DNA of 64,000 nucleotides from Paraspadella gotoi (Eukaryota; Animalia; Chaetognatha): positions 26,515,343-26,579,342 of the forward strand of contig CM119267.1 in the NCBI GenBank assembly GCA_051294375.1. The letters are read 5' to 3'. The translations under genes and the position numbers were made by a program. Below are positions 1 to 64,000 of the stretch, piece by piece; positions within the stretch are counted from its first letter, which is position 1, and every line of letters begins with the position of its first letter. Under the pieces are notes generated by a model. That model saw only the letters and a list, made by a program, of their open reading frames with translations. It was not told the origin of the DNA and did not search any database.

Positions 1-640
1 TGTCGGAGAGCGGCGTCAAAGAAAAGGGCGAGTCGCGGCAGAAAAGATTAACGGCCCGCATCGAGTTGATAAGACGGGGTTTCGAAGGTTCGACGGAGAG
101 AGCATTCACGACCCTCGGAGGGGGATCGGAGCCGACACGACCAAGGCAGAGAATACTACCCTCGCGGAGGCGTTGAGTGATGGTGTCGGAAATGAAGTCC
201 TGGAACTCCCAGCAAATGGGAGCGTTCTGGAAGTACATGTGGGGGGGAGTGACCGAGTCAAAAGAGCGACCGTTGAATGTTCCCGTATAATGCGAGAAAA
301 AGGACGGTATGTGGACGCCATCTCGGAGCCATGGGCGAACGATCTCGTAACGAGGAATATCTTTCATCAGAGACTCCCATGCATTAAAATTTTGTTTGAG
401 GTTGCCGCAAACGAAGGAAAGAGGGTTACGGAGGCGGAGAAGGTCAAAACGGGGAGCCAGTCGACCGGCGAGGACGTCGGATGGCGAAGGGAGGACGTCG
501 TAATCGGGAGCGGAAGCAGGAGAACCGTGGAGGTCGACCCAGGAGATAGTGGTGGAGGAAGGGCGCACGCTAGACGGATCGAACGAGGGCGCAGAGATAA
601 GCGAACGAGCGGCACGGCGACGAAGGTAACGAGCGAAGTC
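1..640 (-). CDS. Reverse transcriptase N-terminal part (open to the window edge, absent from the ORF track)
   Basis: Manual translation is stop-free: ...RNPLSFVCGNLKQNFNAWESL...WLRDGVHIPSFFSHYTGTFNGRSFDSVTPP...GRVGSDPPPRVVNALSVEPSKPRLINSMRAVNLFCRDSPFSL, resembling DIRS-type RT. It begins at an acceptor ttcccttcag|GAC. Confidence 0.8.
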
Positions 641-1230
641 CTGAAGGGAAACGAACAAAGGGATGAGAGTAGAGCGGGAGAGTGAGACGCGTCGAGACCA
701 AGAGCGAGCGGAGGCCGAAACAGGCGGGGCTCAACCGCACCCGGTGCGGGAGCAACAACGAGCTGCGAATCCACCAGAGTTGTAGAACAACTCCTGGATA
801 GGCAAATGCACTGCATCCAATGCAGGGGAAGATCCAGACGCGGACCAACCAGTCGTAGAACGAAACTGGGCGGTGGAGTCCAAACTCCGAGAGAACTGAG
901 GTTGTAGAACAAGCGACAGCTCTCCGCTGATATGGTCCGGCAGGATCTAAACAGGGCCAACGTGAAAGGGGCTCGAAGAAGGCCAAACACAATCGGAAGC
1001 CGACGCGTTGCTAGGCCAGAGCCGCGAATGTGCGAAGCAAAGAAAAGGGCCCTACATGACAAGCATGCAAACAAATCGCGCATGTAACTAAACCAAAGAA
1101 ACACTCACCTCAAGTCTAGAGACGAGGGGAGGTGCGGCGACGATAATCTGAAAACAAGGGCCCGATACATATCACAGATCACGAATATCACCGAAGACTG
1201 ACAGTTTGATAAATTGAAAGAAGGCAAAAT

Positions 1231-2570
1231 TTATTGGCTCTTTGAGTCCGGACAGTCGCGGGCCATATGGCCAGCTTTGAGACACTTGAAGCACTTGTCC
1301 GTAGAGCTGAAGGTCTTCTTCGACGGTGAGGAGTGTTGGGAGTTGCGAGACCCATAAGAATAATAACGGCCGCGGGAATAGGTATTACGACCGTTGTTGG
1401 AGAATGAACGACCCCTGGAGTTGTCCTTTTGAAGGAGGAACCTGTCTACGCGACGAGCGAGGTCTGAGTTGGCACGACCCGACATTTCGGCGTAAATCAG
1501 GGCAGCGACGCCGGGTTTGCGGGCATCGACATGGGCTTTGCAAGCGTCAAGGACAACGTCGAGGTTGGAGCGAAAATTGCGAGCTTCAATCCTCCGAGTC
1601 GAAGGCATAGACCTGGAGGAAGCCAACTTGCGCAGCTGGGACATGTAATCAAAGATGACGTCGTAGAAGCAAGGAAGGGGCCGGGATTCGTCGGCCATGC
1701 GGCGTTTGCAGAGCTCGATAAGCTTGGTCCGCACGTCCTTCATGCTCTGGAAAACACAATGCGTTAGGGAGGGGGGGGAAAGCCCAACAGGAAACCCGAG
1801 AGGGGAAGGGAGAAACAAGGCGAAGAGACAATAAAAGAAAACAACACAAAAGGGCTGACCTCGGTGGCGATCTTGTTGAAGGATTGAGACAAACACTGAC
1901 GATTAGCTGACTTAGAAGTGGAGGAGGCGGCGGAGTCGTCGACGGGAGCGTCAGCCTTGTCTTCGTCGACCTCGCTGAGATCCGAATCGGAGATGTCCTC
2001 GTATTGGACCAATTTGACAGGTTCGGAAGCGGTGGCCACATCGGAAGCACTGGATGTGGAGGGAGTAGCGTCGGCAGAAGAGGACTTGGAAGACGAACTT
2101 TTGGAGGAAGACTTGCCAGATGAGGACTTGGAGGACGACTTGGATGAAGAAGGCGGGACGGAAGACTCCCTGGAGCGTTTGGAAGAAGACGAAGACGGGG
2201 AAGACGAGCGCTTGGAGTGGGAGGCCGACATAAAGTCGTCGCGAAGCAGGCGGCGGAAAACGGATTTTACCCTGAGGAATTCCAGCTTACTGGAGACTGT
2301 CGTTGACTTGGAACTTCCGACAAAGAGAGCTTGGATGAGGGCAAAGGCCTCACGACCGTCTTCGGAGTCAGCGCCAATGAGACGAAAGTCCTGGAGGGAG
2401 CAGACACCATTGGAAGTAAGCTTGGCGACGGACGCAGGCTGGAGGCCAAAGTGAACGCAAACGCTCTGTACGCGACGATCAAGTCGGCAATCGGAGCCAT
2501 ATGGATTGACGCCGTCGGCGAGAGGGGTAACGGCGCCGTCGGGAAAATCAGCAGGAGAGACGTCCGGCAT
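1231..2570 (-). CDS. Gag, two exons (2570-1860, 1746-1231), ~408 aa, Ser-rich linker and C-terminal CCHC zinc knuckle
   Basis: CFKCLKAGHMARDC fits CX2CX4HX4C. A phase-0 intron at 1859-1747 (GAG|gtcagc...ctaac...ttttccag|AGC) joins ORFs 1764..2678 and 1231..1896 in frame. Confidence 0.75.
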
Positions 2571-4062
2571 AGCGTAAAAAGGATCCGATTCGAAGATTAA
2601 TAAAAACTGAGAATAAAAACCTGAAGAAAGAAACAGACAAAGAAAAACGAAAAATGGCAAAAAAACGAGGGAAAGCAATGGGGAGAGGGGGACACAAGGG
2701 ACGAATGTTCACGCGAAGTCCTGAGGGAGCGAGTGCAACAACGAGTGAAGGAGTCAACCGATTAGATAACCAGTCTCGGTGTCATTCTGGTTCGTTTTTT
2801 CACAAAGCTCTATTTTTAACTAAAAAAGTTTTTTTAAAAAAAAAAAACTTTTTTTCTTTTTTCATTTTGTTCGCACGAGCCCAGGGGTGTTGAAGACTCA
2901 AAATATGGAAATTCACCATTTTTTAGTATTTGTTTAGCTTTTTCTACGTTATTTTTGTTATATATAATATCTATTCTTTATATCAGTTAGATTACTTCTG
3001 ATAATGATTTTAATTTATCGCTATTTAACTGTTTTAAAACGCATTCATAAAAAAAATTTAGTTTAGCTTAAGCCAAGGGTTGTTGAAGAGCTAAAATGTT
3101 TTAAAAATTTTTTTTAATATTTATAAATTATAATTTATTATGTTTTTTAAAGATAACCTATTTTTAAATTATGGTGAATGAATATTTGATATCTTTAAAT
3201 GCATTGAGGCGACTTACCACAGCTTAAAGTTAATCAATTAATTTAATAATGTTTTTTAAAAAACTGAAAACCCCAAAAACTCTATGATTCAAAGCAATTA
3301 ATTTTAATATTTAATCACAAAATAATAATTTTATAAGATAAAATTATTTAAATAAATATTCGGATATACTATAAAAAATTGTTTACTTTAATACTATATA
3401 AATATAATTATATCTATATTATAAATATAAATATAAAAAAATGAATCTGAATATTAAATTTTGTAACGGATAAGAATAATAGTTTGGTTAACTCTGATAT
3501 ACAATATTTGTTCATTAAATAAAAATAATTTTTATTTAATATACAATAATTTTTTCAACTAAATAATTAAATAATTGTTTAAACAAGAAGTTTTTGTTTT
3601 CTCACTAAATCTAAAAACACAAGAAAAAGAAAGTTATGATTTATAAAAGATTCATTGAAAAGTAATCCTTTCTTTTTCGCTTGTTACCTAATTAATTAGA
3701 GAATGGACAAAGTTTTTGTTTGCAAACGAATTTTATTTATAAGTTGAACAGACAATGTTTCGACTTGATAATTTATTTGTTTATTATTAGTTTAAAAAAT
3801 CTTTAAGTTTATTAATTTTATTCTCTTTCCCTTTACATTGTTTGTACATTGTCCAATGTAAAGATTTTCTCTCTTCTCTCTCTCTTTCTCTCTCTTCCAT
3901 TCTCCCTCAATTTCAAAATGTTTCACCAAACCACTCCTGCCCTGTTCTTACCTTCACCTGTCTCAACAATCTGACCACTGTCCTTTAACTCAATTCTTTT
4001 GTTGGAAACACACTCTCGTCTCTCTCTCTCTCTCTCTCTCATTGAAACTCAATGTTAAAGAG

Positions 4063-5000
4063 AAACAAGTTTGAGCAAACAATGTCGGATCTGCCTACGA
4101 TAAATTAATTAATTAATAGATTAATTAATTAATTAATAGATTAATTATAATTTATATTCAGCTTTGTCATCATCGATGTCCTTAAAATTGAGTCAGGACA
4201 GTTATTAAATGTTTTGTTTACATTTTATCAAAACAAACAAATATCCTCTATTATCGAGCAAGGCGGGCAAAGCCCGTCCTGGCTAGATTTTGATTCGGTT
4301 TAGCTTTCGGTCTCGCTTTTTTGCAATCATGGCTTCTGAAAATGTGATATCATAGGGAGTTGAATTTTCATATATGGCTTCTAATCATCAAGATCTTTAA
4401 AATTCTCATGTTTCATATCAATATTGGTATTTGTTTATGTTTTATTTACAAAACAAAAAACGTTTTATTTATAATTATATGTCGCTCTCTCATCTCTCTT
4501 TCTTTTAAATATATGTCGCTCTCTCTCTCTCTTTTTCTCCGTCACTGCTTCTTCTGATTTGTTAAAAACGAGTTCCGGCTCTGCAGCGTCTGTCCAGCTT
4601 CTTTCTCTCCTCTCTCTCTCTTTCTCTCTTCTCTTTTTTTTTTTACAAAAAATTTTTTGTAGATATAATGTGGGTTCACTAATGTAAAAAAAGAATGCCG
4701 CGAACAGGGTGCAAACCCGGGTCCTTTGGGTAGAGAAGAGCTCACGCTACGTGCGGCGCCATAAGTAACTGCTGATTCTTTAACGAGTAAAGGGGCTGTA
4801 GAGCTTCTCTTCTCTCTCTCTTAATTATTAATATATCGCTCTTTCTCTTCTCTTTTTCTCTGCGCAGCGGCTGTCTCTCTCTCTCTTTTTTTCTCTCTCT
4901 TCTCTCTCTCTCTGTCTCTCTGTGTGTGTCTGTCCCTCTCTGTCCGATCTCTTGCGTGATCGTTTGTTTTTTTGAAAAATTCTGATTATTTTTTTCCTTC
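4063..5000 (-). mobile_element. DINE-1/HINE-like element, 3' end and internal remnants
   Basis: Family 3' signature aacaagtttgagcaaacaatgtcggatctgcc at 4063; internal pieces shared with other copies. Right boundary approximate. Confidence 0.5.
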
Positions 5001-7119
5001 ATAAAAACTTTTTAATATTGCCATTTATTCCGCGCTTTTTTTCAATACAAAATCCCATATTTTCATCCGAGATTTTCGTGGATTTATTCTTCTCTCTCAT
5101 CCTCTCTGTCTCTTCTCTCTTTCTCTCTCTTCTCTTCTCTCTTCTCTCTTTCACTCATTACACGTTGTTTTTATCTACGCATCAAACAATCAAGATCTTA
5201 TTTAGACAACCAAATTTCTGAACTTAACTAATTACGCATCTTTCTTGATCTCATTGGTTAGTACGAACCTCACCTCATTTAAAAAAACGTTGTCTCAAGT
5301 TATCTCCTTCTTAAATTCACACTTAGAAACTTCCCAAGTAAATTTCTATGAGTTAAAAAATACGGTAGACATGATTTCTCAATGATGATGTTTATTCTAA
5401 TCATCATTAACTGCGTAATTTTTAGATTATAAGTATGCTTGAATTTTTATGGTACAGATAATTTTTAAAAAGGAAATCGAATTCCTTAATAAGAATCTTC
5501 ATGTTTATTACTTATACAAACATTTTAGGTAAGAACGGCACATTATTGATACATTTTTTTTTTCCTTCATAACGCTTTTCCCTGATCTATTTTTATCTTT
5601 CACCTGCTTTTCTTCTCTTTCTTAATATTTCGCTCTTCCTCTTTCCTCCCTTACTTCTCACGCTGTCACTGTACTATTTTTCGCCCCTACCTTTTTCTGG
5701 CACTCATGCACTTTCCTCACCTTTTTTTCTCATCTTCATTCTTTCCCTTTCTTTTCCCTCTTTTTCTTTCCATTTTCGCCTTTCTTTTCTCAACCTTACA
5801 ATTGTTTTCAACTATTTTTTCCAAAATATTGGCCCATTTCGTTTTTTTTGCACTTTCACCCTCTCTTTCATTCTCTCCACTTCTCGCTTCTTTCTTTGTT
5901 TTCCTTCCTTTCTTCTCACTATGTTTACATTGAAGCCAAATCAAAAGAATTCATTAATAAGCATTATAAGAAGGAAAATGAACGGTAGCGCATGATTTTA
6001 TTCAATTTTGGTTGCCTAGCAAATTTTAGTAAAATGCGACCAGATTTTGCGGAAAATTTTCGCAAAATCTGTCGATTCATGAGAAAAAAAACAAGTCTGT
6101 ACGCTTTTCCATTTGGTAAAAGTATGCGGTTTTTTTTAAATGTAATTCAAGGTCAGTATGTACCTCATCTTTTAAAAAACTAATAAATCAGTTGGAAAAT
6201 ATTCCTTTAATCAAAAATAAGAATGCAAGTCCACAAAAAGTCACAAATTAAAATAACGTCTTTAAAATGATTGTGCTAAACCAAAAGAAGTTTTTTGGAT
6301 AAATTGTTATTTTAGGTGTTAAAAGCTTATTCAATAGGCTAATTTTCTGTTAATTTCAACCAATTTGATTCATTTTTGTTTAAGCATTATGATAAAGACT
6401 GAAACTGAACTTTTTGAACTTGTTACTTTAAAATTAATTCATATGGCAAACTATAAATGATTTAAGCTAATAAATTTACCCAGGGGTAAAAGAAGATAAG
6501 AAAGACGGATTTCCAAAGTAAAAAAATTTTCTCAAACTTTCCTTGGATTTCAATCAGGAAAGTCGTAAGTAAAAAAATGAGCAAAATGGACATAAAATTT
6601 TTTTTCCTAAAAGTTGCCAAAAATGGTACTCATTTTATCATTACATACGGGTGGGTGATGTTTCTAAACACAATCCTTCTTTTCGCCCTAAAATTTGTGT
6701 TCCTGGTACAAAGTTAATCAACATTGTAAAGTAACAGCTGGAACAATATTGGAAAAGAGTCGTTTTTTTCTCTAAAAGTGCAAACGTTTGTACGGCGTGA
6801 ACCTATATTAAAGAAAAAAATTTTTTTCAAAAATTTCTCATTTTGCATATGCCTATATTAATGCAATAATATGCATAATATGACAATAGTACTTAACACA
6901 TAAAAAAATGTTAAAATTTTTAAAATATGATATATTTTTTAAGCCCAATTCGAATTCCTCACGAAGTTGATAAAAAGAAAATATACTTTTTTTAGAAAAA
7001 TTATTTTCTTGTGGGTCAAATCCCTAAAAAATGTTATAGTTAACTTATATTTAATTTAGTATAAAAATATGTTTTTTAATTTTTAGCTTATTATGAGAAT
7101 TTTTATTTTATATCTTTAG

Positions 7120-10100
7120 TAGCATACATAGCACATACATAGTTCGCACTATGCCCGTCGGCTCTTACTTTTCTTCTTTCGATTGAGTTCAGGGCTACAA
7201 GCACGTCGCCCTCTCTCCTGCCTCCTACACTTTCTGTGCTTGATGGGCTGGTTGGTGGTTCTGCGACATACACCACCTCCCCTTTGGTTGGAAGAACGCG
7301 GCTTAGTTTATACAACCATCGGTGAAGTTCTTTCGGATTGGCTCAGAGCCGGGGGTCCACACTGAGCTCTGGATAGTGATCGCTTCTTGGGCCTTGCCCC
7401 TAAACTTTGACTCTTTCTTCCTTATTTTCACACATTCGCCTTTCTTTTGCCCCCCCCGGACACCAAACTCCGTCAAGCGGAGCGCGCCTCTTACTGTCTG
7501 CTCAACACGGCCTACCTTCTCGGATACTTAATCTCTCCTCCAAAAGCCAGATCTCTCCGTTCAACGCCCTGTCCATCTCGCTTTGGCATCGACAGTGCCT
7601 CTTCTGCCTTCTTCCTTCCCGACAAGCTCAAGCTTAAGTTCGGCTCTCTTCGCGAACGCTTGCTCTCATCGCGTCTTGCTACCCTCCATGACATTCAGTC
7701 GTTCGTGGGAAATGTAACCACCTTCGTCTCGTTTTTCGCAGCTTCCTTTTGTTCACTCTTCAATGTCGTTCCCTCATTCCTTCACTTTCTGAGATCCCCT
7801 CTCCGCTCCCTCCGCTTGTCGTGGACGAGATCTCTTTCTGGTCGTTCGTTGATTCCTGTCCGATCCTATCCCTTTTCGCCGACATCAGCATCTCGACCTT
7901 CGCCTCTTTACTGATGCTTCCGGCCATGCTTGGGGCGCTGAAGTCGCCTCGCGCCCATTGGTTCTTCGAGATTACTGGAACGGACTCTTTTATTCACCAG
8001 TGACATCAAGCGTTAAGGAGCCACCGCTGTGTTTTACGCCCTTCAGGCCCATCATCCGCGTCAATCACCAACCGTCGCGTTGACGTCTCTGTCGACACAA
8101 TCAGACCCTGTTAAACGTCTTGTCCCAGTCCCCCCTGCCGGACATCTTTATGGCCTTTACCTCCCTTGTGATGATTCCTCCCTTGAGTAGGGTGCATCTT
8201 TGTCACGCTGTCCTGTGCTTCCGCTTTTCCTCTCGTCGCCCCCGCCTGGCACGTCGCTTCTGCGCCCTTTTCATCTTGCCGACAAAGCTTCCTTTCCTCC
8301 CTCGACAATCGGTGTCCTTGAACTTTCCTTGTCCTCAGGCTTTGCCTCCAATCGCCTCCCCCTTCTCCTTCGGACTCCTAGGCCGTGTCTTGCCGCTTTC
8401 CCCCATTTCCGTTCTTCCGTCTTTGCCGCCTCCCACCGGTGAGATTCATCCCGTTCTCCGACTGTGTTTCATCCTCTTCTCTCTCTCAGCTGGCCTCTAC
8501 CCTTTTTCAGTTTCTCCTCTCTTCTGCGTCTCGCGACGGCAACTCTGCGGGATGTCGTTCTCAAGGCTTTGAAGTCTCGGCGCGACTTCTCCTTCGACGT
8601 CTCGTTCTAGCATGTGGTGTCAATGACGCCTCTCGCCTTGACGTCTCGATTTCGTTCTTGCTGTCTTCCTTCCTCCCTTGGCTGTTACCAATGTCTCAGG
8701 CCCTGGCCCTCTCTTCCGATCGTCACGTCAGTCCTCCTTTCCGGGATCTGGTCAGTCTCGATCCTCTTTCTATCAAATCGCAGGATCTCGCTTGGGAATG
8801 AACTCGCTGCGGTCCCTCTGGTGCTCGCGGGCCCAATTTGGACTTTTTATTTCGAAATGAAACACATTAGATTGCCGACCTTAAGGATGATGATGTACAT
8901 CTCGATGCGTCTGGGCTTACCAAGCTCTCCTCGCCATTTACTTTCTTCTTTCGCTCCACCTTTGTGTTTCACCCTCAGGATTAATGTCTTTCTTTTTGTT
9001 TCAGGATAATTATCTCGCGCGTAAATCGGAAACTTTCTCACTTCCTACGAGAAGGCGAAGCTCGTGTCCAATTTTGAAGCGTTTCTGTTGATGTCTCCCC
9101 GACTCGTTCTCCGCGTCTCTCGCTACCCGCACCCCGCCCGACGACGTCTGCCGTTTTCTGATCACCGGGATTCTCGGGGTCGCACCCCGTCCACGTCTCG
9201 GCTGTCTCTTTCTTGGTCTCCATGGCTCTCATCCCTGCCCTTGTCCCTTTCATCTTGCCGCGGCACCTCGACTCCATCATCGCAAGCTCAGGGCGGCCTT
9301 AACTCCATCGGCCGCGTCGACTCCTTCCTCCTCCGCCAACCCCGGTTCCAACGTCCCTGCTGCTTCTCCCTCTGCTCAGGCTCCGCCCATTTTCTCCACC
9401 CACCTCTTCGCCTTCTCGCTCTGAGATTTCCCGCCGTATCGACTCTCTCCCTCCTCCCGCCCCTTCCTTCCCGACCGCTCGTTCTCTTCGCGACTCGCCT
9501 TCTTTACCTCCCAATGGTTCGCCGGCGATCGGCCGGCGACCTCGCCGCGCCATTGGTCGAGAGGTCACCCGACTCCATTGTGGCTCCCTGCTCTTTAACC
9601 ATACTCTTGGCAAGACGATTCGCCAGAATGACGGCGACCTCCTCGTTGTTCCCGCCGTCCCTGATGAGCCTCTTCTTTGCCCGGTTCTGGCCTCTCGATG
9701 CAGTTACGTCGCGCTCTGTGCTTCCAACGGCCTCGAGTTGTCAACTCTTTCCTATTCCGCCACCCAAAGTCCCCAGGCACGACGCCTCCTTGACACCACC
9801 GTTTTCCTCCAATAACGCGATCTGACGTCTTCGCGTTTACCTCCCGACGACGCTCACCGCTTCCCGGGTCTCACGCGCATGGCTCCCGTGCTGGGTGCGC
9901 CATTACGCTCCTCATGCTTGGCGCCTCGAAAGAGGTCATGGGTCACTGCCGTTGGGCCTCCGAGCGCATCTTCGAACATTACACTTAACCCATCGCAGTT
10001 TCTCGTTCCTCCAACTCTCGCTCAACTGTTGCGTGAGGCCGTTGTCTCCTCTGCCTCCGCTCCTCATCTGCGGACGTCGCCGGCATTTGTTTTCAGTCTC

Positions 10101-10480
10101 TCAAGCAGGCCTTCTCCAGGAGAGGGCTTTCTTGACGCCTCTCGATCTCTTCCGCCTCCTCAGACCGACTCCTTTGGTTAGGTTTGGTATTGGGTTAGGT
10201 TGGGTGTCCATGTGTCCCCGTGTGTCGTGTACCCTAGGTCCATGCTGTCGTAACGCATGTCTCTACCCCACCTACTAAACTAGGTAGAGTCAGCGAGGTG
10301 TCGTCGGTGAAATAGGTCCACTATTCCAGCTCGCGCAGGACCTCTCGCTGTCTCAACGCCGTGAGTGAATCAATCCGTGGAGCGAGTGCGAGTGTGAGTG
10401 CATGGCGACTGCATGGCGCCTGATGTGTACAAGTCTGGTAACGTGTGCAGCACCACTAATCGTTCTCCCCCCTCCTTTTT
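7120..10480 (+). mobile_element. 3' part of a YR retrotransposon (end of RT, RNase H, tyrosine recombinase), frameshifted
   Basis: LHDIQSFVG connection motif, FTDAS..WG RNase H motif (~7907), and YR C-terminus AHGSRAGCAITLLMLGASKEVMGHCRWASERIFEHY (~9875-9985) with HxxR, H/W and Y catalytic positions. Confidence 0.8.
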
Positions 10481-10838
10481 TATTTTCTTTCATGTGCTTC
10501 ATCGTGGCCCGCCCTCCCTTCTCGCCCAAATGCTAAAAAACCAAAAAAATTTGTTTTTCAATTTTTTTGAAATATTTTTAAGTGGCATCAGTGGTGCTTT
10601 TTACGTTTTAAACATATAAAAAAAATTTAAAAACTAAAATTGAAAAATTTTCAAAAAAAATTAAGAATATTTGAAAGATGCATGTTCAATCAATTTTTAC
10701 TTCCAATTTTTCTTAATTATTCCAAAACTGACTTGAACTGCTGAATGTTCATGGAAGCTGAAAATTAAGGTTAACAAAATATTTTCTGTGTAATTAAATA
10801 CGTTTGTGGAAAAGTAGTCTATGCAACTGTTTGTGCAA

Positions 10839-10863
10839 NNNNNNNNNNNNNNNNNNNNNNNNN
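10839..10863. other. Assembly gap (25 N)
   Basis: Run of N. Confidence 1.
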
Positions 10864-12289
10864 TTGATTTTCATTGCTTTATCTATTTTTCCCTTCTTTC
10901 CTTTTTTTTCGCACTCACTTTGTTTTTACCTTATCTTATTTTTCTAATTTTTTTCTTCTGATTTTTCTCCTTTATTCTACATCATTCTCGTTCACTTGTA
11001 TTTTTTCTTTTTCTTTCCTTCCAACTCTTCTCTCTACTTCATTTTCTCACCTTCTCTTCACTTTCTCACCTTTCCTTTACTTCATCCTTAGATCATCTTA
11101 ACTCACCTCGATCACTCGCCTTTCTCCATCCACCCTCTTTTTCTCCAGCACGTCATCGTACTTTCCCCATCCTCCTCCTTACCTCCTCCTCTCCTCCGGA
11201 ATTATTTCCAAAAGGCTTTTCACCGAAGATTTCTTCATTAGCATTTTCTGCCCAACGAATATCCCTTGGATTCTAGCCGCTTCTCCGATTTTCCCCCCCC
11301 CCCTTTCGCATTTCCTAGAAATAGACGAGAGATTTGAAAATGGAATCGTGGATAAGGGGGAGATGGAGCGGGGGAGTGAAAGAGGGGAGAGTGGTGGGTG
11401 CGGTTTAGGGTGAGAGTAATAGGGAGGTGGGGACGCCCACGATCGGGGAATTTAAAAGCTATCGACTTATCTTTTTTTCTCATCTTTTTTTTTACAAAAT
11501 TCTTTCATCGTTTTATTTTTTTTTAAATTAAAAAAAAAAAAGATTTAACGGACGGAATTTGCTTGAAGATTAGTTTTTTTTACTAATGCGGCGCCTTTTC
11601 TGCATTTAAAAAAGGCATGCATCTCTCTCTCACTCTCTCTCTCTCTCAATGGTCTCTCCTTTTTCTCTCCTGTTCCCAAAATAATAAAATTACATTTTCG
11701 AATATAAGAACATGCAGTTATTCACCTGTAATTGTTAATTTATGATTCATCCGTGACACAAATAAGCTCGGAGTGGAAGACGCCATCGTTAGACCGAGAG
11801 AAATGCCTACTGGCCGGCGATTTGAAGATAGGCCTGACGATGCTAAAAACAATGTACGTAAATGTATATTATAAGTTAATAATAAAAGTAGACCAGAGAG
11901 AGATGGCCAAATTTTTTCGGTACGATTTAATAACCAACCGCCTCCCGCATCTGCTTTCGCTTAGGATATCAAAATGATTCTTTCTAAACGCAAAGAAACA
12001 AGATTCCCGTTTCTGTTCTAACCAACCCCCACTTTATTTAATGATTTCCTCTTTATTCTATTTTCTTACATTGTATGTATCCATAGTTAAACTTTTAACT
12101 TTAAATTCTCCTTTTCCTCCTCCACTTTCCTTTTTACTCTTTCTCCTGTTTGTTCTGCATTAGAGCGGGTGGAACAGTTACATACCGAAAATTGCTAAAT
12201 GTCAATTGATGGAACAACATTACCATCACGTTGAACATTTATTTGGTAAAAAAAAATAATTTTATGTTCTTCCAATTTTCGCATTAGGC

Positions 12290-12660
12290 TTATTATAGTA
12301 CTCTCACATAAAAAATGAAAATTTTTAAAATTAGGGATTTTCTTTTGCTTCGAATTCCCGTCAAAGTTGATAAAAGAAAATATACTGATTTTTAGAAAAA
12401 TTCATTTCATTAGTGGGTTAACAAATTAAAAAAACGATTATTTATATATAAAAATTTCAATTTTCGCTTTAAAATATAGGTTTCTAATATTTGACGTCAC
12501 TAATAAGATACTTTTTGAAAAAGAGTTATATTTCTTATATCAACTTTTATGACGAGATCCAAATCTGGCAAAGAAAGATCGTTTACAAACAAGATCTATT
12601 TGAAATTTTTAACATTTATTAGGATAATAGTAGATATAAATATGGCCTATTAATTATAAA
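12290..12660. mobile_element. Foldback/MITE-like palindromic element, same family as 55968-61138 and ~6885-7030
   Basis: aaagttgataaaagaaaatata...agtgggt is answered by an inverted tatatttcttatatcaactttt arm. Confidence 0.5.
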
Positions 12661-14289
12661 ATTTTTTGTATACATAAATGTTTATTGAGAATACCGCGGA
12701 AAAAGTGAAATATAGCAGTCACGTTGGCAGCCGTTGCTAAAGAAGTCTGGAGAAAATATTTTGGTCTTCGTTTTCATATTAGTTTTTCTGTGTTTATGTG
12801 CTGAGAACGTGAGTAAAAGAGAGATTCCCTGCGAGTCGAATCAGATACAAAGATGAAATACTATTGGAAAAAGAAACACTCCGCTTTCTCTTATTCTTAA
12901 TGTCCGATCAAAAAGTGGTCACTGTTGAACTTAAAGGTGTTCGAAATTGGCACGGAGTCGGAGGCCGGAGGCCGGGATCCAAAAACCCTACCAATTTCAG
13001 TGACACTTTACTCAATATAAAACCAAATAAAATTGACTCTTCCGTTAAACCATTTAAGCCATAGAACAACGAATCGTACCAGTCAATTTTAACACAGCTA
13101 TCAGTGAAATTGTGAAAGTCAAAACTCGTATTAACTCTTTATGAACTCGTCGGCCCCATTAAACTCAATCTCTTTCACTGTTTTTTTGACAATCGGTGTT
13201 TTCTGCTATTCATGCCCTCGATAGAAAAAAATGAAAAAAGGAAAAAAAATCAGAGCCAATTTGTCATTTGTCAGCGTTTGTTTCCTTCTGCTTTATTTTG
13301 TTTTGTTCTTCAGACGTTCGCTCGCGCATTCCGAAAAAGCGAAAACGATGTGAAAAAAAGGGACGATGGGGGATTGGGGCAGGGATGTGAGGTGGGGCTG
13401 AAAAAAAGGGTGGAAGACTAGGCGGAAATACGCTTTTAAAGGGAGAGAGAGAGAGCATAAAGAGATGGAGATGGGGAAAAACAAAAATCAAAAAAAAAAT
13501 GAGGAGAGAAAGATCGCTGAAAGTAAAAAGAGAGTAAAGAGGCGTAAACATAACATCAATCTGATATAACGCACCTGCTGTTTGTAGTATTACAAGAGAG
13601 ATGGACTTCGATGAGACGAGGAGAGAGAAAGAGAAAGACAAAAAGAGGGTCCGAATAAATTATTCTCAAATAATATAATTTCTAAATCACAGATCTTTCT
13701 TTTCTTCTCTAATCCCTATTAAAGAATTAGATTTTTTTTTTCTCGTTGATGTTTCGCGCTTAACTAGATCCATGTCTCCGGCCAGGATACAGATTTTCTG
13801 ATTGGCATTTCGTCTTTCTATTTGTTTTACTTTGAAGCCAAAATTAAATAATAATCTCCAATAGAAGTCTCGAGGCCCGAAGTTTCTCCTGGGTTTTCCT
13901 TTGATATTTAAATAAAAAGAGGTCGGTTATTTAAAGGCGCGACTTTGTCGTTTGAAGAATATTATAAAAAAATATTATTTTCTGTTGAATTTTTTTACTT
14001 TTACCCTTAATTAGGTCATAAGTTATTTCTATTTTTTTAAAAAGATATTAAAGTTATTGAATGAGTTCATATTAATAAGGTGAAGGAGGCAACAAACAAC
14101 CACAGCCTGTCCCGTTACGTTGGTGTACCAATTTAATATATATTTTTTCATGACAATCAAATAAAATAAGTATAATATAAAAAAAACTTTCGATATAAAA
14201 ATTTACATTTCCTAGTCGCTTTCCGCGACATCAAAATTCGTTTATATTTTATCTCCGTAGGATTAAACACAATTTCTCAATTGCGAAAC

Positions 14290-17200
14290 GTCTCAGTCTT
14301 TATTGGCTGTTGTCGGCCTTGGCGTTGTTGGCGCCACGCCACAGGCCGACGCCACGCGAAAAATTAAGCGCCGAATCGCGAAGGCCGCGGCCAAAGGTCC
14401 GCGGCGCCGCGCGACGCCGCAGACGCCGCTTCCGGCGGATGCCCCTTCATCTCCGCCTCGGCCCGCCTTCAAGCGAACGATGCGACCGAACTTCGCGTCT
14501 CGCTCAACGCGCCGAGGCCAAGGAGGTGCTGGAGCGGGTCTGGCGGCGCTGGGACGACTGCCGCGCCCGGGAGGAGATCACTCGCGGAAGCCTTCATCGA
14601 CGACGCGGAGGCTCGATCCGCCAAAGAGTCAGTCCGCGCAGGAATGGCCCGACAGATCGAAGGTCTGCACGAATACAGACAGAGGAATCGGACTGAGTAA
14701 TGAAACTCCGTGCGGCAGCGAATTCAGATACGAAGTTCTCGCGCTTCACCGGGACACTGTCACAATCTTGAAATACCCGAAAAGGGAATGCAGTGCTCGC
14801 AGTTTGTTCTGGCCCTGCTCAAGCCGCGATACGAGGACGGAGTCAATCAGGCGTCGGTTGTCGGGCGATAATTATCCACCGGGTTTCGCGCTCCCTCGCA
14901 GGAAAGTCTCGGTCAGCGCGGGTAAGTCGAGACCGGTGGAAGCGGAGTGCTGGTTAAGGTAAGGTTTAGTAAGGTTAGTTTAGTTTTAGTTTAGTTTAGT
15001 TTAGTTTATGTTTAGTGTAGTGTTAGTGTAGTGTAGTGTAGTGTTAGGTAGTGTAGTTTTAGTTTTAGTTTAGTTAGTTTAGTTTAGGGTTAGGTTAGCA
15101 TCGCAGGAGACTCAGCCTCAACCTAAAAGTGAAATCGGATCGGCAGGAGTTTGGTTCAGTTTGGTTAGTTTTGTTAGATTAGATTTGGTTAGGTTTGGTT
15201 TTCGTTGGTTTGGTTTAGTTTAGGTTTGGTAGGTCTGGTTTAGTTTAGATAGGTTTGGTGTGGCTAGGTATAGGTTAGGTTAGGTTTTGATAAGTTAGGT
15301 TAGGTTAGGGGGTTTAGGTTAGGTTTTTATTAGGTTAGGTCTATGTGCGTTACGGTGAGGTTTTTTTCACAATTTGGTCTGGATCTTGGCACGTCACAAG
15401 TTTATTTGTCACCTCGAGGGACCTGATATTGTATTACTGTTGACTTGTAGCTTAAAAAAGGACAGTTGAGTTTCATATAGAACGCTCAAGAAAAATAATT
15501 GATTTTTCAAGCATATATTGATTTTCAATTTTTAACTACAATCCAAATTAACGCAAAAAGTGGCCTAAATTAGACATTTAAATTCCTTAATCAGGTGGCG
15601 ACGGATGACCCCGATCTGATCCGAAACACGAACATTTCCTGAATGATACTTCCAATGGGGCAGTTCCTCGACATGACATGACCCTCACTACCCGAAGGAT
15701 AAGATGGCAGTTGCGCTGACAACTGCGAAAAAATGACGCCTGTTATCCGATTTCAAAGGACGGACGAGGAAAGAATAATTGTTTATCACATTTGTACGTT
15801 CGGCCGCGACTTGCGGGAGAACACGTCAGTGTTTGAATCGGTTTGAATGATGGATTTTGATTGATAAGTAAAACGATTTATTTTCTTGCCGACATGTTAA
15901 CAAATAAGGGAAAAAAAAGTTTTGCATAAACAATAAAAAGTTTTCCTATAACTATATATAACAAGAATATGATACAATGTTACATAAACAATTCTTAGTT
16001 GAATGATCTCACGCCTGATGACTTTTTGGGCGCATTTTGGTTAAGTCGACCGTCCCTATTCAGAGAACAATTCAACGACCCTGAACGAGGCCTACATCGA
16101 CGGAGGAATTGAATATACGGAATACGGAGACAAAGTTGACGCTGCTGCCGCGAATCAGATGACAAGAGGCGCTCAGGTTGGGAATTTAAATATTTTCATT
16201 ACATGTCAGAATGGATTTGCCTGGCTTATTGATAGGATGGCATTACCAATGATTTGATTGATCGATTGATTTGATTTGATTTAGTTGGTTAAAAGAGACT
16301 TCGATTACTTTAATTTATTCGAGCGGAGTTCGCTAAAACGAAAAGTTTTGTTACTTTTTACAACGATTTATAACAGAGTATAACGAGACATGCTTTCGAC
16401 TCTTGCTTTGCGGAGTCTGTCACGAATCGCGCTAATTAATTACAACAACGAAAAGACGTTTAAAATTACATAATGTTAATTTATTTGTATTGGGTAGACG
16501 AGAAGTACTCATGTAATTGTGCTTTATAAATATATATAATTATGTCCTTTTTTAATTACCGCCCCCCCCCCTAACAATTTTGTTTTGAGTTAGGTTGGAA
16601 GATTCGACGGAAATAGGAAAAAAATCTTTCTACCCGATGACAATTTTCCTGCACATCGACTGCTGGGATACGCAGCGGTGAGGGAGGGGTGAGAGAGAGA
16701 GAGAAGGAAGAAAACTACAATGAAAAAGAAAAAGAATTAGAGAAAAGACGCTGAAAGTAAAAGAGAGAAAGAGGCGTTAACATTCAAACATCATCTGTAT
16801 AACGCACCTGCATGTTGAGTATGTACAGAGAGATAGAGACGAGAGGAGAGAGAGAGACGAGAGAGAGAGAGAGAGTGAGAGAGAAGAGGAGAGAGAGATA
16901 GATGAGAGTAGGCGAAATCTAGCAAGAAGTCCGGAGACGTTGTAAATAATGAAGAAGAAAGAAAAGAAAGAGGAAAAAAGAAAGAAATATGGAGAGAATT
17001 GGAGGAAGAGAGGATGAAGACTGGAAAAAAGAAAGAAAAGAAAAAGAAGAAAAAAAGGTCAAAGACAAAGTAAGAACAGAGTAGAGTTAGGAAAAAGGGT
17101 GAAAAAAACAGACGTCCCCCCTCCCCAATTTGAAACCGCTCCAACTCCTCATCAGGGCGCCTTGCATGATGGCGGCGACGAGTCGTGGCCAATCATTCCT

Positions 17201-18900
17201 CTCTCCTTTCCCTCCGACAGGATCTTCCTCCGCGAAACCCACAATCGAATCGCTCTTCAACTCTCGACTTCTAAATCCAAATTGGGACGACGAGACGAAA
17301 TCTTTCAAACGACGCGGGGAAGATCGTCATCGCTCTCCGCTGGCAACAACATCACTTACAAGATTGGTTGCCATGGTTATCAAGGATCCCCCCGCGCGCC
17401 GGAAGTGCGACGGGGATCTCAACTAGACGGAGGTGGACCCGGAGTTTGTGCCAACGAGTTCTGCCACAGGGCCGCGTTCAGCTGGATTAGATTTATTTAT
17501 TTCGGATTTACCTATTTGTGTTATAAACTTCTTTTTTTTGTGTAAATATATTAGGATTACTATTTTAATAATTGACGGTTGATGGAAAGTTGCTCATAAA
17601 TATTTTTCTACTACTTTTCATTGTAAATTTTTAGCATTTTTTTTGTGAACTTTTGCTTGCGTTTTTTTTATGTAAAATGGACGTATTGGATTTTCACTTG
17701 ATTTAGCTTTCTATTTGTTTGTTTGTTTGTTTATTCTTCCCTTTTCTCAAACTTTTCCTCACTTACCCTTCCGTCCTCTTCTACATGCTGTCCCCAACCC
17801 TCTCTCTTTTCTTCCTTCCACCGGTCCGCCCAGATGCGCCCACGGACGATCTACTTTCAAGAGCTACATGCTGGAGCTCGGTTCGACGGTTCGTCAGAGG
17901 CCCCGGACGCAACCTCTCCAAGTCTTTCTTCCGCGGACGGGATTGATCAGCGAGACGATCGACCCTTTCCATCGCGGCCTCATGGGCCTCAATCCAAGAC
18001 GCCCAACAACGAGTACATGGTCACGACGAGTTGACGAGGGTCTCTTCGGAAGCGAGATTTGGCCGCGCGGAACATACAACGGGACAGGCGATCACGGACT
18101 GCCCCTTACCGGACTACCTCCTTGGCGTACAAGTTCATTATTCGCTGCGAAACGTTTCGCCGATTTGAAGAACTTATAACCAACGCGAAAGTGCTGACAA
18201 GCTGGAGACGCCTCACGGGCATGCGGCCGAAAGTAGACCTTTGGGGTCGGCGGACTGGCTGAGACGAGGCCGGCCGGTCGGAGCCGCGGGGCGCTGTTCG
18301 ATAAAGTCATGACGGTCGTTTCAACTCGGACGATGTATTGGGCGAACCGGTTCTTTTACACGCACGAGGGCTGCTTCACGCCGCTGCAGTTGGCGGAGAT
18401 TAGGAAGTTAAGGTCAAGGGGCGAGATTAAAAATTTTGCAACTTGGGGCTAAATGGCAAGCGTCTTTTTCCTTTTTTTTAAATTATGTGAATAAGTTACA
18501 TCCTACATTTAAAAAAAAAAACCATAAATTTTGTAAGTTTATTATTTGAATTTCCCCTTTTCTTTATTTTCCTTCATTATGAATTTTATATATCTCAGTA
18601 CCATCTTGCCTTCATCTGCTATATTTCTTGATTTTCTCACCTATTTTCTATTCATCTCTCGCTCTCTCCATCGCTATCCTTCTCTCTTCCCCCTCTATCC
18701 TTCCCTCACTCCCATTCCCCCCTCAGTCTTCCCTCGCCCGCATCATCTGCGAGCGAACAAGCCCGGCGACGACGGCGGGCATCGGGAGAGGCGGTGCCGC
18801 CGCGATACGTCTCCTTCAATCCGGATCCAGCGGACGAGCCTGACTTGAGCTGCGCGCGGACGTTCCGCCTCGACTTGTCGGACCACCCTGATCGATCGCG
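14290..18900 (+). CDS. Animal heme peroxidase (peroxinectin/chorion-peroxidase-like), multi-exon, many frameshifts (assembly error or pseudogene)
   Basis: Motifs occur in the expected order across frames: G.C.NLKYP...LLKPRYEDGV (~14750-14845), QWGQFLD(H)DMT (~15655), REQFN..AYIDG (~16065), HNRIA..NPNWDDE (~17240-17295), DLAARNIQR.DHGLP (~18056-18105), VDLW.GGLAE, RFFYTHEGCFTPLQLAEIRK, SLARIIC (~18727). Ends approximate. Confidence 0.85.
14953..15341 (+). repeat. Degenerate pentamer microsatellite (TTAGT/GTAGT/TTAGG/TTTGG) in a peroxidase intron
   Basis: Seen directly. Confidence 0.85.
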
Positions 18901-19529
18901 GGCGGCCGGACCGAGCGCAACGGCCGACTATCAAGCCGCCAAAGGAAGGGCCCAAGAGGCCGGGCCCAACTGGTTCCGGGTCACAACGGCCGCCTTCGAA
19001 AACCGGGGTGGCGTTCCGATCCGTGGTCGTGCGAGGGGCCCGGTTGGTCGCCACGGGGTGGTCAGGGAAGAGGTTTGCGGCCGGGGGAGTAACATGCCGG
19101 GTAAGGGAGTCCAGACAGGGAAGAGAACCCGGAGGAGACGGGAGAAGACCGAGCGGGAGATGGAGGAGTAGCTGTGGATGAGACCTCGGCGAGGATCCTT
19201 AGTTTTGATTGAGGAAGTATTTTGACTATAGTTACGTTGTAATTTCGAAATTTTTGTGATAATCAAGCGAAAAGTATTAAAGAATTACGACATTACGATT
19301 TATTATTCTCTGTGACTTAAAAATAAAAATTAAATTTTGAATGAAATTTTTCGCGATAGATCTAGGAAAAAAAATGTGGACTACTGAAAATTGTAATACT
19401 GATGTTCTGCTTACCAAGTATAAAATCGCGAAGTACACGCAAGTTCAAAACTCTTCAGATAGCTAAAAATGAAAACCAAGATTGAAAAAAAAAGGAGAAA
19501 GGAACGAATTGCCTATTGACGATGTAACT

Positions 19530-21461
19530 GTTAGTTTGAACTTCAAGCCATTTCGTAAAGCTTTTCTTCGAATTTCTGCTTCCACGCGATGTGTTCAACC
19601 GTGGCGAGAGCCGTGGGCCCGCGTCGTTGCCGGGCGCGCGCGCCTTGTAGGGTATTTGGCGAAGAAGTTCTTTGACATCTGTGTGTAGAAGAGAGTTTAT
19701 AGTGACGAGATGGTATTCGATCTTTTAATTGAATTTAAAAGAAAAGATATTAAAAAAAAGTTTTTAACATATCAATGACTAAGTTACATTAAAATGTTTT
19801 GTTTGGTATAAATTTTTCACATCAGTAAGTAAGATTTAACAGAATATGAAGAACGACATTGCGAGTAGACGTGTAATACAAGAACAAAAGCCCTATAAAG
19901 AGAAAGCATAAAACGAAACAAAATCCTTAAATTGTTGGCTTAAAAGAACATTTAAAAAATCCAAAAAAAAACACAAAACCGACCTGCAAATAAAATTCGG
20001 TTTTGAAGTCGCTGATGACTCTTTGCACCAATCGACCCAGTAGCGATCGGTTTGATCGTGAATCGAGCCACGATTTGCATCCCAGTGCGCTGAACGGGGG
20101 GGGGGTGAGATCAGTGAGATTCACAATTCACGGGTTCGTAATTCACATCTCCAAATCTTTCTAACTTCAAGTTTACCTTGATGTAGTCGCCACACATCCG
20201 TGGCCGACGATTCCGGAAATGTTATTGCATCACCGATAATAATCTCGAGAGACATCGCGGAAAGGTGGGGGCGACGAAGGGGGGGTTGTGTTTGAGTCAA
20301 GTTAATTGGCATCTGAACTTCATACTCTTAACTATCGGGCAGATGGCTTGCAGAGACCACAACTCAACTTTCGCACTTTTTCCCGGTTTCCCCTATTCGA
20401 GATATTGCCACAATTCCATGACTCCTTTTACTCTTAATTGTTATCATTGTAGGGACATACACTCTCTTTCATTTCCGACATGCATTCCACATGATTTCCC
20501 CACCGCCCCCCCCATCCATGACATCACCTAATCGATACCCCAAACCATCTGAAGAGAACCAGAGAAGAAGATCTCCCCCGTCTCTTCGCGGCGCAGCGCC
20601 AATTACGGCTGCCTCGTCTCTTCTTCCGGCCGGCAGCGTTGATCCTCTTTTCATCCTCAAATTTTTTTTTTTGTTTCACGAAACATAATTGTTCTCGTTT
20701 CGGTTCAGGTACTCGCGGCGCCGGCGTCGTAAAAGAGTCGAGGCCGGGCGCTGGCGACGGCGTTGGCGTGGAAAGAGCTTTGGAATGTCGACTTTATATG
20801 CAATGAAGATGGGAAACAGATAGAGTGATATTATCTTGTGCATTTTTCATTAAGGATTGCGGAAGATGAAATGAACAACGACGACGGACGACTTGTCCTG
20901 ATAAGACGGTGTCCTTGAGAGAAACTACAACAACAACAACTACTATAACGACAGAAAATAACGTCACGACGACGACGATAAACAACGACAACAACTACCG
21001 AAACGAAAACCAACTTTACTTTATGAATAGACGATTTCTTAAAAATAGATGAAGGAATAAAAGCGAGGAACTGAGCAGAACAAGAAGCAGAGGAAAGAGA
21101 GAGAGAGGAAGAGAAGAAAAAGAAAAAAACAAAACGCAACAAGATCGGTTTCATCCAGAGTTGTGTGCGCCGCAATGATGGAATGGATTCCGTCTTTAAT
21201 TTCTTTATAGTTTTAGATTTCCTGAAGACGGCCGCCTAGCAGTCACATAAGATTTTGAGGTTTTTTTTCCGTCTTAAACACATGAGCAAACCAATATAGG
21301 CGAGTTCATGGACATTTTTAACGTAATCTGGGGACAGACGGACAGAGAAATACGAACAACAATACCGACCGACCCACCGAGTGACTCGCGCGGCCCCCCG
21401 CAAATCTAAAGAGAGAGAGATGAAGGGTACAGAGAGAGAGGAGAGAGGATGACGAGAGAGG

Positions 21462-21497
<36 letters not shown>

Positions 21498-24145
21498 GAA
21501 AATAAAAATAGAAAAAAAAAAGAAAAAAAAAAAAAAAAAAAGGCCGCGGGCGATTAAAAGGATGACAGGGAATCGGCGAGAGACCAAAATCCAAACTTAC
21601 AATCATAAACTCATGAATAATTGATTTTGAAACGCTGCGAGCCGACGCGAGCGAAGCGAAGAGAGCAGAGAGAGAGAGAGAGAGAGATGAGAGCGGACGT
21701 GATGTCCCGGGCGCTGCGGGAGAGGACAGGATGCGACGTGAGAGAGAGCGAGAGAGAGAGAAGAGAGAAGAGGAGGGAGGAAGGGCGAGACAGAGGGGGA
21801 AGGAAAAAACAAGGAAACATGGGGCCGGGCAGTGGGGGCGGGAGAAAGAGAGAGGGGGGGGAGAAAGAAACGATCTCATTCGCAATCAAAATTCATGACT
21901 GATTGATGAGAGAGAGAGAACGAAGAGAGAGAGACGAGAGAGACGAGAGGAGATGAGAGGAATGAGAGGAGAGAGCGAGAGAGACGAGAGGGTTGTATTT
22001 AAAATTGGCATGCCTTCCCTACTACCTTTAATGCCTTCCCTTCCTGTATAGAAATCGGAAATACGTCCCATACATAATTTTCATGCCGTTTTCATCGATG
22101 TTACCTACGCTTATTGTGATCGTATTATGCTATTACCCGGCCAAGGGATTGCAACGTCACTCCCAATAAGACATTATCTCTTTTCAATGCTGAAAGTTTT
22201 CAATGCCATGTCCCCAAATGCCATCCCTTCATGCCATCCCCAAATGCCACCCCAAATCTTGAAATACTCTCGCCACCAACCTTGAGACCTGACTGCCTTT
22301 ATCTCTACTGTTCCCGTAGTCAATATCCTATCGCTGGATAATCCTAGGAGTTCGAGTCTCGGCCAGCGCCCGGAGAAGTTTTCTTTTTTTCTTGTGGGAC
22401 GTTGGCTTCTCATTACCGGTCCGTAAAACTTATTGAAAGAATAAAAAAAAAAAGGAAAATTTTTGAAAAAACGGTGCCATGTCATAAGATTTAGAATGTT
22501 TGAATATAAGGTTGGCAAAAAATTACTGCAGCGAAAAAAAAGCGCTTAAAAAGGAAAAGTTAAAAAAAAAAATAAAATTTAAAACTTTTAACGTATCATA
22601 AAAGAATTTTGAAAAAATATATAACCGATAAAAAAAGAACATCGGAGGTTTCTTATTTTATTTTTATTGTTCTTTCTTTGGCGCGCCACTTTCAAATCTG
22701 AAACACTTTTGCGTCTCGGGGAATAAAAATCGCGCGTCGGGGGAAGAGGGGAGATGTTAGGGGGCGGGGACGAGGGCTTAATGGGGGGCGGGAGGGGCGG
22801 AGAGTTACGAGCGAAGAGAATAAAAGAAATTCGACGGTGGAACCAAAAAATTCTTTGGAAAAGATCCCACGAGGGAAAAAACGATTGTAAGGGAATAGAT
22901 GGTTGGTGAATCTAGGGGGGAGGAGATGAATCTGGTGAATAAATCAGTGAATGAACTGGGCGATGAATCTAGGGGGATGAATCTGAGGAATGGAGTTGCT
23001 CGAAGTTGCAAACCCTGAAATGCTCTGCTGAGATGTAACGTCGCCGACTGAAGGAAAAAGGCGATTCTGAAAAAAAAAAAAACAGATTAGAAATGACGAA
23101 CAAATCATCAAAAACAATTATTCTATTGCCCAATAAAAGATGGGGAGTGGTTCACTGATGCCACTTGCGCGAAGATTGAAGGGCGGAAAAGAAAGTTGGA
23201 ATTTTCTCAAAAAATTCGATCGGCGTTTTTCGCTTCTTGGGTCCTGAAGGAAATAAAGCAAATGGGATTTCACATAACCGTGGAAATATAAAAGTTTTTC
23301 GGATTCCCGCGGCCTTCGTAAGAAGGAGGGAGAATAGGTTGTAAGGAGAAAAGGGGAGGGAAAGGAGAAGAAAAAGGAAGGAAAGGAGGAAAGGGAGGAA
23401 AGGAGGAAAGGGAGGAAAGGGAGAAGGGGAAGGAAAAGTTAAAAGGAGAGGAGACCTGATTAGATATAAAAAAAATGCAAGGAAATTGAAAAGGCGGATA
23501 ACGGGAAGAAGAAAAATAGAGGAAGAGAAGGAAGGGGAAAAACAGAAAATATCGGAAGGGAAAAAAAAATAGGGAAAAGACTGAAAAATAAGAAATTAGA
23601 AAGGAAGATTTTAAAAAAAATGAACGTTAGATTGTAGCAGAAAGAAGAGGAAAAAAAGAATTGCTTTGTAGGAAGAAATTAAACAAACAACGTATAAAAG
23701 AAAACCTTAGCTAAGTAACATTGACAATCCGCGGATTTAATAATTTAACAAAAACAAGAAAGACGAATCTGATAACGCGAAGGACGAGTCTACCAGTAGC
23801 AAATACCACTTTACCAAAAAATCAACCAATCAAATGATTAGAAACAGAAAACTGAACAAAAACAGCAACAAAATGACAACCACAAACGGACGAAACGACG
23901 AAAGACCACATTCCTGAGACCACCCTTGATTCCACTGTGGGACCAGTGACGATCCAGGGCATCCCGTATCGATAGTGACCATCGAGCGAATGTTCGGCTC
24001 CACGGGATTCTGTCCGGATTTCTTCCAACCACTGGTGTAACAAAGCCTTGGCGTTTGGTCAGGCAATTTTTGCGTCGCCATGGTAACACGCCAGGTTAAT
24101 TGAGGACGGGTCGAGTGAAGCGTTGGCCGGATCTCGTCGGCCTTT
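19530..24145 (-). CDS. M1 aminopeptidase (glutamyl aminopeptidase/APN-like), C-terminal ERAP1_C-domain exons, frameshifted; 5' exons not seen
   Basis: Fragments in the correct order: INLACYHGDAK.CL..AKALLHQWLEE..NPVEPNIRSMV.YRYGM (~24090-23960); NAVASARPRLFY (~20770); AHW..IVARFTI..R.LGRLVQRVISDFKTEFYLQ (20089-19984); FFAKYP...ALATVEHIAWKQKF...KWLE (19678-19540). Confidence 0.75.
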
Positions 24146-25169
24146 TTTTGCGAAGGAATAATAATCTTTATATATGTATTTAATTTTTTCACAGGTACAC
24201 CGTTATCACAATTATCTTATTGAGCATAAATATAAAAACCTTTTTTAATTCGTCTATCACAGAAACGTATTAATTTGACGGCGTAACGGCCACTATTCCC
24301 CGCAGACCTCCTCGCTGTCTCACCCGTGATAAGTCATCCGTCTCATCTAATTAAAACTTTGTCGGATTCAAATGTGTCTAATGGTCATTGACCATAAATA
24401 TAAATAAGAATTTTAATTTATTGATAGACTGGTTGATTTATCGATTGATCAAAAGATTTATTGATTAATAAATATATTTTTCAGTTAATTAAAAAGTATA
24501 TAATCATTATTGAAGGATAGTTTTAGTTAGCCTTAATGTCTTTTTTAAGATTCGTTCCTTCTATTATTAATTTTTAAATTTTTTATAATAATTGTTTTTA
24601 TTTGGTTTTTTATTCATTTTTTTCATTCATTCGGTTTTATTTCATTTGCTTCTTTGTTCATTTTAAAGAGGGAAAAAATATAGAAAAAGTAAAATAAGAA
24701 GGATTATTTATTTTTAGCTAAATTGAATATATATTATTGAATGGAAGGGCGAAAAAAAAGAAAAAGGTAAAATAAAAGGGAGAAAAAAGGAGAGAAAAGA
24801 AAGGGGGAAAGAAAAAGGGGAAAGTGAGAAAGAAAAAGAAAGAAACAGGAGGAGATAAATAAAGGGGAAGAAAGAATAAAAAAGAGATTAGGAGAGAAAA
24901 AAAAGAAGAAAATAAAGGAAAAAAGCAGGGAAAAAGTGGAGAAGAGAGAGAAGGGTAAAAATATGGTGAGAAGGGGAGAGGAGAATAAGAGAGGATAGGA
25001 AAAAAATAGTTTTTTTTTTTAAATTTAAAGATTTCATACCAAAAAATGAAAAAAAATCGCATTTGAAAATTAACCGAATTTAACCGTTAAAATAAATATA
25101 TTAACGGTTTAGTTAAAATAATTTTTAACCGTTAATAACCATTAACCGTTAACGGTTATCGGAACACTA

Positions 25170-25447
25170 CCCACATATGCTGCTGCACAGGATTGGTTGC
25201 CCGCCCCTGCACAGGCCGCCCAATAGACGGCTCCTGATGTTTTCGGTCTGGGGATTTTGTCTTTCGGTTTCACCAATTGCTCACGTAGGGAGCCGCGGGC
25301 CGTCACTGAGGTGGAAATCCCCTGCTTTGCTAGCACCCGCACCAATGACTCAGTGATCCCCTGGTGGTAGGGGAGGGACAAGTGGCCCACGTTCCTGGGA
25401 CGCTTCTGCTTATCTTCCAATTGCGCTGTGGTGGGCACGGTAGGCAT
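25170..25447 (-). mobile_element. Penelope-like element fragment (linker and start of GIY-YIG endonuclease)
   Basis: LSLPYHQGITESLVRVLAKQGI...LVKPKDKI...GAVYWAAC....C...YVG; interrupted by a ttaaccgttaa-type MITE end. Confidence 0.85.
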
Positions 25448-25456
25448 TAAGGCGTA

Positions 25457-25466
25457 NNNNNNNNNN
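25457..25466. other. Assembly gap (10 N) flanked by inverted cattaaggcgta / tacgccttaatg
   Basis: Run of N between two termini of the foldback family. Confidence 1.
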
Positions 25467-26043
25467 ACTACGCCTTAATGGAAAGGTCTAATATTCATCC
25501 GTTAAGAGGGAAGGTCATTCAACTTAACAATGCGTAATCTTTGATGTATTAGAGCTAATACATCGAGAAATACATCGTAATCACCAGTAATCACCAAAAA
25601 AAAGTTTTTATTTATATGTAAACATTCTGTTTTAAATATTTTTTTATATCAGTAAATAAAAAAATTGTTAAATTAAATCAGTAAGCACATTTTTTAAAGA
25701 ATTGTTTTTCAATCTGGTTGTTAAAAAATTCTAGGTAAGAAGTTAAAACACGGTAAAGGCAAATTTAGAAGGGGAAAGTTAAACAATTAATCTTGTTACT
25801 CTGTTGTTTTCCAGTCCTAAACAAAATCTTTAGTTAAATAGATGGTAAAAAAATTCGAGTTGCAGCCTAAACGATTGCAATAATATTGATTTAAAAATTT
25901 GATTAGCAATCTTAAAAACATTTATGAAAATATAATAGAGAGATATTTTGATAAACATGTTCCAGTTAGAGAGAATTCAGGGTTAAAGTTTAAAAATGTT
26001 TCATTTTCAAGGATACAATTGAAATTTAAAAATGTCTCTCTAT

Positions 26044-27405
26044 TAGGGTTCCGTTAACCGTTAATTTTTGAGGAACTGTCGCTTACGCGGATAAAACTAA
26101 CAGTTTTTAACGGTTAACCGTAGAAATGCGTTAATTTTTATAATTTAATTTTAAATTTAAAAACTATTAATATCGAGCTAACTAATATTTAAGATTGTAT
26201 TTTCTCCGTTAACTCCGGCTACCTGAACTCGTCCTTAAATCTTTTGATTTCAGTTAGACTGAGGTACACATGTTATAGTTGATAAATGAGGAAATTGGGT
26301 TGAAAAGAAGCAGCATTAATAAAATAAATTTTTGGCTTTTGCCTCATTAGCATAATAAAAATATGAAAAAAGATCAATGAAAGAATAAGCAACAATGTAA
26401 ATTTTAATTCTGTATATTTTTGTTTTCTCTTCTCTCTGTTGTTCTTTCGTTTCTTTCGTTTTCGCTTCTTCTTATTTTATATTCTCTTCCTCATTTTATT
26501 TTTGGTTGTTGTTTTTGAAATAGATTGTTAGTTTATTAGTTAGTTTTCATAAACCGATGACGCATAAAGGGCTAAATATAAATATAATATGGATGAATAT
26601 TGTGTTGGAGAGACTATTTTCTTTTCGTTGCGTGAAAGCAAAGTTTATTTGTGTTACAAAGCAATCAGTTTTTATTTATAAAAAAAAAGGACATGTTTCG
26701 ACTCTGCACGAGCGCTGTAGTGTAAGACCTCGGAAACAACTAGAGTCGATTAATCACTGTCGTTTTTTTGGTAATAAAATACCCGTTGTTTTTGTAACAA
26801 ATAAACTTGTTGTTTTTCGTCTTAAATGTATGAATGATCTCAATCATTATTGATTATTGAATGGTTGAATGATCGAAAAATTTGACAAGAAAAAGGTAAA
26901 AAAAGGAAAAATAAGAAAGATTATTATATTTTTTTTATTAGCAAAATAGAATATTATTGCATGTAAAAAATGTTGATTTGAAAAAAAATATATGCAGAAT
27001 GATATTATATTTTTCAAAAATATTCTTAAATGATAGGATATATGTAAACTCACTGAAAGGAAAAACGAAAACAATTGGGAAGAAAGTAAAAAAAAAACCG
27101 AACAGCGCAGGAAAAAAAATGATAATAGATTAGGATAGAAAAAGATTAAAAGGCGTTGAAAAATAACAAAGAAAAAAAGGGAAAAATGTAGAACAGAGAG
27201 AGGGGGTAAATAATATGTGAGAAAGGAAGAGGAGAATAAGGGAAAAAAATTTTTTTCTTAAAAAATCAAAATTTTCATAACAAAAATCATACTTGAAAAT
27301 TAAACCGAATTAACCGTTAAAATAAATAATATTAAGGGTTAAGGTTAAAATTATTTTTAACCAGTTAATTAACCGTTAACTGTTAACAGTATATCGCGAA
27401 CCCTA
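26044..27405. mobile_element. hAT-like non-autonomous element
   Basis: Termini TAGGGTTC...GAACCCTA, subterminal ttaaccgtta repeats, 8-bp flanks ctctctat/atctctat (7/8 match). Confidence 0.7.
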
Positions 27406-27667
27406 ATCTCTATTACATTTTTCTAATTCACTAATAAAAAATTCTAAAAAATATCAGATGGATTGGCTTTTTCATTTGACCTGCAACTCTTCCGATAGGT
27501 TTCTTTTATTTTATATTATAATTAAAACCGATATAAAATGGCATAAAATGCATCAAATGTTGAAAGTGAAATACATTTTTTGAATCGCCCAGGAGCTCAG
27601 CTTTTTGCCTATTTTCAAGTTGATTTGAATGACCCTTTTTTCTACAAGACGGAGCAGAGACCATAAG

Positions 27668-28651
27668 CTCTGGTTAAAACTCTGCAGAAAAAAACGTGTG
27701 GCCAGATAGGCGCCCTAAATTATGCTAAAAATGGCTAGATTTTTTTTTTAGTATGCTAAATATCATGCCAAAATTTTAGCTAATTTAATGCATAACTGTT
27801 ACAAAGAGTACAGAAAAATGATTATTATTAGAGCCTATGAAAAATTATTTAGACAGATAAAAACAAAAAAGAACGAAAAAAATGAGACTTTGTGAATTGA
27901 TTAATGCTTAAGAGAGGCCATATAACCAGTCAAGTCCTGTAAAAGGTGTTCTGCAGCAGTAATATTCAAACAGACCAACCAACCAACCGACGCCATAGTA
28001 TTTTGCTCTTGTAAAGTTGCTTTAACAATTAACATGCTATTACTATTATTACTGAACTACACAAGCATCTCAGAGGAAAATCGGTATTAACAAAATACTT
28101 TGGCTTTATTGTATAAATGCTAGCAATCCCTTCCTGGTCTCAAAAAATTGTAATGGGAATTAACATGATTGTTATCAAAGAACTAAATAATAAAATAAGC
28201 AAATAGCATATTTAATACAGATTTACATTGCCATACTCTGTCCAATGATCGAAAAACCTTAAATTTTTTTCATACTGAGGCGACTTACCACCGTTATCTC
28301 TCTCTAAACCCTTCCTCTCTCCTCTTTCTTCGAGCCGGTCTTTTCCACACGGTCACTTTGCCCTAGCTTTGGCAATGACCTTAGATTGACCGGACACAGT
28401 AATATGATTAGATATAATGATAAGTAAAAAATTTTTAAGAAAGCAATAAATATATATTTAAAGAATATAGATTAAATGGTAAATCTTTCATAAAATATAA
28501 AAATAAAAAATAAAAAATAGTGAAACAAGTAATTTGAAAATTTTCATGAATATGCCAGATTGTATGCTACATGCCAGTTAATTTTTTTACTGGCAAAACT
28601 GTCTGAAATTATGCCAAATCTGGCACACAATATGCCAAGTTTTAACCAGAG
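27668..28651. mobile_element. MITE with 14-bp TIR and perfect 8-bp TSD
   Basis: accataag-CTCTGGTTAAAACT...AGTTTTAACCAGAG-accataag. Confidence 0.85.
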
Positions 28652-29428
28652 ACCATAAGACTCTTATTAAGAGGGAGTGTGCGAGCATTCTTGAAAATAT
28701 TTTGATAAAAGAAAAGCTGTTCATTTATTTTTATTCCTCTTGACAAATTTAAGTCGAAAGAGGGCGGTTTCGTTCAATAGGCAAATGATTCGAATTGATT
28801 GATGAACATAAATTCTGCAATATTACACGGATTTCAAATGGGTAAAAAAATCGCTGACATTTTTTATTTTCCCACTCCCAGTAGTCCAGCTTGCTTACTT
28901 TCTTAGTTATGTGCTCAACAATGACAAAGTCGAATTTCAAAAAAGCACTTTTTTTTGCATTTGAATAGGACCTTCCTAGAGGAGATCCTGATTATTATTA
29001 TTAGTAAGAAAGTAAATAAAATCGCCGGCCGAATTCTTTAAAAATTCCAATGCCCGCTAAGAAATATTTTGCTCCCTCTTTTCAAACGCCGGTCGCAAAA
29101 CGTTACCTTATTCGGAAGTATTTTTAAAATTGTTTACTTTACAAATGTAAACCAAATTTTCTCTCTCTCGCCGTATAAAAATGAATGTCACTTTGTACAG
29201 GTTTCGCGAACAATCAGTCTTTTAGACAACGAAATCTGAACTTGAATAATTACCATCTTTCTTGATCTCATTGGTTAGTACGAAGATTTCTTCATTTAAA
29301 AAAACGGTCGTCTCAAGTTATCTCCTTCTTATCACTTAGAACTTCCCATGTAAATTTCTATGCGTTAAAAATACGGTAAGACATGATTTCTTCAATGATT
29401 GTTTATCTAATCTCATTAACTGCTTAAT

Positions 29429-31503
29429 TAGTCGGATCTGCTTATCAGCAGATCCCCACTCTATAATTCACTTTGTAAAAAAAACGATGTCTGTCTGTCG
29501 TCCGTCCGTCAGTCCGTCCGTCCGTCCCACCTTAGCAAAAAACACCAATTACTCGTGATTGGATGGATGAATTGGAATGAAATTTTGTGTGTGGGTAGGG
29601 AAGTGTGTGAATGAGCTGTATATGAAGTTTTCGATGGAATCGTGCGAGTGGAAATGAGTTTAAATGGAAAAAATTTAAAAAATTAATGTCACTATTTGAA
29701 CACCAATTACTCAAGAGTGGATGGGGCGATTGACTTGAAATTTTGTATTTGGCTAGGAAATTGTGTGATTTAGCTGGAAATCAAGTTTCGATGGAATCGT
29801 TTGAGTGGAAATGAGTTTAAATGGAAAAAAACAAAAAAACCTGTTTCACTAATTGATTATGCTTCTTTTTCCTTTTATATTAAATGTAAATGAAGGATGT
29901 ATTAATAAATCAAATAATTAATCAGTAAAATTAATCAATTAGTCAATTAATTAATCAATAATTAATTAGTCAATCCGTCCATCTTAGCAAAAGCTCCAAT
30001 AACTCGTGATTGGCTGGTTGGATTGGAATGAAATTTTGTGTGTGGGTAGGACAGTGTGAGATGAAGCGGGATATAAAGTTTCGATGGAATCATGTGAGTG
30101 GAAATGAGTTTAAGTGGAAAAAACATAAGTCGCATTTACTAATATATTTTTACTTATTTTAACCAATAAGTACTCTAATTAATCATAATTGGATGGATAG
30201 ATTGAGTTCAAATTTTGTGTGTGGTTAGGAAAGTGTGTGTGACGAAGATTGATACAAAATTTCGGTGGAAACGTACGAGTGGAAATGAGTTTAAATAAAA
30301 AATATGAGTCACATTTACTTGAATTTTAATACAAATAAAAATAAAATCGTTAACAACCTATGATTGGAAAAATTTCAATTGAAAACCATTGTAACCTTTT
30401 TTGTCTTTCTTTTTATTTTATTTTATTTTTTAATTATATATATTTTTTTTTCAGGCGCTGCCTTTTCTGAATCGTTTAAAAACGAGTTCAGTCTCTCTCA
30501 GTCTCTGTCTGTCTCTCTCTGTGTGCGTCTGTCTCTCTCTGTACGATCTCTTGCGTGATCGTTCGTTTTTTAAAAATTCTGATTATTTTTTTCTTTCTAA
30601 AAAAAATATATATTTGATCAGGCGCTGCCTTTTCGAATCGTTTAAAAACGAGTTCAGGCTCTCTCTCTCTCTCTCCCTCTGTCTCCTCCGTCTCCCCCCC
30701 CCCTCTCTATCCTCTCTCTCTTTTTTTTTACAAAAAAAAAAAAATTATTCACTTTTTTTTTACCACCGTCACAAGGCGACGAGTAAACGAGTTCCGGCTC
30801 TCTCTCTCTCTCTATCTCTCTCTGTCTCTCTCTCTTTTTTTTTTGCAAAAAAAAAATTATTCACTTTTTTTTTACCACCGTCACAAGGCGACGAGTAAAC
30901 GAGTTCCGGCTCTCTCTCTCTATCTTTCTCTCTATCTGTCTCTTTCTCTCTCTCTCTCACTCTCTCTCTATCTCTTTTTTTTTACAAAAATAATTTTTTA
31001 GTCACTTTTTTTCACCACCGTCACTAGGCGACAAGTAAACGATTAAACGAGTTCCGGCTCTCTTTCTCTCAAATAAAATTGCTATTACAACAAATTTTTT
31101 GTTTCATCTCTAAACTATTTTTAAATAGCAAAAGAAAGTCAAAATACAATTACTCACTTATCATTAAAATATTTAACAAGAATTATATTTTGAGTATACA
31201 ACTTTTTATGAGCTATCTGAATCTGGTCTTAAAATTTAAAAATTATAAAAAAAATTTGGCCTTTCCTATTTATAAATAAATATTAAAAAAAATAATTATT
31301 TGGGTATAGAAAGTATACTTCAAAATGTATAAATTTTTGTTTGAGCATATAATCATTCTAAATTTTTGACTCACCCCATTGAGTGGGGCTACCCTTAGTT
31401 AGGATCACAAATTGAAAGAATTATCGATATCGTCATTTATCATCTGATTAGCTGATAACCTCTTAATTAATCGTAGGCAGATCCGACATTGTTTGCTCAA
31501 ATT
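29429..31503 (+). mobile_element. DINE-1/HINE-like (Helentron-associated) non-autonomous element
   Basis: 5' hairpin/subTIR agtcggatctgcttatcagcagatcc, (GTCC)n microsatellite, ~150-bp internal tandem units, and 3' subTIR gcagatccgac followed by hairpin gtttgctcaaa. Confidence 0.75.
30745..31065 (+). repeat. Three tandem units of roughly 110-130 bp (accaccgtcacaaggcgacgagtaaacgagttccggc + CT microsatellite)
   Basis: Seen directly. Confidence 0.85.
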
Positions 31504-32662
31504 TTTTTTCACAATGAGTTTAAAATAAGAGGGGAAAAATTTGGCAAAAAAAGCTGCTGGAAAGCAAACGCACCAGTTGTGATGTAAAGTATTCTCAATT
31601 TGTTATATAGGAACATAAACACCAGGGAATTTTTTCTCTAATGAAATGATCAAATATCAATCAAATTGATTCGGTTAAGGGAACCAAGTGACCAGGGGGG
31701 GTAAAAAGCTGAAAGCATAACGTTTAACCCTTTAACTTAATCTGGTTCTTACCATATAATTTGTTCTTCTATAATCATTTGGGAAAGTAGTTAAAAAAAT
31801 TTGATATAATCAATTAGCTTAATTTTCTTAAAAAAATCGGTAAGAAAAAAATCTTTTATAAGTTTTAAAGTTTTTTTTTTTTAAAAAGGGTAAAATTTAA
31901 TTTTAAAAAGATTTTCAGCTTTTATCACAATTTATAACAAAAAAAACTAGGAATGCATAAAAATTTAAGGTATCGACTGATTTTATTTAAACTTTCTTTT
32001 CAAATGATTCTGTTAATTGGATAAAAATAAAACTCTTAGAAGTAATATAAATATAAAATAAAAAAAAGATTCTGTACTTTTGCTAAATTTCTAATTGTTA
32101 AAATTAGGAATCAATATAGTTTAATAATACATTTAAGGGATGAATATGAATATTAATTAATAGTTATTACAGTTTTGTTTCTGTAAGAATAAAGTTTAGG
32201 TTTGATTTTTCTGCTTTTAAGTAAATATAAAAATAAAAAAATATTAGTTTTGTAAAGCCTTTGTTCAATGAGGCTTAAACCTAAAATTATAGCTTTGTTC
32301 AGTAAAAATTAAGAATTTAGTAAAAAATACTTTCTAATTCGAAAATAAAATAATAGATTATAAAAATATTTAGGTAGGGTCAATTAAATTTTTTTTTCTT
32401 AATTATTAAATTTTTGTTTCCGCTACAATAAGATAAAAATTTTTTCGCTACTTTCCCGTACAAAAAAAAAATTAATGACTATCACCATTCAAATTCCTTT
32501 GATGATAGACCCTTAAGCTTATGATATCATTTTTATCACTGGGTCCCCTTTAGAGTAATAACAAATATTTTCATTTCATTCCGATTTGAAATCCGTGTAA
32601 ATAAACGTGGCTTCAAAAAACCTTTTCACATTTTCACATATTGTATATTAATTCTAATATTT

Positions 32663-32814
32663 GATAAAGAAAAACATCGATTTGGGAAACAGTGCTAATT
32701 TTATTTAGACCATGCATTCAAACCATTTAGCTGGTTCATTATTCAAGGCCAGAGAAATTGTGGTGAGGTAAAAAATTATTTACAAATAAGAGAAGGTGAG
32801 AGGAAGAGGAGGAG

Positions 32815-32845
<31 letters not shown>

Positions 32846-32937
32846 AACTTTCAACCAAAAATAAATAAAATTAGCACTGTTTCCCAAATCGATGTTTTTC
32901 TTTATCAAACTACTCGGTGCATGAGATGACACTTAAC
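32663..32937. mobile_element. Penelope pLTR remnant with inverted repeat and decayed hammerhead
   Basis: ~46-bp inverted repeat (~32661-32706 / ~32864-32910) and 13-bp TSD aattctaatattt. Confidence 0.6.
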
Positions 32938-33016
32938 AATTCTAATATTTACAGTAAAAACGTTTGAAAGAAGAAAAAAAACATTATTTAACGAGAATAA
33001 ATATGTTTGTTTCCAG

Positions 33017-34137
33017 CGTCCACAGCAAAGAACCGATTTATGCAATCGGAGCCGTGGAAAGAATCGTTGATCGTCTCCTCATCGTGCGAAGCTTCAAAGA
33101 GCTTGAGGCGGCGCTTGATGTAGATTCAGTGCTCCTGCTGGAGAACCGGACGCCCATCGGCAAAATCCACGAGACCTTCGGCCCCGTGCCACAGCCCTTC
33201 TACAGCCTCCGCTTCAACTCTCCCGATGAAATCAAAACCAAGGGGATAATTATCGGTGAGCTTTAATTCATCGAAACTTAATCTTATACTTGGAAATAGC
33301 CAATTAATTGCACGATATCGTGTCTTCCTCCTCGCAGGGACTCTCGCTTACTTCGCCCCTCGTCGTTCAGAACTGACAAGCTTCGTCTTTCTTCGCCAAC
33401 TCAACTACATGCGAGGAAGCGACGCCTCGTGGACGGACAACAACGAGCCTCCGCTGGAGTGGCTCGACTATAGCGATGACGAAAAGGAACGGATGGCTCG
33501 ACAGGAGCTTCGGGCGAAGATCGAGGAAGCAGAGGGTGGGGAGGTCGGTAGGAGGAAAGAGAGAAGACGCGCGATCGAGAAACAGGGAGCTAAGTTAAGA
33601 AAAATAGAGACGAAACAATTCCGTTGGACTGAAAGACGCAGTAGTTGTTCTAATCTCGCCAACGAACACCACAACAACAACAGTTATTCGGCAGCCAACG
33701 CCGCCGCCGTCACCGCAGACGGAAGTTCATGGTCTCGGGTCTCATCTACCGCAGCCTCGACTTCCGCTTCTGCAGCATCGGTTTCTTTGGCTCTGTTCTC
33801 CGCCTCCAATCCTTTCGCCAGTTATTTCGCTGATTGCGGGACATCCTCTCTTTTCCGTCCCACTCTACGCCCTCCTCCTCCTCCACCACCTGCACCGCCT
33901 CTCTCTTATCATTATCCTAACTTTTCTGCAACAATTGGTCTCACTGATTCTACCCAACAAAATCGACCCCATTTCACTCCGCCGCGACTCCATCCCACTC
34001 CACCCTTACTCTCTCGTCCACCCGAATCCGAGTTAGGAGGCCATTTCAAAGTCGAAACCTCCGAAGAGACGATTTTCTCTCCTTCGAAGAAACTTGACGC
34101 TGAGGAGATGGAATCGACGAAGCCGCCCGGAACCTAA
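33017..34137 (+). CDS. NAF1: H/ACA RNP assembly factor NAF1, last two exons (33017-33255, 33338-34137); 5' exons not found
   Basis: Gar1/Naf1 domain (IGKIHETFGPVPQPFYSLRFNS), GSDASW..NEPP...DYSDDEKE motif and Pro-rich tail; 82-nt GT-AG intron is phase-consistent. Confidence 0.93.
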
Positions 34138-34426
34138 AATCAACTTAGGTCGTCACCCACGTGTCATTTTCGACTGTACTCTGTTATATCCTTGTAATTC
34201 AGTTGTTTGCAAATTCCTCGGATTTATTTTTATACGATTATTCAGATTAATATTATATATTAAAATAAAATGACTGGATCATGAATTTCAATTTCGATAG
34301 GTATGTGATTCGTAAGGAATTTAAACTCTTCCGTCTTTGAAATTGAAGAAAAAAGTCGGAATTAAATTTTCCCTTCGCAAAATGTCTTTTCCTCCGCGAG
34401 ATCCAAAATCTTTTTCTTGGCGGACA

Positions 34427-37400
34427 ATGGAGGCTTTCCCGGAATCCAGGCCCTGCGCTGGCGCCAAAGTCATCGACGTTGCTGCAGACGTCGCTCAAGC
34501 ATCCGCTGCTGATCAGGAATCCAAATCATTCCAGCTCGACTTATCCCATATGACGAGAACTTCATTATCAAAAATGGACCGGTTCGTAATTAATGGTATA
34601 CATATGTACTATCAATGGAATGGACCTATAGACGGTCTTGGTGGGCCTTGTGATGTGATTTGTCATCATCGACTGCTGACGAATCTCAGATATTAGCCAT
34701 TTATCGTTAATTTTTAATATTTACTGGGGTGGGACCATATATCTAAACAAAATTTTTAAAATCATTACAGATTACTCGAAATTTTAAAATTGGTATAATA
34801 CTTACTCTTAGCTTCTAGACGATATATTAATTATTTTGAAATTCTTTGCAGAGGAGGATTTAGCCTGCCATCCAATTCTCCTCTTCCTCTTCTTTCTTCC
34901 TCCTCCTGACCCTCAGTATATTTTGTTTAGCGATACTTTCTCTTGTTTCTACTTTTCACGAAATATACCATTATCTTCCCTCTATTTCTTCACGCCTTCA
35001 ATGCCCCTCAAGTGACGCCCTCTTCGCGGCTCGAAACCAAAAACAGAAATTCGGAAATACGCTCAATTTGATAGAAATAAAACTATTTTACTTCTAAAAA
35101 CAAACTGCATAATTTTAAAAACATAAAACCCTACCTGATTTTAATTGCATAACCTTCTTTCTCTTTGTCAACCAAAATTTTCAAAATCTTAACATCATGG
35201 CGAGATTGGACTTTAACCTCTTAAAGAAACAGAAATAGCAAGTCCTTTACTGTGAAATACAGAATAAAAAACTCCCTAAAAATTGCTGCAATAAACTTTA
35301 AAGATCAAATCAGTTCTGATGACCTCAAAGGAGAATATATTGGCATCTTGGAAAATCTGATGAATTTTTCTAAAAGATTGCATACTAATAATGCAAACCC
35401 ACGAATTCTGGACAAGAATATAATGGATCTACTTGCTTTGGTGAGGAATACACATAGGTCCTCTCTGCCTTTAAAAACCCAAACTGTCTCCACCTCAACT
35501 CAAACCTATTTCATCCAAGTCATTGCTTCAACACAGACCATAAAAACCAAGGCCAGTTGCAATCAATCTACTCGGACAAAATTTACTCAACCTCCTCTTC
35601 CCAAACCACCCAAACCACCATCATTTCTGATTCAGTTTCAACCCAAACCAATGTTGCCAAGACCTATTCTCAAGTGCAGACCCACTTAACAACTGTCAAA
35701 GACAAAGCTAAAGATGTAAAAACTCAATCAGGAGATACTTCAGCTGGAAAAATCCAAGGAGAAACTTCATTTACAAGTATCAAATTAAACAAGAATCAAC
35801 AAAAAAATCAAGCCTGCTTTTATCAGTCTCCGGTCAAGAAATGGGAAACAAAATCAAGAAATGAAAGAACTGGCTCCTGGAAAGAATTCATGATCCTTCA
35901 AACCTGCGCTGAAAAGATCTATATCCCCCCTCATCGACATGTTCTTCAAGACCAAAAAAGTCAACCAGCTTTTGGAAAACGCAAAAATACTTACCCTAAA
36001 CTGATGGAAATAGACTTTACATTGCCCTTTTTTTAAGAATCAATATCAGTCATGGTGCAGTGGCATAACTTGTTAATAACTGTGTGGAATTCCTATGAAC
36101 TTATTTAATATTTATGCCTCTTCTCAATAGTTCGTAGCCGTAAGAATCCAAATATATCATAACCTCGTTTATTGACATAATTGACATAGGACATGATAGA
36201 CACTGGTATCATTGGTAACATAGGCGATGACATAGTAGAATTAGAAGGGGTAGAGGGTCAGAAGCTTAACTGTAAGACAAATATAACATGTTCAAATAAC
36301 AAAATACCTGGCTTATAGAATCCAAAGAGATAAAATTCTATCTTTAAAAAGGCATAAAATATTAGCAATGTTTTACAAGAGTTTTTCCAGACATGAGACT
36401 AAATTGTTACTGACTAAAAAACATTGTGAGAATGAAACTAGGCACGGAGAAACATCTTAGTTATTCTATGATTCAGTCACACAGACTGCTACGAAATCTG
36501 CTACGTATTTTGGGAAAACAAAAGAACTTTAAGTATATACAAAAAGATGTCTCGTTAAAATATAAGAAAATAACTATAAATAATTCTACAGACTGTGACA
36601 TAAATTAAAAATAAACTTTTAATCATTTAAATAGCTTTGATAGAAATCCAATAGTTTTACTTTGTGACTTCTCTCACTTTTTTAGTTCTCTGTCCTTGTT
36701 CTTTTAGTCCAGAGGGAAGCATGACGATATAATGCCACGCCATTGGGGGCCTGGACATGACATCTTGGTCAAGAAGGGGGACGCAGAGGACGATTTAGCC
36801 TGCAGTCCAATTCTCCTCTTCCTCTTTTTTCCTCCTCCTCCTGCCCCTCAGTATTTTTTGTCTAGCAATACTTTCTCTCATTTTTACTCTTCGCGAAATA
36901 TACCATTATTTTCCCTCTATTTCTTCACGCCTTCAATACCCCTCAAGCTTTGATATAATGCTTTTTATGATGCAGCAAAGGCAACTGCTCGGTTTTCTCC
37001 GCGCAGTTTGGAAGAAAAATATTTGATATAAATAATCTCATTCTAAAAATATTTTTGGGAGTACTTATTTGTAGCTTCTGGTAAGGTGTAAAAAAAATTG
37101 AAGTAAGCACTAAGATTCAGGTAAGTTACTGTTATGGTTTAATTTTTATTAAAACTTATTTTATTAAAATTTTATTAATGTTATTGCCAGATAATTAATC
37201 ATGTAATATTTCTGAACGCATTATAAAAGGGTCAAAACAGTAAGAAATACATAAAGTATTAAACGATTTAAGCATATTCGTTAAAATCTTCCTAAAATAT
37301 GCTTTTACTTAGCTGAAAAAAAATTAAATGGGTTGAATTTGTATAGTGATGAAAAGCTGAAAATCAGGTGAATTGAAGATAAGCCATAACACTGTCATGT

Positions 37401-40400
37401 TCAGAAACGACCAATGAAAAATATTAACAAGTATGGCTTTTATAGTATGCAATATAATGCGCGCGCATAAAAACGGTTAAATGTTTTGAAAACATCCATG
37501 ACGCCTTGTAGTTGTTTAAAAATGTATTTTGTTTCATAGAATATAAAAGTAAGAAGCCAAAAAAAAACTTTTGCCACTCATTTTATTATTGCATCTCAAA
37601 TCGTTCAGACGGGGCAGGACGTTAAGTTTTGTCTCGATATAGGGTCTCACCCCTGTAATACCATGATGGAAAAAAAATTGTTGCGGTTTGGAAAAGACGG
37701 TTTATTTCATTGTCAAATATATTTTTTGGCTGGTAAATAAATTTTAATATATAATATGACCTCCCTAGGACTGAATAAAAAGATTATTTTTAAACATCAT
37801 AAAATTATTTAATGCATTCAAATACTTCCAAAAGAGGTTGTCTCCAACTTTTTTTTACCTCTTTTAGATCAAGAGGATTACTCATATTATTATTAATATT
37901 ATATCTTTAACTTAGGAAAAACAGTTTTTAAGGTCAACAACGATTTATTATTGGATATAAGTCGCTGAAGAAGACTCTTAATAAAGAGTTGAAACTTGTC
38001 CGACTTATATCCAATAATAAATCGTTGTTGACCTTAAAAACTGTTTTTCCTAATTTACAAACACAACGAAAAGAAAGAATCATAACAATATATCTTTAAC
38101 ATAATATTTTTTATCAGATTGGCAAGCAGTGAAAAAGATTGATCCCTATAAAGTAAACCAGGCTTGAGTTGTTGTTGCATAATGTCTCTGATTTTAACAA
38201 AATCTTGATTTTTTTTTTTTGGTTTTGTTTGATATTTGGTTCTGATAATACATCAAGAGGTAAATAAAAATGATAACTATGCTCATAGAAAGGTTACCCG
38301 GAGCATTATAACTTTTATTGATACTAAATTCTGGAGCATCTACAGCATTAATATACTTTTAATGCCGCTATTTTTTTGATATATGAATTATGATTCATCC
38401 CTGAATCTATCCTAATGGAAATGATGCAATAACTACAGAAGGCTTCATATTATAAAATGTGGTACCCCTTTTTTGCTGGGTTGGCAAAAACCTGGGTTTT
38501 TTGGGTTTTATTGGGTTTTTTGGGGGTTTTTTAAATTATAGATAGCAGACTGTCATATTAATTTTTTTTAAGATACAAATTAAAAATATTTATACTTCTT
38601 AAGTGATTACTGATAAAAATATATAAAAATATACTGATTATATTTATTAATAGTATTAATTAGTTAATATTTTTTATGGTAAACAGAAATGTAATAAATA
38701 TATATATAATATAAATATATATATATTTTCTGAATAAAACCTGTTATGAAAAAAGTGTATTATCTTAATTTTATTAGAAAATAGTAATTAAATACTCAAA
38801 ATAATTTGATATAAATATGCATCATAAACATTTATATAAATTACTAATACATTGAAAATTGAAGTACATTTTTAGTACATGTTTTTGCTAAAAATAAATT
38901 TTGATGTTTGGATACAATATTTGAGTTAATAAAATATTATTATAATATTATTATCCTGCATTCTCGTTACTTTACTCCTGGTTAGGATACCTTTTCAGAT
39001 TATTCTTTAACGTGTGACAAATAGTCAAATATATAATTATATTGAAGTTTAATTTTTTCTGATAATTAGCTTTAAAAGAACCCTAACCTTGTGTTAAATA
39101 ATAACGAGAGAATAGCAATCATTTTTAATGTGTCGCTTTTTATATAATTTGCGATTCATGATTAGGATTACTTAATATAAGGAAAATGGTACAGAAGCCA
39201 GCAACGAAAGTGATACTGATATTAAACAAGTAAAACATAGGTTTAGGGTTATTTTTCATCATTAAATTATATATTAAGCTTTGTAAAAATGATATATCTT
39301 ATATTATTTAAATTTTTGCTTCAACAATTTAATGTTTCATATTAAAAAATTAAGTAATTTTAATTTTTTTAGGGTTTTTTTAGCTGGGTTTTTTTGGTTT
39401 TTTTAGCTGGGTTTTTTTGGGTTTTTTTGGGTGGGTTTTTTAATGCCAACCCTGACCCAAAGTCGGCAGGGCAAAGGCGTTTGTCATAGCGTATCCGGAG
39501 AAGGTTGCGTGTTTGATAGTAGGGCTCACCACTTATGGCAACAGCCGGGTTGCCTGTGATGCCCATTGGGATGGGGCATCTCACTGTTGGCTTTGAGGGC
39601 TTCCGACCCTCAGTGACGCCTCCAGTCACTGGCGCGGTTACCCTAGGACGGTCTCGCTTTGCCAACGCAGAGGGAAGTCGTTAGGACTGTGAATGGAACA
39701 CTACGCCTGGGATGGTGTGTTCCCCCTCTGAGCCAATGGATTTGGCTGAAGGATGGTGGACGTGAGGCAGTGTGAATATACCGCCACAATATATTATTTT
39801 CACCTATCACCAGCGATTCGGCCATCGAGGATCTTAATTTCTCCGTCTTTGACCAAGCCGATCTCGAAAAAGGCATCATGCTGCAAGTTGACGAAGCGTT
39901 GGAGGCGCGAGAAAGAACCCGTCGGCGTCGATGTCTTCAGCGACACCTAACGACGCTCGATCGGGACGCGACGGCTGCAGCAGCTGCAGCGGCGGAGGCC
40001 AAAGCGAAGATGAAGAGACTGGAAGAAGAGGAGCGGCGTGGGAGGACTCTTCCCTTCGGCGTTCTGCAGGAAAATTGGGACGCGTTGGCTCTTCGAAAAC
40101 AGGAGTCGACGAACATATATAAAGTGTTGAGGGAGAAAAGGAAGCGAATCCTGGCGGAGGTGGAGGAAAAGGAAGCGGGTGGAAAGAAAAACAATATCGA
40201 AGAATCGGAGAGAGAACGACGAATCAGGTCAGAGTTTAGATACTACACAAAAAGAAATTTAGGGGAGACGACTTCTCCTTTAGTAGTTTCGTACAACCCA
40301 ATGCTTTGCAAAAATTAAAACCAGGATTGGAGAGATTACTCCCTTCGGCACAGTCGGAGACCTCTCAAACAACTCCATAGTCAAACCGGAGATCACTAAC

Positions 40401-43400
40401 GACGCCATAAATGACGCCACAAACCCAGTCAAGCCTGATAACGCCAACTACTCCATGGATAATGTTGACATGGTCCTTGAGACCGTGATGGTGTCAACCA
40501 GAAGTCGGAAGCGCTCCGTTGCGTCGATAAAATGTGACCCTGACAACGAGAAAGAGGACGAAGAATGGCGTCCGATTTTTAGTGAGGTGGAAGATAAAGA
40601 CGAAGAAAAGGAAGAAGAAGAAGAAGAAGAGGAGGAAGATAGAGAAGAGACAACGGAAAGAGAGAAGAGGAAAAAAAAACGGAGAGAAAGAACTCGGAAG
40701 AAGATGATTCAAGGCAGCATCGGGAAAAGACCCGCATTCGACGACAACGATATTTGGGACGACGACGACGACGACCCACCGGCTCAGAAAATTGTCCGCC
40801 TCACTCGCGTCGTCGACGACGGCGACGTCCGCGTCTTCGAGCGAAGAATCGCGGCCTTTGAGTTGTCGACCCGAGCCAAGGCGACCGGGGATGGTCTCAA
40901 GGATGTCTGCCTTTCGGGGGAGGGGGGAGACCTCACCATTCCCGGAGTCATTTGGTCGAAGCTCTATTCTTACCAGCGAACGGGCGTTCGCTGGCTCTGG
41001 GAATTGCACCAGCAGGTTCCCCTTTTTTATCTTTCATTTTCTATGTTGTTTTTGTCTCAAAGAAGTCGGTTTCCCTCAGCAATGTGGAGGAATCGTCGGC
41101 GACGAGATGGGTCTCGGCAAGACGATCCAAGTCATCGCTTTTCTCGCTGGACTTAGAGCATCTCGACTCCGCGCCCTCGGATTTCCCTTCATTGGTCTCG
41201 GCCCTGTTCTCGTCGTCGCCCCCGCCACCGTCCTCCTCCAGTGGGTCAATGAATTTCACACCTGGTTCCCTTTAATCCGTGTCGCCATTTTGCACGACAC
41301 GGGATCCTTTAAGGGTAAGAAAAGAATGAAAGGATATAATTGGGGATGAGCATCGTTTCTAAACCATTTAGTATTTTTCAATGAATTTGGTACCGATCGA
41401 TAGGAAATTTAAAATATTATCTACATGCAAAATTTCATTAAAATCGGATAATCCGTTCAAAAGTTATGGCAAAAGCAATATTGTTTTGTCATTCTGATTT
41501 AGAGATATTTGGTTATTGTTATGCCTTAAATTTCCTTTATATGAAAAAAATAATAGGTTTAAAAGATAGCTCTTGATCTCTAGTAGTAAATTGAGTTTGA
41601 ATATAACTTTTTTTAATGAACAAGTTTAACCCAGATCAATTACAATGACGATGGTCAGAAATTTTGTTACCGTTTCAAGCTACTTTTAGCCTGATTTTTT
41701 ACATATTTTGATTATCTTTGCGATCTTACTGATGAAAAACAGTCATGGTAAAGAGAGCCTATGTTCGTTCGAATATAAGACATATTATGGTGGACTAAAA
41801 TTCACCAACCGTTCATCAGCGGCCATTGGTGCCGGAGGCCAGACATTCGCCTCCCAACCCAAAGGTCCGGGGTTCTAGCCCGGTAGTCGCCTAGCAGTTT
41901 AGAGGGACGGGGCGCTTAACCCGCCTGTAACTCGGTGTTACAGCCTGATCCGAAGCTCGGACTGCTTATATTGAACGGTTCTGTCATTAACATATATCAA
42001 TAATCACTGTCTCTTCAATATGTTAGTAATCAGACAGAGCAAAAATTTTGGTCACAAGATAAAAAATTTTGCATGAAAATAGCGTGAATAAGTTTTTCCA
42101 CGAGACTGTGCACCGCGACATAAACAGCTTAATTTCTTCCGACTTGCCTACCTGAGAGGGAAATTCAATCCGTTAATGTCGTCCTCTTGTACCGACTTGT
42201 TCCCGCTTGAAGTTGTAGTTTTGACTTTTTCTTTGATGTTATTTCAAGGAATAGAACAGACTTGTTTGTAGAGTAAGTTACTAAGGCAGTTATTAGCAGC
42301 AGGCTGTTGTATAGTTTTATCGAAGGTTGGATTAAAAGTTCTTAGGTCGGGCTCACCAGTTGTAGATAGTGAACCCCCTGGGACCGACGAGGTAAAAAGG
42401 CAACTAAACTAACAGGAAACATGTCTCTTCCACATTGACTAAAAACGTCTGCTTTGTTACCAAAGATCATCAAGATATTATTTTTTCGAGTTTGGGAGGT
42501 TTCTCGGTAAAAGTGCCAGGGGCAAAGGCTACAAGTATGCATACTTTTTTTCAACTTGCATACTATTTTTTTCAACTTGCATACTTTAAAAAAAGTTTGC
42601 ATACTTTAAAAAAAGTATTTATTCTTTAAAAAAAGTATTCATACTTTAAAAAAAGTATTCATACTTTTTTCAAAGTATGAAGGTTGGAAAAAAAAAGTAT
42701 ACATACTTTAAAAAAAGTATGCATACTTTTTTTTTCAACATGCATACTACTTTTCAACTTGCATACTACTTTTTTCAACTTGCATACTTTTTATCGAGCC
42801 AGGACGGGCTTCGCCTGGTCCTGGTTCTATAATGTTAAGGCCAGGCTTCTTTGTGACGTCGTCGTCGTCGGCGTCACGCTGTTTTTATATAAAAACTACT
42901 ACGCTTTTATAGGTTTGGCTGTGACTTACCTTTTTTTTTTAAATAAAAATTATTATGAATTATGATAAAGTTTTACAAAAGTGTGCGATCATAGTAAGTT
43001 AAAAATTTAGATATGGCTTCTCATCTTGAAATAGCTTTGATATTTTTTTTTTTAATACATTTAAGTATTTTTTGTTTGAATTTCCACTTCATTTTGATTT
43101 ACAATATGCAATTTGAGATTTAAGTACTCATTATAATATCCAAATTAGTATCTAATTTACATATTGCAGTATATAATATTGAAGATGAAATTCATAATTT
43201 TTTTTTAAATCTATGATAAAAATGGGAAATCAAAAGACCTTTTTAATGAGAAGCTATATCTTAATTTTAATACAAATAAAAATAAAATCGTTAACAACCT
43301 ATGATTGGAAAAATTTCCAATTGTAAACCATTGTAACCTTTTTTGTCTTTCTTTTATTTATTTTTTAAATATATATATATTTTTTTCAGGCGCTGCCTTT

Positions 43401-46400
43401 TCTGAATCGTTTAAAAACGAGTTCAGTCACTCTCAGTTTCTCTCAGTCTCTCTCTCTCAATTATAAAAGATTATTACACTATTATTTTTATTTTATCTTT
43501 CAGTGTTCCGAATTACCCCTCTCTACCCTACTATTTAACTTAACCAGGAACGAAATCTGACCTTATTTGGGACATCGTCGAAGCCAAAGGAGTTTTATTG
43601 ACGTCCTATTCTTCAGTCGTTGCCAACGCTGAAGAGCTGGCCGGTAAGTATGAGAAAACAAGTTTGAGCAAACAATGTCGGATCTGCCTACGATAATTAA
43701 GTGGTAATAAGCTAACTTGGTCAACTTGTATAATTTAATCAATTTGCATTATTTGGTCAACTGACATAATTTTTTCAGCTGGCATAATTTGGTCATCTGA
43801 CATAATTAGGTCAACTGACATAATTTGTTCAACTGACTTAATTTGTTCAACTGATATAATTTGTTTAACTGACATAATTTGGTCAAATGACATAATTTGG
43901 TCAACTGACATAATTTGGTCAACTGACTTAATTTGTTCAACTGACTTAATTTGTTCAACTGACTTAATTTGTTCAACTGACTTAATTTGTTCAACTGACT
44001 TAATTTGTTCAACTGACATAATTTGGTCAATTGGCATAATTTTGTTAATTGGCATAACTTTATTAACTGGCATAATTTGGTCAACTGGCATTAATTTTGT
44101 AGACATAATTTTCCATTGGTCAACATTAGGTCCTGACATAATTTGGTCAACTGGACATAAATTGGTCAACTGGCATAATTTTGGTCAACTGGCATAATTT
44201 GGTCAACTGGCATAATTTGGTCAACTGGCATAATTTGGTCAACTGGCATAATTGGTCAACTGGCATAATTTGGGTCAACTGGCATAATTTGGTCAACTGG
44301 CATAATTTGGTCAACTGGCATTAATTTGGTCAACTGGCATAATTGGTCAACTGCATAATTTGGTCAACTGGCATAATTGGTCAACTGGCATAATTTGGTC
44401 AACTGGCATTAATTTGGTCAACTGGCAATAATTTGGTCAACTGGCATAATTTGGTCAACTGGCATAATTTGGTCAACTGGCATAATTTGGTCAACTGGCA
44501 TAATTTGGTCAACTGGCATAATTTGGTCAACTGCATAATTTGGTCAACTGGCATAATTTGGTCAACTGGCATAATTGGTCAACTGCATAATTTGGTCAAC
44601 TGGCATTCACTGGCATAATTTGGTCAACTGGCATAAATTGGTCAACTGGCATAATTTTGTCAATGGCATATTTTTGTCAATGGAATAATTTGGTCAATCA
44701 ATCAATCAGAGAGAGATAGAGAGAAAGAAACTTTAAAAAACTCTTTTCCACTTCTACGATTCCATCAACAAATTTATATCCAGCTTTATCACATACTTTC
44801 CTACCCACACACAAAATTCAATTTCAATTTATCTATCCAATTTTTAATAAACATAATAATTATGAGTAAATTTAAGTAAAAATATTGTAAATGTGACTTT
44901 TGTTTTTTCCATTTCAACTCATTTCCACTCGCACGATTCCATCGAAACTTAATATCCAGCTCAATCACACACTTTCCTACCCACACACAAAATTTCATAC
45001 TAATCCATCCATCTAATCACGATTAATTGGAGTTTTTTGCTAAGGGAGGGTGGACAGACAGACGTCCGGACAGACATCTTTTTTTTTTTGCATAATTTAT
45101 CATAATTTGAGGTTCTGATATGATAATAATGATTTACCGACAATATTTTGGGGTGGGACCGACGGACCGACAAAGTGAATTATAGAGTCAGAATCTGCTG
45201 ATCCGACTAAAAATGGGTCAGCCATGTGACTCAAGTAGAGATTCCTTAACCGTTAAAAACTCACCGTAAATAACGGTGAAAATTTTTTTAACTTAACCGT
45301 TATTTTTTTATTTTAACTGTTAAATTTTATTTTTTGTAATTTAGATATTTTGGTAAAAAATATTTTGTTTTTAGAGAAATTTTTCTTAAAACAAAGTGAA
45401 GCGCTTAAATCACTCACTTTTTTTAGTCGGATCTGCTTATCAGCAGATCCCGACTCTATAATTTCATCTTGTCGGTCCGTCGGTCCGTCCCCTCAATATT
45501 GTCGGGAACACACTTATACCATGTCAGAACATCGAATTATGATAAATTATGCAAAAAAAACGATGTCCGTCCGTCCGTCCGTTCCGTCCGTCCCACCTTA
45601 GCAAAAAACTCCAATTACTCGTGATTGGATGGATGGATTGGTATGAAATTTTGTGTGTGGGTAGGAAACTGTGTGATTGAGATGATATGAAGTTTCGAGA
45701 GGAATCGTGCGAGTGGAAATTGTTAAATGGAAAAAACAAAAAAATATATTTCACTATTTGAAACGCCAATTGCTCATGAGTGGATAGGGCAATTGACTTG
45801 AAATTTTGTATGATGGTAGTGGAAAAGTGATGTGATTGAGCTGGATATAAAGTTTCGATGGAATTGTGCGAGTGGAAATGAGTTAAAATTGAAAAAAACG
45901 AAAGTCATATTTTACTTTAAGTATTTTTACTTAATAACTATTACATCTAATTATATGTTTATTAAAAATTGGATAAGATAAATCTAATAAGTTGTAAAGT
46001 TATTTGTGTGTGGGTAGGAAAGTATGTGATAAAGCTGGATATAATTTTTTGATGGAATCGTAGGAGTGGAAAAGAGTTTCAAATTAGAAAACCAAAAGAC
46101 ACATTTATTTGAATTTTTTAAAGTTTCTCTCTCTTCTATCTCTCTCTGATTGATTGATTGATTGACCAATTTATGCCAATTGACAAAAATATGCGCAGTT
46201 GACCAAATTATGCCAGCCCTTGACCAAATTATGCCTGTTGACCAAAATTATGCCAATTGTGACCAATTTTACCAAATTATGCCATATTGACCAAATTATG
46301 CGGTTGACCAAATTATCTAATTGATCAAATTGTCAGTTGACACTATATCAGTGCAATGTGATTGACCAAGTTAGCTTATTACCACTTAATTATCGATTAA

Positions 46401-49400
46401 CCTGGAATTTGTATGTGAATAGAAAAGTGTGTGTATTGAACAGGAAACCAAGTTTCGATGGAATCTTTTGAGTAGAAATGAGTTTAAATGGAAAAAACAA
46501 AACAAAACCTGTTTCACTAATTGATTATGTTCTTTTTCCTTTTATATTAAATGATATGCAGGATGTATTAATTAAATCTAAAATAATTAATCAGTTAATT
46601 AATCAATTAGTCAAAATAATAATCACTCCATTTAAGCTATAGTACTCGAATATTCGGTCTCTTAGCAAAAAGCTCCAGATAACTCGTGATTGGCTGTTGG
46701 ATTGGAATGAAATTTTTGTGTGTGGGTAGGAATGTGGGTGATAAAGCTGGATATAAAGTTTCGACGGAATCGTGTGAGTGGAAATGAGTTTCAGTGGAAA
46801 AAACATAAGTCGCATTTACTAAAATATTTTTACTATTTTAACCAATAAGTACTCTAATTAATCATAATTGGATGGATAGATTGAGTTCAAATTTTTTGTG
46901 TGGGTAGAAAAATGTGTAACGATGCTTGTATAAAAGTTTTGGTGGAAACGTACGAGTGGAAATGTTTAAATGAAAAAAATATGAGTCACATTTACTTGAA
47001 TCTTTTTACTTAATTAGATTGAGATGAAATTTTGTGAGCGGGTAGAGAGAGAGAGAGCAGAAAAATGAGCATAAGGATCGTCGCAATTGCAAAAGAGAGA
47101 GGTGAGAGAGAGAGCAGAAAAATGAGCATAAGGATCATTGCAATTGCAAAGAGAGAAGAGAAAGAGAGAGAGTCCGAAATAAAAATTAGCGAATAAAAAA
47201 GTTGTTATTTTACTCACTGAATAAAAATACTTAAAATACTTACAAAATACATAAATTGATAAAATTATTATTCGCATAACATTGTTTAATCACATGCAAT
47301 ATATCTAGTAAGGCGGGCCAAAATTGAACACTTTATAACTTCTTAGTTCTCTCAAAAAAATTTCTTTTTTCCTTCTACTACTAAATCGATTTTCAATGTA
47401 ACTTTTTGAATTAGTTCATTGGGTTGTTGCACTGAAGCTTTTAAATATTTATTAATATATAACAAATGACAAAAAAAATTTTAAAATAATATGAATTCTT
47501 CTATTTCGAACACCCCCCACATTTAGCCTTTTGTCTCCCCAAAAGGCGAGGACACCGCGCTGTGACCAGACATTGTGGGAAAAGTAAACAAAAAGTTCAA
47601 ACGAAAAAATACTCTCCCCGGCCCTCAGCGCAGCAGAGTCTGCTTGCAGGGCCAGTCCCGATTCGCTGCATCACTCTCGTCGAAGTGCTGCTGATAGCCG
47701 GGGGACGCGTCACTTCTTTTTCCCATTGCGCTCTCTATGTGATCAGTCGGCTTCGCCTTATTTTTTAGCGCTTTTTCGATTATATATCGGGACTTCCTTC
47801 GTATTATTGCTTTCGAGTGGACGAATTTTGAACTTCACGCTCGTCTCTTTTGGTTTATTCGACCGATCCGTAAGAATTTTCGCGGCGATTTAGGTCTCGA
47901 AAAAGGATTCGCGCGATCGCAGTTCCGACGGAAATCTTCGTTTCGACCATAGCGGTTTGAGGGAGCCTGAGAATTCACTTGGGCGCGACCCTGCGTCGCC
48001 CAGATGCCTTTCGCGCCCCGGTTCGGTGTTTCTCTCCACTCCCCTCCTCTGCTTTAGGCGCTGTCTTCCGTTACCTCGGTTACGGCGCCGTTCGGGCCGC
48101 GGCGCGCGGGCGCCGCAACCCCGGCACCAGGGGTGTCTGGTTCGGGAGGGTGGACAGCCTACACGCAGCCCTGGGAGGCCCGTGCGCGAATCGCGCTGGA
48201 TGCACTGGAAGTATTTTGACACGGCGACGCCCTTCTAACGGCGCTTTTCAAGGGAAATGCGGGATTTCGCTTCGCAGGAGATGGAAAGGATTTCGCCGGT
48301 GAGCGTTAATGTGCGGATGTTCTTTTTATTCGAAAGTCTTTTTGCAAATTCTTTATTTGCCCCTCCATCACAATTTTTGCTTTTCTCTTTTCTTTCTTTC
48401 TTTCGTTTTTTATTTTTTTATATTTCCCTTGTTCACACGGCCGCGTTTTTTCTCGTTACTGAGGCTAATGTAGGGGCGGGCGTTTCGAATTAGAATATCT
48501 GAATTCTGAATCCGGAATTATGATTCTTATCGATAACTCCCCCCACATTTCCCCGGCCGCCGCCCCTTTCGCCTCCGGCGTGCGTGTTGCGCCCCGGGTG
48601 TCGTTCGGTTTCCGTTTTTTTTTCTGTGTGGTTGAGTTTTGCAAATACTTTTTCTTTTTGCTGAATATTTGTGCTTACTTAGAGAGATAAAAAGGGGGGC
48701 GGGTGGGCTCTTCCTCGATTTGACGTATCGTAATCTAATTCTCGTTTTATTTTGTCATTCACGTTCATGTATGCTTAAACATCGAACGGACGACTTCACT
48801 TCGCTTCCCTTCGCCGCTGGTTCCTTGACCGAGCTTCCTTCGCTATCCAGAGAGCTCAGTCCCGCCCACCGGGCTCCTGCCTCGGCCTCTAAAGACGCAA
48901 TCGCTGTCGCCTTCACCGCCTGGACGGCACACGGTCGCGCACCCAGCTCCAGGGACTGGACACACCCTATCGGGAGATGGAGAGGTGAGGTCCGGACCCA
49001 GACGTCGATCGAGGGCCTTTCTACGCTTGCAAGCCCGCCGCCAAGGGAAGCGGCGTTCGCCGTCTGATAGGAGTTTCGAAGCAATGGCGATTCGCGTCGT
49101 CACGTCTCGGAGTCAGGGGGAGTTTGCGACGAAGCTGGAGTCTCGCACAACCTCCGCAACCTTCGCGCCTTCGTCGTTGGGTGGACCCACGCCTCACCGT
49201 GGCGTTCGTTTCCACTTCCAGATCACGACGCGCGTGTTGATGCCCGCCTTCCGAAAGCGGCTATCTACACCGTTATCCCTGTCTACCGTCCAAATCATTT
49301 ACGGCACGATGCAGGAGGCCGCGCGTCGGCGTCAGCTGCCGGCTGCGTTTTTGTCGCGACGCAGCTGACGTGACCTTGTCGGACGCCATCAAGGCGGTTA

Positions 49401-52400
49401 TTTCAGCGGATCAGGTGGTGGAGCGCATTCCCCTCGCTGGCTTCGCGCCCTACGCGATATTTGCGTCCATCCAGGCAAACCGCGTTCAATCGCTGGCTTT
49501 TGGAAGTTCGACGTCGGCTTTTCGTCGAAGCGCGCCGTCCATCTGGCGTGGCTGGACGGCTGCAGGACGCCGCTCCCACCGAGAGGTTGTTTTTCTTCGG
49601 GGAAACGCTCGATCAGAGTTTCGTCAGCGGTCAACGCCGCCTTAATCCGATCCGCCGCACGCCCTCGCTTCTTGATAACGTCGTCAAGGTTCAAAGCGTC
49701 GAAGCCAACCTTCAAGCCGCGAAGAGGCGGCAAGAAGCCCTACTCGTTTCAGAGTCCGGGAAACCGGGAGGACAGGGGAGCCAGCCTGCGAAATGACGGT
49801 TTCTCCGGCCGAGTCAGTTTCGCCCCGTCCTCGTCCGGCGCAGGCCCTCTTCAAGATCGGGATTCGTCAGGTCGGCCGACCTCTCCAATTTTGCACGAAC
49901 ATTTCGGGCTTCGTAAGATCGCCCGATGCGGAGCGATCCCAACCCGGGCGTCGCTCGTCCTGTCGCGACGCGACGGCCATCCGGCTGGAGAGGACGACGC
50001 GGTCGAAGCGGAATCTCCGCCGCCTTGGAGAAGGGGCGGAATCGAAAGGGAGGTAGAGGCCTCTCCGGGTTTTTACCCAGGTTCTTCCTTGTACCGAAGA
50101 AGATGGAGGGTGGAGGCCCATTCCTCAACCTAAGCGTTCTCATACGCGCTTTCCTCACCTCCGTGGTATCCAGTAAGTATCTATTTCAAGGAAGACTGGT
50201 TTCGACGCAATTGCGCCTCAACTCGACCTACGCGACGCTTTATCTCCCCCTTCCGCGCCTTTCACGAGGACCGCATCGAAAGTTTTGTCCGATTCATTTG
50301 GAAGAGGTCGGATCTTCCAGTACAAGTTCTTCCCTCGGTTTGCGACGGTCCGTGGCCTTCATGGATAGACAACGCCGCCCCGCTAGTTTCAATGGCTGAG
50401 GCAGAGCAGGCATTCGTGTCTCTTCGTTCTATAGTCGACGACATCCTCATCCTGGCTTCATCGAAGGCAGGAGGTGTCACCAAGCGACGTGCAAGGCGGT
50501 CCAACGATGCTCTTGGAGCGGGTTTCATCTCCACGGAGAAGTCCGAGCCCGTGACTCCCCGTATCAGTCCTTCGATTTCCTCGGTTTTCATTGGGCAGCG
50601 GTCAGCTTCCATCAGATTTCTCGCTTCCGCCGCCCAAGTTGGAATCGATCCGGAAGTTTAGGCGATCGTCACTCCTCTTCGTCGGTCTTCGTTCCGCCGG
50701 CGCGTTTAGGTCTTCAGTTTCCGACACGCCACGGCGGCCAACGTCGCTCTATCTCTCTCTCCTTGCCCACTCCGCCCGGATCTATTACTCTTTTTTTCGC
50801 GGTTACGGATCGCATTCTGTAAGGTATGCTCGCGTGTACCTCTCCGTCAGTCATACATTCAGGAACGTCTATCTCTTCTACCACTCCGAGAAGGATCTCG
50901 ATCGCCCAATCGCTGTTAGATCTCATCTCTGAGGAGCTAGATGGTGTCATCGTCGTCTTCGCCTGTGAGGACTGCGTCGCGCCGGTGGACGATCTGCCTC
51001 CCAGTAGGATTGCGCCCACGTAGTTGACGATGCAGGATTCGCCCTCCGCTCAGACGCAGGCGTTGGGGCGATCCTTCTCCAGGGAAGTAAGCTCACCCAG
51101 GACCTGGATGGCTGCCCAGATGTCCATCACCACATATGCCGAATGTGAAGCGAGTTCATGGCCTTGTTGAAGATTCTTCCTCTCTTCGATTTACACCATC
51201 CGTATCAAGACCCGGCTCCCACACTTGACACGTTCTGCGACCTTGCTGAGAGAAGCAGATACGAATACTACCACTTGGCTGGTGTAAGCGGCGCGAACCG
51301 ACCCAGTCCCTCCATCTATACCGCCTCTAGCCGGAGCTCTGCCACGTCTGGTCGTGCGAAGGTGAGTCGCTTGCTCGTTTCTCTCGGCGCCCCAAACCAG
51401 TGTTGGCAGTTTGTGCCCGTTCGCGGGAGCTACACTACGACGGTTGTTCCGGGCGCAGGTCTCTGCTGACTCGCCCCACATTCCCTGCCGGGATTCCGGC
51501 CTATCACCGGGCAGTCACGACTGTCGTCAGAGTGCAGAGAAACTTCATCCTCTGCATCGCATGGTAATGACAGGATGCGGCGCTTCCGCGTTCGAGGGAC
51601 GCCTAGCTTGCCGGACTCGATTGGCATCTCCTTCCACTCGCGCATCTCTTCCGTCAGCATCTGCCGAGACCCCTTACGCGCACTTCTCCTCCATCCGATC
51701 TTTTTGCGCCGACGAAGGACTCGACGCGAGGGTGCGGCGTTTCCTGTCTCTTGGAAAAGGCGGAGGCGCCAACGGAGGTGTGTGACGGCCCTCGCCCAGA
51801 TTTGGATCTTTTCGATCGGGCCATTTCTCTTTCCTCCAACCACCTCCTCCCTCCCGAGCGTCATCCTGGGAAGCAGTGCGAGGAGTCGTCGGGGATCTTC
51901 CTTCTGATCGCCCTTTCTGGCCACCAGAGAGTTGGGTTCCCGTCGTTGGTTTGAACCTGAAGATCTCTGGAGGCTGCGACCGCCTTCCGGTCCCGATCGA
52001 GGGCAGGCCCGTCATCGACCTCTCGAAGCACGGATCTCCGCCCCATCCTCTGCCGCAAGGACCGATTGTTCTACAGCTGGTCGTTCTTGGTCAGATTTAC
52101 GGCGGGAACAGCTTATCGTCTGCGAACGAACCTCCGACGACCCTGCAGCGAACTCCCGGCCTTCGACCATTCATTCGCCGAATCATGCTGGAGGACGGCT
52201 CGACGCTGAGATCGTTACCGCTTCGAGCCTGGACTCTCCTTGCGCTCTTTCCCTTCAATTGAAGAGAAGTTCGAGGAACTTGAGCTTCGTCTCTGAAGGA
52301 TGTATCGGGATGAGATACTCGTGGAGTCGCCCATCTCGTTGGGTAGTGGCTTTGTTCGTTAACAGCACGTGCTGAACCTTCACCGCTTCAGGCGAGAATT

Positions 52401-54095
52401 TACGGCCACCTTTGCCGGCCACAGCGTGGTTGTATCGCCTTCTGGGGTTGAGGGAACACCTCGCCATCGGTTCGACTGTTTCTCAAGCGGGACCTCCTCG
52501 AGCGGAGTCCCCCTCACTCGCCGGATGTTTCCTCCGTGGATGCGGGCTGTGGTGTCTACGCGTTTTGGGACTCTGTCGGCCCTCGCCGCCGGTCTGCCCG
52601 ACGTTCTCGGCGCCCTCTCTCTTTTTCTTTTGGCACTCGCTGTCGGCCAGCGAGGCCGTCGGAGGATAGTTTCGCCTCAAGTGTTGATCAGCCCAGCTGC
52701 TCGCTCGCCTCGCGGATCATGGGCGTTTTTGTTATCGTCCAAGGCTTTCCAAGTACATGATCGCGTTGGGCACATGGGGCCCTTCCTTCAGGCGTGGACC
52801 GCCCTGCCTGGCGTCATCGCGTTGCCCATGCGGCTTCTGAGGGAGTGGCTTCGAGTCCCCGCGAATGTTTAGCGCCGTCTCACGCTTTTCCTTTTCTGCG
52901 CTCCACCTACTCTCGCCGCCCTTTACTCCGTTTTCGCCTCAACGTGTCTTGCGGCGGATCCTAAGGCGGCTCTTTTTGGAGCGCGAATGTCGACGCTCCG
53001 CCAGGATCTACTCGCTGCCATGGCGGCTCCCGGAAGCCTTCGCCCGCGTGGCGTCGATCTCGGCCCGTCATTCTCAGGGCGGAGACTGGTCCGGAGATTT
53101 CAGACCTCTTCTTCCGGTTTTACTTCTAGGACTTCTCATGGGGCGCTTCGTTTGGCGTTTCTCGGGACTAGTTGCACGCGTCCCCCGCTTCAGCAGCACT
53201 TTCGACATGTATCTGATGCAGCCGTCTGGACTGGGCCCCTGCAGGGCAGGCTCTGCCTGCCGCTGAGGACCGGGAAGCAGATTGTTTTATTCGTGCTTGA
53301 CTTTTGTTTTCTTGCTTTCAGCATGTCTCTGGTCACAGGCGGGGTGTCTCGCCTTTTGGCGGAGACAATAAGGCTAATGTGGGGGTTTCGATTAAGAATC
53401 ATAATGCGCATTCAGAAATTACAGATTTTTTAAGGGTTCTTGTAGAGCTTAAAAAGTTAAATGAAAGTTAGTACTATAATTTTTTCAAATTTTGACAATA
53501 AATTGGTTAAAAATAGAAAAAACTTTAAAAAATCATCATCATTATTGGCTGAATTTTATTTTTTTAAATTTTTCATTAATAAAACAAAAAAATTTTAAAA
53601 AGTTGTATTAATATTAAAGCTCTATCAGAATCTATAAAAAAAATTGATAAGCAAAATTTTCGAAATTATTTGCATTTTCATATTATTTAATAGTCGCTTA
53701 ACCATTATTTATTTGAGAGAACTTCTAGTTTTCAACCTGTTCCGGCCTAATATCTAATAAGGTGGGCCAAAATTGAACACTTTTATAACTTCTAGTTCTC
53801 TTTAAAATTTTTTTTTTCCTTTTACAACTAAATCGATTTTCAATGTATTTTTTTGAATTAGTTCATTGGGTTGTTGCACTGAAGCTTTAATATATAATAA
53901 TTATATAAAGTTTTGATGGAATTGTGCCAGTGGAAATGAGTTTAGATGGAAAAAACATAAGTCACATTTACTTGAATCTTTAATATTAATGATTACTAAT
54001 AAATGTTTTAATTAATTAATTAATTAATTAATGTGAAAAAATATGCATGTTAAAAAAATCTTAAAAGCATAAAGATCGTCGCAATTGCATAAAAA

Positions 54096-54126
<31 letters not shown>

Positions 54127-57100
54127 CAAAATAAAATAGAGGATATTTGTTTGTTTTGATAAAATGTAAACAAAACATATTTAATAACTGTCCTAACCCA
54201 ATTTTAAGGACATCGATGATGATAAGTTGAATATAAATTTAAAATTAATTATTACATATTAAAATTAATTAATTAATCGATTAATTAATTATCGTAGGCA
54301 GATCCGACATTGTTTGCTCAAACTTGTTGATATAAATACAAGTTTTTATATTTAGCCTATTTTGAAGTTGAATTGAATGACCCTTTTTCTTAAAGATAGT
54401 GATTATGAGCTTCTATCTTTTTTAAAATTTAATAGCTATCATTGATATTTTTATTATAATTAATTCTGTGTCTTTCTTTACTTTATTAGTGCATCCTATG
54501 TATTGAAATAAGATTAGAATATTAAGTTTTAATTGTTTTCCTTCTTTTTTTGCATTTATATTATCAAATAAGCTAAGTCTCTAAATTAACCGATTTTAAC
54601 CGTTAACGCGGCCAGGCGAATCCAGTAGCCAGGCGCTATGCTACCCATGCAGTACATATGGGTGGGGGCCTCACTGTGGGGTGATGTCAGGTCAGGTTTA
54701 ACATTTGTTCCCGTTATCTTCTTTTTGTTGTCTTTATGAAAATTTGCAAATTACTTGTTTCACTATTTTCTATTTTCATAATTAATATTTTAATATTTTT
54801 ATGAAGGATTTAGTATTTAATCTATATTATTTAATCAAACATATATTGCTTTCTTTTTTTAAAAAAATGTTTTATTTATATAATAATTCAATTTGGGAAG
54901 GGGAAGTCAGTGTTGTCTTCTGGAAATAGAGGGAGCATCTATACAACACAAGGTTAGATTACTATCTGTCCTAGTTTTCTAATAGATATCACACATTATC
55001 CTCTTCACAGATCGAAAATGGCACTACGTGATTTTGGACGAGGGTCACAAGATCCGCAATCCCGATGCTCAGGTGACGCTTTCCGTGAAGCGTCTAAAAA
55101 CTCCTCATCGACTCGTCATGTCTGGGACGCCAATACAGAACAACCTCAAAGAACTCTGGAGTCTTTTTGATTTTGTTTTCCCCGGAAAACTAGGAACTCT
55201 GCCCGCGTTTATGACCCACTTCGCCGTGCCTATCGTCCAGGGCGGTTACGCAAGCGCTTCTGAAATACAGGGTGAGTCTCAAAGCGGTGAATTCGAACGG
55301 CATTGTGCCTCATTTCCTTCCGTCCCCCCACGACGGATAGTTATGACATCCTACAAGTGCGCCTGCGTCCTCCGCGACACAATCAGCCCTTATCTCCTTC
55401 GACGAATGAAGTCTGATTTGAGTTCTTCGCTCAAAATGCCGGGGAAGACGGAACAAGTCCTCTTCTGCCGTCTTACTCCAGAACAGGTCTGATCTTTTCA
55501 GAGCGGTCTTTTTAATAAAATTGAAATAACTAACAAAGCGCCGACTTACGCTGCAGGTCCGCGTCTATAAGCAGTACCAGGACTCAGAGCAGTGCCAAGC
55601 CATTTTGCGTGGCAACTACAAAGTCTTCGTCGGTCTGATCACTCTCAGGAAAATATGCAATCATCCTGATTTGGCATCAGGTTAGAAGAGAAGTCTCAAA
55701 AAATTAAACAAGCTTTTATCTTTATTCGTTTAAAAATGTCCTCAATTTCATTTTGTCCGAAGGTGGCCCTCGACTTTTAAAAGGAGAAAACATCAAAGAC
55801 AAAGAAACTGAGTTCGGTTATTTTAAGAGAAGCGGAAAGTTGGTCGTCGTCGACGCTTTGCTTAAATTATGGAGAAAGCAAGGTAAGGCGAGACAAGAAA
55901 AAGGTAAGCATGTGAGTTTAAAGGAAAGCGGCAGAAGGTCTGGTTACTGGTAAGTACTAAGTATTAAGGCGTAGTAAAATTCCTAAATTTAACTTTAATT
56001 AAAATTCTAAAAGTGAGGAACGAATAACATTATATATTTTTTTATCACATAAATGTTCATTAGAACATTTATGTAAAAAAAAAATTTCTAAAAGATTTTA
56101 CAATTTACGCAGTAGACCATATTTATACTCGTACTAAACCAATAAATGTTAGAAGACGTTTTAGATTGTTTAAACAACGATTTTATTATTATAAGACGGA
56201 CATGTTTCGGCTTTAGTCATACAAGCCTTCATCGGCGTCAATGATATTTGTGAATTTCTAAAAAGAGTTTGTGCAAAGGAAAATGAGAGAGAGAAATAGA
56301 GAGGGCAAAGTTTCCAACACAGAGTTGAGAGAAGAATAGTGGTCAGATGTGAGGACAGGTTAAGGTGAAGATAGAATGAGTAAGATTGTGAAAAAGAAAC
56401 TTAATGGTGAAAAATTGAGAGAGAGAGAGAGAGAGAGAGAACATTTGAAAAACAATACATTGTGTAATGTACAACAAAGATAAATTGTTTAAACTAATGG
56501 TGAAATAAATATTTTAACAATTAACTACTGATAAATAACAGAATGTGAAAATTGAAAAATGAAAAAGTGAAATTTGAGAGATTTGTGAATTAAGTATTAA
56601 TATGAAATAAAGTGAAAGTTCAAGGATTAAGAAAGAGCTCAAAGTGAGCTGGTCCCCTTTGGTTGAAGCAAATGAAGGGTCTTGACGATGTGGTCGAGTT
56701 ATTGACGCGTCAATAGCTGAGAGGTCATGTTGGTTGAGCCTGTGTATGTTGGACTGGGGAGGCTTCCTTGCGGGAAGAGTCCAAAGGCTACCCTAATGTC
56801 TCTCTGGCCTGGTACACCTGTCGACTGCCCTCTTCTCGCCTGCTGGCGAGATGGGTGGTTGTCCGTTCTTTCCGTTTTGGCGACATGAGTTGTGGACTCC
56901 TCCCCTTCCTCCTGCAGCCGCCTTTTGGGTGGACGCTCACTAGGGTGGAGTGATAAAAAGATTGAGCGATGGAACAATATTTTTTTGCTGCCTTTGTATA
57001 TGTAATAAAAAATAATTAAACCCTTTTTCAAAAAAAATTTGCATAACAGTATCATTAATTGAATTTTCTTTATAGTAATATCCTTAAAAAATCATAAAAT

Positions 57101-60100
57101 TTCAAAATCATATTTTTTTAATTTTAAAAACAGTTTTGGATTCGCCGGAAAAAACTGAAAAACTTTTGTAAAATATGTTACATGATATTTTTAGGTTAAA
57201 GCTGCGAAACATGTCTGTCTTATAATAATAAAATCGTTGTTTAAACAATCTAAAACGTCCTCTATCATCCAAATACAACGAAACGAAAGGAAATAACGAT
57301 GACCAATAAATGTTAAAATTTCAAAACAGTTTTTTCTAAGATTTTTTGGCAGATTTGTATACGTCATAAAAAGTGGATGAAAAGAAATATAACTCTTTTT
57401 GAAAAATTCCTTCATTAAGTGGGTCAAAAATTAGAAAAAGCTATATTTTAAGCTGAAAATTAACTTTTAGTCGGATCTGCTTTCAGCAGATCCCGACTCT
57501 ATAATTTCCGATGCTCCTCGTGAATCGGGAGATGGAGATAAGCATCTCGAAGGTCTATCGAGGCACCCCAATCGCCTCGTCGAAACATCCTTCGTACGTC
57601 CGGGGCTCCTTCCATCCGGAAATAAGGCGGCGAAAGGAACCGAGAGTTGAGCTTCTTTAAGTTCAAAATCGGGCGCCAGCCTCCATCCTTCTTCGGAACG
57701 AGGAAGATCTTGGAAAAGAAACCCGGAGAAGCCGGGACTTCTTCGATGGCGTTCTTCTCCAATGCCGCCGCGATCTCCGCGTCGACCAAGGCGTCTCGGT
57801 CTCCAAAGGATGGCGTCTCGTCCGAGGGAAGAGGGAGGCGTGTAGGAATCTGCTTCGCCCCCTCGAGGCGGAACCCCGAGATGTTGTCGAGAATGGGCGA
57901 CGTCTCGCCAACGAGCGTCGTCCAAAAGGGTCGAAAGAGACGAAGCCGACCTCCGACGGGGACTTCCGGAAGAAGCGCCGGCGTGGAAAGGTCCGCGTCG
58001 AGACTCGAGTCCATGGGCGGATCCAGGCCTAAAACCGGGACGGTCGGACGAGGCGGTGACTGCGAGGGAGGCGTTTCGAGTCATTCGCCGGGACGCGATC
58101 CCGGCCCTTCCCGTTTCCCGACTTCTTGCGGGGAGCAGACTTCTTGGTCCACTTGCGCTTGAAGGAAGGCTTCGAGCGGAAACGAGGTCGCTTTGTCGCA
58201 GCGGGTTTTGCGCGTGCGACGTTTCGTAGAAGCGTCGAGTGAGCGCCGACGCCACCTGCGCTTCCTGATCGCCAAAAAAGGAAGAGGCGGTGGCGCGGAG
58301 CGAAGAGAGCGTGGCGCGGAGATCCTGCGGCGCACAGCGAGAACTTGGCGGCGGATCTCGCCGACAGAATGGTTGAGAGACGCCGCCTGAATAAGCGCCG
58401 CGTCGCGAAGCGGGGCGGCAAGGGCGTTCCACACTCGCGATGACCTCATCTCTGGGCGAGCCGGAACGGAGAGCCTCCTTGATTCCGCGCAGCTCATCGG
58501 CAACTGTAAGGATGGCATGCGCGGGTAGCGCCGTTCTCCTGCATCGCACGAGAAAGGGAGCGGAGAGTAGCCGCGTTATCCCCTTGGAAAACGCCGACTC
58601 GAATTGAGCGGAGAGGCACGTGTCCGGCGTCGGAGCGGTGAACTCGGCGGAGAAGCGACGTCGATCCAGTGGCGTATTCTGCCGGCCGCTGGGCGTCCCA
58701 GCGCGTTCCAGTTGGCCGTGAGGATCCCCTTCCCCAACGCAGCGAAGGGAACCCACATGTCACGAAACCATGGCGATGGAACCGGCGCCGACCTGCTCGT
58801 GGGCAGGAAGTCGTCGAAACCGCCGACGTCGTCGTCCGAAGACGAACTCTCCCTCCTCCGCCGAATCGAGAGAGTACTCGGCGTCCGGATCCGGCACGTG
58901 TGGGATCGATGACGCTTGGGTAGAGGCGAGACGTGCGACGGTCCGAGGCAGGCGCCCGATCTGAGAGGGCCGCCTACTGGAGTCAGAACAGCATGGAAGG
59001 AAATCGAGACGAATCAAATGAGCGCAAGCGTAGTGGAGAGTAAAACCGGACCCATATAGATCGTCACATGTAAAAAAATGTAAGCGGTAAACAAATTAGC
59101 GCGGAGATTAAACGGAAAAACTCCCGAACCCCCCCCTCCCTTCTCCCCAACCCCTTTCCCTAAGCCACGCCAAAGCCACGAAAACATGGTAGAAGACAAA
59201 CAAGGGTGGATGGTGGGATCGTGGCGAGGCGGACCGATATAGAATTAATATTCCATAAAGGAATTAAAAATTCTCATATCGGTCCGCCTCGCCACGAAAT
59301 GCCCCATGCCAAGAGGCGTAGGAAAGCGGTTATTTCAACAAAATATTTCGATCGAATAGACGAAATAAAAATTCTAAAATTCCAAAATTCGAAAACTTCG
59401 AAAAAAGAAGAAAGAAATAAAGGAGAAACAAAAGAGGAGAGCGAGGCGTTTGAAAAACGAGCTAAAAAAACCCACTACGCCACCTGGCGGGAAAAACTCA
59501 CCGCTCCAAAGCGTCGAAACGCCGCTGAGACTCGCGGCGAAGATCGTCGAAATCCTTCCTAAAGCTGTTCTTTAGTGACGAAACCATCGTCGTAAGGACA
59601 GACTCCAGTCCTCTGGTCTCGTCGCCGGCAGTGGGGACGACCAGACCGGCGCCCACTTGGTCCGAGCGCAGCGTGAGAGGGCGCCTCGGACGAAGCCCCA
59701 CCGCTCGGCCGGGCAACGGAACTGTCGGTTGGTAACGGCCAGTCCCCAAAACGACGGAATCGGGCTGCCGAAAACCGCGTAAGAGGGGAGAATGCGCGGC
59801 GGTGGGGAGGTGCGGGCGGGGGGCAAGACCGCTCGGTCTCTCTTGGACCTCTCAACACACCCCGAGGGATCTCAAACCCTCTCTACGTTTAGAGACTTGT
59901 CCGAACGTTTTCGGCTGTCAGACTGCTTGTCCGAACGTTCATCTCTGCTTGAAGACATAGTATGAGCGGATTTCGAACGTAGATATACAGAGAAATCGTG
60001 AAAAAGTCAAGAAAAAACGCGAAATCTGAAAGGTGATACCAAACTAGTTGAGCGCGAAAAAAGAATTGAGGATCTGTTCCGTATGGGAGGGAGCCGGCTT

Positions 60101-61406
60101 CGTGGATGCCGGGCTCCCATTGGTCGGGCCGGTCAAGTGACGGCTTCCCCCTGGATTTTCTTTTTTTCATCTTTCGATGTTATTTTTTTCGTTTTTCTGA
60201 CTCTGATAACGCGCGATCTATCGACTAGCGCGAACAAAAGGGCATTTCGTGGCGAGGCGGACCGATATAGAATTAATATTCCATAAAGGAATTAAAAATT
60301 CACTTTGTCGGTCCGCCCCTCAATCTTGTCGGGCATCACTTATATCATCTCAGAACATCGAATTATGATAAATTATGCGAAAAAAAGGATGTCTGTCCTT
60401 CGTCCATCCGTCCCAACTGAACAAAAATCTCCAATTACTCAACAGTCGCAATTGGCATGGATGGATTGGAATGAAATGAAATTTTGTGTGTGGGTAGAAA
60501 TGTGTGTGATTAAACTGGAAATCAAGTTTCGAAGGAATCGTTTGAGTGGAAATGAGTTTAAATGGAAAAAACAAAGAACCTAATTGATTATGCTTCTTTT
60601 TCTTTTTATTTTAAATGTAAATGCAAGATGTATTAATTAATCAAATAATTAATTAGTTAATCAATTAGTCAATTAATCAATAATTAATTAATCAGTTAAT
60701 TAAACAAAACAAACATTTTGGATCAAATTAATTAATTAATTGCATAATTAAAGAAATAATTAACTTGAATAAATTGATTATTAATTAATTAAATAATTAA
60801 TTATTTATTAATTTATTAATTACCGATAATGATCGTGGGCAGATCCGACATTGTTTGCTCAAACTTGTTATATATTAAACCCACTTAATGAAAGAATTTT
60901 TAAAAATGATTTATATTTTCTTTTATCAACTTTTGACGAGGAATTCAAATCTGCAATCAAAATTAAAAAAAGCTTATTTTGAAATTTTTCGATTTTATAA
61001 GGATAGTACTATATATAAATATAGCCTACTGCGAAAAATTAAAAAAAAAATTAATTTTTTTTTACAAATTAATGTTCACTGATGGTATGTTGTTCATAAT
61101 TAACTTTTAGAATTTTCGTATGTAACTTTAACTACGCCTTACTACGTATCAACACTTCGCTTGAAACCAAACTCTTTGTTTTAAAGTTATCAAATGCTTC
61201 ACTAAGAAACGATGTATAAACGATTGTACATAATATTTATTTGATATAATTTGTACTTAGGTCATCGAGTGCTGATTTTTTCCCAGTCTCGCGAGATGCT
61301 CAACGTCTTAGAAAAGTTCGTCCTGGACGCTGACTACTCCTACCTTCGCCTCGACGGCGCCACCGGCGTCGGCGTCCGTCAAAATCTCATCAATCGCTTT
61401 AACCAG
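34427..61406 (+). CDS. ERCC6: ERCC6/CSB SNF2-family ATPase; exons 34427(or 34382)-34581, 39814-40227, 40325-41015, 41080-41314, 43548-43643, 55011-55271, 55341-55486, 55557-55680, 55763-55882, 61261-61406; continues beyond the window
   Basis: CSB-type motifs [108 protein letters not shown]. All junctions are GT-AG and phase-compatible. Exon 1 is the least certain. Confidence 0.95.
34848..36947 (+). repeat. Two ~165-bp direct repeats (34848-35012, 36783-36947) around two unassigned overlapping ORFs
   Basis: gcagaggaggatttagcctg...cccctcaag occurs twice. Confidence 0.7.
37912..38088 (+). mobile_element. Penelope-type solo pLTR with inverted partial copy
   Basis: Perfect 53-bp inverted repeat, hammerhead core at the tip, tail, and 12-bp TSD tatatctttaac. 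Confidence 0.85.
37961..38004 (+). ncRNA. Minimal type I hammerhead ribozyme
   Basis: gucg-CUGAAGA-a-[gacucuu aaua aagaguu]-GAAAC-uu-GUC^cgac; predicted cleavage after 38000. Confidence 0.75.
38476..39454. mobile_element. hAT-like MITE
   Basis: Termini c(t)GGGTTGGCA...TGCCAACCCTG with gggttttt subterminal repeats; no clear TSD. Confidence 0.65.
39586..39666 (-). ncRNA. Twister ribozyme, type P5 permutation (family 2)
   Basis: guuggc-aaa-gcga-GACC-guccuaggg-U^AA-ccgc-GCC-[agugac uggaggc gucacu]-gaggg-UCGGAAGC-ccuc-aaa-gccaac. Confidence 0.75.
41788..41992 (+). mobile_element. ~205-bp repeat: terminal hairpin, subTIRs, tRNA-like head and twister (copy 1)
   Basis: Near-identical to 63714-63920; A-box-like tggtgccggagg, B-box-like ggttctagccc, inverted aaccgttca/tgaacggtt. 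Confidence 0.85.
41893..41966 (+). ncRNA. Twister ribozyme, type P5 permutation (family 1, copy 1)
   Basis: agcaguu-ua-gagg-GACG-gggcgcu-U^AA-ccc-GCC-[uguaac ucggu guuaca]-gc-cuga-UCCGAAGC-ucg-gacugcu; predicted cleavage at 41917/41918. Confidence 0.7.
42535..42790. repeat. ~19-21-bp minisatellite (ttttttcaacttgcatac / aaaaaagtattcatacttt)
   Basis: Seen directly. Confidence 0.85.
43657..45212 (-). mobile_element. DINE-1/HINE-like element carrying an 18-bp minisatellite
   Basis: Both family termini are present in reverse orientation; it begins 13 nt after the ERCC6 exon 5 donor. Confidence 0.75.
43745..44697. repeat. 18-bp minisatellite (ggcataatttggtcaact)n, about 50 units
   Basis: Seen directly; a sub-block of variant units (gacttaatttgttcaact) is present. 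Confidence 0.95.
45421..46395 (+). mobile_element. DINE-1/HINE-like element head-to-head with the previous copy; a family 3' end occurs at 54292-54328
   Basis: 5' hairpin, (GTCC)n, ~150-bp units and a short inverted copy of the 18-bp array. Confidence 0.7.
47499..53428 (+). mobile_element. Full-length DIRS1-like retrotransposon (element A), frameshifted, in ERCC6 intron 5
   Basis: ~215-bp imperfect ITRs (47499-47712 / ~53174-53390) plus a right extension to ~53428; ICR at 48462-48549; RT motifs [28 protein letters not shown] (~50020-50130) followed by RNase H/YR-like remnants. Confidence 0.9.
56152..57301 (-). mobile_element. Penelope-like insertion with inverted pLTRs and mutated hammerhead
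   Basis: 14-bp TSD accaataaatgtta; ~60-bp inverted repeat (~56150-56208 / ~57206-57265); minus-strand cCGAUGAaggcuu...aagccGAAACAUGUC. Confidence 0.75.
57465..60869 (+). mobile_element. DINE-1/HINE-like element split by DIRS element B
   Basis: actctataatt|cactttg is contiguous in the uninterrupted copy near 63010; 3' signature ends at 60869. Confidence 0.8.
57507..60300 (-). mobile_element. 3'-truncated DIRS1-like retrotransposon (element B): terminus, ICR, gag, first third of RT
   Basis: ORF 57499..58014: [10 protein letters not shown]...[26 protein letters not shown]...[14 protein letters not shown]; junction-like repeat at 59219-59304. Confidence 0.92.
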
Positions 61407-62976
61407 GTTGAAGTTGTTGTATAAAGCAACTTCATCTACCCCGTGAACCAAATCCGATGATACAAAAGAAACCACTGCCATACTTTACTGAGTTGAGATA
61501 GACTCAATCATACACTGTTTTTTTTAACCTTGCAGTCGAAAATTTTCACAATCCTGTACAGTTACTAGTATAATTTTAAGTGCTTAAAACGATTAACAAG
61601 GTGTCGTCAATCAGATTTTGCATTAGACCTACGCACAATTTACCGGAAGTTGGCGTGGACTACAATATGGAATTTTTTGTTTTACTATAAATGGAAAGTT
61701 AGGCAGTTGTTTTTTACTTATCCTGCAATTAGTATAATTATTTAATAAGTAGTACTTAGACAAAAAAGGTTCAAAAAAGGGTTTTCATCAATAGTGGGCG
61801 TGTCCTAAACCAGAAATAGTGCTCGATAATTAATTAAATATGTATTATTAAAAGTTTTTGATCTGTTCTGACTGCTAATGGTTTTTTACTGTTATATGAC
61901 AGCTTTATAACTAAGGATTATCATCCATATCATAAAAAATCCTATCATATTTATCAATTATTACATCTTAAAAAGATTCGTTTTTTAATAGCCAAAGGAC
62001 TTTTAACTTTAACTGTAAATATTTAAAATTTCATTTCAATTTTATTCAATTAATGAGACTTTTTAATTTAATTCCTGGTTTTAATTTTTAATACCTTTTA
62101 CTAATTTAATTTTTTTCATCAGTATTTTTTTTACTGGCATTCCATTTTTTTGCTAAAAAACTATAGCCGGAAGTTAGACCCTTTTTTCATAAAGTTTTAT
62201 GTAAATCTTTAGAAGGAATACCCTATTTTTAAGTTTTTCCAGGTGAAGGAGAAGAGAAACAATATCCATGCATCAAAAAGTTAATCAGATTCATAATTTT
62301 CTTTTCTTTTCCTTAAAAAAAACCTTTAATGCAGCAATAAAAAAATTATCATTTATACCATTATGTGAAATCCTTTCTTTCGTCTCGTTTTTGAATTAGA
62401 AAGAGTTTGAAGTAGTTCAAGTAACAATTTTCTTCTTTGAACAGTGAAAATGTTGTTTTTTTTCAATATCTATCTCTTTCTCTCTCTGGCCTAAACCTAA
62501 CCTGTCTTCACCTTGACCTCTATCCTTTTCTCAAATCTTTGTTGAAATTTTTTCCCCCTCTCTTTCTCTCTCTTTTTCTCTCTCTCTCTTCCCTTACTCT
62601 CACCTAATTCTCACTCACTCTTCATTTCTCTCCTCTCTCTCCCAAATATTTCTTGTGAAGTAAAAATCTGTTGACAATTCATAAATGTGGATGAAGACTT
62701 GAATTAAAATCTGATACGAATATAAGATCAGTTTTAATTAGCTGTATAAACTTTTTTAATTAGTTTTTTTTCTATTTAGTTTCATTTAACTTTAGTCCCA
62801 AGGGTTTTCGAAGTAAGACAACTCTTATTCAAACCTTATCAAGTTTCATTATAATAAATAATACAGCAATATAAAATTATTAAATATTTTATTGGTTTGA
62901 CAAGGAATAACAAATATTTAGTTCATTTTTATTACTTTCATGCTAATATTTTGATTCTCTCTCTCTCTACCTGACT

Positions 62977-63480
62977 TTTTAGTCGGATCTGCTTATCAGC
63001 AGATCCTGACTCTATAATTCACTTTGTTGGTCCGTCGGTCCGCCCCCTCAATATTGTTGGGCACTAACTTATATCATGTCAGAACATCGAATTATGATAA
63101 ATTATGCAAAAAAAATGATGTCCGTCCGTCTGTCTGTCCGTCCCTCCGTCCGTCCGTCCCACCTTAGCAAAAAACACCAATTACTCGTGATTGTATGGAT
63201 GGATTTGAATGAAATTTTGTGTTTGGGTAGGGAAGGTGTGTGATTGAGCTGGATATGAAGTTTCGATGAAAAATGTGAAAAATTTGAATACTACCAAAAG
63301 TGTTCCGAATTACCCCGCACTACCCTAATTTTCTTTGATAGCTCACGGTTCTTTTTATAGGAGGAAAAAGTTGAATATAAATTTAAAATTAATTATTACA
63401 TATTAAAATTAATTAATTAATTAATCGATTAATTAATTAATTATTGTAGGCAGATCCGACATTGTTTGCTCAAACTTGTT
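62977..63480 (+). mobile_element. Short DINE-1/HINE-like copy
   Basis: Both termini and the (GTCC)n tract are present. Confidence 0.75.
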
Positions 63481-63713
63481 TTTTAAATACGAGTTTTCAG
63501 CAGATTTGATAACTTTTGTACTAATTTTGCAAAATATAGACTCAATTCAAACATCTTTATGTGAAACGATATCAGTAAACCGAGAGCTTTAATTTAAGAC
63601 CACTCCCAACTTTCTCCGACTTTTGGTTAAAAAGTTATTAATCAAAATATATTATTTTTTCTTTAAAAAAGTAATGAAATGGTGAGTATTATTGAGAATA
63701 TAATAAGCCTTTG

Positions 63714-63920
63714 TGGTGGACTAAAATCCACCAACCGTTCATCAGCGGCCATTGGTGCCGGAGGCAAGTCATTCGCCTCCCAACCCAAAGGTCCGGGGTT
63801 CTAGCCCGGTGGTTGTCTGGCAGTTAAGAGGGACGGGGCGCTTAACCCGCCTGTAACTCGGTGTTACAGCCTGATCCGAAGCTCAGGGACTGCTTATATT
63901 GAACGGTTCTGTCACTAACA
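63714..63920 (+). mobile_element. ~205-bp hairpin/subTIR/tRNA-head/twister repeat (copy 2)
   Basis: Perfect hairpin tggtgga-ctaaaa-tccacca; same boundaries as copy 1. Confidence 0.85.
63819..63894 (+). ncRNA. Twister ribozyme, type P5 permutation (family 1, copy 2)
   Basis: ggcaguu-aa-gagg-GACG-gggcgcu-U^AA-ccc-GCC-[uguaac ucggu guuaca]-g-ccuga-UCCGAAGC-ucagg-gacugcu; predicted cleavage at 63843/63844. Confidence 0.75.
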
Positions 63921-64000
63921 CAACAATTATCATTGTCTCTTCATTGTCTCTTCATTCATCAATTTAAAAAACATAAAAAACGCACCCAGCAAAAACCCAC

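Follow-up and report, generated by a model that had tools for sequence, protein, structure and literature searches.

At 41818–41966 of a 64-kb stretch of DNA (the whole stretch analyzed, hereafter the window), a tRNA-like unit is followed directly by a twister ribozyme motif, which raises the question of what kind of element carries the two and how that element is copied. The original prediction was a small mobile RNA headed by the tRNA-like part. On inspection, the sequence motifs of this interval were as described, but the element around them reaches 33 nt further upstream and 51 nt further downstream.

Extent, ends and insertion of the element

The whole element spans 41786–42017 on the plus strand (232 bp, TATGG...CTTCA), an extent common to a second plus-strand copy at 63712–63943 (TGTGG...CTTCA; 95% identity over 41806–41982). 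In public contigs, loose ends cluster at 41785/41786 and 42017/42018, and agreement beyond these ends is low (0.39–0.53). The ends are sharp at more than 140 distinct left junctions, and well over a hundred genomic sites carry the 232-base repeat. Among the rows listed, left loose ends number at least 105 and 39 in run X1, 39 and 12 in X5, and 23, 7 and 8 in X8, and right loose ends at least 66 and 28 in X1, 36 in X5, and 18 and 8 in X8; summed contig depth was not taken as element copy number. Run X9 was only guessed to be RNA, and its numbers are about those of DNA run X8. Since the loose-end counts are similar on the left and on the right, as for ends fixed on both sides, we counted them in favor of an LTR.

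The majority copy starts with TATGG and ends with CTCTTCA, after which flanking sequence begins. Termini are thus TA...CA in most copies, with TG...CA in copy 2, and the element has no terminal inverted repeat. The majority terminus is TA rather than TG, which speaks against an LTR.

Copy 1 is flanked by ATAT on both sides (41782–41785 and 42018–42021), versus a single ATAT at the empty site, indicating a 4-bp target duplication. The empty-site joint, 41781 to 42018, skips 236 letters, with four letters fitting both sides, and is present in one contig in each of the four runs (4/4). This site and the dispersed left junctions bear out the prediction of a mobile, multi-copy element. ATAT is the majority flank before the element in runs X7 (95 contigs) and X8 (34) and follows it in the largest X7 flank class (30 contigs). 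The remaining flank classes are GTTT, AAGA, ATTG or GTAC, with left subsets that show no simple mirroring, a point against the LTR reading. Copy 2 lacks a 4-bp duplication, having CCTT on its left and TTGT or TTCA on its right, so that one of the two window copies fits. Directly 3′ of it lies an 11-bp duplication of its own end (63944–63954), seen in this copy only.

The TA...CA ends, the 4-bp duplication and the internal tRNA-like sequence match the LTRs of Helenus-type TRIMs as they appear in the portions of PMC10886601 used here. We infer that 41786–42017 is likely a solo LTR. With somewhat better than even confidence, we propose that it derives from a Helenus-type TRIM, a non-coding miniature LTR retrotransposon, in which the twister would cut each LTR and the unit-length RNA would circularize in the manner of plant LTR retrozymes. 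The window contains monomers only (2/2 copies), and neither a two-LTR copy nor an internal region, PBS or PPT was seen in the 64-kb window or among the contig rows listed; no RNA of the element was seen either. Two further organisms of that study, B and C, contain almost none of the element's words, which is no proof of absence.

Monomers might also arise from a non-LTR retrozyme that depends on a Penelope-like element (PLE) for its movement. In the way of schistosome SMalpha, though with a twister, tandem masters would be transcribed from the tRNA-like promoter, cut to unit length by the twister, circularized and inserted by the PLE reverse transcriptase/GIY-YIG endonuclease. The length of 232 nt falls within the 170–400 nt of such elements, and SMalpha-type repeats join a tRNA to a ribozyme, going by the portions of PMC7229834, PMC6765202 and PMC4918200 used; families rich in monomers exist, many resembling PLE pLTRs (bioRxiv 10.64898/2026.07.22.740005). 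The upstream leader can be read as a circular permutation. One contig returns from 63930 to 63723 (depth 12, among the joints listed), a joint that a tandem copy would also give and that, with the 11-bp duplication, fits target-primed insertion. Target-primed copying of a circle or multimer would be expected to leave one ragged end, which is established for non-LTR insertion and, by our own reasoning, would apply here. Instead, the element is sharply bounded on the left and on the right, with comparable counts. In addition, precisely 4 bp are duplicated at the single proven site, the element ends in CA and the window copies are both monomers. A Pfam scan of the 83 reading frames of the 64-kb window, the only stretch covered, found no integrase, GIY-YIG, tyrosine recombinase or PLE domain. 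We regard movement by a PLE as unlikely.

The tRNA-like unit and the leader

The tRNA-like unit occupies 41819–41891 (plus strand), starting 33 nt from the 5′ end of the element, with an A-box-like sequence at 41827–41838 and a B box at 41871–41881; GGTTC is present in the unit. It is likely a Pol III promoter, as predicted from these boxes. A pattern of both boxes at tRNA spacing matches the window only at copies 1 and 2 (2/2), in keeping with the original prediction. ARAGORN made no call at its default setting; at threshold -ps85 it called tRNA-Gly(CCC) at 41819–41891, and four of its six calls in the window lie elsewhere, probably by chance. Rfam gave no tRNA match at E≤10 in either copy. 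In most copies the A box has C at the A14 position, and the TRGCY of most Helenus elements is absent, which counts against the LTR reading; a C>A variant at 41833, making up ~3–9% of contig depth, restores the canonical A14. The isotype is not assignable because the anticodon stem has three of five pairs, and the cgcctccca loop is also found in fish Helenus LTRs and resembles tRNA-Val as much as tRNA-Gly.

Ahead of the unit is a conserved, U3-like leader of 33 nt (41786–41818, plus strand), containing a hairpin at 41788–41807. Copies start at the fixed TATGG of this leader and end at the fixed CTTCA, which contradicts the proposed role of the tRNA-like part as a 5′ head of the SINE or SMalpha kind. 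Given this fixed upstream end, a transcript starting at the tRNA cannot copy the 33 conserved nucleotides and hence cannot regenerate the unit from one copy. The same point weighs on a SINE-like account, in which a Pol III RNA with a tRNA head would spread from single copies and the twister would yield a 99-nt tRNA-like RNA and a 3′ fragment. Such an RNA would suit the A and B boxes at tRNA spacing, the adjoining twister and the first downstream run of four Ts (42046–42049, plus strand), which lies outside the element, 29 nt past its end; neither copy contains such a run. Yet a cut in mid-unit would split the template, the majority 3′ end carries neither poly(A) nor a tandem-repeat tail, and among the contigs listed only one (run X8) ends near the cut site. 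We judge this account very improbable.

A long-range inverted repeat of 9 bp joins leader to tail (arms at 41807–41815 and 41972–41980, plus strand). The helix has a pairing probability of 0.97 in both copies, and 9 bp was reached in 23 of 5000 shuffles. The repeat is also compatible with a subterminal repeat at the DNA level, an observation against the LTR reading.

Read on the minus strand, the element has a 9-bp subterminal inverted repeat and then, 3 nt from its end, a terminal hairpin, and a subterminal inverted repeat followed by a terminal hairpin is the layout of HINEs. The element could accordingly be a Helentron/HINE-like or Crypton-like DNA element of the non-autonomous kind that captured a tRNA-twister cassette, with the ribozyme irrelevant to mobility. 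The location of copy 2 between TT and TT agrees with this, but Helentrons and HINEs are not known to make a target duplication, in contrast to the 4 bp at the proven site, and one repeat arm is placed 37 nt from its end. Most CryptonS elements terminate in TATGG, although these are described from oomycetes and diatoms and carry TATGG at both termini (PMC3212892), and here it stands at one end only. Capture by a DNA element also leaves the upkeep of the catalytic core without explanation, and we give it very little credence.

Anatomy and detection of the twister motif

The type-P5 twister motif lies at 41893–41966 (plus strand), with P3 and P5 helices, the core nucleotides, both pseudoknots and a predicted cut at U41917/A41918. 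We assigned its helices by hand on the Rfam RF02684 consensus. P5 is 41893-98/41961-66, and L1 comprises GACGG (41906-10) and UAA (41917-19), the GA at 41906-07 carrying the general base. T1 is formed by C41951-G41909, G41952-C41908 and C41950-G41910; compared with the usual CC/GG of the Rfam consensus it is changed on both sides, i.e., covaried. T2 pairs GC 41923-24 with GC 41955-56. P3 counts 7 bp (41925-31/41937-43), one more than predicted. P4 surrounds UCCGAAGC (41949-56), and P4 with the UCCNAAGC loop is present.

The motif had been called a complete twister. This stands for the core, T1, T2, P3 and P5, but not for the other helices: P1 is a single G-U pair on a 4-nt loop, below the 2 bp or more taken here as the standard for a twister; P2 has two Watson-Crick pairs plus an A.C on a 3-nt strand, versus 3–4 bp; and copy 1 lacks two P4 bases present in copy 2 and in many contigs, giving 4 bp with a U.G in copy 1 and 5 bp in copy 2. 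A 3-nt P2 strand also occurs in natural P5 twisters above the Rfam threshold (L011, L022, L037). Imperfections of P1, P2 and most of P4 were tolerated among 1948 assayed twisters derived from type P1, and P1 was described as dispensable (PMC11662667); according to another description, a twister without P1 still cleaves, though inefficiently. Common non-CpG differences among copies (41887, 41890, 41893, 41932 and 41933) fall in loops or linkers or preserve pairs, and copy 1 is probably a weakened copy of the element.

A covariance search with the twister-P5 model (RF02684), suggested as a check on the original prediction, gave no match at E≤10 in either copy, and Rfam as a whole gave nothing at the gathering score in the window. 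This model has a long P1 and neither a P3 nor a P5 helix. A descriptor that we composed after the motif was seen matched twice in the window, once at each copy; 150 block-wise dinucleotide shuffles of the window gave seven core matches, one with P5 and none with both P3 and P5. Judged by its sequence, the twister motif is real, keeping the catalytic core and both pseudoknots, and cleavage is predicted.

An alternative register from MAFFT (GAGGG, with UAA at 41928-30) fails P2, T1 and T2 and was rejected. A metagenome scan for the twister variant returned seven loci, all without stems and without Rfam ribozyme matches, which we took as chance, and a viral scan for the same variant returned none. 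Viral scans with 3-nt and 4-nt P2 strands returned 3, 14, 12 and 3 loci; Rfam found a twister in 3/3 of the first set and in 7 among the 20 tested of the other 29. On the minus strand, CUGAUGA at 41812–41818 was dismissed as a hammerhead, as it has no matching stems or GAAA, and a hammerhead core scan of the window gave no match.

Folding calculations suggest that P3, P4 and P5 of copy 2 each pair at ~0.99 once the motif is complete. With pseudoknots ignored, a decoy hairpin in this copy (GG/CC plus CGGG/CCCG) exceeds the native nested fold in stability by 7.7 kcal/mol; the same program misfolds three of five natural P5 twisters. In copy 1, the native P4 pairs at ~0.01 and an alternative hairpin over L4 at 0.3–0.7 in most contexts, and this copy may misfold. 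P5 of copy 2 stands at 0.98–1.0 right after transcription of the motif, whatever the start, and a start 8 nt upstream keeps it at 0.85–0.99. When longer transcripts begin at the tRNA or just ahead of it, P5 drops to 0.23–0.76, compared with 0.99 when the leader is included. The bases engaged in the competing pairing belong to copy 2 only. A role of the leader as a switch that enables the twister only in the 3′ LTR proved fragile in the folding calculation.

Proposed RNA cycle and relation to known elements

We hypothesize that transcription by Pol III would begin close to the tRNA-like unit in the 5′ LTR of a two-LTR master, the LTR itself being without a T-run. The twister would cut both LTRs at U41917/A41918, giving a unit-length RNA that lacks a terminal repeat and carries a 5′-OH and a 2′,3′-cyclic phosphate. 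Its two ends would be kept together by P5, P2, the pseudoknots and the 9-bp leader/tail helix and joined by a host RtcB-type ligase. The resulting circle would then be copied and inserted by a Ty3/Gypsy reverse transcriptase and integrase, producing a 4-bp duplication; solo LTRs such as 41786–42017 would result from LTR-LTR recombination or from short cDNAs. On this reading, a solo copy would be expected to yield the 99-nt 5′ product, but only as a by-product; the RNA that replicates would be the stretch from one cut to the next.

Alternatively, a Helenus-type LTR may make no circles, its twister either serving only to form the 3′ end in place of a Pol III terminator, with a cut mainly in the 3′ LTR that would leave a 99-nt R repeat, or being a slow or idle passenger. 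This would accord with the drop of P5 in longer transcripts of copy 2, with the decoy hairpin and with an LTR that has no T-run, versus the T-rich stretch seen by eye after the tRNA-like part of most Helenus LTRs inspected (published sequences, in part). Against it, the high P5 just after transcription implies that the ribozyme of the 5′ LTR should manage the first cut, the competing pairing is private to copy 2, and the fish Helenus LTRs inspected by eye likewise have no T-run and no ribozyme. We consider a cycle without circles distinctly unlikely.

The comparisons that follow refer to the portions of each source that we used. Among Helenus elements, those of animals contain a tRNA-like sequence within the LTR, show 4-bp duplications and also occur as solo LTRs; some families of fungi persist only as fragments and solo LTRs (PMC10886601). 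The present unit resembles them in its A/B-box tRNA-like sequence within a short non-coding unit, the leader ahead of it, the 4-bp duplication (as in animals; copy 1 only here), the TA/TG...CA ends, the solo units and a length in the LTR range; several wasp Helenus LTR consensus sequences also start with TA and end with CA. Unlike Helenus, it carries a twister and is known here without an internal region, PBS or PPT. Helenus is the TRIMp3 of Kojima 2024, and in the portion of the main text used ribozymes appear in one reference title only (PMC10886601). By eye, however, the LTRs of Helenus-2_SyJa and -2_SyUm (277 bp, 4-bp TSD, tRNA-Trp PBS) contain a type-III hammerhead directly after the tRNA-like part, which seems to have gone unremarked in these two published wasp elements. 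A search of the whole Helenus sequence file of that report for twister loop motifs found no twister.

Plant LTR retrozymes use hammerheads in the way proposed here (Cervera et al. 2016, PMC4918200), so that in these sources the retrozyme design is one described in plants with a different ribozyme. Shared features are the ribozyme in an LTR-like unit, the AT-rich 4-bp duplication, the many solo units and the long self-pairing around the ribozyme (PMC4918200, PMC9695139); in N. benthamiana, nine full-length elements occur among hundreds of loci (PMC9695139). The present element differs in its animal host, its twister in place of a type-III hammerhead, its internal tRNA-type promoter and its length (232 bp versus ~350 bp), and its circular RNA is a prediction.

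Like metazoan non-LTR retrozymes and Schistosoma SMalpha, the unit is a short animal repeat that is non-coding and contains a self-cleaving motif (PMC7229834, PMC6765202), and SMalpha shares the tRNA-type promoter (also PMC7761336). Those elements form tandem arrays, carry type-I hammerheads and are without LTR, PBS or PPT, whereas the present unit is dispersed and sharp-ended, with a 4-bp duplication. The GA/UAA core, T1, T2 and L4 are those of RF02684 twisters and of the T-variants of Perere-3 in S. mansoni, which also link a twister to a retroelement in an animal (PMC8501958). The Perere-3 twisters are of type P1 and lie at the 5′ end of an RTE LINE; the present twister is permuted at P5, has helices P3 and P5 but hardly any P1, and sits mid-unit in a non-coding element, below Rfam detection. 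In agreement with the original prediction, the literature searched contained no twister counterpart of a tRNA-ribozyme element.

Reviews separate the retrozymes of plants, which have LTRs and type-III hammerheads, from those of animals, which are non-LTR and have type-I hammerheads (PMC7761336), and twisters have been linked to LINE 5′ ends (PMC8501958). If the proposed cycle is correct, a twister in a tRNA-promoter LTR would unite Helenus, LTR retrozymes and twisters, previously separate lines, show the ribozyme slot to be interchangeable, give twisters a second defined job, and offer a possible answer to how a Pol III TRIM sets its RNA ends without a terminator. More tentatively, and with a little less than even confidence, we suggest an animal class of Pol III-driven LTR retrozymes in which the TRIM LTR combines a tRNA-derived promoter with an interchangeable ribozyme (the P5 twister here, the type-III hammerhead in Synergus Helenus-2), forms RNA circles and uses Gypsy machinery. 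With such a class, a retrozyme based on a twister would be described for the first time, and it would no longer hold that metazoan retrozymes are without LTRs, PBS and PPT. As a natural, nearly P1-less P5-permuted twister escapes Rfam, such ribozymes are probably under-counted in animal genomes.

The element lies in sense orientation within an ERCC6/CSB-like host gene, between upstream exons at 40806–41322 (plus strand; identified by Pfam SNF2-rel_dom, homologues and tblastn) and an exon at ~54992.

tRNA-like unit and twister motif

The original prediction had placed a tRNA-like unit next to a twister motif, and inspection of the sequence shows both at the positions given. ARAGORN at default settings detected no tRNA gene, and Rfam returned nothing reaching the gathering score in the window and no tRNA at E ≤ 10 in either copy of the element (copy 1, 41786-42017, 232 bp; copy 2, 63712-63943). 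At a relaxed threshold, ARAGORN reports tRNA-Gly(CCC) at 41819-41891 and 63745-63817, together with four further sites in the window. In a scan of the window, the A-box plus B-box pattern with tRNA spacing is confined to the two copies, as is the B-box alone, and in contigs a minority variant at 41833 (C in most copies) produces the canonical A14. We regard this box pattern and the variant as better evidence than ARAGORN for a candidate tRNA-type promoter.

Compared to the twister consensus RF02684, the motif retains GA, UAA, GC and the UCCNAAGC loop as well as an intact T2, while T1 is altered on both sides (CG/CG instead of CC/GG). P3 has 7 bp and P5, in which the 5′ and 3′ ends of the motif come together, has 6 bp. 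The Infernal-type check that had been proposed gave no Rfam match to twister at E ≤ 10 in either copy. A descriptor, composed once the motif was already known, matches only the two copies in the window; 150 shuffled windows gave 7 core matches, one with P5 and none with both P3 and P5.

The motif has three weak points: P1 is a single G-U pair, P2 consists of two pairs plus A·C, and a decoy hairpin is 7.7 kcal/mol better than the native nested fold when pseudoknots are ignored. A 3-bp P2 occurs in natural P5 twisters above the Rfam threshold (viral-contig loci L011, L022 and L037), and the same folding program gets three of five natural P5 twisters wrong. In a large twister assay (PMC11662667), imperfections in P1, P2 and most of P4 were tolerated, and catalytic residues and pseudoknots were sensitive; residues of these sensitive classes are intact here. 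We predict with good confidence that the twister of the family cleaves. Copy 1 lacks two P4 bases that are present in copy 2 and in 26-73% of contig depth. In folding calculations this loss results in a hairpin over L4 and a drop in native P4 pairing probability (~0.01 in copy 1 vs 0.99 in copy 2), so that copy 1 is probably a weakened copy. Across 41820-41983, many CpG sites, those of the T1 pair included, show C>T or G>A differences (in sequencing run X1 at 3-11% of depth), suggesting methylation-driven decay of inserted copies.

Among the viral contigs, L028:61-110 and L025:61-107 carry twister-like P1 motifs with T1 CA/UG; the P4 of L028 (CUGA/UCAG) is identical to that of the P. gotoi element, and Rfam misses this locus at E ≤ 0.1. 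One phage contig (IMG/VR) carries two adjacent type-P5 twisters, L008 and L011, ~125 nt apart, with a P2 of 4 bp in one and 3 bp in the other.

Ends and insertion sites of the element

Copy 2 is 95% identical to copy 1 across the core, and the shared similarity runs from 33 nt upstream of the tRNA-like part to 51 nt downstream of the twister. This stretch is present in 9/11 public sequencing runs listed, all from organism A and from three studies, with 12,014 contig records aligned in X1, 1,791 in X5, 816 in X9 and 856 in X8 (X8 and X9 look like a single data set). Among the matches listed, 24 of 579 rows, loose contig ends in X1 cluster at 41785/41786 on the left (at least 105 + 39) and at 42017/42018 on the right (at least 66 + 28). 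As contig agreement past these ends is ~0.4, the clustering indicates that the element sits, always with the same ends, at far more than a hundred unrelated sites. Majority termini are TATGG at the start and CTCTTCA at the end.

A junction joining 41781 to 42018 with four shared letters was found in one contig in each of 4/4 runs. ATAT is single at this empty site and double at the filled site of copy 1. The depth of the empty-site contig (91 in X5) suggests that the flank is itself a small repeat, so that this site may represent either a paralogous locus or another allele. ATAT is the left-flank majority in X7 and X8 and the right flank in the largest X7 class; the remaining flank classes differ, and copy 2 is without a 4-bp duplication. 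A DNA element with a captured tRNA-twister cassette would account for the subterminal repeat and hairpin but leaves the target duplication unexplained, and we consider it very unlikely. A non-LTR retrozyme monomer borne by Penelope is somewhat less improbable: the size, the one go-back contig joint and the 3′ end of copy 2 all fit, whereas the two sharp element ends do not.

The original prediction had taken the tRNA-like sequence for a Pol III head, which amounts to a SINE-like model. This is hard to reconcile with the 33 conserved nt that precede it, since the transcript of an internal tRNA promoter in a single unit cannot carry these upstream bases, and a SINE is as improbable as the DNA element. 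The leader (these 33 nt) and the tail after the twister form a predicted 9-bp helix (probability 0.97), whose length was matched in 23/5000 shuffles.

Relation to Helenus LTRs and a possible cycle

The element resembles Helenus LTRs: it is short and non-coding, ends in CA, contains a tRNA-like sequence, lacks terminal inverted repeats and, at copy 1, is flanked by a 4-bp duplication (PMC10886601). Animal Helenus elements generate 4-bp duplications and use PBS sequences that Gypsy elements also have; they exist as solo LTRs too, and TA opens the LTR consensus of several wasp families (PMC10886601). Neither the window nor the contig rows listed revealed a two-LTR copy, a PBS or a PPT, so membership in Helenus is not established. 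The main text of PMC10886601 makes no mention of a ribozyme in Helenus, and no twister came up when the sequence file of that paper was searched with twister loop motifs, with the proviso that matches across line breaks could be hidden.

By eye, Helenus-2_SyJa-LTR and Helenus-2_SyUm-LTR (PMC10886601 DataS1) show a complete type-III hammerhead immediately 3′ of the tRNA-like part, with a GUC cut triplet, 7-bp stem I, CUGAUGA, 4-bp stem II, GAAAC, 6-bp stem III and complementary 12-nt loops, a feature likewise unmentioned in that main text. These wasp elements have 277-bp LTRs, a TSD of 4 and a tRNA-Trp PBS (PMC10886601) and, judged from sequence, would be animal LTR retrozymes. Their LTR start (tgtggggacta) is similar to that of copy 2, perhaps by chance. 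The P. gotoi unit and Helenus-2, which has two LTRs, follow one order (leader, then tRNA-like promoter, then ribozyme, then tail), and mainly for this parallel layout we prefer the LTR reading. An LTR in which the twister merely forms 3′ ends or is idle seems unlikely; a folding test of a leader-dependent twister switch gave a fragile result.

Plant LTR retrozymes have both of their LTRs cut by the ribozyme, and the product, without the R repeat, is circularised and converted by Gypsy enzymes to solo, monomeric or multimeric cDNAs (PMC4918200); full-length loci may number 9 among hundreds (PMC9695139). Such a cycle, but with Pol III transcription, would fit the P. gotoi unit. Both copies lack an internal T-run, and in folding calculations the twister helices form once the motif is transcribed, regardless of start point. 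The leader/tail helix would require the leader in the RNA, which only a 3′ LTR or a circle would provide, and in a doubly cut monomer this helix and P5 would clamp both ends together. Transcribed solo copies would yield the cyclic-phosphate piece originally predicted (99 nt) and a 3′ piece extending to a flanking T-run (at 42046 for copy 1).

The original prediction knew of no described twister counterpart, and we found no twister in an LTR, TRIM or tRNA-promoter element in the literature searched; the family or its ribozyme may be recorded in Roth et al. 2014, in other subscription papers, in Dfam or Repbase, or in twister-survey supplements. The parts are all known, and their combination appears new. 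That animals harbor a class of Pol III LTR retrozymes in which one ribozyme can stand in for another is a tentative proposal, to which we give slightly less than an even chance.

Host gene and neighborhood

The surrounding gene is ERCC6/CSB-like (40806-61406, + strand), with repeat-filled introns of up to ~13.7 kb. Its best named homologues, mostly at ~80-83% in mites, molluscs and hexapods, point to an invertebrate host. Copy 1 lies between aligned exons and copy 2 past the last exon aligned within the window, both in sense orientation, and the twisters could thus conceivably cut the pre-mRNA. Upstream of the ERCC6-like frame, 39455-39790 is GC- and hairpin-rich (z −2.43, 1/100 shuffles); it has no second occurrence in the window and, by eye, shares short words with 42330-42540.

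Decayed reverse-transcriptase fragments at 57499-58080 (−), with a weak RVT_1 match, and ~49917-50661 (+) have motifs that we take to be DIRS-like. Dispersed repeats at 29489-30350, 44740-47010, 60440-60600 and 62995-63300 belong to one family, presumably DINE-1/HINE-like, that carries GTCC microsatellites along with internal units of 158 bp. The window also contains a Gar1/Naf1 domain exon at 32958-33263 (+) and a minisatellite at 43713-44697 with ~56 copies of an 18-bp unit.
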